Shown here piece after piece: positions 1 through 64,000 of a stretch of DNA of 64,000 nt. The stretch's first letter is position 1, and every line of letters begins with the position of its first letter. This DNA is from Narcine bancroftii (Eukaryota). Location: NCBI RefSeq assembly GCF_036971445.1, contig NC_091481.1, positions 69,936,001 to 70,000,000 of the forward strand, read 5' to 3'. The notes under the pieces are model-generated. The model worked only from the letters and a program-made list of their open reading frames with translations. It was not told the DNA's origin and did no database searches. The position numbers and the translations under genes were made by a program.

Positions 1-56
1 GATTGGGTCTACTTGGGTCTCAGCTCAATACAAACAATCCTCCAGCCAACACTCAC

Positions 57-228
57 CGCTTCCTGGAGCCCCCGAACAGCAAGCAGCTAATGGCCTTCTT
101 AATATCTGCACTGCCAAAGATGGAGGGAGCGATGCTCTTCGCAATGACCTCATAGACATTGGGCATGGCCGCCAGATGACGGAACTCTTCTTCGTCTTGT
201 GGTGACATGACTCCAGCCAGGCCATGGC
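57..228 (-). CDS. MCM5: MCM5 coding exon 7 (172 nt), [20 protein letters not shown]...[26 protein letters not shown]; gene continues beyond the left edge
   Basis: cag|/|gtgag boundaries; start of the MCM AAA+ region (IAPSIFG, CLLFGG). The ORF track shows the wrong frame here. Confidence 0.95.
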
Positions 229-901
229 CTGGAGAGAAAGAAATATGGATTAGAAGAGACCATCATGATTTCCTCAAATGCTTCTGCAGATCAGGGCCAG
301 GCAAGAACAGTTTTTGAGCTCGTAGGTGCCACTTAAAGCAGATTCATACAGCGCTGGATCTAACCCCAAAGCTTGCATGATTTTCACCAAGTCACTGCTC
401 AAACACTGCAGTCAACTCAGGTAACCTCCTTTAATGTCAGCCAACAAGGCAAATCGCTCACATCACCCAATCCTTTCAAAGGATCCACACTGTACACAAA
501 GTTCACTGTGACCGTAACAGAAGATTTGCATTGACAGAACACCCTTCATGGCTCAGGTCACCCTCAGAACAAAGGATGCTCACATACAAATAGGCCCATC
601 TTCATCAGCATGAACAAGTTGGGCTGAAGGGCCTGTTTCCATGCTGTAGAACACTATGATGTCACCTTGGATGAGAGACATCTAAATCCACAACCAGCAA
701 TGACAATAAGCAGATAATTTGCAATAATGATACTGGGTGAGCCAAGCTCAAGACAAAATCCCCTGTACTTCTTCGCCGCATGCCACCACACGCTCCTGAG
801 GGTTTGACTCGACATTTACATCTAAAATGTGGCATCATCCCTTGTCCCTCCCACAGTGCAGCTCTCTTTCTTTGGCCTGCCACGTCAACAGAGAACATGA
901 G

Positions 902-1379
902 TGGGCTACGCTGAACTATATGTCTTTAAATATTAATGGAATACATAACCAAATTAAAAGGAAGAAACTACTAAATTTAAATGAATAAATGTATTCCATT
1001 AGAAAAAATAACATATAGGTTAAGAAATAATATTGAAATATTCGAACAAGTATAGGAGCCTTACATTAAATACAATAGCGAAAACCTACCGGGGACAAAC
1101 ATTACCTAAGTTGATGGAAGGAGAAGGAAAGAAAAGAATGGACTCAGTAGAATTTCTGGTGTAATTTTGTTGAATGACAACATTGTCTGACTGGCTTAAT
1201 GCAACCTAGATTGTATACCTAAAATGGATGAGAGGGGGGGGTGGGGGGGTGGTTTGGGAGGAAAGTGGGGGGGGGGGGAGAAAAAGTCACTGTATATGTG
1301 TGAAAAAGAAGTAGTGTATATCATGGCTAATGTGATTTATGGTGTGAAAAATAAAAAATTTTAAAAAAAACAAAAAAAA
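902..1379 (+). mobile_element. Internally deleted L1-clade LINE in an MCM5 intron
   Basis: 15-bp TSD AACAGAGAACATGAG (887-901 and 1380-1394); poly(A) tail; homologous to the L1 copies at 59-64 kb. Confidence 0.9.
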
Positions 1380-1481
1380 AACAGAGAACATGAGCAGAGA
1401 TCTTTGGAGTAGTATAACCAACAGTATAGCAGCATTTGGCCAGGATAAGGCCCTTGCTGGCCCTGAGGGAAGAGAACGCAC

Positions 1482-1648
1482 CAGTGCCCTCAGTGTCCAC
1501 CTGGATTCCAACCACTCGGATGTAGGAGCCACGAATTCCCACGCCAACACGATCTCGGCCTTTGTTGGTGGTCTTTCCTGACTTTTTGATAGAATAGATG
1601 CCCATAATAGTGACCCGGTTGCCAGGGACGATCTTGTCACACAGGTAC
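1482..1648 (-). CDS. MCM5: MCM5 coding exon 6 (167 nt), [20 protein letters not shown]...VDTEGT
   Basis: cag|/|gtgcg boundaries; MCM motif [11 protein letters not shown]. Confidence 0.96.
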
Positions 1649-2000
1649 CTGCGGGCGGAGAAAGGAGTCAGACAGGACTGGGAGAGCGAAATCCAGGAAG
1701 TGACACCCCCCCCCCCCAACAAACATCTGGCTCACATTCATGACCAAATCAATTGATAGCCATTTCAGGACAGAGGCTTCACCATACAGCAAACGGCTCA
1801 CAGCCTTTCCCTCAATATCATTCTTAGAAGGCAGAGGCTTTCCACCTTGTAAAATCTATTTCAACCCATATCGCGCACTTGGTCACTCCCCAGATGTTGG
1901 GGGAAAAAAATCTGTGTGATCACCCATTTATGAGGTATATCCAAGACAAACACCCTCCCACCTCCCCCTCATATCACCATGCCCCCACTGACACCCCCTA

Positions 2001-2180
<180 letters not shown>

Positions 2181-3092
2181 TCAAGAGCCCAACCCTGCTC
2201 CCAGGCCTCAGAACATCCCTCATTGTTCTGCCTGGTTCCTGGGCCTCACTCCCTGCTGCAGCAAACACAAGCCCACGCAGCATTTCTAATCCTCCACTGG
2301 AGCCTCTCAATCTGCAGAACTGAGACTGTTGGCCCAAGAATTTTTTTTTTAATTTTAAAAACACCATCTATAGAACGAAGAACCCACATTTACATGACAG
2401 CTTTCACCATCTTAGCGCTTTAGAGTTTAGAGATACTTATTGGTCTACTCTTGTAACATAGAGGAAACAGATACCAAAACAGTAGATAATAACCACCAGA
2501 TCTAATGGCTGTGGCTTCCAAGGTTTACAAAGGGGATCTCTGTGTGTACCTAGCGAGGCAGGTTGTTTGTCATCTCTCATGGTTCAGCAACAGATATCAT
2601 CTCAGGCCACTGTGGCATGTTGCAAGGGAGTAATTTGAAGAGTCACTGCCCTTCAGGATTAGGGTTCTAGATTAAAGTCAAGCAACACACAGACTAGGTT
2701 CTGCATAGCAATTACTCACTAAACAAATCTGCGCACACCTTCCTGTACATTATGAGGCAAGAGGATACAATGATGGATGTTGAGAGCTGCTAGGAAGCTC
2801 ATGGCTATCAGGTGAACAACTTGTACTGCGTTATATCAATCCAGCACAAGGATTTGCCAAACGAAATGCCAAGCATTAATCAGTTCGTACCAACCCTTTC
2901 TTGCACAATAAACCCAAAGCTGAGCCACTGTAACGACACTAATTTCCCACATTTACCATAATTCCAAAGCATATAGGCACCAGTTCCACAAGTACACCTC
3001 TGTTCTATCATTCACAGAACACATCAGTAACAGATATTGTTCCCTAATGCAGTCTACACACCCTGGTCTCTCACCACTGGCATCACACTCAC

Positions 3093-3265
3093 GTGTTGCA
3101 TTTACGAGGCAAAGCATATCCTTCCAGGCCGGGCCGGACAGCAATGTTGCTCACAACGTTGCGGCAGCCACGACACTCTATGACAATCCTGGTGGCCTTG
3201 GCTCGCACAGTGCTTGCTGAGATCACAATTCCTGGGACCTTCACCAACCGAGACATCTGGTCTGA
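3093..3265 (-). CDS. MCM5: MCM5 coding exon 4 (173 nt), [16 protein letters not shown]...LPRKCNT
   Basis: cag|/|gtgag boundaries; OB-fold sequence and zinc-finger cysteines (CRGC, KC). Confidence 0.96.
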
Positions 3266-4262
3266 CTGAAGGTGCAAGACAGAACAGGTTAATCCGTTTG
3301 TTTGCTGCATTTGATAAATCTTCCCTTTAAGAGACAATTTAACCACATCCAACTCAAAACATTTAGCTTACTACTTCTAAGGCTTATTTTGAAAAGAAGT
3401 ACAATTCTAAGCCAGGCTTCGCTCCAGTCAGGACCTGTTAGATGAAGCGTTGAACTCCTTTCGTAAAATTTAACCTCGTGGGCCATATTGATCTGATTTT
3501 GGTAATGGAGTCACATCCTCACTAACATCCATGTCACAGTGGCATCTTGGGAGTCTTTGCTTCTTCTCTCTGTTCTTACAGATCCATAGCATTATCTGCA
3601 CTGGATAGTTACTACATTAGCTATTTTATCCATTCTATACTAAAGAATAGTTATAAAAGATGTGGTAGTCAGGCAGCTGTTAAGTTACCAAACCAAACCC
3701 ATGGGCATTCACAATTTAGAGACATATTCAAATGTCAATAACTCAAGTGTGGAATTTAAATTTGATTAATAATCTGAAAACTTCAAAAGTATTCAAAATT
3801 GATAGTCTACTGATGTCCTTCACAGGATGATCAACCTCACTTTTGTGCATTACACTACAATCCATCATCTGCAAATTTCCTTGTTTAACGTTGTGTTGGT
3901 TACTTTTGCAACAAACACAATGGTGGTGTGGACACAGTCCTACTATGGAGGGCCCTTACCACCCAATTCTAATACCGACAGGGTTTAAGTGGTCTGTTAA
4001 AGGATCCCACTGTTTTTCTTGGTCTGTGCACAAGATGGCAGTGCCTGCATTGGACAGTGGACCATGAGGCATTGGAGACTCCAGGGGAGCAGTGGACCAG
4101 CCAGCACAGAACACCAGAAACTGGGGTCACACAGCATCCATAGGAAGCAAAAAGCAGTCCATTTTTCGGGCTCAAGCCCTTTATCGGGAATCTTGAAAAT
4201 GAGGTAGCTGCTTGAATAAAAAAAATTGGGGGGGGGGGGGAGAAGAGGAGCCCTCGAGTTAC

Positions 4263-4391
4263 CTTCAAGCTGCGAATGCTGGCACAATTGGCATCCGAAC
4301 GCAGCATGACCTGGATCTCCTGCAGGATCTCCTCACCTGCTGGGCGTGGACGGGTCACCTCATCTGCCACGTCCTGCGCTGCCTCTTCCAG
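4263..4391 (-). CDS. MCM5: MCM5 coding exon 3 (129 nt), [17 protein letters not shown]...SIRSLK
   Basis: tag| acceptor and |gtaac donor; contains the MCM5 motif ADEVTRPRP. Confidence 0.96.
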
Positions 4392-5686
4392 CTACAGGAA
4401 AAATGGAAGCAAAACACAGCCATGAAATTCCAGCAGATGGTGGGCCTCACCAGGGTAAACCGTAATCCACTTGTCCCACTTACGTCCCTGTAACCAATTT
4501 ACTCCCACACACTTCACTTCGATTTACAGCTGTAACTAACCTTTGGAACATGAGAGGAGACCACGGGATACTCATGTCTACCTTTTCAGCTGGCTGCAAC
4601 AGCATTTTTAAGTGCAAAACTAATCGCAGACAATGAAAGATATTATTTAGGAACTCCCCATCAACACCCCTCGAATCCACAATCCCTGGCATAGGAGGCC
4701 AGTGGCTTATCTAACACAATTAGTTCCTTTCAGATGCTGCAAGGATTATCTCGTGGGATGCTCTCATGACAAGATTGAAGAGAGGCAAGGACTTAAATAA
4801 TGTTGAGAAATTGTTTCCAGTGGCAGAAGGGCTACTGGTCAAAGGGCACATTCAATTGTGGCAGTAGATGAAAACTCTGAAGCAGATTGTTTAAACTGAA
4901 GCTCCAAATCTGAAAGGGAGGTGGCAGAAGAATTAAATGCAATTTTAAATGGCATTGTGAAGAAAGAATGTTAGCGCCTCTACTTCCTCAAGAGTTCGCG
5001 GAGGTGTGGTATGATATCAAAAGACTCTGGCAAATTTCTACAGTTGTATGGTGTTATTGGCTACATCACAGACACCAATACCCCTGAGTGTAGTAAGGCC
5101 CTGCAAAAGATCATGGATAGAGACCAGGACGTTGCCACCATTGAGAACATCTGCAGGGAACACTGCTGTCAGAGAGTGGCAGCAATCATCAAATATTCAC
5201 ACCATCCAGCACATGCTCAGTTCTCATTGCTACCATACCCACCAAGTTCAGGAACAGCTGCTTACCCCACCACCAACAGACTCCTCAACAACAAACTCAA
5301 TCTGAACTAATTTAAGGATTCTTTCTTGTGCACTTCATTGATATTTTTTCTCTCAAAATTGCATAATTTACATTTCTTTGTGTTTTCAGGTGTACATTGA
5401 GTAGCGCTTTTTTTTGCACTGCCATTAAGTGCCTTGCCCGTAGGAAAAAGAATCTCAGGGTTCTATGTGATGTCATTTAAATTCTTAATTTTAGGCATAC
5501 AGCACAGTAACAGGGCCTTTTGGCCCACGAGCCCGTGCCTCTTAATTACACCCAAATGACCTGCAACCCCCAGTATGCTTTTAAAGGTGAGAAGAAACCG
5601 AAGCACCCAGGGAAAACCCACGCAGAAACAGGGAGAATGTACAAACTCATTACAAACAGCATGGAATTCAAACTCCAGTCCCTATC

Positions 5687-5835
5687 TTTTCTTTGGCTTG
5701 GCTTCGCGGACGAAGATTTATGGAGGGGGTAAAAAGTCCACGTCAGCTGCAGGCTCGTTTGTGGCTGACCAGTCCGATGCGGGACAGGCAGACACGATTG
5801 CAGCGGTTGCAAGGGAAAATTGGTTGGTTGGGGTT
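5687..5835 (-). mobile_element. RTE LINE 3' fragment inside a V-SINE-like element
   Basis: Near-identical to the 3' ends of the RTE copies at 42900 and 49424. Confidence 0.85.
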
Positions 5836-5897
5836 GGGTGTTGGGTTTTTCCTCCCCTATCACTGACAGTGTAACAGCATTCCACTAACTGCTAGAC

Positions 5898-7053
5898 CAG
5901 GGGTGTCGAACTCAAATTCATGGAGGGCCAAAATTAAAAACTTGGACTAAGTCGAGGGCCGAACTAAATATTTATTGAAAATTTTCAATAACATCTGCAT
6001 GTTTTCTCTTCTTTCAACAAATGTAATGTTAAACTTTAGGATATAACTTTAGGAGGATAATGTTACAGGTCAGGAGTAGGTAGCTCAAGTTCACCCTTTG
6101 CTTGACCTGAGGGAAACCTATTTGGTCCCTGTGGAGATGTAGTCAGCATTCACAGGCTGTGTCCATTTTGGCCTGCATCAGGACTCAGCATTTCCTGCTC
6201 ACTCCTCAGGCTCTAGGCCTCTATTTACCCTCGACCCACCATCCCTCTACCTGACCAGTCCTTTACCCAACCTCAACTCACCCCTCACTCCACTCGCTCT
6301 GCCTCTACCCACCTCATCCTATACACGCCCCTCTACTGCCTCTCCCCTCAACCTGTTCCTCCCTCTACCCGTCTCTCACCCTCTAATCACCCCTCCCCTA
6401 CTCGCCCTGCCCCTCCCCTTTTACCTCTTCTCTATCCACCCCTCCTTCTACTCATCCCTCCCTCTAACTGCCCCTCGCACCACCATAACTTCCCCTGCCC
6501 ATTACTCCTCACCTACACCCTCTGCCCACCCCTGCTTACCCACCCAATCAGGCCAAGCGCGCTGCCAATCAACCTTCACTCTCTTCACGTGCAGGGCCGA
6601 ACCAGCCGTCCCTGGGGTCCGCGCGGGTGCAAGCGCTGAAGGCCGTGGCGACCGGGAGAAGTGCGCTCGCGCTGTGGAAGGGCCGTCCGGTGCCAGTCGC
6701 GCGGGGCTCGCGCTGCCCGGGGACTGTGCGCAGCCTGCCATGCCCGTCGCGCCGACAGGAAATCACAGGCGCTTGCCCATCCGCCGCACCGCTCGACAGG
6801 TGGGAGAAGTGACTGGTTGTGCGGGGAGCCTTCCAACTGGCTTGCCGGCTGATGACATCGACAGACTTCTCGTGTTACAATTTCTCGTGTTACAATGGGG
6901 AAGGATGTGCAATGAAGGGGGAGGATGGTGGGGGTGACATTACCAAAAAACAGCATCGGCTCTCGCTGCAGGGCGGACCACCTCTAATACATTTTTGAAA
7001 TGATCTTGCGGGCTAAATATAATTATATCGCGGGCCAGAGTTTGACATGTGTG
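5898..7053. mobile_element. Non-autonomous hAT DNA transposon
   Basis: 8-bp TSD TGCTAGAC on both sides; imperfect TIRs CAGGGGTGTCGAAC / GTTTGACATGTGTG. Confidence 0.85.
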
Positions 7054-7256
7054 TGCTAGACTAACCATGTCGCCATATATGTACTCTGATGACAAATCTG
7101 AAATGAAAATGAAAAGAGAAACATTTGCAGAGCCTGGCCTGGAACAATGGGCTGACCAGCTCTGAGTGTCACACCTTTCTATGTTCCAGGTGATAAAACC
7201 TCAGTCTAATTACTGACCATCACAAGTGAGAAAAAAGATTTCTGTACCAACTCCTT

Positions 7257-7363
7257 CAGTATAATCCCCGTTATCCAGAATTCAAGCAAACGGTAGTTTC
7301 AAGCAACCGGCAAATTCACTGATCCGGCATCTACCAATCCCCATAGGTGCTGGGGTTTTACTG
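7257..7363. mobile_element. Short Tc1/mariner-pogo type MITE
   Basis: TIRs CAGTATAATCCCC / GGGGTTTTACTG; shares internal sequence with 56119-56728. Confidence 0.6.
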
Positions 7364-7594
7364 TATTTGGGTCTAGTCCAATGGAAACCAATAACCTTAA
7401 ACAATGTCCAATCCTTTTCTACACATTCATTCTTCTCAAATTGCCCTGTTTCATACTGGATTGTACAACCATTGGATGACTGAATCTCTCCCTTTTACAG
7501 CAAGAGATCTGATCGTGTCAAATAGCACAAAAAAGCTTTGGACACACTAGACTCCCAGCACTCCTGTGTCATGTATGATGTGCCTGAAGTTTAC

Positions 7595-7721
7595 CAGTGG
7601 CAGGTGTTCAGATGGCTGCTTCAGCAGGGTATCGGCCAGATCCTCATCAAAACTGCTCAGGTCCTCCAGTGACACCTCGATCCAATATTCACCCAGGTTG
7701 TAATGGCGTTTGAGTTCATCC
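7595..7721 (-). CDS. MCM5: MCM5 coding exon 2 (127 nt), [16 protein letters not shown]...EHLPL
   Basis: cag| acceptor and |gtaaac donor; in frame with neighbouring exons; MCM N-terminal domain sequence. Confidence 0.96.
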
Positions 7722-8925
7722 CTGCATGTTGGAGTAGAGGGAAATGTAAGCATCTGGACTCTAGTCAAAACAGTAAGACTGCAATACTCCTCTCCTACAT
7801 AATTATTCCAGGACCACAAACACAAATTTCAGCCAGGGAAGAACTGTTTTAAGTATTCAGAGCGATTGATTTTACTCCCCCAGTCGGTAGACATGCCATG
7901 TCGTGTTTTCTGGCAGCTAAATATTCCTTTCAACTCCCTCATTCTCATCTTTAAATGACTGTTGTATTGCACGGAGATCATCCATATGTGGGGTGGGGAA
8001 GCAATTCAAGATGATAAAGGACAAGAGTTGAAAGGGGCGCAAGAGAGGATGATGGGGAATGAGTTAATTATAAATTTAGACATGCAACACAGTAACAGGG
8101 CAATTTACACCCAATTAACCTGCACCCCTGGTACATTTTGAATGGTAGGAGGAAACCAAGGGGAAAACCCAAACAAACACAGGAAGAACATACAAACTCC
8201 TTACAGATAGCGCAAGTGTCAAACTCCAGTCGCGATCAATGGTGCTGCAATGGCTTGGTGCAAACCGCTACAGCAATCATGCCGTGGGAATAATTATGGA
8301 GTGAGGCATGTTGTTGGGGGGGAAAATCAGCTGATCAAGGATGTGGACAAGAAGCAGCAATGATTGGGGAAGTGATAGGGGTGGTTAATATGATAGTAGA
8401 GCTGGCTGTTTCAAGACGGGGAGAGGGAGAGTTAATCTTGGGGGGGGGGAAAGAGGGAGAGCCATCTGATTTGGGGGGGGGGAAGAGCCAGGGAGGTGTG
8501 TGTGTGGGGATTGAGGGGAGGAGGGCGAGATCCAGCTGATGTGGGTGAGGTGTGGGGTTTGGGAGGGGGTGGGATTGAGGGGGAGGGGTGGGGGATTGCG
8601 AGCCGGCTGACCTGCGGAGGGGGTTTGAACGGGGGAAGGGAGCAGCCGGGCGATTGGGTGGGGGCGTTGAGGGAGGGGAGGGAAGGGCCAGCCTACGGGG
8701 GGGGGGTTGGGCATTGACGGGGTAGGAAGCAGAGAGAGCCGGAGGAGGAAGAGGGATGGGAGACCGGCTGATAGTGGGGGGGAAAGAGCCGGCTGATTTG
8801 AGGGGAGGGGGGTCGAGGGGTGGAGGTGGGGGGGAAGCCGATTGATGTGGGTTGGGGGGGTGGAAAGCGGCCGACCGAGAACCCCTTGAATCTCCCACCT
8901 CCCTGCCCGGGCCGCCGGCACCGAC

Positions 8926-9092
8926 CTGTATTTGAAGGTGAAGCCGGACCGGTCGCTGCCCACTCGGTACTGCCGCAGGAAGTCCCGCAGCCGCTTCTTG
9001 AGCTGCGAGCGCCGGAGCTGGCCGTCGTCGGCCTGCGGCTCGGGCCCGAAGCTGTCGCTGTAGAACACGCCGGCATCATCGAAGCCCGACAT
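8926..9092 (-). CDS. MCM5: MCM5 first coding exon (167 nt), [16 protein letters not shown]...GFTFKYR
   Basis: The translation matches the MCM5 N-terminus. ATG is at 9092-9090; the ORF-track start at 9095 is a GTG. Donor AG|GTCGGT, phase 2. Confidence 0.96.
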
Positions 9093-9099
9093 CACGGAA

Positions 9100-9265
9100 C
9101 CGACTCATTCGGCGGCACCCCGCTTCGCGCCAAAACCGCTCGCCCGCCCCACCTCCTCGGACTCCCATTGGCCTCGGGTTCGAGGCCGGCCGACGATTGG
9201 TCGGGCGCCGCCGTCCGTCAAGGAAAAGCGATGGCGCGACGCTGGAGCGGAAGTGACGTAGGCCG
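9100..9265. promoter_or_regulatory. MCM5 CpG-island promoter: E2F site TTCGCGCCAAAA (9124-9135), two minus-strand CCAAT boxes (~9167-9171, ~9196-9200), ETS-CRE composite GCGGAAGTGACGT (9247-9259)
   Basis: Motifs read directly in a CpG-dense segment just upstream of the ATG. E2F/NF-Y control of MCM genes is established. Confidence 0.8.
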
Positions 9266-9736
9266 AAGCTGTCTGGCGGACAACTGGAGTCGCGTCGGTG
9301 CAGAGAGGATGGAAGCTGAGGTAAAATCTTGAGGGGAATGGATCACCAGAGGGATCACCCTCCGACCAACATGGGGGAAGTGGAGATGATTGCCCACCTC
9401 TTTGCTGAATGCAGATTTACTAAATCTTAAAAACTCCGAGATGCTGGAGCCCCGAACATATGCAGCACACGACAGGCCCTTCAGCCCTCAATGTTGTGCT
9501 GACCAAAATATTCCGACCAAATAAAGTACTAAATTTTCCCTACCCCGTAATCTTATTTGTCCCACCACCACCACCCATGGTAGGACATTCTAGTCACCCA
9601 CAACTCTTATTGCTTAAAAAAATCACCCCTGATGTCTCCTCTAAACTTACCTCCCATGGGATGGAAGCAGCTTTCTGGCCGGGTTGCATCACGGAGGTTC
9701 CAACTCTCAGGGAAAGAGAAAACTCCAGAGGGTTAT

Positions 9737-10373
9737 TGTTAGAAACAGAAGTACCTTCACAGAAATTGCTCGAGACAAAAATTGAGAAGAAAGAACATTT
9801 ATTATACAACAATGCAAAGTTGGGTGCTTCCCCTTACCCTGGGAATACACACACACACTGGGGCTCACCCAACTTTTATACAGTTTATTTCAGTATAGAA
9901 GTACCCTCCCCCTTACATTCTTCTGCCTCCTGGATGAGTTTGGCATTAGGCAATCCTGTCTGCCTACGTGCTGTTTCTGTGAACTTGGAGGACCAGGGGT
10001 TATCCTGTCGGTGTCCCATCATGTCATTGTCCTTCACCTTCCTGACTCTCAGGGCTGATTCTCAGGGCTGACTAACTTCTTACATGCAGAACTTGCTAAT
10101 TCTGTCTAAGGCTAGAAGACCCTTATCTTATTCAGACTAACTTTACTTCTTCCTACATTCTATTATCTATTATCTATCCTTATCTTATTCATACTGTTGA
10201 ACTTCCTGATTCTGTCTAAAAGGCTAGAAGACCCTTATCTTATTCAGACTAACTTTACTTCCTACATTCTAATATCTATTCTTATCCTATTCATACTGGC
10301 TTTATTCATTACACATATATCTATACTAGTTTCCTCATCTTCATATTTTTATATCAGTTTTACTCATCTCACA
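9737..10373 (-). mobile_element. Solo LTR (family copy 1) inserted in a Rex1/Babar fragment
   Basis: TGT...ACA termini; 5-bp TSD GTTAT; minus-strand TATAAAA (~9875) followed by AATAAA (~9800). Confidence 0.8.
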
Positions 10374-11179
10374 GTTATGAATCCAGCCTGGGACATAACA
10401 GGCACCAGACTTCACTCTCATCAGGACGTCTACATGAGGTGGTGTATTAAAAAAGCAGCCTCTCTTCAAAGACCCCCACCACCCAGGCCATGCCCTCTTC
10501 ACTCTGCTACCATCGGAGAAAAGGTACAGGAGCCTAAAGACAAGCACTCAATGGCACAAGGATGGCTTGTACCCCTCTGCCATCAGATTCCTGAATGATC
10601 AGTGAACCAAAGACTGCCTCACTTTTTATGCACTTTTTTTTATTTACAATAATGTAAGATGGTTATATGAATGTTTGCACTGTGATGCTGCCACATAACA
10701 CCGAACTTCATGACTTATTCATGACAATAAATTCTGATACGGATTCTGATTATTATTCACAGATGTCCTCTGGTGTTTGGTATTCCTGCCCTGGGAAAAA
10801 GGTGCTGGCTATCCACCCTCTCATAATCTTGAAAACCTCGATTAACTCTCCTCTCTTCATTCAGCACTCCAAAAAGAAAAGTCCTAGCTCTGCTAATCTT
10901 GCCTCAAGACTTTTTTCCAGTCCAGGCAATATCCTGGTAAATCTCCTCTGCACCCTCTCCATAGCTTCCACATCCTTCAACAGAATCAAAATTTTGTAAA
11001 CGTCACAAAATTTGTTGTTTTGAGGTGGGAAGAGAAGATGTTGGGGGGAATGGGTTAATTTTGTGGAGGGAGGCATCGTGAGGGGGGGGGGAGCAGGCTG
11101 ATAAGGTAGTCATGCCGATTCATAGGAGGTGGGAGTGGAGGAGTCGGCCTGTCAGGGTGGCGGGAGGAGCTGGGTGATT

Positions 11180-11375
11180 GTCCTTCCAATATTTCACTTG
11201 TGAATCTGCAGGGGTAATCTGCATCCAATGCTCCCACTGTGATCTCCTCTACCTTGAAGAGACTGGATGCAGACTGGAAGATCACTTTGTTGAGCACTTT
11301 GGCTCTGTCCACCGCAATAGCGTGGATCTCCCAGTGACTACACATTTCAATTCTTCATCCCATTCCCTTGCTGAC
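11180..11375 (+). mobile_element. Penelope-like GIY-YIG fragment, interrupted by the hAT element and resuming at 14363
   Basis: Degenerate translation FTCESAGVI.CIQC..C.LLY..ETG.RL...F.EH...PV..HFN. Confidence 0.7.
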
Positions 11376-14362
11376 CAGTGGCATAGCTAAAGTATATTCT
11401 TCAACAATTTTTAAATTCTTTAGTTCCCTTGCGCAATAAAAGTCGAACCTCATTATTTTATTATTAATTTTTTTTTATTGCATGGCCTTGGAAGAACTTT
11501 CTGGATTCATTGTTTTAATCAATCAACCTTCCAGTGTTTCGAACTGCGTGCTCAGTCTCCTGTGATGCGCTGGTGGCGGCTGGCATCTGGGGAACCAAAA
11601 CAAACCGTGACGCTACCACCTCTTCTCTGACGCTGGATGGTCCCATGGAACTTCATCTTTTTCATGTCACAAGTCGCACCCCCAGATATATGTAAGTTGC
11701 ATACATAATGACACTATTACTGAAATGTGAAATTATTGAATGTAGAATACCACTATTTGTACTATAAATAGGTCATGAAATATTTTGCGTTTACACAACT
11801 CGTTTGTTGATAAACCAAAGCAATATTGCCCAAAATCAATATTTTATAATATTCTTGTCACACGCTGATAAAGTACTGTCTGTTGTGGCATAAACAAACG
11901 TATAATTGCTTCATAGAATTTCCGATCGTTTAGTAGTAGGCTACTGACCATTATAACTTTTATGGGTGCTCGTATATAAAACTGGTTACAACTTGAAAAC
12001 GAGTATTTCTGCCGAAAATGCCTTAGACAAAGTGACCTAGAATTGTAAAACCTATCGGAAAAACATATTTTTGTTGTCGGGAAATTTGATGTGTAAAACT
12101 GCAAATTTACCCGTCTGTGCTGTTACTTGATCATGGGCCAGCTACACCTTTGTAAATATAATAGAGCTAATATTCTAAGGGTTTGTAGAAATGTCGAGCA
12201 TGGTTGGGAGGAATAGCTCTGAAGGTATTAGACTTTCTCCTTGGCTTTCAAAATTATGATAAGTTGGTGATAAAAGGTGGATGTGCAATAAAAACATTAT
12301 AATGTTGGAAGAGTGGAGAGGACATCAAATTATAGTTAATGTTGTGTTGTTTGCAAGCCGAAATACTTTGGCACCCCTGCTCTCCTACCATGGGTGCAAT
12401 TATCATTCCCTTGACTTTTGGTACTGTAGCCATAGATTTTTTTTTCTGATAAGGAATTCCATAGAGAAAAACACGAAGAAGAAGATTATCTGAATGGGAC
12501 AGAAAGATGAAAGAAGTTGCAAATCAAGTAAAAGAATTGTCAAAATTTCAGAGATTGAAATGTCATGAAATGATATGATTTAAGTGTAATGTTCATGGTC
12601 CAGTATCAACGACCCTCCTGCTATTTCAACACGGGTCATTCACAAGCCTATTTAGTGGGTTGCCAATGTGATAATAGCTGAAATCAAGGTGGCTAAGTAC
12701 TTTGCAATAATTGTTGACTCTACTATTGATACTGGTAGAACTGATCAATTTTCTTCATCTTTGCGATTATGTAACAGTAAGCGGTGATGCAGTGGAACAA
12801 TTTATACTATTCAGTGAATTACCTGGAGCAAGGTAATTTTTCAACATTCTTCTTCCAGCAATCAAAAACTTAGGGCTGTCAATAACTGTGTTGCGGTCAG
12901 TCTTACAATGGAGCAAGCACCACGTCAGGCGAAATATCTGGTCTCCAAACAAAAATGAGGGAAATCACTCCAAATGTACTCTTTACACATTGCTGTGCAT
13001 GCAATTTAAATGGTTCTAATTGATGCAGTCTGCTCCAATATTCAAACCAAGTTTTTTCAAACTCTAGAAAATGTCTATACCTTTTTTTTCTGGCAGTTTA
13101 CCATCCAGAAAGTTAACAGTAGAGGCAGACTTGCAGAATTTACCTGCACTAGTAGTTGCTCTGCAAAGAATTCTGGATTGTGCGATTAAAAAAACTGTAC
13201 TCCTAAACAGTACTTAGAAATTCTTAGTTGTTCTTATATTCTGAAGTGAAGTGGCAGACAAGGCTTTCAATTTATCTTTTATATTTACAGAAAAATAGTC
13301 TAGATCTGCTAACAGCCTCTCATTTGATTCAGCTTTTTGAAAAGATATGAAAAACAGACAAAATGAGCCTGAATCTCAATTCAAGCAGATTGAGAATGAA
13401 GCAACCAAGTTGGCTCAAAAGTGTGATTTTAATACAGAATATAAGCAGCACAGAGAACATAAAAAAGATTCCATGAAAAAAATGGCAGAGAATGAAGGAA
13501 TACTTGATGGCCCAAAGAAATTCATAGTTGAATCTTACTTAGTAATCTTACATTCTATAGATTCTATTTTAAATGGCATAAGTGAAAGATCTGAGCATTT
13601 TAAAAATGTGGCTTCCAAATTTAGTGGTTTAGATCAAAGGATTTTGACAACGCAGATAATGTGAACGAATCAGAATTTTTAGCAGACACGTACTCAGATA
13701 TCATTGACATTTAAACTGAAATCGTACAAGAGTTTATTTCATTTAAAGATGTACAAATGGATAATGAGCACAAGGAGGAAGGCAAATTCAGGTGTTGAGA
13801 AACTGACCATCAACAATGCATTAATATTCATGATCGCCAATGACGTGTTCCATTTATCCTAACTCGTCCACACATTATACCGCATTTTTCTGACTTTGCC
13901 CATAACTAGCACAGTTGCGGAACGATCCTTTAGCCGGCTCAAACACATAATTGTACCTTCATTCTACAATGGGCGAGGATAGATTGTCTGGGTTAGCTTT
14001 GGTCTTCATTGAAAGACAGTTGGCTACTGAGGTAGATTATAATGGAGTAATAGATAATTTTGCTAGAATGAAGCCTAGACAAAAATGGCTGTTGTAGTTA
14101 CTTCATACATTTTTCATATTGCTGTTTTGTTTTCATTTTATGTTTAAAATGTAAAATAATTAAATAAAACATGTTTTTATTATGCTTTGATTTTAAATAC
14201 AAAAAACACTTATGTACTTCCTTTAAAACTGCATCATCCTTGTGTTTTGATGTTAAATACAAAATAAAAATGTATAATAAATTTAAAATTATTTGGTATG
14301 CACTGTGGCACCTTTTTTAATGTGCTCGCTCCCCCTAACTGTAGAACCTGGCTACACCCCAG
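11376..14362 (+). mobile_element. Degenerate hAT (ZMYM1/Tip100-like) transposon with a frameshifted transposase
   Basis: 8-bp TSD TTGCTGAC; TIRs CAGTGGCATAGCTA / TGGCTACACCCCAG; remnants YFAIIVDSTID, THCCA.NLN, TLPITS..AERSFSRLK and STMGEDRLSGLAL. Confidence 0.9.
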
Positions 14363-16441
14363 TTGCTGACATGTCTGTCCATGGTCTCATGCACTGCCAG
14401 ATTTTTACCGATGAATGGTGGAAAGTGTGCTGACTGGCTGCATCATGGTTCTTTTTCCTTTGGGCCAGGCAGAATTACCACTTACTGGATGGTTTTGCCT
14501 GTGATATCCCCGGCTGTGTCCACTACCTTCTGCAGGGCTTTATGCTTGGGCGTGTGGCATCCCCATTCCAGACCATGATGCAGCCAGTCAGCACTCTTTC
14601 CACCATACATCGGTAAAAGTTTGCCAGGGTTTATATCATACCAAACCTCCACAAACTCCTGAGTAGAGGTGATGATATGCTTTCTTCACAATGCCATTAC
14701 TGTGTTGTCTCCAGGAAAGATTTGCTGACTGGCACAATCCTGGCTTCAGGAGTACGTGCTGAGGGACACTCTGAGGCTTGGTCAGCCAACGCAAGGGCGC
14801 TGTGGGGAAAGAAACACAATCTAGTCTTTCCAGGTACTGAGGGGAGGTTTTTTTTCCAGATTTATTGTCAGAGTACATACATGACATCACATAGAACCCT
14901 AAGATTCTATTTCCTGTGGGCCAGACAGAATTACCACTTATTGGCAGTGCAGAAAATTGTACACTATGTGCACATGCAAACAAAAAAATGTAAACAAACT
15001 GAATGTGCAATAGAGATGGAAAAAAATCATTAAAGTGCAAAAGTCGAGTCCTTAAATGAGTTCCTGATCAAGTTGTTGAGTCTGATGGTGGAGAGGTAGT
15101 AGCTGTTCCTGAACCTGGTAGCATGAGTCTTGTGACACCTTTACCTCTTTCTGGATGACAAGGTGATCGGAAAAGGTAAATTTTTGTGCTGTATGGGTCT
15201 ATCATGAACACACATCTCAGCTGTCAGTAAGGCTCAACAATGACTACTTCTTGAGAAAACTGAAGTGGGCAAGGCTACCGTCCATCATCACGTCAACCTT
15301 CTATTTGGAGCATCCTTGCCAGCTGCATCCAGGATCGTCAGAAAGGATCTGTGGAGTCTATACCTCCCACATTATCTACCGGGATCGTTGTCTGAAGATG
15401 GCATGCAAAAATCATTGATGCCCCCTTCCACCCTATACACAGCATCTTTCAGCTGTTCCTGTTAGGGAAGAGATACAGGAGTATTAAGAACCAGCACCAC
15501 CGGGCTGAGGAACAGCTTCTTCCCAGAGGCAGTGAGAATGCGGAACGACCAAAGGAACTGCTCACACTGACCCTCCAAGACACTCATTACAAAACAGTAT
15601 TTTATAGATAAAATACTTGCCCTGCATTATGTATTGTTTATCTTTAAGTGTTTCATGTCTGGTTGTGTGCATGTTTTGCACTGAGGAGATTTGTCAGGTG
15701 GTACTTGTGCAATCATAATAAAAACTTGACTTGAACATCAAGTCTTGTCCAACACAATCTCATTTGGGGACTGAATTCTTGCCTTGATCCATCGAAGGAT
15801 AATGACAAGTAAAACAGGACAAAAAGTGTGTGAAGCAAATAAATGAAACTAAGAATCTTGGGAAAGGAGAATCACAGAGAAATAATTGATTACCTATCCA
15901 TAATCTCAAGTATGTCATTCTGTCCTAGCTCCCTCCTGTTCATTTAATTTTCTCTTATATTTATGCTTTTTATCCATGTTAAACTTGACATTCTAATATT
16001 GTTTCAATATCCTAACTGGATTTGTTAATGATTAAATCACTGGCTAATCCCATTGATTGATCATGTTCTGGCACCACTCTCAATAGCACTCAAAGAATCT
16101 TAAACATTTGTCAACTATTCCATTTCACAGATGCTATGGAAAGCAATTTGATAACAAGTCACACAAGGAGATGTTAGGACAGATGGCCAAAATGTTGTCC
16201 GCCTGCTAGGATTTGAGGAGTATCCGAAAGAGGTTGAGAGAACCTTCCCCCACTAAAATGGTTCCTTCATTAGTGGTTCTGAGACCAGTCATTACTTTGA
16301 GTCAGTACAGGCAGAACCAGCATTCAAGTGGTTTGTGTATCTCACCACAGACTTAACTCATTGAGCTCTCAATTTTAGTCCATCCATACTTGCAACCAAA
16401 TGAGCAATACAATCACAGAAAATGCAACTGTTAGCATCAAT

Positions 16442-16447
16442 TTTATT
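16442..16447 (-). terminator. Probable HMOX1 poly(A) signal AATAAA, giving a 3' UTR of about 1.2 kb
   Basis: Minus-strand AATAAA followed by T/GT-rich sequence. Other AATAAA sites occur near 17180 and 17417. Confidence 0.5.
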
Positions 16448-17669
16448 TCAAAGGCAGCAGTCTGTATTGAAATTGTTGCAAGTTTTACAAATATTTATAC
16501 ACAAAGCATCAAAAATAGAAAATTGTTTACAACTTTTAGTTACAAGTGGTTACAAGGAAAACAGTACTTCATGGAGCCATTGGGGGGAGTGTAAAGAGAA
16601 AGATTCACAGTGGAAACATTCAAGGGCGGAATTCCATAGTTTATGGCCTATGCAGCTGAAGGCCTGGTAGAACACAGAAGTGGGGATCCAAATCTCAATT
16701 GAACTTCAACCTTTAAACCAACAACATTTAGAACATCACAGAAACAGGCCCTTCTGATCTTCAAGTCTGTGCAGAACTATTATTCTGCCTCATTCCACTG
16801 ACCCGCACCCAATCCATAAGCCTCCATACCCCTCCCATCCACGTGCCTCCAAATTTTTCTTGTTTGTTGAAATTGAGCCTGAATTCACCACTTCATCTGG
16901 CAGCTTATTCCACAGCCCCACAAGTCCAGTTTCTCCTAGTTTCCCATTTCTCATTGTCTGATGTAAAGAAACAGGACACTGGATATTCCCCCAGGAAGCT
17001 GCCGATGCACTTTTTTTTTTATATTTACACTGACTTTTTCAGTAAGATTATTTTCAGATACTGAGCAAGGCAGGTTAATGCAATTTGGGTGCAGATCATT
17101 TCTGCTCTAATTGAAATGTGGAAGCACCTCAAGGAGTTGACTGGCTGCCTCCTGTTCTTGTATTTTCTTCCCTGAGTTTTTATTCCAGTACCTTCTACCT
17201 GAAACAGTCCTGAAACAGGACAATATGCCTGGTCCTCCAGAACAATGATCTGGAGCAGTTTCTGTACTGGGTTCTTTCACACAGGCTGGAGCTCCCACTT
17301 TTCAACTGATCCTTTCAAGAGCTCCCAGAGCACTTGAAAGCCACCGAAAATCTCAACAACCAGACGGTCTATTTTAAATGTGATTGGCTCAGAATTAAAT
17401 ACTTGCTGGGTCCACTTTATTGTCACTTTTTACAATGTGCTGAGGAGATCCTTTGTCCAAAAGACAACATCTCTATCAGTACAACACTGTACTGTAACGT
17501 CAGCCTCGATCATGTGATCTAGTCGCTGCTGTAAGATTTGAACCTAAACCCACCTGACTATGAGGCAAGAATTCTACTCAGAGCTGCAGCTAACATGATA
17601 CAATTCAGTTAGTGCTGCAGGAGATGAGGTCTGTTCAGTTTGAAACCCTGTGCTTTATGTTCAGCAGGC

Positions 17670-17809
17670 TCATAATAGATACCATCCAATACCAAGGGAC
17701 ATAGCCACTAAGCCAAGAAGGACAGTGAGTCGCAGGCCTGGACTGTCTGTCAGTGAATCACATGGTTGTAATGGCAATTCCCAAGTACTTCCTGTGTGCA
17801 TTGATTGTC
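17670..17809 (-). CDS. HMOX1: HMOX1 terminal exon, GQSMHTG...PGLRLTVLLGLVAMSLGIGWYLL*: C-terminal ER tail anchor
   Basis: ttcacag| acceptor in phase 1; hydrophobic tail typical of HO anchors; TGA at 17672-17670. Confidence 0.9.
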
Positions 17810-17983
17810 CTGTGAAGTAAATAGATTACAGTCATTAGTTGATTGGAATCAGCTAACAGTTTAAGTGTACTTGTATGTTATATAGAAGTTCTAAGCATCC
17901 TTTTTACTTTTAGAGGCAATTGTATTCCTTTTGTTAGTGAATCCTTTTTGCAGAGGGGTAGAGGTGCAAATAATCTTAGTTAA

Positions 17984-18394
17984 TAGGTCCTTTCAAACTG
18001 CTGTGTAAAATGGGGTTAACCCTAACCCTAGTTACACGGCAGTTAGAAAGGGTCTGACCCTGTCAACCCTGTCAGAATCCAACCGGGTCCCTGACCTACC
18101 TCAGAGGTAGTCAGGGAAACCAGTTAAACTTACCTAGGTCATGCCCACAGGTGATTTGAAAATGAAAGTAGCAGACCCATTTATTCTGGTGATGTCAGGA
18201 CTTGTGTGAGTGACCAGGCAGCCAGCATCCAAACATTCAGCAGTACTTCCGAGAGTACATGACGTGTCATTATGGGGCAGGGTTCCCCTATTAAATTGCC
18301 AGGCAATTTAAAAAGTGCTTCCAGCACCTTTGCCCCAGTAATCACAGCTGGGTTGCAGGAGGGCTACCCAGGTGCTGCAATTTAAAAGAGGCTA
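17984..18394. mobile_element. MITE-like element, possibly PIF/Harbinger, in the last HMOX1 intron
   Basis: Imperfect TIRs TAGGTCCTTTCAAACTGC / GCAATTTAAAAGAGGCTA and an internal palindrome. Confidence 0.45.
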
Positions 18395-18484
18395 ACCCAC
18401 TTGACCAGAGCATCAGTTACTCGCTAACAATTACCCCCTCTCAGTCTTCGTCACCCAGTCATGATCCCATCGAATTTCCCTTAC

Positions 18485-18575
18485 CCTGAACAATGTTACG
18501 TTTCCGGATCTTGCTCTGGTGCACAAAGCCATTTCTCTCGGACCCGGAGCTCAGTCTCTGGAGTTCATTGAAGAC
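18485..18575 (-). CDS. HMOX1: HMOX1 exon 4b (91 nt), VFNELQRLSSGSERNGFVHQSKIRKRNIVQ, phase-1 donor
   Basis: ttgcag|/G|gtaag boundaries; basic IRKR patch at the position of HO-1 LRQR. Confidence 0.9.
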
Positions 18576-19289
18576 CTGCAATGAGAAGAGGTTTTTTTTT
18601 CCCATTCCAAAAGGATTTGTAGCAACTGACTTAAGGTGTGGAAGACCAAGTTTCTCAATCATTGCAATACCATAATGCAGAAAGACTCAAAGAGCCATAT
18701 GCCCAGAGTAGGGGCATCATAAAGTGAGTGGGGAGAGAGGAACCTGCTGGGTAACTTTTTATTTCACACAGAGGGTGGTCAGTGTAACAAGCTGCCAGAG
18801 GAGGTGATGGAGTCAGGTACTATTGCAATGTTTAAGAAACATCTGGGCAGATACATGGATAGAATGGATTTAGAGGGATATGGGCCAAACACAGGCAGGA
18901 GAGTCTGGAATCTTGACCATACCTTGATGAAGGGCTCAGTGTAAAACATTGTTTACATGGCTTTGCCACCTATGGAGACTGGAGGATGTGCTGAGTTTCT
19001 CCAGCACTTTTGTGTATTAACTAGAATCCTCAATGTCTCCATTCTAATCAACAATGAAAAGTTAGTCTGAAAATTAAATAAACTGCAGACACTGGAAAGC
19101 TGAATCAAAAAGGAAAAAATTCTGACAAAGGGCCACAGACACTTACGGAATAACAATTGTTGATCAGATTCAAGATTTTTAATTTAGACACAGCATGTTA
19201 ACAGGTCTTTCCAGCTCATGGCCAATTAACCTATGACCCCGTGAGCAGATTAATCCAAAGATCAAACGAACTCCATTCTGTATAACCAT

Positions 19290-19790
19290 ATACAGCACAG
19301 AACAGGCCAGTTTGGCCCTACTAGTCCATGCCAGAACAAATCCCCACCCTCCTAGTCCCACTGACCAGCACCTGGTCCATACCCCTCCAATCCTCTCCCC
19401 TCCATGTAATTATCCAGTCTTTCCTTCAATGTAAATAACATCCCTGCTTCAACCACCTCTGCTGGAAGTTTATTTCACATCCCAACCACCCTTTGCATGA
19501 AGAAATTTTCCCTCAATTTTCCCCCTGCAATCTCAAACCATGGCCTCTGGTTTGAATATCCCCCACTCTTAATTAAAAAAGCCTATCCACATTGACTCTG
19601 TCCCTTTTAAAATCTTGAACACCTTCATCAAATCCCCCCTCAATCTTCTACGCTCCAGAGAAAAAAGCCCCAGGCTGCTCAACCTTTCTCTGTCACTCAA
19701 ACCCTGACATCCTTTCAACATTCTCGTGAACCTTCTCTGCACTCTCTTGATTTTGTTTATCACCTTCCTCTCGTTTGGTGACCCAAACTG
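19290..19790 (-). mobile_element. CR1 LINE 3' fragment
   Basis: Translation RVQRRFTRML...LGLFSLERRRLRGDL. Confidence 0.85.
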
Positions 19791-19838
19791 CTAAAGCTGA
19801 GGAAACATCAAAAACAAATATAGACAAGTTTTAATAAT

Positions 19839-19983
19839 CAGGTAGTCCCCAAATTATGACCTGTATACAGTACTTTTAATACAAAATATGTACTCGCACA
19901 GCAGTTTTAAAGATTTTTTTAAAAATTCAATTGTATGTGCAAGTGGATGCAACTTGCATAGATCAAAAGTTAAGGACTACCTG
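19839..19983. mobile_element. Tigger/pogo-like MITE, present in intron 3b but absent from the homologous intron 3a
   Basis: Perfect 10-bp TIR CAGGTAGTCC / GGACTACCTG. Confidence 0.7.
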
Positions 19984-20015
19984 TCCTGCAAACTAAATGA
20001 GAACCATTCCCTTAC

Positions 20016-20507
20016 TTCCACGTTGAGCTGAAAAGCCCTGTTCGCCTCTTCCAGGATTCTCTGCTGTATCTCCCCGTTGGTTTCCAGTGTGTTCATGCGT
20101 GCACGGTACAGCTGCTTGAACTTATTTGCGCTGGTGATCCGGTCAAAGGTGAAGAACGCAACCCCTTCACCAGTGCTTGGCAGCTGCAATGCTTTCTGGG
20201 CTACCTTCTTCAGCACCTGGCCTCCTGACAGGTCACCCAGATACCTGATGTAGGCATGAGCAACCAGCAGCTCTGGTTCCTTACGCCCCACGTGCTGGAT
20301 CCGTGACACGTACAACTCAGTAGCCTTCGGACAAGTGATGTGGTTCTTCCATTCTGGCCCATGGAAGTATTCCAGGTCACGCTCCAAGGCTTCCTTCCGG
20401 TTCAGCTCGGAGGGAAAGTGGACAGGGGCAAAGGCTGGGTGGTCTTTGTTCCGCTCAATCTCCTCTTCCAGGGCAGTGTAGATGAAGTAGAGAGAGTTGA
20501 GTAACAG
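20016..20507 (-). CDS. HMOX1: HMOX1 exon 3b (492 nt), core of catalytic domain B
   Basis: tag|/|gtaag boundaries; intact HO signature; about 92% amino-acid identity to exon 3a. Confidence 0.97.
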
Positions 20508-21528
20508 CTAGAGTAGGGAAGAGAAGCAAGAGGTTGGTGAATGAGGCCTTGCACACTGTTGGGGAACATTCTCATCAGAAAGGGATGAGGGTGGATTGTG
20601 CAAGAGGATTCAGACAGAGGGCAAAATTAAATCAATAATAATGGAGAGGTCACAGGGACAAGGTAGGAAAGGGAAAGAGCAAGCCCATTCTCCAAAAAAA
20701 AACTGAAAAAGCACTACATTGTCCCAGTGGCCATCTTTCAATCTGTATTCAGTCAGATAGAATTCAAATATTCAGTGGGACTATTCAAGGAAGATTAGCA
20801 GAGTTTCCCATATTTGTCCCTCCACCAACATCACTGGACAGAAAATTCAGATATTTCCTCTGTTTTGGGTCGTGCTGTTGTCAAATTGGCCACTTCGTTT
20901 CCCATGTTGCAAGGGTGACTGCATTTGAAAGGGGTTACAGGGGTGAGAGGTGGATTTTCTAAATGGAGAGGAGTTCTTTTTGCCTTGTAGGGACTAAAGT
21001 GGGGGGGGGAAGCAAGAGGACATTGAACAGAGGGCAGCAAAAATGGCATAGCTTGGTGAGTTTTCTAACAAGTTTGAAGATGCTCTAAGGCAGAGAGAGG
21101 ACACTGATGTCCTGAATAAATGAGAGCTAGATGTCTGACTAATATTGAGGGAGTCCTGGTTGGAGGAGCAGTACCTGCTGTGCCAGAGCAAAGTATTAAA
21201 AAAACGCTGTACAAGGGGAAAGCAGCTAGAATGGCGACTTCCCAAGGACATTCTTCAACTCTGACGCTGTCTCCCTCCCCAAGTTTATCAAGCCATACAG
21301 ACCAGGAGAGACCCTGTTTAACTCCTGGTCAGAGCCACTTGCCCTCAACTTTCCCCATACTGAGGTGAGAAAGACAGCTGACCTCTCCACCCCCAATTTG
21401 CTAGGTTCAGAAAGAAAGGTGTGGGGGGGAACGACAGTGGGAAAGAGAATGGAAAGGCCAAATAAAAGAATGTGAATCAACAATTACATTTTAATTTTCA
21501 ATTAAGTGAACCATTCCTGTGTTTATAC

Positions 21529-21649
21529 CTTAAATTGATCCCACGTGATCTGGCCCTTCTGAAAGTTCTTCATGAATTCGGAGTTTTCGGCCAATTCATG
21601 GGCCTCCCTAGTGGCCACCTTCAGAGCTTCTGAGAGGTCATTGGGCATG
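21529..21649 (-). CDS. HMOX1: HMOX1 exon 2b (121 nt), [41 protein letters not shown], with the second proximal His
   Basis: tttag|/|gtataa boundaries; paralogous to exon 2a; phase-2 entry. Confidence 0.95.
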
Positions 21650-23239
21650 CTAAAGGCAGAGGTCAGAGGGAAGGGTTAGATGGGACTAATCTCAATATCA
21701 GTGCAATCCCCAGTGCTGTATTCAAGCAGATTCATCTCCATTAAAAACATAGCTACTACTACAATACACAAATGTGCTGGAGAAACTCAGAAGGATCCAT
21801 AGAAAGAAAAGGGTAACCAACATTCTGGGCCTGGGCCCTTCGTCAGGTTGCAAGCAAAAATAGGCAGATGCCTCAGTAAAAAAGCTGGAATTGGGGCAGA
21901 GGGTGGGAAATGGGAGAGGAAGAAGAAAGGGACAGGGGAGGAGCACAGGCGAATAGGCAAAAGGTCATGGGTAGAGCCAGCAAGATTCCTTCCAGCCTAT
22001 GCTTCTGTTTGAGTCTTGACATAAAGAGCAGGTTTTTCTATCATGAAAGACATTATGCAGTGTTTGCAAGCCTGGAAGGGCAATCTGGTATATCCTGGAG
22101 TAATGTAAATTAATTCCCTCTGCCTATCCCAAATGAAATTATTGCAGGCTATTGAAAATTTCCATATTGCCCTATCCCATATTCCTGTGGTTCAGCCACC
22201 TGTTACTCAACCACCTCATCACCAGGAGGTGTTGGTAATGTGCCTACTTTAACCCTGAATGGTGACCAGGGTGAATGAGGAATGGGTTGCTGGTGCAGCA
22301 GATGCCAGCAATCCAATTCAGGGCCATGTTCAACAAATGTTCCCTGTTTCTTCCCCCCTTCCCCCACCCCCCAGACAGCAGAGCTAGGGGAGCATTTCTT
22401 GCCAGATCTCTTTCTGGACACCTACGAGGTACTAATTTTAAGGCTGGTGTCGAAAAGGCCTCTCCTTGCCCTTCTCCACTCAACTCATGTATTTCCTTAG
22501 CTCAGTAGGTTTGCCAATCAATGTCAGACTCCAATGTTTTACCGGTCCTAGGTGTTGCAAAGGCTGGGCCTGGCCCCGTGACTACACAATGTCCCAGTCA
22601 GCTGAACTGTCACACCACCTATCCTTCATGGAAACATTTTTCTACACAAAAACCTTTGCCTACAAAGCCATCAGGCAGTGGACAACATTGGAATGTCCTG
22701 TTATCCAAGACGACCCATCCTGGGACCATCATATTGATGTAATCATGAAGAAGGAACACCAGTGGCTAGATTTTGTTGAGTTTGAGGAGATTTGGTACGT
22801 CACTAGAAACTGTTGCAAATTTCTACAGGTGTACCCAGGAGAGCATTCTAACTGGTTGCATCAGTGACTGATAGAGATGCCAATGCATAGGACAGGAAAA
22901 GGATACAGAGGTTTCTAAACTTAGCCTCATCTTGGGCATCAGTCTTCACTCCACAAGGACATCTTTAAGAGGTGGTACCACAAGAAAGTAGCCTCTATCC
23001 TCAAGGACCCTCATCACCCAGGCCATGCCTTCTCACTGCTACCATCAGGAAGGTTATAGGAGCTCAAAAACATTGAGTATTACAAATACAGCATCTCTCT
23101 TTCTGCCATCAGATTTCTGAATAGACACCACTTTTTTTTGCACTAGAATTTAGCATCTTGTTCTGCAAAATACCACTGCAACAAAACCACAAATTTCATG
23201 ACACACGTTCACGGCAATAAACCAGATTCTGATTCTAGA

Positions 23240-23955
23240 ACGCCTCATCGCCAGTGCTTACAAACAAGCAGTAGGACTTGGCCTGGCTGGCAGGGAGAAG
23301 AACCCTCCTGAACAACCAGAACATCAACCCCCCCCTCAACACATTGTTCCTAGAATGTCTGGAGTGGAGGCTGTAGCCCACCTTTGCAAAATGTAAATTG
23401 GCTAAGAGTGTGTGGAGGATGCAAGGGTCCTGGTCACAGTTCATCCCCACCAGCATGACAGAGGACCGAGTTACAGGCTGCTCCCAGGGACACATCCAGT
23501 GTCAGACATCTAGAACTCTGGAAGACCAGCAAATCAGTGAAAGATGCCCATAATTTGTTGGTCTTCCAGCACATGGAGATGTTGGTGAGGGAATCCCACT
23601 GACTGGCACATTCCAGACAGCAGGACTACATGCCAAGGGACACACTGATGCTTGGCACAACCAATGCAAGAGCGCTGTTGTGGGAGGGGTGGGGTGGGGG
23701 AGAAAGAAGGACCACAATATAGAGTCCTTCCATTACCAGGCATTGAGGGGCTGAGACTGAGGGGGAAGTACCTCCAACATCAGAGGACAGAATAACAACA
23801 AAGTAGAACAGTGGCAGTATTGGTGTTAATAGAAATGAATGTAAAAAATGCACAGTGATGGAAATTTATGGATTGAAATTAAAGGTGGGAAAAGGCTATG
23901 AACAGTTTTCCTTTTGCAAATAATTTATTGTGAAAAAAGTCCATTTTTGATTTAA
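23240..23955 (+). mobile_element. Degenerate Tx1/L1-clade LINE 3' fragment in the inter-domain intron
   Basis: Degenerate ORF2 C-terminal motifs (VAHL, SVKDA, NLLVFQ, LQDY..RD) and a decayed 3' tail. Confidence 0.55.
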
Positions 23956-24406
23956 AAGAACTGTCATTGGGAAAAGCTCAAGGAACACCTCAAGGTGGTT
24001 GCATTTACCAGTTGGGTCATTAACCTGTCCACACAATGGTTTGTGTGTATCTCAACTGATAGGCACCGCCTCCCCAAAATCTTGGGAAACCAACAAGAGC
24101 ACAAAAGTCTGCAAAATCTACAGAAATGCTGGAGGAACTCAGCCGCTCTCACAGTATCCATAGGAGATAGATATTGACTCAGGCCCAAAGTGTCAGTAAT
24201 ATATCTTTACTCCTACAGATGCAGTAAGACCTCCAGAGTTCCCCCAGCATTTCTGTATATTTTTAAAACCAACAGTTTACTCCCATTTACACATTGAAGT
24301 AGCAACTGTGGCACTGCGTCATTAGTGGCGAGGTAGAGGGACTTTTACTTTGCTGCTCAATGCCATGTTGTGACTGAAAGTTCACACCCTGATGCTGAAT
24401 TCCTAC

Positions 24407-24471
24407 CTGCCATTCATGATGTTACTGTTCTTCTGGTCCTTTGCTCCCAGCTGCAACAGTTCCTCAAAGAC
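24407..24471 (-). CDS. HMOX1: HMOX1 exon 4a (65 nt), VFEELLQLGAKDQKNSNIMNG: end of domain A plus inter-domain linker, phase-2 donor
   Basis: ccactgcag| acceptor; VFEEL is homologous to the start of HO-1 exon 4. Donor CAG|GTAGGA; read-through meets TAG immediately. Confidence 0.85.
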
Positions 24472-24712
24472 CTGCAGTGGAAATAAGTTGAAGCAATTGG
24501 AGGACAAGACTATGAGATTGAGCAAGTCTCAGAGGAGGCCTGACTAGGACAGCTTTGGGGTGACAGGGCCAGGACTAGGGCAGTCCTAGAGCAAAAGTAA
24601 GCAGATTTATGTAAAGGTCAAATGAACCCCACTCTACAGCTGAGAAAGCATCAAAAACAAAATACAGACAAGTTTTAATAACACAATAATCTAAATGAGA
24701 CCATTCACTTAC

Positions 24713-25204
24713 GTCCACATTCAGCTGAAAAGCCCCGTTCGCCTCTTCCAGGATTCTCTCCTGGGTCTGTCCATTGGTTTCTAGAGTGTTCATGCGTGCG
24801 CGGTATAGCTGCTTGAATTTGTTCGCGCTGGTGATCCGGTCAAAGGTGAAGAATGCAACCCCTTCGCCAGTGCTTGGCAGCTGCAACGCTTTCTGGGCCA
24901 CCTTCTTCAGCGTCTGGCCGCCTGACAGGTCACCCAGATACCTGATGTAGGCGTGAGCAACCAGCAACTCAGGCTCCTTGCGCCCCACATGCTGGATCCG
25001 TGATACATATGTCCCAGTGGCCTTTGGACACTCAATGTGGCTCTTCCATTCTGGCCCATGGAAGTATTCCAGGTCCTGCTCCAAGGCTTCCTTACGGTTC
25101 AGCTCGGAGGGAAAGTGGATAGGGGCGAAGGCCGGGTGGTCTTTGTTCCGCTCAATCTCCTCTTCCAGGGCAGTGTAGATGAAGTAGAGAGAGTCAAGTA
25201 ACAG
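24713..25204 (-). CDS. HMOX1: HMOX1 exon 3a (492 nt), core of catalytic domain A
   Basis: cag|/|gtaag boundaries; heme oxygenase signature [17 protein letters not shown]; [10 protein letters not shown]. Confidence 0.97.
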
Positions 25205-25951
25205 CTGGAGTAGGAGGGAAGCAGAAGTCAGTGAACAAGGCCTGGCACACTGTTGGGGAACATCCTCATGAGGATGGAATGAGGCATGAGGGTGGAATGT
25301 GCACAGATTCAGGGCAGAGGGTAATGGTATGGAGTGCAATGTTAAAGCAGACAGATCTTTTAGTGGTCCTGGAGTAGTTTACAATTGGGTAGTATGGGGA
25401 GGTTCAAGAACCTGGAAGCTTTAGGGGTTAAAAAAAATGGACAGTCCCAGTATTGAGATTGGGAGCTCATTCTTTGGCTATATTTCACATTGTCCTGCAC
25501 AGTACACTGAGATGATATGGAAATTAGAACATAAATCACTCTTCATCACGGGGGTCAGCAGTGGGAAGGGTCAAGAACTTAAAATTCTTGGGCATCAGCA
25601 TCTCTGAAGATCTGTCCTGGGGCCTCTTCCTCACGAAGAAGACTCATCAGCAGCTAAACTTCATGTTGAGTTTGAGAAGATTTGGTATGTCAAAGACTCT
25701 TGCAAATTTCCTCAGGTGTACTGTGGAGAGCATTCAGACTGGTTACATCACTCTTTAGTTTGGAGGTACCAACGCACAGGACAGGAAAAAGACTACAGAG
25801 AGCTGAAAACTCAGCAATGGACATCAGTATTCATTTCATCGAGGACATCTACAAGAGGTGGCGTCTTAAGAAAGCAGCCTCTATCCTCAAGGATCCTCCA
25901 CCACCCAGGCCATACCCTCTTCACTTAGCTACCATCAGGAAGGAGGTACAT

Positions 25952-26117
25952 AATGGACAAGAGGGGGGAGGTAGGGAGGGTGGGATGGGAGGAGGGTGGG
26001 ATGGGAGGAGGGAGGGTGGGTGAGAAAATGGCACTGTATATATTTGAAAGGAAAAAGTATGTATCATGGTTAATGTGGTTTATGGTGTGAAAAATAAAAA
26101 ATTAAATTAAAAAAAAA
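25952..26117 (+). mobile_element. L1 3' UTR tail inserted in a Rex1/Babar copy
   Basis: Same G-rich 3' UTR and poly(A) as 63490-63620; flanked by duplicated AGGAAGGAG. Confidence 0.8.
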
Positions 26118-26127
26118 GGAAGGAGAT

Positions 26128-26473
26128 TGTTAGGTCTGCTTTGTTCATGAATGAGTGAGACAAACACCAGGCTGAGTCGAAATCAGGGTTCTTTGTTCTT
26201 TATTACCGGATTGTAACACTTGCGACTAACCATGTTAGTCGGAGAATGCATTCTGCCGTTATCAGCAAAATGGTGATTTTTTATACCCTTGGATATGTGC
26301 TTAGAACATCATCATCTCATTACTTGTCCAATGACTAAAACTGTTGCTATCCTTTCCCTGCTAGCTTCCTGCCTCTCAATCCATCAATGTCTCTCTTATC
26401 TTGTAAGTACAAGGATGCATTCACATCTTGTTACAGCCCTGTACATTCCCATCTCATGATGTTTTACCTAACA
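26128..26473. mobile_element. Solo LTR (second family)
   Basis: Inverted termini TGTTAGGT...ACCTAACA; 4-bp TSD AGAT/AGGT with one mismatch. Confidence 0.7.
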
Positions 26474-26864
26474 AGGTACAGGGGCCTGTAGACGAACAGC
26501 CAAGAGTAGAAAAACAGCTTTTTCCCTTCTGATCAAACAATGAACCACAGACACTACCTAGTTTTTTTTTGCACTAATGTTTAAAATATAATTTAGAGCA
26601 ATATTCGCACCTCTAATGCTGCCATGAAACAATTAATTTCATGAAATGTTAATGGCAATAAATTCAAGATTCTGCATACGAAGTCTAAAAGTAATAATAC
26701 ACTGATCAGGGAACTGTCCACACTTGGTTTTTTACTGACCTGGTGTCTGTATTCTACAGAATAATTTGGAGGATTGGTTGCAATGCTTAATCACACAATA
26801 ATAGTTATTAATTAATAAAAATTGAATTTGATGGAACTTAATTCCTTTACTGCCTGCTTAACTA

Positions 26865-27280
26865 CAGGGCTGCGTGGTTAGCATAGCAGTTCTTCTTTCT
26901 TTGGCTTGGCGGACGAAGATTTATGGAGGGGTACGTCCACGTCTGCTGCAGGCTCGTTGGTGGCTGACAAGTCCGATGCAGGTCAGGTAGGCACAGTTGC
27001 AGCGGTTGCAAGGGAAAATTGGTGGGTTGGGGTTGGGTTTTTCCTCCTTTGTCTTTTGTCAGTTAACAGAACGCTATTACAGCGCCAGTGACCTGGGTTT
27101 GAATCCAGCGCTGTCTGTAAAGAATTTGTACATTTTCCCCATGTCTGCATGGGTTTCCTCCAGGTGCTCTGGTTTCCTCCCACCCTTCAAAACATTTGGG
27201 GGGTGGCTAAAGGTTAATTGGGGATTTAGGCAGCAAGGACTCATGGTCCAGAAGAGGCTGTTACAGTGCTGTGTCTAAAA
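26865..27280 (+). mobile_element. V-SINE-like tRNA-derived SINE interrupted by an RTE 3' end (26893-27062, minus strand)
   Basis: Box-B-like GGTTTGAATCC and V-domain TCCCCATGTCTGCATGGGTTTCCTCCAGGTGCTCTGGTTTCCTCCCAC. Related copies at ~5490-5890, 8080-8285, 42670-42860 and 54395-54800. Confidence 0.7.
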
Positions 27281-27889
27281 TCTAGAAACTACATCAGTGG
27301 CAATGTGAGGCACACAGATGCAATTAAAATGTCTCATCATTTGGTGATACAGAACTGGATGAGTTAACAGAGCACAAGAATCAGATGGATTCCCACCTCT
27401 GCAGCTATCAAACTTGTAGATTCAGGCAATAAACCCAAGATAAAAATATTTAGTATCAGTGATCTTGAAGAGGTTTGTTTGGCAGAATTAATACATCAGG
27501 GTCCTAAATACCCTTCACAGAAGGAAATTACTACCTCTACCCTCTGACCTGAAATGTGACTCTGGACTCCCACTGTGATCTCACCACTTCCTGAAACAGC
27601 TCAACAATCAAGTCAAGAGATCAGGGATATACTGCCTTCGATTTCTGAGCATAGTTAAACAATTGTCTGGTCCACAGCAAACTAAATATTGAACAGTGCT
27701 CTCCAGGTTATTAACAGCCCATTTGTAGTCACCCCAACATAAATGAGTGTTTGGGAGACCAGAGGAAAGGATTTGCTGGTTGCCATGGAGCTGCCTGCAC
27801 TTTCTGTAAGGTGGAAACAGGACGTCTTTTCATTCCTGCCCCTCCTCCACCCACCTTGCACCCAAACTGCAATCATCTGGGGCTGGGGT

Positions 27890-27945
27890 GAGCCAATCAG
27901 GGCTGGGAAACACAGAGCAGACACATCCTGAGTCACTGAGTCACT
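27890..27945. promoter_or_regulatory. Tandem AP-1 sites (TGAGTCA x2) plus a CCAAT box in HMOX1 intron 2a
   Basis: CCAAT at 27893-27897; TGAGTCA at 27929-27935 and 27937-27943. Confidence 0.45.
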
Positions 27946-28239
27946 CTTCCCTCTCAAGTTATAGCTGTGTCTGTGAAACTATCACACACTGCTCTCTCAT
28001 TTCCTTTATCAGTAGTTTTCAGGAATGAAAACTTGTAACCAGTTTCAAATGATTGGAGTGCTCCACAATCAAGTGGACAAAGTTGATAAGAGTTGTCTGG
28101 CCTTTAAAAACCACAAAATCTTTAAGCATGACTGAGGTTGCTCATTTTAACAGCTATTACCAGATAGAGGAGTGTTTTGTAGATGCCAGAGTCCAGATTG
28201 GAAATCCTTCATGACCACTATTTTGTACCAAGAAGATGT

Positions 28240-29010
28240 GATCTGCCAGGATGCAGTAGATAGGATAAGACTGGCTAACCTCTCACTCAATGCCACCAAA
28301 ACCAAGGAGCTGATTGTTAACGTCAGGAAGCAAAAACAAGGTGTGCATTGATTATTGGGAGATCAGAGGTGGAGATGGTGAGCAAATTTAAGTTCTTGGG
28401 AGTCACCATCTCAGAAGATCTTTCCTGGACCCAACAAACTAATGGCATTATGAAGGAGGAATGTCAGCACCTCCCTCAGGAGTTTGCAGAGCTTTGGTAT
28501 GACATCAGAAACCCTGGCAAATTTCTACAGATGTGTGGTGGAAAGTGTGTTGAAAGGCAGCATCACAATCTTATGCTGACACCAGTATCTGAACAGAAAG
28601 CAATGCAAAAGGCAGTGGACATAGTCTAGGGCACAGGCAAAACTCTCCCAGTCAAGAATATCCACAGGGAACCCTGCCATCAGAGCAGCAGCAACTATCA
28701 AGGATCCACACCACCCAGCTCATGCTCTGTTGTCACTGCTACCATCAGGAACAAGGTATAGGGGCCACAAGACTCACACCACCAGGTTCATGAACATCTG
28801 CTACCCCTCCACCATCAGACTCTTCAACAACAAACTCAATCAGGGACTCATTTAAGGTTGTGCACTTTGTTTCTTTTCCTTTCAGTTTACATGTGAACAT
28901 TGTTTTTTTTTGCACCACCAATAAGTGGTAATTCTGCTCCACCTGCAGGAAAAAGAATCTCAGGGTTGTATGTGATGTCATGTATGTACTTTGATAATAA
29001 ATCAGAAATC
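28240..29010 (+). mobile_element. Rex1/Babar LINE 3' fragment, representative of about 15 copies (e.g. ~4980-5470, 14400-15730, 22700-23235, 25540-26670, 33190-33630, 35090-35390, 36120-36445, 39285-39620, 44330-44727, 53368-53860, 54920-55770)
   Basis: Recurring degenerate peptide FKFLGV.ISEDLSW...YRCTVESILTGCI...AASI.KD..HPGH.LF.LLPSG.RY; short tandem (TCTGAT)-type tails. Confidence 0.75.
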
Positions 29011-30311
29011 AAATCCATCCATAGATGTTGGCTTTTAGACAAGATAGAAAAATGTAGTCTTGTCTGAAGTGGGGGGGTGGGAAGAATGTGATAATAAATT
29101 TTATTAATAAGGGTTTCTCCATGGAATCCATGGCTATATTGAGAAAGCAGACTATTGGGTCATTTAGTGCTGTGAGTGAGATCTTGCTGTGCACACATTT
29201 GTCTGGTATAATGGTGAGCACCTTTCAAATCTCATTTAATTGGCTGTAAATCAGATTATGAAAGATGTGATACAAAAGCTAATCTTTCCTCATTTTATAC
29301 CTTTGAGGAGTAGGGTTGTGACCCGATTTCTGTCCCCAATGTCTTATCCATCTTACACCAACTCTTCCCCAACTACCAACTCTCGAGAATAACTTATTTT
29401 TTTGCAAGCACCCAAGTCACTTAATCTGGTACACTGCATGATGGCAGGAGGGTTGGTAACTGATGGATACAGACTTGCTAATTAGTAAATAAGAATTTTT
29501 ATTTCAGGTACACACTGAAGAACATTAATGAGTGATAAATATTTAAAGAAGAAACATTTATATGGTTAGGACAATTAATCTAACTGAGGGGCTTTCTTGC
29601 AGCTATCATTGACGTGAAGGGCCAAATGGACTGCTTCAGCATTTGGAGATCCCAAGATTTTGGATATGGAACACGTTTAATTCTGGATGCATGAGATTAT
29701 GTTGAGACCATCAACTCCCATGAAAGATGCCCTTTGGTGCCCCAAAACCTGTTGATCTTTCAGCACATAGGTCAGTGAGGGAAGGCTGATGACTACATTC
29801 CAGATCACAAGAGTACATGCTTGGCTCAGACAACAAGGGGACTGTGGGGAAGGACCGAAGTCCAGAGAACTTCCATTACTGGGCAGTAAGTGGTTGAGAC
29901 CAACCGGAAGCCCCTCAAACAGGGAGTGGGCATAGCAACAAGGTGCTGCAGTGGTGCAAATAGAAAGTGTATGTAACGGATGAGAATGTATGGATATGAC
30001 ATTAAGGGAACAAATAAACCAAATGGCTTTTTGCAAGTTTATTGTGAATAGAGCCTTTTATTTTAAAAAAAACAGAATTTATCATCATGAACAGTCTCAA
30101 AATTTGTTTTGTGTTACAGTGCAAATAATGCTACAAATTAAATTTAAAAATAAGTTAGTGCAAAAAAGGTACTGTCTGTGGTTCATTGTCCATTCATAAA
30201 TCTGATGGCAGTAGAGGAAAAGATAAAGAGATTCTCAGGAAAAATTCCATCTCACTTGAACCTTGTGATCTGGTGCATTTTGTTGCCAGATTGTCAAAGT
30301 TAGATACTTAC

Positions 30312-30432
30312 TGTAAACTGGTCTCGTGTGACCCGACCCTTCTGGAAGTTTCTCATAAACTCTGAGTTTTCAGCTAGTTCGTGTGACTCCTTCGTGGCCA
30401 GTTTCAGAGCCTCTGACAAGTCCACAGGCATG
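30312..30432 (-). CDS. HMOX1: HMOX1 exon 2a (121 nt), [41 protein letters not shown], with the proximal His
   Basis: tag|/|gtaag boundaries; DLSEALK..TKE.H..AEN motif with the His25-equivalent. Confidence 0.95.
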
Positions 30433-31129
30433 CTAGGACAAAATGGTTAATTACATCAGTAAAGAATCCACAGGGAGGGACCCTTAATGAACACTTCCCT
30501 AGCCATGACAGGATGAGCTAACAAGGTAAGCAGTCAGTAGGGGAGGTATGTGGGTGTTTGCAGTCAAGAATGCAATGCCTCTGAAATCCTGACAGAGGAA
30601 GATTAGATTTTCTAGATTAATCTCAAAACAGGAGGTTATAATAACTTTAAAAATTGCACAATAAAAAAATGCAGAGTCAAAAAGCTACATAGTTTAAAAA
30701 TGGGCCCTTCAGACATTCATTCATCTATGCTGACCAAGTTGACTATCTGAGCTGCTCCATTATGCCTGAATTTGGGCATTACCCCACTAATCCTCTTATC
30801 AATGTACTTGTCCAAATGTCTTTCAGATGTTGTAATTATACCCACCTCTACCACTTCCTCTGAAAGCTTGTTCCATATACATCTTGATGTTCATATCTGA
30901 ACAGTATTACCATTGTTTGAAAAAACCTGAGCAAACTACAAGCTTGTCACTGAGCAAAGCCATAACCACTGCAGAGGAGGCTGTCCATTCAAATAGTAGT
31001 TGCCTGAACCAGAGTGTGAAGGTATCACTCCCATTCTGTTCCTGCCTCCTGTCCACTTTGACTAAAATGGTAAATAGGGCTCCAAGCTCATTCAAACTCC
31101 CAGCTTGTAACCTGCTCTAGTTCTTCCAC

Positions 31130-32560
31130 GCACACCCCTCCCCCCCACACCTGTTCTAATCCCCAGTCCACCTGCCCCACTCTAATCCCTGGTTTCCCCC
31201 TGTTGTAATCCCCAATTCTCTCCTCCCCTCCATTCTAAACACCAGGCCACCCAGTAACCTTATTTCGCCTCCCCCCCCCACCCCAACCATTACTTCTCTT
31301 TCCCTCCCACTCTAATCTTCATTTTCCCACCCCCTCCACTCTAACCACAAGTCCACCACCAGTTCCCCCTTTCGCACAACCAGTAAACTGCAGTAACTCC
31401 CCCTTCTCTAACCCCTTCATTACCTCCCCCCACACACTACCCACTGGTTACCCCTCTACTACAAACCTTGGTTCTTCCACTCCCTGTCTCTCACCCCTCT
31501 CCACTCTAATCCCATTCTCTCCCCCTCACCACTCAGGATTCCCTCCAGACCACCAACAGTTCTTATCCCCAGTTCCTCCCATCTGCTGCAATCCCAGTTC
31601 TCTCAATCCCAGGTCCTCCCCTTCTGTTCTAACCCCCCCCCCCTCTGCCCACAACAACCCCAGTTTCATCCACCCCCACTCTATTCCCCAATTCTCCCCT
31701 TTTCTAACCCCTGGTCCACCAGTTCCTTGCCTTCCCCCCTCCATTTTAATCCAGTTCTCTCCCACCCCACTCTAATCCCAGGTATATTCCCCTGTTCTAA
31801 TCCCAGTGTCTGCTCTACTTTATTCCCATTTCTCCCCCCCCCCAACTAATTCCCATTTCTCTTCCTATTCTAATCCCAGGTCTCCCATGTTCTAACCTCC
31901 CAGTCTACCCACCCCACTCTAACCCTCAGGTCCGTCCCCCCCATCCTAATCACCACACCTCCCCATGCTCTAAACCCCTGTCCCTCACCCAATCTCAAAT
32001 TCCAGGTCCCACACCCACCATTCTAACCTGTCTGCAGACCTCACTCTAACCCCTCATTACCCACTCCAAACCCTAGTTCTTCTCTGCTCCAAACTGCATT
32101 GGTTCTAACTCTTTGTTCTTCCCAGCCCCAATCTCTTTTTCCCCCTCCCTGCTCAAAGCCCCATTACCCCAGTTTCCCCCACTGCCTCAAATCCTGGTCC
32201 CCCACTGCCTCAAATCCTGGTCTCCCCCCCCCCCCCCCCAAGCTTCATGGCTCCTTGCTATAACCTGCCATTTCTTCCCCCAACCCCCCGGAAACCCTGG
32301 TTCCCCTCTGCCTTAACCCTCCCCACCCCCCTGCAATAACTCTGGGCATCCCACCACCTGCTTATAACCCTAGGGTTCTTTCTCTCGCCTCGCTCCCCTC
32401 CCCCCTAACCCAGGGATCTCTTCCCCAACCTGCTCTAACTCATCCCTCAACTAATCTTTTACTCCTCATTCCCCCCCACAGCTCTAAACCTCCCAACAGA
32501 TAATACTAGTTCTCACTCGCTGTTCCTCCCCCCCCTCCCGCCCGCTCTAATCCCAGTTTT
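31130..32560. repeat. C-rich degenerate minisatellite (CTCTAATCCC / CTCTAACCCC motifs) in HMOX1 intron 1
   Basis: Dozens of tctaatccc/taaccc motifs with C runs; G-rich on the transcribed sense strand. Confidence 0.75.
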
Positions 32561-32611
32561 CACTCCTTACATTCTCAAATTTCTGATGCTTTTGCCTTTT
32601 TTTTCCCCTAC

Positions 32612-32649
32612 CTTTTACTGTCCAAGGGCTTCTCTGCTGAGGATATCAT
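32612..32649 (-). CDS. HMOX1: Heme oxygenase 1 exon 1 (38 coding nt), MISSAEKPLDSK, phase-2 donor
   Basis: ATG at 32649; donor AAG|GTAGGG; phase matches exon 2; TATA-like element about 80 nt upstream. This N-terminus is poorly conserved, so the call is less certain than for the other exons. Confidence 0.75.
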
Positions 32650-32719
32650 TCTCCTTTCCACTTGTTCCTCCCAATTTTCCGACTACTTGTTCAATCTTCT
32701 GCTAAAAAAATGGTTTGTT

Positions 32720-32810
32720 CGACTGCCTTTTATCTCCCTCTCGGATACAATGACACGCTGAGGGGTTGTCCTTGTTGGCGAGTCCCTCCCATCACTCACA
32801 TGACACTGCC
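32720..32810 (-). promoter_or_regulatory. HMOX1 proximal promoter: TATA-like GATAAAAG (32727-32734) and E-box GTCATGTGA (32796-32804)
   Basis: Motifs lie at plausible spacing upstream of exon 1. Mammalian HMOX1 also has a TATA-like element and E-boxes. Confidence 0.55.
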
Positions 32811-33880
32811 GACACAATGAGGCACCACAAAAAGGGAGTCTGACTTTATTTCCTTAGGGCCTTTCTACAGTACCGAGGGAAGGCACCAAATTCGCCTCAT
32901 TGTTGGTCTTTCACCTCCCTCCTGCGTCTGCCAAAATTCTGCCATTGCTAATTACGTAGCGAGTAGCAGCCCACGCTGTCTGAAATGTAACCCTTTGTGA
33001 TTACAATCCATTCAGATGAGTGGACAATGGAAACTCACAGCCTACCTCGGGAACTTCAAGCGAGATAAAAATTGTAGTTGGATTAAATTGTGAAACTGAT
33101 GCTCTCTTGAAGTTTAGTTCAATTGCACAAGTACAACTTGATACACACTCGGGACAAATATAGATATATAAAAATGAATAAATAAACATGGTTCAGTAAA
33201 TATTAGTCTCAGATGGTTAGTATGAGCAGCTCCTTTGATTGTTCAGAATTCTCACTGCCCGCGCGCGGGAAGAAGCTGCTACTGATACTCCTGTGTTTCT
33301 TTCCCGCCTGGAGGAGCTGAAAGATGCTGTGTGTGAGGTGGAAGGGGTCCTCAACGATTTTGCATGCTATCTTCAGACAACGATCCTGGTAGATCATTTC
33401 GATGGGGGGGGGGGGGGTGTGCGAGGGGAACCCCAGTGATCCCCTGCTGTTCTTATGATCCAATTGAATCCAATTCTCTGCGGCAACCGTACCACACTGT
33501 GATGCAGCCGGCTAGGATATTCCCAAAAGAGGTCTTGTAGAAGGGTGACAAGATGGTGGCCGGTAGCCTTGCATGCTTCAGTCTTCTCAGGAAACGCAGT
33601 CGCTGTTGCACCTTCCTGACGAGGAGATGTGAGTCCATGAGTGTTCCTTTGCAGGGCAGGATGGGGAGGTGAAGAGAGTGTGGCTGAGGTGGGATGAATC
33701 TTTTAATATGTTCCAAGGAGCAGGAGTTATAGATGGAGTTGATAGAGCAAGGGGTAAGCGTGTGTAAGACGGACTAAGTCATCTTCATAGGCCTCTGCGT
33801 TTTCTTGTGACTTGGGTGGAGCAGTTCCCATAGAGAAGCAAGGAGATGCTAGAGTCCCATGCTGGTCAGGTTCTCTAGAG

Positions 33881-34122
33881 CAGCCATTCCCAACCTTTTT
33901 TTTGGCTATGGCCCCCTGAGGACTCTGTTCATGGTTTATGGGCACCCTTCCCTGTGAAGCAGTCATTTTGTTTTTTTCAGTACTTCTCTTCTACCAATGA
34001 CATAAAAAGGTTACATTTTTTAATGTTACTTGAGGTGAAAAGAAAACAAGGCTTTTACTTATTGTGCTGTAGTCCCCAGAGTGGGGGAGGAGGAGGTGCA
34101 TAGGGCCCCTGTCGAGTGGCTG
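33881..34122. mobile_element. hAT-Charlie-like MITE
   Basis: TSD CTCTAGAG/CTCTCGAG; TIRs CAGCCATTCCCAAC / GTCGAGTGGCTG. Confidence 0.7.
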
Positions 34123-35831
34123 CTCTCGAGGACAGTAGCCAATAGATGGGTTCTTTCAGAACAGGGCAGAGACATAGCCAAACACAAGAAAATGGAACCA
34201 GGTCAGGAAGGGAACTTGGTTTTCATGGACCTTTTGGACAAAGAGCCTGTTTCTATGACTTTGTGACACATCATCTCCTCCTCTTCCAATCTTCCTCTCC
34301 TTCATTGTCCTTTCTGCTCCTTCACTGACCCAATCACTCCAGCTAATTCCCCATTCCCTAACCCCCTCCTCTAATTATCCTCTCCCTTTCATACCCCCTT
34401 CTTCTTTGCTCCCAATTTCCTTCTCCCCAAACACCCTGTTATTCCATCTTGTTCTGTCCTTCCAGCTCCCCTTCCACTCATGCCCTCACTCTTCTCATTA
34501 CCCTCCCCCCTCCACAACTGCTCATTCCCTCTCCCTTCAATTCCATCATCTCCACTTTCCCATCATCTCTGCGTTACTCCCTCACAGTGCTTTCACCTCT
34601 TTTATTCTCCATAAACAAGGCAAAGGAGGAAATGTTTCGGGTTCCAATTATATGTAACAGACATGTAGATCACAGAAACAGGCCCAATGTCCATGCCAAC
34701 CAGTATGCCTACCAGAGCTAGTCCTATTTGCCTGCGTTTAACCTATAGCCCTCTAAACCATTCCTATCCATGTAGTTATTCAAGTGTCTTATCAATGTTG
34801 CTGTTGTTGTGCCTTCAGTAGCTCGTGTAAAAGATTTAACATGAGGCTTAATTCTAAGGACCCCACTGCAGGTACTGGCAGGATGTCTCCACCCTCCACC
34901 ATGTTGTTACTCAGATCCCTATAAATCAAGTTGAAGTTTATTATTATCAGCCAATTGTAGAGTACAATTGAGTGAAACAGCATTCTTTAATCCTCGGAGA
35001 AAAACCTGAAAACACATTTTGACATAGTACACATATTTACAAGCGATTTATATGCAGTACATATATAAAGATAAATAAATAGAAATCTCAGAGGGATTGT
35101 ATGAGTTCATCAGTCATTCAGCATTTTCACTGACCATGGGAAGAAGCTGTTCCTCAGCCTGGTAATGCTGGCTCTGATATTCATGTACCTCTTTCCCAAT
35201 GGGAGTAGCTGAAAGATGCTGCATGTGGGGTGGTAGGGGTCCTCAATGATTTTGTGAGCCCTCTTTGGACCATGTCAATGGGGGAAAGGGAGACTCCAGT
35301 GATCCTCTATGCTACTCTTATGGTCCTGTGGATTGACCTCTGATCCAGTGCTCTACAGCAACCGTACCACATTGAGATGCAGTGGCAGAAAGGCTAAAAG
35401 AAGAATTCTGCTACAGGTTGGAAAACTGAGTAAATTAAATGAAAAGAAAACAAAACCCCACTGCGACTGCACCAACAGAGTAAAACATTGGCAAATGAAA
35501 TAGAAAGTCTGAATTCCCACCCTCCATCTCCAGCTGGTCACCCACCAGGGCCCTTTGTCACCATCTATTCAGAAGCTTGCTACCGTTCTCCACCTCACTG
35601 AGCAAGCCTTCTGTGAAGACCATTGTTTCCAGTCTGATCGCTGGTCCCTTTGCTTCTTCAATGGGTTCTATGACCTTTCATCTTCAATCCAACCCACACT
35701 AATGGAATGAAAGGCTCTTATCCACCCCCCATCTCTAATCCTCCGACCCTGCATCCCATCGCCAACTCTCGCACAGTTAAAACCACAGGAGCAAAATACT
35801 GCTGATGCTGGTAATCTGAAACAAAATGGAA

Positions 35832-36005
35832 TTGGACAGGCACTTGAGGGGAAATGAATGAAGGTGAAGGATGTGAGGGGTGTGGTGAGGGAGAATGAGG
35901 AGAGAATGGATGATAGTTGGACAGGCACTTGAGGGGAAATGAATGAAGGTGAAGGATGTGAGAGGTGTGGTGAGGGAGAATGAGGAGAGAATGGATGATA
36001 GTTGG
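35832..36005. repeat. Two-copy tandem duplication of an 85-bp purine-rich unit
   Basis: The unit TTGGACAGGCACTTGAGGGG...GATGATAG starts at 35832 and again at 35917. Confidence 0.9.
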
Positions 36006-36729
36006 AGAGCTGGGGGAAGGGATGTTGAGTTTGCTCAACTAGGGGCCAGTGTGACTTCAAACAGTCATCTTCTCTACTGTTAACCATTCAGTTGGTTGAG
36101 AAGCATCTGTCTCCTGGGCATCATCGAGGATGTCTACAAGAGACAGTGTCTCAAGAAAGCAGTCTCTATTCTCAAGGACCCCCATCACCCAGGCCATGCT
36201 TCTTCTCACTGCAACCATCAGAAAGGAGGTATAGGAGCTTGAAGGATGAACACCCCAATGGTACAAAAACAGCTCCTTTCAGATTACTGAATGGAAATGA
36301 AACACAGATACCACGTCACTTTTTCTTCTTTTTTGTACTCATTAATTTATTTTTAAAAATGTAATTTATATGCAACATTTGCACCTGTAATGCTGCCAGA
36401 AAATGAATTTTGTGACATTCCAAAAATAAATACTGATTCTAATTCTGTGGAGGGAAAAGAGGGGATGATGCTTCATATCAAGAACCTTTCATCACAATTG
36501 AAAATGGTTTGAGAGAAAACAGGTTTTAAGGTGCTTAAAAAGCAGGAAAGAGAGTAGAAGCTAAAGGAGAATTCTGCAACAGGTCCAAAACAGCAAATTA
36601 AATGACAAAAACAAAACCAGAAATTGAAAGGGACAAATAAGACTTTGACTACCGGAGGAGTAAATGAACGAAGCAAAATCCCCTTCTAGAATTACAAATA
36701 AAATCACGTGGATCTCATGTCTGAAATTA

Positions 36730-38048
36730 AAACAGAACATAGGAAGTAGGAACAGGAGTAGGCCAAAAATGGCCCATCGAGCCTGCTCCGCCATTCAATA
36801 CGATCATGGCTGATCTAATTTATGACCTAACTCCACTTACCTGCCTTCTCCCTATATCCCCTAATTCCACTATCATGTAAAAATTTATCTAACTGAATTT
36901 TAAATATGTTTAATGAAGCAGCCTCAACCACTTCCCTGGTTAGAGAATTCCAAACATTCACTACTCTCTGGGAAAAACTATTTTTCCTCATCTCTGTCCT
37001 AAATCTACTCCCCCGGATCTTGAGACTGTGTCCTCTCGTTTTAATTTCCCCAGCCAGCTCAAAAAACCTTCCTACATCTATCCTATCCATACCCTTCATA
37101 ATCCTATATGTTTCTATAAGATCTCCTCTCATTCTTCTGAACTCGAGCGAATACAATCCTAGACGATTTAATCTTTCATCACAAGTCAACCCCTTCTTTC
37201 CAGGGATCAACCTAGTAAACCTCCTCTGGACCGTCTCCAAAGCCAGTATATCCTTTCTCAAATATGGAGACCAGAACTGGACTCAGTACTCCAGGTGCGG
37301 TCTCACCAGTACCTTATACAGTTGCAACATTACCTCCCTACTCCTGAATTCAATTCCTCTAGCGATGAAGGCCAACATTCCATTTGCCTTCTTAATAACC
37401 TGCTGCACCTGCAACCTAACTTTTTGCGATTCATGCACAAGCCCTCCCAAGTCCCTCTGCACAACAGCATGCTGTAGTTTTTCACCCTTTAAATAATATT
37501 CAGCTCTTTTATTTTTCTTGCCAAAGTGGATAACCTCACACTAACTAACATTGTACTCCATCTGCCAGACCTTTGCCCACTCATCCAGCTTAACTATATC
37601 CCTCTGCAGACTCTCCACATCCTCATTACAATTTGCTCTTCCACTCAATTTGGTGTCATCCGCAAACTTGGCTACACCACATTTTGTCCCCTCCTCCAAG
37701 TCATCAGTGTAAATGATGAACAGTTGTGGGCCTAACACTGACCCCTGCGGCACCCCACTTACCAACCTGCCAACCTGAAAAACTCCCACTTATCCCGACT
37801 CTCTGCCTCCTGTCAGACAACCAATTTTCAATCCAGGCCAATATACTTCCCCGGACTCCACCTTCCTGTAACTTACTGAGAAGTCTCTTGTGCGCCATCT
37901 TATCAAACGTTTTCTGGAAATCCAAATATACAACATCAACCTGTTCCCCTCTATCCACTGCACCCATTATATCCTCAAAGAATCCTAACAAGTTTGTCAA
38001 ACAAGATCTTCCCTTTCTAAAACCATGCTGCGTCTGCCTGATTGAACA
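36730..38048 (-). mobile_element. CR1 LINE, 5'-truncated (RT and C-terminal ORF2 with frameshifts)
   Basis: Motifs VDVVYLDFQK.FDK, SGVPQGSVLGP, KFADDTKL and LGLYSLEFRRMRGDLIE. Confidence 0.92.
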
Positions 38049-41000
38049 GCGCAGTTTTCAGAAGTTAAGGTTATGATGTGCCCAATCAAAAAAATGAGAC
38101 ACTATTCCTTGAGCTTGATCGAGCTTCATAGAAAATGGGGACAGCAGACAGAGAACTCAGTGGGAGGAAGGCAGAGAATAAAAGTGAGAGGTGGTCTAAC
38201 ATTCATGATAGTATTGCAGCCTGAACAATACTGTTCTGTTCAGTGGACACAAAATCAGCATTTATTCTCCTGAGAACAGAGAGACTCATGTTGTGTGCAG
38301 CATATCCAATTACCAACTTGAAAGAAGTTCAAATAAATGTACTCCTTCATGTAGAAAAGCTTACAGGATCATGAAAGGGAGGTGGAAGATTTAAAAGGGA
38401 AGGAGAGCTGGTATTATTGGAAAATTGAGCAGAACTCCTGGAGGATATGATTCGCTTCTAATGCTGGGAGGAAGACTTGGTGGTATGGAAGGGGTTATCA
38501 TCTGAACAGATGTGGCATCGAAACTAGAAGTAGGGTGGGATTAAGTGTCAACATAGAAGCTGTAGGAGTCAGTGAGTTTGTGTTGATACTGGTGAAGTGT
38601 GTGAAGGAGACATAGCCAGTATGAAGAGGTGAGGAGGATGGGGTGAGGCAGGATTCAGCAAGCGATCGGTTGTCTAGATGAGGAGGGGTGGTTGGGCAGA
38701 TGTAGCCAGTGAGGGAAGAAAGCACGGGCTCATGGGCTGAAAGGACCTGTTACCATGCTGCATATAAAAGAAAATAGGACCATTTCCAACTCCCTTATCT
38801 GACAAACTGGCCTCAACAACTTTCAGTGGTCAGGAGTTCCACAAGTTCACATCTCTGAAGAAATTTCTCCACTTATTAGTCCTAAATGGCTTCCCCCTTA
38901 TCCTTAGATGGAGGACCCCCTCCCCTTGTTCTGGACTTTCCCAACATCAGTAACATTTTTCCTGCATCCGCTGGATGTGCGAACAACAGAGCTTTGATTT
39001 GGCCATTGTGTACTGCATCGATACGTGGGTCCTGTGCTGTACTGTTCAATCTCTTAAAATGTTGAATGTGACCCCCATGGAAAGATTAGGGCAGGCAGTT
39101 GACCAACAGCACAATCAAACACACAGCTCTTGTGTTTTAAAGGGGGAGAAAAAGAGAGAGAGAGAGGTGGAGAATTATAGAGCTGTTCAGCTTGAAAGAG
39201 CAATTAAATGTGCGGTGAATCATGGAACCAGGTTCAGAGGAGGTTATTTAGTAAAAATCAGTTAGGTTTTTAATAAAACCAGAATCAAAATCAGAATTTA
39301 TTGTCATGAACATGTCACAAAATTAATTGCTTTGCGTCAGCATTACAGGTGCAAATATTGCTGTAAAATATTTTTTTTAAAAACAAATAAAGTAGTACAA
39401 AAGAAGAGAAAGTGAGATAGTGTCTGTAGTTCATTGTCCGTTCAGAAATCTGATGGTGGAGGGGAAGAAGCTGTTTTTGTACTGTTGGGTGTTTGTCTTC
39501 AGGCTCCTGTATCAAAGAAGAGGGCCTGGCCTAGGTAATGAGGGTCTCTGAGGATAGAGGCTGCTTTCTTGAGACACTGTCTCCTGAAGATGTCCTTAAC
39601 AGAATGAAGACTGGTGCCAGGTCACTGGTTAGTTTTGAATCAGATTTCCATTAACTCAAAATATTAAGGGATTTGAGGGAAAAGGCAGGTAAATGGAAGG
39701 TCAGTCATGATGTCACCAAATAGTAAAACAGTCTCAAGAAGCTATTAGCCACTTATTGATTAGCCACTTCTCTTCCCATGTTTCTTTGAATACGTGTGTG
39801 TGTGCGTGTGGGGAGAAGCTTTAAGAGTGTGTGAGTGTTTTCATCAATGTTATCTGTTCTGATATTCTTAATATTTCAAAACACTGTAAACATTGCTTAT
39901 CATTGCTGCTCCCATCTCTACTAATGATTGCGATATGACATTTCTGGCTCTTAGTAAACTTGAATTTGGAACTTAAAGAAAGAAGTTCTTAATAATTCTA
40001 CCCTGTTCACAACCCCAGGGCTCTTTGACACTCAATGCAGAAAAATCACTTGCCAATTTGTGGCACAGCAAGATCCTTTGAATATAATTAACTTTGTCTT
40101 CTATCGGAACATAAATATTGATCGGGAGTCCAAAAACAGTCCAATGAGTTCATTGGCATCAAACTGAGAGAACAGATGTGGTAGGATTTCGGTCACAGTG
40201 GAATCTGACCAGAATCAACCAAAGCTTCCTGTTATCCCATGTCCGATCCTTGTTGGAACAATGTCATTGCAATGAAACATTAGAATTGTGAAACATTTTA
40301 TGATTTAGAAATTAGGAGTTGTAAAATAACTGTAGTAATGTACTATGGAGAGCAAGAGGATAGATTGAATTAAAGTTAAGAAAGGATTCTGAGTAAATGG
40401 GAAGAAACTGTTTCTCCATTGCAGGAATCGGGAGGAATTTCTTCTTTCACTGGTTTTAGAATCTTTAGAATTCTGTACCCTAGAAAGCTGTGATGGCAAA
40501 GTTAACAAGGTAAAGACAGAAATAAATTGCAAACATCTGCAGACACCATGATTGAAGTAAAACACAATGCTGGAGAAACTCAGCAGGTCAAACAATGTAT
40601 TTTATATAGTAAAGATAAAGATACAGAACTCTTTTGGGCTTGAATCCTTCATCAAGGTATTAGCAAGAAACAAAAGTCTGCAGACACTGTGATTGTAGTA
40701 AAAACACAGAAATGCTGGAGGAACTCGGCTGGTCCATAGCGTCCAAAGGAGGTAAAGATGTATCACCGTCATTTCAGACTTGAGCCCTTCTGCAAAGATT
40801 CAGGGATTATGTGGATCAAGGGTGATGGGGATTACAGTAAAGATTATAGGGAATGTGAAGGAAAATGAGCTGAGGGTCAGTGATGCAAGGGGTCTGGTAA
40901 TAATTGGATGAAGGCATCAAGGAAGTGTAGTGGGACAGCAGGGCACTGGAATGATCTGATTAAATGGTGAAGCTGACATGAGGTCTGAGTGACCTCTTCT

Positions 41001-42899
41001 CATTCCTGTCTTGCTAATTGGCAAGATGAAGAGAAATGTGTGGATGATCCAACACAAACACATAGACTGAAGACACTGTGAAGACTGATGACACTGACTC
41101 CATGAGAAACACCGCTCCAGCTCCATCTATAAATTCGCACCACTGTCTTATTAGGTAGGATCTCAAACAATGATGAGTTGGAATAAAACTAAATACACAA
41201 TGCTGGAGAAACTCAGCAGATTAAACAGTATATAGGAAAAAAATAAAGAAAAATAACCAACATTTCGGGCTTGAGCCCTTCATCTAGATGGAATATAGAA
41301 GGGACCACAACCCCTCCCTCAATGACGGCAAGACTAAGGAGTGGTCTTAGACTTCTGGAAGAGGGGTGTAGGTTACTCCTCTATCTGCATCAACAGAGCC
41401 AAGGTGGAAAACGTAGGCAGCTTTAACTTCTTAAGGTTAAATCTCTCCAGTGACCTGGGACTACCCATGTCAACATGATGGCCAAGAAAACTCACCAGTG
41501 CCTCCTCTTTCCTCAGAGGCCTGAGGAAATTTGGTGTGTCACCTGCATCCCTCAGTTTCTGCAATCAAAAGAAAGGTAACCTACCGCATCACTACATGGT
41601 GCAGGTACCTCTCTACCCAAGATTGCAAGAAACTGCTGAGAGTTATGATCGCAGCTCGAATCACCACACAAACCAACCTCCCTCCATTAACTCCATCATT
41701 GCTTCCCATTGCTACCACTTGCCTGCATTGTGGCTGGTCCCCTTTTTTTTTGCTCTCTTGGCAATAAATCAATCCAAAAGTTACAAGTACTATATTAGTC
41801 TACAATTCACAGAAAACATAAGTTACAAATTGAAACATGATTGTCTCCATTGATAAGGTCAAACTCTTTGGGAGAAAACCATTCCCAGATATCCTCCAAA
41901 TTGCCCGTGAGCATTGAGTGTTCCTTCTCCAGGGATACATGGATTACACAGGTGTCTTCAGAAGAGGGGCAGGCAGTCAGCCCAAGCTGAAACCTCAATT
42001 GATTGCCCACTGCCTGGACCCATAGATGGCCATCATGGCCAGGCTCAGAACCAGACTAATGAGGACAACCCTCGACCGACCCTCCCTCCTCCATACCAGG
42101 TGCCCAGAGATCAGGAGTGTGGGGCTGAAATACAGCCAAAACCTGAGGAGCAACCCCTTCAAGCACGTGAGCAGGGGTTACACTTTCACACACTCCATAT
42201 CTCTGTGAAACACAGTCTCAATCAAGCCACTGAGTGACAGTCCACGAATCAACTCAATTTGTGACTAGATCCACTGCCTTCAATGTTTAGGGCTGTAACC
42301 CTCTACTTCTTTCTTAACCAACCAAATGCCTCTTAAATGTGGTTGTTTCTGTTTATGTAACCTGTTCCAGACAATAATCTCTGTGTAAACTTACCCTCAG
42401 ATCTCCTTTAAATTTCTCCCAGCTCTCCTGAAATATATGCCCTGACCAGCGCTTAAAGCTGCACTGCCCATGACAACCAGGTAACACCAGATATGACCAA
42501 TATGGAGATTCAAAGAACAAAATGCATGCCAGGAAGATCCTTTGGCTTGGCTTCGCGGACGAAGATTTAAGGATAATACTGGGGCAGTAGTTCAGGAGAC
42601 CACAAGTGTCATCATGAGAAGAGCTCAGGAAGTGGAAGTTTGAATAACCCCTGAAGAAGGGCGGAGTGACTTAGCACCAACACTCTTATGCTAATGACCT
42701 AGGTTTGAATCTGCCAGTATCTGTAAGGATTTTGTACGTTCTTGTGTACCATGTGGGGTTCCTCTGGGTGCTCTTTCTCCCTCCCTATCTCCAAAGATGT
42801 ATTAGGTCAGTAGCACGGGCCTATGGGCCAGAAGGGCCTGTTACCAGGCTGTACCTCTAAATTATTTATGATTTGTATGCCAAGGCTCTCTCGTATCTT

Positions 42900-43825
42900 T
42901 TTTTCTTTGGCTTGGCTTCACGGACGAAGATTTATGGAGGGGTAAATATCCACGTCAGCTGCAGGCTAGTTTGTGGCTGACAAGTCCGATGCGGGACAGG
43001 CAGACACAGTTGCAGCGGTTGCAGGGGAAAATTGGTTGGTTGGGGTTGGGTGTTGGGTTTTTCCTCCTTTGTCTATTGTCAGTGAGGTGGGCTCTGCGGT
43101 CTTCTTCAAAGGAGGTTGCTGCCCGCCGAACTGTGAGGCGCCAAGATGCACGGTTTGAGGCGATATCAGCCCACTGGCGGTGGTCAATGTGGCAGGCACC
43201 AAGAGATTTCTTTAGGCAGTCCTTGTACCTCTTCTTTGGTGCACCTCTGACACGAAGGCCAGTGGAGAGCTCGCCATATAACACGATCTTGGGAAGGCGA
43301 TGGTCCTCCATTCTGGAGACATGACCTACCCAGCGCAGTTGGATCTTCCACAGCGTGGATTCGATGCTGTCGGCCTCTGCCATCTTGAGTACTTCGATGT
43401 TAGGGATGAAGTCGCTCCAATGAATGTTGAGGATGGAACGGAGACAACGCTGGTGGAAGCGTTCTAGGAGCCGTAGGTGATGCCGGTAGAGGACCCATGA
43501 TTCGGATCCGAACAGGAGTGTGGGTATGACAACGGCTCTGAATACGCTTATCTTTGTGAGGTTTTTCAGTTGGTTGTTTTTCCAGACTCTTTTGTGTAGT
43601 CTTCCAAAGGCGCTATTTGCCTTGGCGAGTCTGTTGTCTATCTCGTCGATCCTTGCATCTGATGAAAAGGTGCAGCCGAGATAGGTAAACAGGTTGACCA
43701 TTTTGAGTTTTGTGTGCCCAATGGAGATGTGGGGGGGCTGGTAGTCATGGTGGGAAGCTGACTGATGGAGGACCTCAGTTTTCTTCAGGCTGACTTCCAG
43801 GCCAACCATTTTGGCAGTTTCCGCA
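42900..43825 (-). mobile_element. RTE-clade LINE 3' fragment
   Basis: The ORF is an RTE ORF2 C-terminus (FTYLG, LRWVGHVSRM, terminal CxxC..H zinc knuckle). Confidence 0.92.
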
Positions 43826-46564
43826 TACAAGATCACACACTGTTAACAACCTCCTCCATTCACCTCTATTCCACAAACTGAGGAGAAACTGCAAATGATC
43901 ACCAGAGGTCGGTCTCTTCCATTCAGTGAGGAATGGCTTGGACAATCCTCCTGCCAGGCTGGTGTGGGTGGGCATTGAGGTAGTGAACACAGCCAGGCTG
44001 GCTAAGCACAGGTGATGATGAGAAACATAATGGAACCCAATCCAAACTTTCCAAGGAGGTTGTGTGGAGCCTGGAGACCCCAGTCTCTCTCAAAGCTGGA
44101 ATGGCTCAGCATCAATCCAGTCACGTTGCCGACTTGTTCACTTAAGAGGCAGTTGGAGGCTATGTGTTACCCTGTCAAGGTAACCTCATGTTACTCCTGC
44201 CACAGAATTGCTTGAAACTCTTCAGGAACAGCAACAAACCACCAAGGAACAGCTTGATGCCTTCATTCACTTTAATTGATGTGATTTGATTTCACTTGTG
44301 AGAAGATGCTGTCTTCATTAAGGATTAGGATGCTACTGTGGAGAGCATTCTGACAGGTTGCATTACTGTCTGGTAAGGAGGTGCCAATGCTCAGGACAAG
44401 AAAAAAACTATAGAGAGTTGTTAACTCGACTCTCACCATGCAGGCCATGCCTTTTTCATTCTGCTTCCATTGGGTAAAAGGTACAGGAGTCTGAAGACGA
44501 GTGCCTAACGGTACAAAAGCAGCTCTTCCCCTCTGCCATCAGATTTCTGAATGGACAATAAACCACAGACACTGCCTCATTTTTTTTCGCACTAATTATT
44601 TATTTTTTAATATTGTATTTACAGAACAATAATTTTATAGCAATTTTTGCACTTGAAATGCACAATGCTGCAAAACAACAAATTTTGTGATGCACGTTCA
44701 TGACGATAAACCTGATTCTGATTCTGAGTGCAAGAATGTTATCCTCATCATAAACAGGGAGATATTTGTGGCCAGGAACCCACTCATACCCTTCTTCCTT
44801 CCAATCAGAGTCCTGCTCTTGCTGCATAAGGAAAAACGTGGAGGCAGCAGGGACCAGATACCATGGTCATCCCAGTCTCCTCTGGTGCTATTTGTCGTTC
44901 AGGTTCTATATTGATGTGCTGCCTACTTCCCCCTTTCTCCCATGATGACACCATTTCATATCCCTGCACTCGGACAGCACTCTCACCCATATCCCACCCA
45001 TCTGTTCCAGACCTCTCCTTCAATTGGCCCATCTGGGACATGGTGTCACAGATCATCATGGACATCACTGTGAACATAAGATGAAAGGAAGCAGGCAAAC
45101 TCCAGGGAACCCTGCAACATAGCATTAGAGCAATAACATCACAATTGTGGAATTGAAATAAGGCCTGAAATTTCTCAAGAAACAGGCTTGGTGCACAGTG
45201 AACCGAATGACCTGAATCCATGCTGTAATCAGTTTCATGTAGGTGACCAATGGTTCAAGTTATCAGACACAGGCAACTATTGGAACATTCAAACTGGACA
45301 AAGGGCATGATTGATTGATTGCCTGTTTACTAGTGTGTGGGCAGTGAGTACATGGACATGCTTAAAATAAACAAGGCAGATTAACCTGGGCAGGAAGCCA
45401 AGAAGGATTCTCCAGAATTGTTATAGAGAAATCCTTACATTTGAGTCTTGGTCCCAATTATCACAACGCAATTTATTTGGAAGGAATGGATTACTGTGCA
45501 GCGGCCTGCACCTCAGGCCCCCACAGAAATGGCCGTCGATCGTGGAGGCTGGCAAAGCATTGTGTGGACTGAAACGCCCATATCCCTATGCCCAGTTGGG
45601 GCCTGGGCATCCGAGGTAACCAATCGGCAGCCGGCCTGCTCAAGCCATACCCCGGTGGTGACGCGGCCAAGCTGTCTCTAAAAGGAAGAGCTGCCACTGA
45701 ATAAACTTAGTGTCGACTACACTCTACTGGTGTGCATGTCTTTCTTCTCCTGTGGATTCGAGCTACAGCCTTAGGGCTATAACTGAGAGTTATAACCTAG
45801 TTGTAGCCGTAGTTCTTTCTTCTTTCTTCTTCTTCAAAGGACTGGAGCAGAGCACAAGCGGACAGGAAGATCATGCCCCACCAGAGAAGGAGAAGTGGAA
45901 GAAACGACCCTCTGGGACAGTGACCACGGCAGAGGAGCAGTGAGGGGGGCTCTGCGGCTGAGGTACCAGTGCATGCGGAGGACTTGGGGTGACTCGTCGA
46001 GGAACCCGTGGAAGCTGTGGGCTGCTGGAAGCTGCTTGATCTGGCTGGAGGGATACCAGGTATTGGAACCGGGATGCGGGGAGGTGCCGAGGGCGCCGAA
46101 GGGTTCCCTGACTGTGTCGGAGGTTTGGATCTAGAGCTCGGGTTGCCATTCCTTTGGACTGGACTCTGTGGGTGTGGGGGCTGCAGAAGTGCTGGAGGCG
46201 AATCTACGGACACTTGGTGACTCAAGGGACACTCTCTTTTGCTTCTCTCTCTCTCTCTCTCTGACTGGGTCTAACTGTAAGACTGTAAGAGGCGCTTATG
46301 CAATTCCTGCCAATGGCAAATCTGTCTGGCTTGCAGCAGGCAAAAAGAAATTTAATGTAATATGACACTGTTTTATTACTATGATAATAAATTGAATCTT
46401 GAATCTTGATCATATGTGCTGTTGATGGCTGTAATATCAGAGATTGACAGGTAATTGATTAGTCAGGGCATCAAGGGTTATGATGATGGCATCACGAAGA
46501 TCCTGAGACAGCTTTCCTTGGTCCCAGTTCATCACCCTGTACAAAAACAAAAACAAAGGTACTT

Positions 46565-48045
46565 GGTAGTGTCGCCGAAAATGTCCTCCCAGAATCACAG
46601 TGTGGCTTTCGCGCAAACAGAGGAACTACTGACATGGTCTTTGCCCTCAGACAGCTCCAAGAAAAGTGCAGAGAACAAAACAAAGGACTCTACATCACCT
46701 TTGTTGACCTCACCAAAGCCTTTGACACAGTGAGTAGGAAAGGGCTTTGGCAAATACTAGAGCGCCTCGGATGCCCCCCCCCCCCCCAAGTTCCTCAACA
46801 TGGTTATCCAACTGCACGAAAACTAACAAGGTCGGGTCAGATACAGCAATGAGCTCTCCGAACCCTTCTCCATTGACAACAGCGTGAAGCAAGGCTGCGT
46901 CCTCGCACCAACCCTCTTTACTATCTTCTTCAGCATGATGCTGAAACAAGCCATGAAAGACCTCAACAATGAAGACGCTGTTTACATCCGGTACCGCACG
47001 GATGGCAGTCTCTTCAATCTGAGGCGCCTGCAAGCTCACACCAAGACACAAGAGCAACTTGTCCGTGAACTACTCTTTGCAGACGATGCCACTTTAGTTG
47101 CCCATTCAGAGCCAGCTCTCCAGAGCATGACGTCCTGTTTTGCGGAAACTGCCAAAATGTTTGGCCTGGAAGTCAGCCTGAAGAAAACTGAGGTCCTCCA
47201 TCAGCCAGCTCCCTACCATGACTACCAGCCCCCCCACATCTCCATCGGGCACACAGTTTACCTACCTCAGCTGCACCATTTCATCTGATGCAAGGATCGA
47301 CAACGAGATAGACAACAGACTCACCAAGGCAAATAGCGCCTTTGGAAGACTACACAAAAGAGTCTGGAAAAACAACCACCTGAAGAAACACACAAAGATC
47401 AGCGTGTACAGAGCCATTGTCATACCCACGCTCCTGTTTGGCTCCGAATCATGGGCCCTCTACCGGCATCACCTACGGCTCCTAGAACACTTCCATCAGC
47501 GCTATCTCCACTCCATCCTCAACATTCATTGGAGTGACTTCATCACCAACATCGAAGTACTCGAGCTAGCAGAGTCCGCAAGCATCGAATCCACACTGCT
47601 GAAGACCCAACTGCGCTGGGTGGGTCACATCTCCAGAATGGAGGACCATCGCCTTCCCAAGATCGTGTTCTATGGCGAGCTCTCCACTGGCCACCGTGAC
47701 AGAGGTGCACCAAAGAAGAGGTACAAGGACTGCTTAAAGAAATCTCTTGGTGCCTGCCACATTGACCACCGCCAGTGGGCTGATATCGCCTCCAACCGTG
47801 CATCTTGGCGCCTCACAGTTCGACAGGCAGCAACCTCCTTTGAAGAAGACTGCAGAGCCCACCTCACTGACAAAAGACAAAGGAGGAAAAACCCAACACC
47901 CAACCCCAACCAACCAATTTTCCCTTGCAACCGCTGCAACCGTGTCTGCCTGTCCCGCATCGGACTTGTCAGTCACCAACGAGCCTGCAGCAGACATGGA
48001 CATACCCCTCCATAAATCTTCGTCCGCGAAGCCATGCCAAAGAAG
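46565..48045 (+). mobile_element. RTE-clade LINE, RT to 3' end, disrupted
   Basis: Motifs FVDLTKAFDTV, KQGCVLAPTLF and LFADD; frameshifts and stops. Confidence 0.92.
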
Positions 48046-48449
48046 GGTTATAGGGAGTGGGACTGAGCGGGAAGATAGATCAGCTCATGATAGAATGGAA
48101 GAGCAGACCCATTGATTGGCTTACTTCTTTTCCTCTATCATGTGATCTTCTACATGACTCCTCAGCTGTGGGATGCAGCCTCCAAATAGCTGCACCTTTT
48201 CACTTTTCTTTCTTTTAAGACATATATTTTGGCCTGCATTTGGTCAGGCCCATTTTGTGTCATTTGGCATAATTTCTTCATCTTGTGAGATGCTCTGGAA
48301 AATTTTCCTTTGTTATGCTTAAGTCAGTGCAAAAGTTGAAGTGAAATGGTCTGGAAAGTCACTGTTGAAACACAACCCAACAGAATTCTGTGAAACTGGC
48401 CACTTGCCAAAAATAGCTTCTGACTGGAACTGCAATCAAACTAAATTTT

Positions 48450-48565
48450 AAACAATGACTCAGCACTAAGGCAAACTTGAAGGTTAGTCAGCAGTTTCCT
48501 GTTGACATGATTTCATGCTGTTGTGACTCAGCAAAACCTGATTAGCTACCATTGACTCAGCAGAG
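48450..48565. promoter_or_regulatory. Cluster of ARE/MARE (NRF2-sMAF/BACH1) sites, candidate HMOX1 distal enhancer
   Basis: TGACTCAGCA at 48456, 48524 and 48553, plus the variant TTAGTCAGCA at 48484, within about 110 bp of non-repeat sequence. Confidence 0.85.
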
Positions 48566-48701
48566 CAAAGGCTAAGAGGGACACAGCAAAAAAAAGGCCA
48601 AGTAATCTTTGCTAAGTAGAGGATTTAAATCAATGATCACAGCACATTGTGTTTGAGAGTATGGTTGTATGGGAACATGTTTGTGAGTGCTGGTCTCCAT
48701 G

Positions 48702-48703
<2 letters not shown>

Positions 48704-48769
<66 letters not shown>
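48704..48769. repeat. (GT)n microsatellite, about 33 units
   Basis: Perfect dinucleotide run read directly. Confidence 0.97.
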
Positions 48770-48770
<1 letters not shown>

Positions 48771-48842
48771 CTCCTTGTGTGTCTGTCTATTTTTCAAATT
48801 CAAGTTCATTGTATCAATACAACCTGACAAAATATTGTTCTC

Positions 48843-49384
48843 TCTGAGAAACGGAAGTACCTTCACAGATTTCGCTCGAGACAAAAATTGTGAACAAAGA
48901 ACATTTATTGTACAACAGTGCAAAGTTGGGTGCTTCCCCTTACCCTGGGAATACACACACATACTGGGGCTTACCCAACTTTTATACACTTCATTTCAGT
49001 GTAGAGGTACCCTCCACCCTCCCCCAACATTCTTCTGCCTCCTGGATTGGTTTGGCATTTGGTAATTCTGTCTGCCTAAGTGCAGTTTCTGTAAATTTGA
49101 AAGACCATGGGGTATCCTGTCTGGGCCCCATCATGTCATTGTCCTTATTCATGAATCTGCCTTTGTCCTTATTCACACATCTCAACCCTCAGAACTTACT
49201 ATATGCAGCACTTGCTAATTCTTTCACTATAAGACCCTTATTCTATGATACTTGCGTAACCCTTCCTCACACTCTTATTGGAATTCATCACTACTCAGCA
49301 CTTACTTAACTTCCTCTAGTCCAGTCCAGTATTCCTTATTTCATTCATACTAGCTTTACTTCCTATATTCTATTATCTCTCACA
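48843..49384 (-). mobile_element. Solo LTR (family copy 2)
   Basis: Homologous to 9737-10373; TSD TTCTC. Confidence 0.8.
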
Positions 49385-49422
49385 TTCTCCAGTCCACAGT
49401 GTAAACACACATACAAAACAAT

Positions 49423-51720
49423 TCTTTTTTGGCTTGGTTTCGCGGACGAAGATTTATGGAGGGGGTAAAAGTCCACGACAGCTGCAGGCTCGATTGTGGC
49501 TGACAAGTCCGATGCGGGACAGGCAGACACGGTTGCAGCGGTTGCAGGGGAAAATTGGTTGGTTGGGGTTGGGTGTTGGGTTTTTCCTCCTTTGTCTTTT
49601 GTCAGTGAGGTGGGCTCTGCGGTCTTCTTCAAGGGAGGTTGCTGCCCGCCGAACTGTGAGGCGCCAAGATGCACGGTTTGAGGTGATATCAGCCCACTGG
49701 CGGTGGTCAACGTGGCAGGCACCAAGAGATTTCTTTAGGCAGTCCTTGTACCTCTTCTTTGGTGCACCTCTGTCACGGTGGCCAGTGGAGAGCTCGCCAT
49801 ATAACACGATCTTGGGAAGGCGATGGTCCTCCATTCTGGAGACGTGACCCACCCAGCACAGCTGGATCTTCAATAGCGTGGACTCGATGCTGTCGGCCTC
49901 TGCCATCTCGAGTACTTCGATGTTAGGGATGAAGTCGCTCCAATGAATTTTGAGGATGGAGCGGAGACAACGCTGGTGGAAGCGTTCTAGGAGCCGTAGG
50001 TGATGCCGGTAGAGGACCCATGATTCAGAGCCGAACAGGAGTGTGGGTATGACAACGGCTCTGTATACGCTAATCTTTGTGAGGTTTTTCAGTTGGTCGT
50101 TTTTCCAGACTCTTTTGTGTAGTCTTCCAAAGGCGATATTTGCCTTGGAGAGTCTGTTGTCTATCTTGTTGTCGATCCTTGCATCTGACGAAATGGTGCA
50201 GCCGAGATAGGTAACCTGGTTGACCGTTTTGAGTTTTGTGTGCCCGATGGAGATGTGGGGGGGCTGGTAGTCATGGTGGGGAGCTGGCTGATGGAGGACC
50301 TCCGTTTTCTTCAGGCTGACTTCCAGGCCAAACATTTTGGCAGTTTCCGCAAAACAGGACGTCAAGCGCTGAAGAGCTGGCTCTGAATGGGCAACTAAAG
50401 CGGCATCGTCTGCAAAGAGTAGTTCACGGACAAGTTGCTCTTGTGTCTTGGTGTGAGCTTGCAGGCACCTCAGATTGAAGAGACTGCCATCCATGCGGTA
50501 CCGGATGTAAACAGCGTCTTCATTGTTGTGGTCTTTCATGGCTTGGTTCAGCATCATGCTGAAGACTACCATACTGCAATCCACTGAAGAGGTACTGGGC
50601 TTCTCCTCCAGGAAAAACAAGGACTGGTTCGACGATAACAGCCAGGAAATCCAGGAGCTGCTGGCAAAGAAGCGAGCTGCCCACCAGGCTCACCTTACAA
50701 AGCCGTCCTGTCCAGAGAAGAAACAAGCCTTCCGTCGCGCATGCAGCCATGTTCAGCGCAAACTCCTGGAGATCCAAAATGAGTGGTGGACTAACCTCAC
50801 TAAGTGAACCCAGCTCAGCGCGGACATTGGCGACTTCAGGGGTTTCTACGAGGCTCTAAAGGCTGTGTACGGCCCCTCACCCCAAGTCCAAAGCCTGCTG
50901 CGCAGCTCAGACGGCAAAGTCCTCCTTAGCGACAAGATCTCCATCCTCAACCGATGGTCAGAACACTTCCAATCTCTTTTCAGTGCCAACCGCTCAGTCC
51001 AAGATTCCGCCCTGCTCCAGCTCCCTCAACAGCCCCTAAGGCTAGAGCTGGATGAGGTCCTCACCCAGGATGAGACATATAAGGCAATTGAACAACTGAA
51101 AAGTGGCAAAGCAGCAGGTATGGATGGAATCCCCCCAGAGATCTGGAAGGCTGGCGGCAAAACTCTGCATGTCAAACTGCATGAGTTTTTCAAGCTTTGT
51201 TGGGACCAAGGAAAACTGCCTCAGGACCTTCGTGATGCCATCATCATCACCCTGTACAAAAACAAAGGCGAGAAATCAGACTGCTCAAACTACAGGGGAA
51301 TCATGCTGCTCTCCATTGCAGGCAAAATCTTCGCTAGGATTCTCCTAAATAGAATAATTCCTAGTGTCGCCGAGAATATTCTCCCAGAATCACAGTGTGG
51401 CTTTCGCGCAAACAGAGGAACTACTGACATGGTCTTTGCCCTCAGACAGCTCCAAGAAAAGTGCAGAGAACAAAACAAAGGACTCTACATCACCTTTGTT
51501 GACCTCACCAAAGCCTTCGACACCGTGAGCAGGAAAGGGCTTTGGCAAATACTAGAGCGCATCGGATGCCCCCCAAAGTTCCTCAACATGGTTATCCAGC
51601 TGCACGAAAACTAACAAGGTCGGGTCAGATACAGCAATGAGCTCTCTGAACCCTTCTCCATTAACAATGGCGTGAAGCAAGGCTGTGTTCTCGCACCAAC
51701 CCTCTTTTCAATCTTCTTCA
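49423..51720 (-). mobile_element. RTE LINE with an inverted 5' half (3' part on minus, 49423-~50565; 5' part on plus, ~50560-51720)
   Basis: Shared flanking TSD CAAAACAAT; the two halves are contiguous in element coordinates. Confidence 0.88.
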
Positions 51721-52266
51721 AAACAATACTTAGACATAATCTATATACATATATTAAAATGAATCGCATTAATAAATAGTAGAGTCATGTGGAGTTATTT
51801 TAGCAGTTTTTTCAGTCATTCAGTGGTCTCACTGTCCGTGGGAAGAAGCTGGTCTGATGGTTCTGGCTCTGTTACTCCTGTAGCTCTTTCCCGCCCAGAA
51901 GAGCTGGAAGATGCTGTGTGTGGGATGGAAGAGATCCTCACAGATTTTGCATGCCTTCTTGAAACAACAGTCTGGTGGATCACATTGATGGGAGGGGTTG
52001 GGAGGGAGACCCCAATCCTCTAGATTGATCTCTGATCCAATTCTCTACGTCCACCGTACCACACTATGATGCGGCTGGTCAGGATACTCTCAATAGACAG
52101 CTTCACAGTACATGCATGGCTGAAAGATCTGCTCTGGTCCAGCTGCTGTAATGGCTTCCACTGGTGTGGATTTGGGAGGAATGGAGAGGCTTTCAGGGAT
52201 CCTCCATGGGGTCCTAGTGCCTATTTGGTGGCCCCTTGCAGGTCTAAACTGCCTGTTGAATGGGGC

Positions 52267-52952
52267 TGTTAGAAATTGAAGTACCTTTAAAGAAATTGCT
52301 CGAGACAAAAATTGAGAACAAAGAACATTTATTTTACAACAATGCAAAGTTGGGTGCTTCCCCTTACCCTGGGAATACACACACATACTGGGGCTCACCC
52401 AACTTTTATACAGTCAATTTCAGTATCAGAGTGCCCTCCCCCTTACATTCTTCTGCCCCCTGGATGGGTTTGGCATAGGCAATCCTTCCTGCCTTCGTGC
52501 AGTTTCAGTACACTTGGAGGACCAGGGGGTATCCTGTGGGTGTCCCATCATGTCATTGTCCTTATTCACACCTTCCTGATTCTCGGGGCTACAGTGTCTT
52601 GGTATGCAGAGTTGGCTCATCCTATCTAGGGATGGCTAATTTAATATGTATAAATCTGTGTAAGGTTAGCTAATTAGATATGTAGGACTTGGTACTTCTA
52701 TCTAGGGCTAGGAGACCTTTATCTGATCCAGACCACCTCAACTTCCTACATTCTATTGTACCTTACCATTCCTTTTCTTAGTCTTATGGTGGCTCTTGTC
52801 ACAAAGAAGATTCTTATGTTAATCGTGCTGACTCTGCTTTCCTGCATCCTAATCCCCAAGCTCATCCTGTTTGTACTGGTTACAGCCATTAACTGATGAA
52901 TTTTAGTTTCTTCCATGTTCATAATTTTAGATCAATTTTCCCATCTCTCACA
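52267..52952 (-). mobile_element. Solo LTR (family copy 3)
   Basis: TGT...ACA termini; GGGC on both flanks; homologous to 9737-10373. Confidence 0.78.
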
Positions 52953-54050
52953 GGGCCGATGGTGGTTTCTAGAGAATTCATTGTCCACATTGTGGCATCC
53001 CAGACTTTGAGGGTGTATGCTCCAAGGAAGCAGAGAAAGAAAACATCTGCCTACCCCCACCCCTGAAACAGAAGCCCGGGAACTCTTGTTGTAAACCACA
53101 GCAATGGGCAGCTGGTGGTCGTTTGTTGGGAACCAGGGATTGGGCACTGATGGCTTCGCAATCACTTGGGGGTTCAGAACCAGGATCCAAAGAGGTTGAC
53201 TTGGATGCATGGAAGTCAGGTCCACTGCTGGACTGGACAGAAATGGGAGTGTAGGCAACATGAGAGGAAGTGGCGGGATCCACAGATATTCGATATCTCT
53301 GAAGGAGGGTCTCTTTTGATTCTCTTCTTTGTCTTGAGAGAGGCGCTGGTAGCATAGGGCCTCTGGGTCAGAATCAGAATCAGGTTTATTGTCATGAACA
53401 AATGTCACAAAATTTGTTGTTTTGCGGCAGCGGAATGGTGCATTACAGGTGCAAAAAATGCTATAAATTATCATTCTGTAAATACAATATTTAAAAATAA
53501 ATAATTAGTGCAAAAAAGAGAAAAAAGGTGAGGTAGTGAGTATAGGTTCATTGTCCATTCAGAAATCTGATGATGGAGGGGAAGAAACTGTTTTTGTACC
53601 ATTTGGTGTTCAACATCAGGCACCTGTACCTCTTTCCTGATGGTAGCAGAGTGAAGAGGGCATGGCCCGGGTGGTGATGGTCCTTAATGATAGAGGCTGC
53701 TTTCTTGAGACACCGCCTCTTGTAGATGTCCTTAAAGGAGTCTGAACTTGGCCAGCGCCCATGATGTTGCAGGCTGAGTTCACAAATCTCTGTAGTCTTT
53801 TCCTGTCCTGTGCATTGGCAGTGGTGCAACCAGTAAGAATGCTCTCCACTGTACACCTGTGCACCTATACAGAGCAAAAGGGAAATGATTTTTGTGTATT
53901 TTGTATCTGTGACGATGGAAATATTGATGTTTCTCCCTGCCGGTGTTTCTGCCAAGTGAATACAGTATGTCTGTCTGGCTAGTCGTTTGCGGGTACGTGT
54001 CACTGTCTGTGACTGTGAATGTGTGTGCTTCTCCTCATCTGCATGTTCAT

Positions 54051-54224
54051 NNNNNNNNNNNNNNNNNNNNNNNNNNNNNNNNNNNNNNNNNNNNNNNNNN
54101 NNNNNNNNNNNNNNNNNNNNNNNNNNNNNNNNNNNNNNNNNNNNNNNNNNNNNNNNNNNNNNNNNNNNNNNNNNNNNNNNNNNNNNNNNNNNNNNNNNNN
54201 NNNNNNNNNNNNNNNNNNNNNNNN
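54051..54224. other. Assembly gap (run of N)
   Basis: 174 N bases. Confidence 1.
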
Positions 54225-56118
54225 GGAGTGGGGTTTTCTGGAGGGCAAAAAAAATGAGAAAGGCCCTGAATGGACACTGTGATACACAATTAACATACCC
54301 CTATTAATCACCTTAATTCTAGGACCTCTTGTTCTTAGGTCCTCAAACAATAGAAACAATTTATCTCTATTTACGCTACTTAGATCCTGCATGACAAGGT
54401 AGCACAGTTAGTGTAGTGGATAGCACAACACTATTACAATGCCAGTGACCCAGGCTGAAATCCGATGCTGCCTACAACGTGTTTGTATGTTGCCCCATAC
54501 AAAGAATGAGAAATTTCTATAAATGCCTTATAAATTATATTTAATATTCTTTTAAATTCAGAGACCCAGCATGGTTGATTGGAATATGTACTTTTAGAAG
54601 TACAGCTCCTGGGCAATGAGCCTGCATGCTCAAATACACCAATGTGACCAATGAACTTACTAAGCCCGTACGTCTTTGGAACATGGAAGGAAATGGAGCA
54701 AATTCGCACCGACGTGGGGAGAATGTACTAACTCCTTAAAGACAGGGTTCAGTGGCGCTGCAATAGCGTTGCGCTAACCACTATGCTAACAGAGCCGCCT
54801 CAAGTTTCCTCTTTTTCCTTTCTTGCTATTTTATTCTCTGTTAGATTTTCTTAAGATTGTTCTCACTGGGTCTTTAATGAGCCATTGACAAGTGACACCA
54901 ACTGGAGGATAACCCCCCAGAATCAGAATTTATTTTCAAGAACATATCACCAAATTTGTTTTATTGAAGCAGGATTATTATGCAAGTATTGCTATTTCAA
55001 TAATATATAGCACAATAAAAAAGAAGAAAATGAGCTAGTGTCTTTGGTTCATTGTCCATTCAGAAATCTGAAGAAGCTGTTATTGTACGTTGAGTGCTCA
55101 TCTTCAGGCTCCTGTACCTCCTTCCTGATGGTAGGATGGCCTGGGTGGTGGGGGTTTTCCGCTCTCCACTGCTGACCCCTCAATGAGGACTGGTTCCTGA
55201 TTTCCCTCTCCTGAAGACCATAGTCAACTCTTTGGTTTTGCTGATGTTGAATGCAAGGTTGTTGTGACACCACTCAACTAGCTGATCTATCTCCTGGACA
55301 CTTCCTCATTGCTGCCTGTGATTCTGTCAATGGCCATGGTGTCATTGGCAGGTTTCTTGACGGCATTTGAATTGTGTCTGGCCACACAGTTATGGTTTTG
55401 TAGCAAGTGGAGCAATAGGCTAAGCACACATCCTAGGGGGGTGCCTGGGTTGATCGTCCCTGAGGACCAGGCATTGTTTCTGATTCATACTGACTGGTTC
55501 TCTGATGAGGAAGTCAAATGTCTAGTAGCAGAGGGAGGTGGAGAGTCCCAAGTTTTGGAGCTTGTTAACCATCACTGAGGTGTTGAAGGCTGAGTTATAG
55601 TCGCTGAAGAATAGCTGGATATATGTGTTGTTGATGTCTAGGTGATCCAGAGCTGAGTGGAGAGCTAGTGCATCTGATAAGGAGTGATTATGATGGAAGA
55701 TGAATTGCAGTGGGTCCAGACCTTTACTTAGGCGTCTGCTAATTCTGGCCATGACCAGCCTCTCACTGTGTATTTTTCAGAGTATGAGCAAAGTTGGAAC
55801 GTCTAGAACCTTCTGGTACAGCCCTGCACCCTACCGAGCTGAATCTTTCTCAGTGCTACTCAGTTCCTCTTCCTTGTTACTTTTTGCTGAGACCAATTTT
55901 GGAGAACTGCCACCCTTTCAGGTCACATTTCTCTTCTTTCATGTGATTCATCCTTGGGAAGAGAGGTTAATTCCCCCATCCTCTGTAGTCCTGTGATGAC
56001 TGGACAACAAAGTTGGGGAGAACTGAGTAATAGTGTGAATCTGCCCACAGCTCCCCACCAACGACATTGGGAAAGGATTCAAACCCATGGCACTCTGTAG
56101 GAATATTGTGTGCATCTA

Positions 56119-56728
56119 CAGTAAAACCCCTGGTATCCGGCACCTATGGGGATTGGTAGATGCCAGATAAATGTATTTTACAGTTGCTTGAGACTAACTA
56201 ATCACCTGCATTAAGAATAAACAGTTTAAAAGACAAAAATACTATCACTGACACTGAACAAACTTCACGCAGTCTTTGGAAACATTTAACCATTGCTACA
56301 ACTGTAGATTCCTCCCCCTCCACGGATCTACCCGAAAGATGAACAACGGCATTATAGATAATTAACCCCCCCTCCCCCAAGTTTACAGATAAAGCCTCTG
56401 ACTGGGGCAACTCTTACTAAGCAGGGATAAGGAGACACTTTAAGAGATTGACCCCAATGCCAAGTGATATCAACCTGCTCTTCATCCTGGGCGACACCAT
56501 TGCTGTTTCACACAACTTTATTCAAACACATGCTACAAGCAAAGCCTGACCAAGGCTCTCCCTCTGCTGGATGAATATTTGCTCCCATCTTCACCAAAGA
56601 TTTATGTGTTACCTCAGAGAATATTTGCTTAGGCATTTTTTAGCTATTATTTTATTCTTTTTTTAATGCAATTTCCTCGATTTTTTTTTGCTGGTTGCTT
56701 GAGCACCTGGACACCAGGGGTTTTACTA
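56119..56728. mobile_element. Tc1/mariner-pogo type non-autonomous element
   Basis: TA flanks; TIRs CAGTAAAACCCCTGGT / ACCAGGGGTTTTACT. Confidence 0.8.
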
Positions 56729-57219
56729 TATTGTATTCCCTGTGGAATTCTCTGTCCAAGGAAGCAGTAGAGGCTGCCTCATTAAATACATTTAAGACAA
56801 GATTTAGATTTTTGCAAAGCAGGGGATTTCAGAGATATGAAGAAATGGCAGGAAAGTGGAGCTGAGTCCACAACTAGTTCAGCCAAAATCTTTTTGAATG
56901 GTGAAGCAGACTTGGTGGGCCAGATGACCAACTCATGCTCTTATTTCTTATGTGCACTCAATGAGAATGCTGTTTCAGTGACCTTCCAAAGACTAAGAGA
57001 AAAAAGCCTTCAGAGGTTTATTTATTTAGGATCTACCCCTCCCACTGTGGATCAATGAATTGCGCAAGTTCTCGTGCCTTCTCATTGCTTTACCTTATCA
57101 GTTTGCAGTTTCATAATCAAACAGACCTGTTTGAACAGTGACAGGTTTAAACAGACCTGGAAACAATCTTGCTACAGAGCGTGCAACGCAAAAGTCCCAT
57201 TGTGACCTTTTCTCCATTA

Positions 57220-57730
57220 GAGAGTCACTTCGCTCTATCTGCATCAATGACGGGGATGTCCCAGTGGCCAACCATTTCAAATCTGCACCCCACTCCCACG
57301 CTGACATGTCTGTCCATGGCCTCATGAACTGCCAAAGCAGGGTCACTCATAAATTGGAGGAGCAATACCTAATATTCTGTCTGGGCACTCTCCAACCAGA
57401 TGGTGTGAACATTGACTTCTCCAGTTTCCGCTGAACCACTCTCTATTTTCCCCCATCCCTCTGTCTCCTTACCTATAGCTTTCCACTCCTTTCCCCTCTC
57501 CATTCTCAGAGCTATGCTCCATTCCTCCTGTTTTCTCATGCTTTCCCTCTCTTATCCACCTTTTGCCAATGGCCTGTGCTCTGCCCACTGCCCCCCCCTC
57601 CACCATTTTATTTAGGCACCTGTCTACATTTTGCACATACCTTGATACATTGGTTTTGTATCTTTACTCTTGCTATATAAAGTACACAGTTTGACCTCCT
57701 AAGTTTCTCCAGCATTGAGTTTTCACTTTC
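57220..57730 (+). mobile_element. Penelope-like fragment with terminal-repeat-type sequence
   Basis: Translation PVANHF...HSHADMSVHGL...EEQYLIFCLGTLQPDG.NIDFS. Confidence 0.65.
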
Positions 57731-57949
57731 ATCTTGATTCAATTAGACTCATTGTTAAATATTCATCAGATAAAATGGGACTCATTCATTTAATAAACAA
57801 CTTTTAAGGCATTGAAACTGATTAGAATTGGGATACATGGAGCATGAAATAAATAGAAGGTGGGGAGTACAGTGAGTGGAACTTTAGGCAGGCAAGGTGA
57901 ACAGGTAGAAGCATATCGAATGGGATGTTGGTGATGGGAGGTGTCAATG

Positions 57950-58620
57950 GGACATTTAGTTGACAGGCAATATAGTGAGCAGATATTGAAAGATGCTTTC
58001 GCTGTAAACAAGAAATTGGAACAACAACACATGCAATTTGGGCATGCACAAAAGTGAGTACTTTCTGGGAAGAACTATGTCAGACATTAAGCAAAATTAC
58101 AAAAAACAATATACCAAAAAATCCAGAAATCTTTCTTGTAAATAATATAAGAGGTAAAGAACTAGGTCTCAAATTGGATAAAGCCCAAAAAAGATTCATT
58201 ATGATAGCCCTAGCAGTAGCAAAAAAATGTATAATGACTACTTGGAAGATGGAAGAGAGTCTGAAAATACAACAATGGTATGTGGAAATGAATAAATGTA
58301 TCCCATTGGAAAAGATTACATATAATTTAAAAGACAAATATACATTGTTTGAACAAATTTGGGAAGCATATATGAAACATGACAGAAAATGCCGACTTCG
58401 GACCACCATCTCCTAAGAGATAAGAAAATAAGCATGTTTCAGAGTTATTGTGCAAAAATAGATGACACGACTTTCTTAATTTTTTGTATTTCTTTTGTGT
58501 AAGATGTTGTTTTCTTGTATTATATGTTTAATATTATCAGTTTTAGAGGGGGGTGGGAAGGAGGAGAGGGAGGGTAGGGAGGGAGAAAAGAGAGAAGATG
58601 TCACTGTGTATATTTACTGA
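57950..58620 (+). mobile_element. Older L1 3' fragment
   Basis: ORF 58054-58416 is homologous to the ORF2 C-terminus of the L1 copies at 59476 and 62842. Confidence 0.85.
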
Positions 58621-59203
58621 ACAGTATTATAGTACGTTTAATCATCCAACAACAAAACAGCTGTAGGCTCTGCAAACTGAGGGAAGTACAGTAGAAGTCC
58701 TAAAATCCGGACTGCTCAGGGAATGGGTCAGTCCAGATTTTTGCATTTTCACGGTTCTCAGCAGTACTTTTTAAATTCAAAGTTAAGGAGAAATAAAGAA
58801 GAGATGAATAGGTAAATGCTGATAGTTTATTCATTAGGAAATACAGCACCTTTGTTTATCAAAACGAGAAGTTTAAAAAAAAATAAAGTGTACACTTGAC
58901 AAAAATGTAAACAAAAAGTATTTTCATTCCAAAATAAAGGGCATGTTATCATGTTTAAAAGTGAACATTGTAAAAGAAAAATACAGTGAAAATTAAAAGC
59001 AACTTTTGTTTAAGTAACCATTTGTCTTGGTGAATATCTATTGCTGCTGGGTTTATGGGTCCTCTGGGCTCATAACAGTCCCTTTAGAATGGGGATGAAG
59101 AAGAATTTCCTTATCCAGAGGGTGGCGAATCTGTGGAATTCATTGCTGCAGACAGCTGTGGAAGCCAAGTCATTTGGGGATATTTAAGACAGAGGTAGAT
59201 GTT

Positions 59204-60192
59204 TTTTTTTTTTGTTTTTTTTTTTAATTTTTCATTTTTCACACCATAAATCACAATAGCCATGATATACACTTTTTCTTTTCCACACATTTACAGTGAC
59301 TTTTTCTCCCTCCCCCCTCCCTCCTCCCAAGCCACCCCCCCACCCCCCCCCTCTCATCCATTTTAGGTATACAATCTAGGTTGCATTAATTCAGTTAGAC
59401 AATGTTGTCATTCAACAGAAATACACCAGAAATTCTACTGAGTCCATTCTTTTCTTTTCTTCTCCTTCCATCAACTTAGGTAATGTTTGTTCCCGGTAGG
59501 TTTTCGCTATTGTATTTAATGTAAGGCTCCCATACTTGTTCGAATATTTCAATATTATTTCTTAAACTATATGTTATTTTTTCTAATGGAATACATTTAT
59601 TCATTTCTATATACCATTGTTGTATTTTCAAATTATCTTCCAATTTCCAGGTTGACATAATACATTTTTTTGCTACGGCTAGGGCTATCTTGACAAATCT
59701 TTTTTGTGCATCTTCCAAGTCAATTCCAAATTCTTTATTTTTTATGTTACTTAGGAGAAAGATCTCTGGATTCTTTGGTATATTGTTTTCTGTTATTTTA
59801 TTTAATATCTGATTGAGATCATCCCAAAATTTTTCTACTCTCTCACATGTCCAGATTGCATGAATTGTTGTTCCCCTTTCTTTTTTACATCGAAAACATC
59901 TATCAGATACTGTTGGGTCCCATTTATTTAACTTTTGCGGTGTAATGTTTAGTCTGTGTAACCAATTATATTGTATCATACGCAGCCTCGTATTTATTGT
60001 ATTTCTCATCGTTCCAGAGCATAACTTCTCCCATGTTTCCTTTTTTATCTTTATATTTAAATCTTGTTCCCATTTTTGTTTAGTTTTACCATTTGTTTCC
60101 TCATTCTCCTTTTCTTGCAGTTTAATATACATATTTTTTATAAATCTTTTGATTAACATTGTATCTGTAATCACATATTCAAGGTTACTTCC
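59204..60192 (-). mobile_element. Young 5'-truncated L1 inserted into a CR1 3' fragment
   Basis: 17-bp TSD AGACAGAGGTAGATGTT (59187-59203 and 60193-60209); poly(A); open ORF2 C-terminus. Confidence 0.92.
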
Positions 60193-60231
60193 AGACAGAG
60201 GTAGATGTTCTTGATCAGGAAGGGAATCAAG

Positions 60232-63200
60232 AGTTCTATGATGTCATCTGCAAATAGACTGATTTTATATTCCTTCTCTTTTATTTTTATCCCTTTTATT
60301 TTATTTTCTGTTCTTATCAGTTCTGGCAATGGTTCTATTGCTAAAGCGAACAGTGAGGGAGATAGTGGACATCCCTGTCTAGTTGACCTGCTTAATTTAA
60401 ATTGGTTCGATATATATCCATTTACTGTCACCTTCACCACTGGACCCTTATATAATGCTTTAATCCAATTAATATATTTCTCTGGTAGGTTGAACCTCTG
60501 TAATACTTTGAATAAATAATTCCATTCTACCCTGTCAAAGGCTTTCTCTGCATCTAAAGCAACAGCCACTGTTGGCATCTTATTTTCTTGTACTGCATGG
60601 ATTAAGTTAATGAACTTACAGACATTGTCCGTTGTTCGTCTTTTCTTAATAAATCCAGTTTGATCTAGTTTTACTATTTTTGGTACACAATCAGCCAATC
60701 TGTTTGCTAATAGTTTTGCTATTATCTTATAATCTGAATTAAGTAGAGATATTGGTCTATACGATGCTGGTGTTAGTGGATCTTTCCCCATCTTTGGTAT
60801 TACTGTAATTATTGCTGTTTTACATGAATCTGGCATGTTTTGTGTTTCTTCTATCTGGTTTATTACTTCCAGGAGAGAAGGAATTAGTAACTCTTTAAAT
60901 GTTTTATAGAATTCTATTGGGAGTCCATCCTCCCCAGGCGTTTTATTGTTCGGTAGCTTTTTTAATATATCTTGTATTTCCTCTATTTCAAATGGTTTTA
61001 TCAATTTGTTTTGCTCCTCTTCTTCCAATTTTGGTAGTTCAATTTTAGCTAGAAACTCATCTATTTTGTCTTCTTTTCCTTCGTTCTCAGTTCAGTATAA
61101 TTTCTCGTAGAATTCCTTAAAGTTTTCATTGATCTCTGTTAGGTTATATGTAATTTGTTTGTCCTTTTCCCTTGATGCCAATATCATTCTTTTAGCTTGT
61201 TCTGTTTTAAGCTGCCAAGCCAGTATTTTGTGCATTTTTTTCTCCTAGCTCATAATACTTCTGCTTTATTTTCATTATGTTCTTCTCCACCTTATATGTT
61301 TGTAGTGTTTCATATTTTACTTTTTAGCCCGCCAATTCTCTTTTTGTTGTATCTTCGCTTGTTGCTAGTTCTTTTTCTGTACTGACTATTTCCCTTTCCA
61401 GCTGTTCTATTTCCCGATTGTAGTCCTTTTTCATCTTAGTTACATAACTTATTATCTGCTCTCTGATGAAGGCTTTCATTGCATCCCATAATATAAATTT
61501 GTCTTTCACTGATTCCGTATTTATTTCAAGGTACATTTTAACTTGGCGCTCAATAAATTCTCTAAAATCCTGTCTTTGAAGTAGCATGGAGTTTAATCTC
61601 CATCTATATGTTCTTGGTGGGATGTCCTCCAGTTCTATTGCTAATAACAGGGGTGAGTGATCAGATAATAATCTAGCTTTATATTCCATTTTCCTAACTC
61701 TCCCTTGGATATGGGCTGATAACAGGAACAGGTCAATCTTTATGTTTTATGTCTACTCGAATAATATGAGTATTCCTTCTCCTTTGAGTGTTGCCTCCTC
61801 CATATATCCAAAAGTTGCATTTCCTGCATTGATTTAACCATAAATTTGGCTACTTTGTTCTTTCTGCTAGTCTTTTGTCCAGTTTTATCCATCTTTGATT
61901 CCAAATTAAGGTTAAAGTCCCCTCCTATCAATATATTCCCCTGTGCATCGACAATCTTCAAAAAAATATTTTGCATAAACTTTTGATCCTCTTCATATAT
62001 TGACCAAATTCCAAAAGTTCCGAATTTATCTGACATTTTATCATTACATATCTCCCTGCTGGATCTATTATTTCCTCCTCTATTTTGATTAGTACATTTT
62101 TATTGATTAATATAGCTACACCTCTGGCTTTTGAATTATATGATGCTGCCGCTACGTGACCTCCCCACTCTCTCCTTAATTTATATATGTTCCACTTCAG
62201 TTAGATGCGTTTCCTGCACGAATGCTATATCTATTTTTTTCTTTTTTCAGTAAATTTAATAGCCTCTTTCTTTTGATTTGGTTATGTATTCCATTAATAT
62301 TTATAGTCATATAAATGGGATGAAAAATTGGTACAACGTAGGAGTTCTCCAGAATTACATCATCTACTCAATATTTGGAAAAAGATTCATGTAGAAAGGA
62401 ATAAAACAAATTACCAATTACCAAAACTAATATTGACGGAAAATAAGTTACTCCCTTTTACAATAGATAACCTTTCCTTTAGAGAATGGGAGAAAAAATG
62501 GATCAAAAGAATAGAAAAATGTTTTTCAGGAAATAGATTATTATCCTTTGAACAAATGAAAGATAAATATAATATAACTCAAGATACAGTGCTGGCATAT
62601 TACCAATTAAGATCCTACTTGAAGGACAAATTAGGAAGCAGTCTGAGGTTACCAGAGGGAAGTAACTTTGAATATGTGATTACAGATACAATGATAATCA
62701 AAAGATTTATAACAAATATGTATATTAAACTGCAAGAAAAGGAGAATGAGGAAACAAATGGTAAAACTAAACAAAAATGGGAACAAGATTTAAATATAAA
62801 GATAAAAAAAGGAAACATGGGAGAAGTTATGTTCTGGAACGATGAGAAATACAATAAATACGAGGTTACATATGATACAATATAACTGGATACACAGGCT
62901 ATACATTACACCTCAAAAGTTAAATAAATGGGACCCAACAGTATCTGACAGATGTTTTCGATGTAAAAAAGAAATGGGAACAACAATTCATGCAATCTGG
63001 ACATGTGAGAAAGTAGAAAAATTTTGGGAAAATCTAAACCAGATATTAAATAAAATTACAGAAAACAATATAACAAAAAATCCAGAGATCATCCTCCTAA
63101 GTTACATAAAAAACAAATAATTTGGAATTGATTTGGATGGTGCACAAAAAGGATTTGTTAAGATAGCTCTAGCCGTAGCAAAAAAATGTATTATGTCAAC

Positions 63201-64000
63201 CTGGAAATTGTAAGATAATTTGAAAATACAACAATGGTATATAGAAATGAATAAATGTATTCCATTAGAAAAAATAACATATAGTTTAAGAAATAATATT
63301 GAAATATTTGAACAAATATGGGAGCCTTACATGAAACACAATAGAGAAAACCTACCGGGGACATTCACTACCTAAGTTAACGAAAGGAGAAGGAAATGAA
63401 AAGTATTGACTCAGTGGAATTTCTTGTTTATTTTTATTGAATGACAACATTGTTTGACTGGTTTAATGTATCTTAGATTTTGTACTTTAAATGGATGGGG
63501 GGGAGGTAGGGAGGGTGGGATGGGGGGGGAGAAAATGACACTGTATATATTTGAAAAGTAAAATGTATGTATCATGGTCAATGTGGTTTATGGTGTGAAA
63601 AATAAAAAATTAAAAAAAAAATATTTATAGTCATATAGTTCAACATGACCATCTCATACTCTGTTTACATCTCATTTCTGCTTCCTCACCAACACCTTTC
63701 CCCTTTTCCCCATTTTGATTTCCCAGTTTTCCTTTTTTCAACGCACTGTATGACAACACTTCTAAAACATAAAATATTTCAACCATTCCCACATCTAAAA
63801 TTCCCTTAACCCCAAGTGTCCCCACCCCTCTCTGAGTCATCCCTTCTCCCTTGCCGGGCAACCATAACTCCCCTCTCCATTCGGTCTGAAAACCCGTTCG
63901 CAAGTGTCAACTGATTTCACAGTGATTGTTAATCTCTCCCACCTAACCCCCTCCAGAAAAGACTTTTATCTTTACATTACAACAAAGCTTCCCCTCTTTT
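60232..64000 (-). mobile_element. L1 endonuclease-to-RT fragment, broken off after FADD and interrupted by another L1; the 5' part continues beyond the right edge
   Basis: Motifs NINGIHN, GGDFN, SDHSP, PGEDG, YRPISLLN, LDAEKAFDRV, RQGCPLSP and LFADD. Confidence 0.9.
62314..63619 (+). mobile_element. 5'-truncated L1 nested in opposite orientation inside the host L1
   Basis: 18-bp TSD AATATTTATAGTCATATA (62296-62313 and 63620-63637); poly(A) tail. Confidence 0.92.

Follow-up and report, generated by a model that had tools for sequence, protein, structure and literature searches.

A two-domain heme oxygenase 1 encoded by a duplicated exon block in the HMOX1 gene of the ray Narcine bancroftii

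Organization of the HMOX1 locus

We analyzed a 64,000-nt stretch of the Narcine bancroftii genome (NC_091481.1, positions 69,936,001 to 70,000,000; hereafter the window), in which HMOX1 occupies the minus strand. Its exons, as assembled from the window sequence, number eight and follow the order 1-2a-3a-4a-2b-3b-4b-5; all seven introns have GT-AG borders, and the coding total of 1560 nt yields, with no internal stops, a protein of 519 aa and 59.3 kDa identical to the automatic RefSeq model for N. bancroftii heme oxygenase 1a (P0004). The coding part of exon 1 (32612..32649; 38 nt, ATG at 32649), which lies within that model, is followed by exon 2a (30312..30432; 121 nt), carrying the proximal helix of module A with His30 and matched by Pfam, by exon 3a (24713..25204; 492 nt), carrying the module A core with Asp145, Lys154 and Arg190, and by exon 4a (24407..24471; 65 nt), which encodes the end of the last helix and the inter-domain linker. 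Across a 2757-nt intron (21650..24406), module B begins with exon 2b (21529..21649; 121 nt, proximal helix with His256) and exon 3b (20016..20507; 492 nt, core with Asp371, Lys380 and Arg416), both with Pfam matches and contig splices, and ends in exon 4b (18485..18575; 91 nt), which also starts a flexible stalk. The coding part of exon 5 (17670..17809; 140 nt including TGA), present once in the genome, completes the stalk and supplies the sole transmembrane anchor (approximately residues 497-519); spliced contigs extend past it, beyond 17200, into the 3′ UTR. Exon 4a ends in phase 2, and exon 4b in phase 1. The exon order, sizes, total length, intact frame, borders and phases given in a preliminary description of this locus were all reproduced, and its claim of a single first exon with promoter and a single transmembrane exon agrees with our finding that each of these stretches matches the genome once.

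An MCM5 exon (56..196, minus strand) lies downstream of HMOX1 on the same strand, outside the gene, and serves as a synteny marker, MCM5 being the downstream neighbor of HMOX1 in the human gene order. Approximately 15.8 kb upstream of exon 1, three TGCTGAGTCA elements are found on the minus strand (48456..48562), compared with a chance mean of 0.39 and with none of 100 shuffles reaching three, and this cluster is likely to represent a putative stress-response enhancer of the Nrf2/Bach1 type, MARE/ARE elements being those through which vertebrate HO-1 is induced by stress.

The intron joining the two modules had been described as mostly repeats, which holds in part: repeat-derived contigs pile up across much of it, but self-BLAST against the window alone covers only 27%. 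It had also been proposed that a separate transcription start between 21650 and 24400 with polyadenylation after exon 4a would, if 4a-2b junction reads were lacking, point to two independent genes; a sequence scan of 21650..24406 revealed no TATA-like match and one poly(A) hexamer, at 23929, and the 4a-2b splice across the intron is present (see below). Read-through of exon 4a leads to a stop after one codon. In a Pfam scan of 35 of the 209 long open frames in the window, including 11 in this intron, the only matches were three reverse-transcriptase remnants, all upstream of HMOX1.

Transcript support for joining of the two modules

The 4a-2b splice (21649/24407, with CT..AC ends), for which a read search had been suggested earlier, is present in contigs from three of the four runs compared (X1, X3 and X4), all from a single study and of assumed RNA nature, none being recorded as RNA; X5, a run of another organism, yielded no joints. 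The same three runs contain the 3a-4a joint (24469/24711), and a 464-nt contig in X3 fits the order 3a-4a-2b-3b, an assignment based on agreement in depth and in record positions. The sequences on either side of the 21649/24407 joint are each unique within the window, so that paralog collapse cannot have created it. Read-supported splices span exons 3a to 5, while those between 1 and 2a and between 2a and 3a are taken solely from the RefSeq model. In X4, joint depths were 293 for 4a-2b, 25,087 for 3a-4a and 207 for the obligatory 4b-5, values that are not usable as expression. Three in-frame skips (1-2b, 2a-3b and 3a-4b) are possible, each of which would restore an ordinary 293-aa HO-1; no skip joint occurs among the best 15 of 281 joints, and the contigs give no isoform shares. 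Another joint, 24976-20458, occurs in X1 and X3; we disregarded it as a likely HMOX2 transcript, since the HMOX2 exon matches 31 of 33 bases on one side and 34 of 43 on the other.

Domain composition and predicted structure

All four translations of exons 2 and 3 match Heme_oxygenase (PF01126, cut-off 23 bits), with scores of 216 (3a), 217 (3b), 36 (2a) and 34 bits (2b). In the re-derived protein, the proximal histidines H30/H256 and the distal-helix aspartates D145/D371, the latter within GDLSGG in both modules, were found where they had been noted before. All 80 modules from 35 vertebrate multi-domain proteins retain the proximal His and the motifs RY[LM]GDLSGG and F[KR]QLYR, which extends the earlier observation that the motifs and the basic FKQLYR patch are intact in both modules of the ray. 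Equally invariant (80/80) are K/R149, K153 and R185 in human numbering; PMC7509768 lists Lys149 and Arg185 of HO-1 as reductase-contact residues. All 51 elasmobranch modules have Ile in place of human Thr135.

The single hydrophobic stretch (residues 501-519) overlaps a predicted helix at 497-518, and the predicted model fits human HO-1 with an rmsd of 1.2 A over 216 columns, at 66% identity over one domain. Two AlphaFold models, one of them of a short-linker shark protein, had mean pLDDT values of 79.5 and 79.1, with the linker below 50, and pTM values of 0.46 and 0.48, which derive from shallow alignments (22-23 sequences) and with which an interface is still compatible; in these models, each domain is predicted to be well folded, and their mutual orientation carries no confidence. 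Between modules A and B, dS is 0.57 and dN 0.063 (ratio 0.11), a pattern indicative of purifying selection. By domain score, key residues and predicted all-helical fold, the protein is identified as a heme oxygenase, with reductase-dependent cleavage of heme to biliverdin, CO and iron as its predicted reaction; having two domains and 59.3 kDa, it is a variant of HO-1 and not a canonical member. In phylogenetic trees, HO-1 and HO-2 form clades with support of 100/97 and 100/98, respectively, and the ray gene falls within the former. A genome-wide family search returned six exon matches, four at the HMOX1 locus and two at a second locus resembling HMOX2.

Distribution and homogenization of the modules

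The domain count across cartilaginous fishes that had been suggested earlier, performed here on gene models, revealed two to five heme oxygenase domains in 21 shark and ray species and one in chimaera; HO-1 is also one-domain in coelacanth, tetrapods and most teleosts, and multi-domain models are found in bowfin, eels, tarpon and bonytongues. Exon structure was read in the N. bancroftii genome, the other species being represented by gene models, and the near-identical modules behind counts of three to five, as in white shark, zebra shark and sawfish, could be assembly errors. The linker, measured from the last-helix Phe to DLSE, spans 19-23 residues in elasmobranchs and 40-51 in teleosts. Gar, sturgeon, bichir, lungfish and lamprey are absent among the named matches listed (the best 120 of 563, 1221 and 348). 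Excluded from the counts were Bagarius P0028, in which an internal membrane segment betrays two fused genes, Ranitomeya P0027, with a retroelement part and scrambled exons, the partial or frameshifted P0029, P0030, P0123 and P0126, and the isoform or cluster duplicates P0021, P0024, P0329 and P0335. Judging from these sequences, the layout is common across the clade and is already present in automatic annotations, without comment; none of the papers listed by a literature search, with most subscription journals outside its scope, was on a tandem-domain HO-1.

Over exon 3, the first and last modules are 98.4% identical within a species, versus about 86% across the 21 species, and in three of the 21 they are 100% identical. 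The start of exon 4 (its first 14 aa) behaves differently: first and last modules share 39% within species, while across species the values are 69% for first-first, 70% for last-last and 38% for first-last comparisons (21 species). Modules thus group by species in the tree, with a clade of first modules being rejected (AU p 9e-6; 12 vs 17 rows), whereas exon 4 keeps a position-specific signature, and this combination argues for one old duplication homogenized by gene conversion. In N. bancroftii, where the modules have diverged further than in any other of the 21 species (92% identity over exon 3 and 78% over exon 2), exon 2 shows a synonymous difference of 0.87, compared with 0.30 for exon 3 (Fisher p 2e-7), and the non-synonymous difference of exon 2 is 0.12. 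Between the modules, the intron sequences on either side of exon 3 agree at 74% and 88%, against a background of 45%, and a gene-conversion-like tract (24688..25324, minus strand), which covers exon 3a and extends about 120 nt into the upstream and 25 nt into the downstream intron, is 87% identical to 19990-20624. From sequence comparison, then, the modules appear homogenized within species. We infer that a single duplication in the shark-ray ancestor was fixed by the shortened phase-2 exon 4a, and that later gene conversion and unequal crossing-over kept the modules alike and shifted their number between two and five.

Functional interpretation

Vertebrate heme oxygenases are regarded as consisting of one domain plus an anchor, canonical HO-1 being about 33 kDa. 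The proposal of a single gene and a single message encoding two complete HO-1 domains with a lone anchor and a linker of about 15 residues was upheld by the contig splices, the identical RefSeq model and the domain count. We consider it probable that the single HMOX1 message yields two domains acting as independent, equivalent beads on a short flexible string, raising heme breakdown per transcript and per anchor. The duplicated block of exons 2, 3 and 4 is spliced into one message specifying two complete heme oxygenase domains that share a tail anchor; each domain is predicted to bind heme, with cytochrome P450 reductase reducing one after the other, and this would provide more heme-degrading capacity for each transcript and each anchor. 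The membrane-distal domain is presumably active, and dosage would be the selected benefit. According to PMC7509768, heme oxygenase without its anchor retains partial activity; reductase is often limiting, as stated in PMC7948974, which would weaken a purely dosage-based benefit.

Because copy number varies and the relative placement of the domains is predicted with low confidence, independent beads are favored over the two readings with which the preliminary description had accounted for the architecture. It had viewed the protein as a covalent pseudo-dimer, in which a fixed interface would replace or add to HO-1 oligomerization and confer stability or cooperativity, and the short elasmobranch linker of conserved length agrees with this, as does the oligomerization of intact mammalian HO-1 (PMC7509768, PMC8577501). 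However, this oligomerization requires the transmembrane segment, and the soluble domain is a monomer; moreover, relatives carry two, three, four or five modules, the odd numbers 3 and 5 being known from gene models, teleost linkers span 40-51 residues, and neither AlphaFold model, that of the short-linker shark protein included, gives a confident orientation, so that a fixed two-domain unit is quite unlikely. Heme buffering or hand-off, the other reading, found no support as worded; in its fuller form, the anchor-proximal domain would catalyze most of the reaction with reductase and the distal one would capture or buffer heme and pass it on. Module B alone adjoins the anchor, a reference title cited in PMC7509768 has anchored full-length HO-1 exceeding the truncated form in reductase binding, and the N. 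bancroftii modules, which differ at 8% of residues over exon 3 and 22% over exon 2, leave room for specialization as the most diverged of the 21 pairs. Nevertheless, the near-identity of exon 3 within species (about 98%) and the variable module number leave little room for sequence-encoded specialization, and the reductase-face residues are invariant (80/80); a purely positional difference may exist. Such a division of labor is unlikely.

It is very unlikely that the two-domain message, although real, is minor or near-neutral, the copy being preserved by conversion, and that most of the protein is either an ordinary one-domain HO-1, produced by exon skipping or by cleavage of the linker, or a soluble form of 239 aa terminated within the intron between the modules. 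Each of the three skips preserves the reading frame, the 4a read-through stop and the hexamer at 23929 would permit the short form, Scleropages in UniProt has 287-aa one-domain forms next to those of 530-536 aa, and one eel paralogue (P0135) is annotated as single-domain; yet skip joints are missing from the best 15 of 281, exon 4a is conserved in 21 species, and unconverted exon 2 has accumulated just 0.12 non-synonymous against 0.87 synonymous difference. A false joining of two distinct tandem genes, or of misassembled sequence, is hardly credible. Annotation fusions do happen, as in Bagarius P0028, but here the 4a-2b splice is seen directly in three runs, its joint flanks are unique within the window, exon 1 and the anchor-bearing exon 5 are single-copy, the module exons are only 73-90% identical at the DNA level, and the same layout recurs in 21 species; we therefore rejected both readings.

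Beyond independent beads in the ray, a wider scenario is offered tentatively, as possible rather than probable: multi-domain HO-1 would be ancient and widespread in jawed fishes, perhaps the original state of jawed vertebrates that the lineages of model species later lost. It would form an accordion-like array with two to five active sites per anchor; the distal domains would capture heme and draw on a single reductase together with the proximal domain, copy number would tune the flux of heme, CO and biliverdin between species, and a mollusc, a fungus and a protist would each have evolved similar arrays independently. A spliced, conserved multi-domain HO-1 that occurs throughout a vertebrate subclass as well as in early-branching bony fishes offers a natural test case for how far from the membrane reductase can serve a heme oxygenase domain, for whether oligomerization serves dosage or cooperation, and for the way in which gene conversion preserves similarity among tandem enzyme domains. 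Where HO-1 serves as a marker of stress in sharks, rays and eels, antibodies, primers and gene annotation should allow for a product of at least 59 kDa.

Comparison with other heme oxygenases

The ray protein shares with mammalian HO-1 (PDB 6EHA, 1N3U, 1NI6) its fold, the equivalents of His25 and Asp140, the reductase-face residues and the single tail anchor, and the genes share the MCM5 neighbor and an upstream cluster of putative stress-response elements; mammalian HO-1 differs in having one domain per chain, versus two in the ray and two to five in its relatives, and in carrying Thr at position 135, which is Ile in elasmobranch modules. HMOX2 belongs to the same domain family and is also tail-anchored, but resides at a separate locus in the ray genome (C24, with one match each to exon 2 and exon 3) and in a separate clade, and the ray HO-1 tail, as seen in the sequence, is devoid of the Cys-Pro heme-regulatory motif. 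The same multi-domain chain is found in RefSeq and UniRef models from sharks, rays, bowfin, eels, tarpon and bonytongues, under names such as “heme oxygenase 1a” or “uncharacterized protein” that omit the repeat. None of 30 matched PDB sequences has two heme oxygenase stretches in one chain; engineered HO-1-reductase fusions (PDB 6J79, 6J7A, 6J7I) demonstrate that an HO-1 domain tolerates fusion through a 13-17-residue linker, although they are artificial and the partner is reductase. Models with tandem heme oxygenase domains in one chain are also known from a chiton (four domains), Basidiobolus fungi (three) and a protist transcript (two), with modules far more diverged than those of the ray; each set forms its own clade, indicating that the repeats arose independently.

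Structure and transcription of HMOX1

We re-derived the HMOX1 gene (17670..32649) from its eight minus-strand exons, ordered 1-2a-3a-4a-2b-3b-4b-5, in which 2a/3a/4a form the membrane-distal module A and 2b/3b/4b the anchor-proximal module B. All eight exon sizes given in the preliminary description were reproduced exactly (sum 1560 nt), as were the GT-AG ends of all seven introns and the phases, exon 4a ending in phase 2, as required by exon 2b, and 4b in phase 1. The joined frame has no internal stops and encodes 519 aa (59.3 kDa), letter for letter the automatic RefSeq model P0004 (“heme oxygenase 1a”, Narcine bancroftii), with a Pfam Heme_oxygenase match in all four exon translations. The first exon and the anchor exon, claimed to be single, each occur once in the 3.3-Gb genome. 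The only other heme oxygenase locus, L003 (G000:C24:4701281-4704760), lies on a different contig, contains one exon 2 match and one exon 3 match, thus a single module, and reads like HMOX2 in its sequence. An MCM5 exon (window 56-196) is found downstream on the same strand, with MCM5 extending past the left end of the window. The start of intron 1 (30800-32600) holds about 1.5 kb of degenerate purine-/G-rich repeats on the minus strand, and remnants of RVT_1 reverse-transcriptase retroelements are present upstream of HMOX1 (49457-51611 and 60174-61091).

Exon 3b was contained in five sequencing runs, none recorded as RNA, and four of these were aligned to window 17200-25400, which covers the joints 3a-4a through 4b-5. 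Runs X1, X3 and X4, from one study, yielded all five expected joints (3a-4a, 4a-2b, 2b-3b, 3b-4b and 4b-5); their ends are CT..AC throughout, which corresponds to GT-AG on the minus strand. X5, from another organism, yielded no joints in this interval. The 4a-2b junction (21649/24407), proposed earlier as a check, is indeed present in contigs from X1, X3 and X4, whose shorter arm across it spans 65, 63 and 25 letters, respectively, and both of its flanks are unique within the window; a single 464-nt X3 contig fits 240 nt of 3a, followed by 4a, 2b and 40 nt of 3b. Contigs can tangle at exons 3a and 3b because these share 37 31-mers. An odd joint in the read tables (24976-20458, in X1 and X3) is likely explained by the L003 transcript. 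Read-through of exon 4a (24407-24401) would add a single codon before a stop; with the poly(A) hexamer at 23929, about 480 nt downstream, this makes a putative soluble one-domain form of 239 aa possible.

Three TGCTGAGTCA elements, the consensus of which we take to be a stress-response element, are clustered within 107 bases (48456-48562, minus strand), 15.8 kb upstream of exon 1; the mean expected by chance is 0.39, and three were reached in none of 100 shuffles. The cluster adjoins a long CA repeat. It is likely the distal stress enhancer of HMOX1, and suggests ordinary stress induction of the gene. Nrf2 and Bach1 are linked to elements of this type in PMC8577501.

Distribution and history of multi-domain heme oxygenases

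At least two near-full heme oxygenase domains were found in 47 of the 482 fetched proteins (gene models). The domain count suggested in the preliminary description gave one domain in chimaera and two to five in 21 elasmobranch species: two in 15, three in Pristis, Leucoraja, Heptranchias and Cetorhinus (4/21), four in Carcharodon and five in Stegostoma, all counts being from gene models, of which the higher could be assembly errors. The Scyliorhinus canicula model has a frameshift in its second module, and no named single-domain elasmobranch HO-1 was among the matches listed. Multi-domain models also occur in bowfin (two and three domains), in bonytongues, and in both paralogues of tarpon and eels, one moray paralogue being single-domain; among the matches listed, chimaera, coelacanth, tetrapods and other teleosts have one domain. 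Exactly one hydrophobic stretch, terminal in position, is present in 34 of the 35 vertebrate multi-domain proteins (none above threshold in the remaining one), and none of the 35 has an internal one. Outside vertebrates, tandem domains were found in a chiton (four; P0121/P0340; also present as a 5-kb transcript-like contig), two Basidiobolus fungi (three; P0124/P0125) and a protist transcript (two; P0150); they form their own clades in the domain tree and, judged by sequence, are independent.

In the tree of 91 domains, every vertebrate module falls into the HO-1 clade, and modules pair mostly by species, not by position; a constraint grouping first modules was rejected (AU p 9e-6, 29 rows). 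Across 21 species, the start of exon 4 is 69% identical between first modules and 70% between last modules, but 38% between first and last, whereas exon 3 is 98.4% identical within species versus about 86% across species. From the position-specific exon 4 start and the within-species likeness of exon 3 we infer a single old duplication in the shark-ray ancestor, followed by repeated homogenisation. A homogenisation tract is visible in the window at exon 3 and its flanks: between modules A and B, the synonymous difference falls from 0.87 in exon 2 to 0.30 in exon 3 (p 2e-7). The 3a/3b similarity also reaches into the flanking introns, by about 120 nt on the upstream side (74% alike) and 25 nt on the downstream side (88%), versus a 45% background. 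The inter-domain linkers of teleosts (40-51 residues) look related among themselves; that of bowfin has 19 residues. Since chimaera, coelacanth and tetrapods are single-domain, the simpler reading is that the repeat was gained at least twice and that most teleosts later lost it. Alternatively, there may have been one gain and more losses, as gar, sturgeon, bichir, lungfish and lamprey are absent from the matches listed and conversion erases signal.

Conserved residues and possible function

Alignment to human HO-1 (human numbering) shows that both modules keep H25, E29, H132, R136, G139, D140, S142 and G143, as well as K18, K149, K153, K177, K179, R183, R185, F207 and F214; at position 22, module A has Lys where module B has Arg. 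The proximal His, distal motif and basic patch are intact in 80 of 80 vertebrate modules, and dN/dS between the two N. bancroftii modules is 0.11. The equivalent of human Thr135 is Ile in both (residues 140 and 366; window 24942-24944 and 20245-20247). Ile precedes the distal RYLGDLSGG motif in all 51 elasmobranch HO-1 modules versus 1 of the 466 other domains fetched, 436 of which, including chimaera, have Thr; on this comparison, the substitution, located in the distal helix, is specific to the lineage.

Mammalian heme oxygenase consists of a soluble domain and an anchor (~33 kDa), truncation leaves a soluble monomer with part of the activity, and the residues in contact with the reductase include Lys149 and Arg185 (PMC7509768). 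The reductase is often limiting (PMC7948974), and self-assembly requires the transmembrane segment (PMC8577501). On these accounts a distal domain does not require a separate anchor, and a dimer of soluble domains is without precedent. The AlphaFold model has two well-folded domains (pTM 0.46), with low confidence in the linker (230-240) and stalk (455-496); that of a short-linker shark protein has a pTM of 0.48. We therefore somewhat favor independent, equivalent putative active sites on a flexible string, which would serve dosage. We give rather little credence to a division of labour between the domains. The covalent pseudo-dimer of the preliminary description stands insofar as two heme oxygenase domains share one chain, but a fixed unit is improbable in view of the low pTM values, the domain number varying from two to five in gene models and the missing mammalian precedent.

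The two-domain message might instead be a minor or neutral isoform, as all three possible exon skips are in frame and each would yield an ordinary 293-aa HO-1 (computed from sequence); no skipping joint is among the best 15 of 281 joints, although contigs show presence, not absence, and we consider this reading quite improbable. An artefact is hardly credible given the 4a-2b splice in three runs, its unique flanks and the single-copy first and anchor exons.

Tandem HO-1 is a real, conserved architectural variant of a well-known enzyme. It is apparently undescribed: in agreement with the preliminary description, we found no paper on it in the open literature (subscription journals were mostly outside our scope), and multi-domain sequences are already public as automatic models without comment on their architecture. 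Of the 30 PDB sequences matched, not one contains two heme oxygenase stretches; the fold of human HO-1 matches the predicted N. bancroftii model at 1.2 A.
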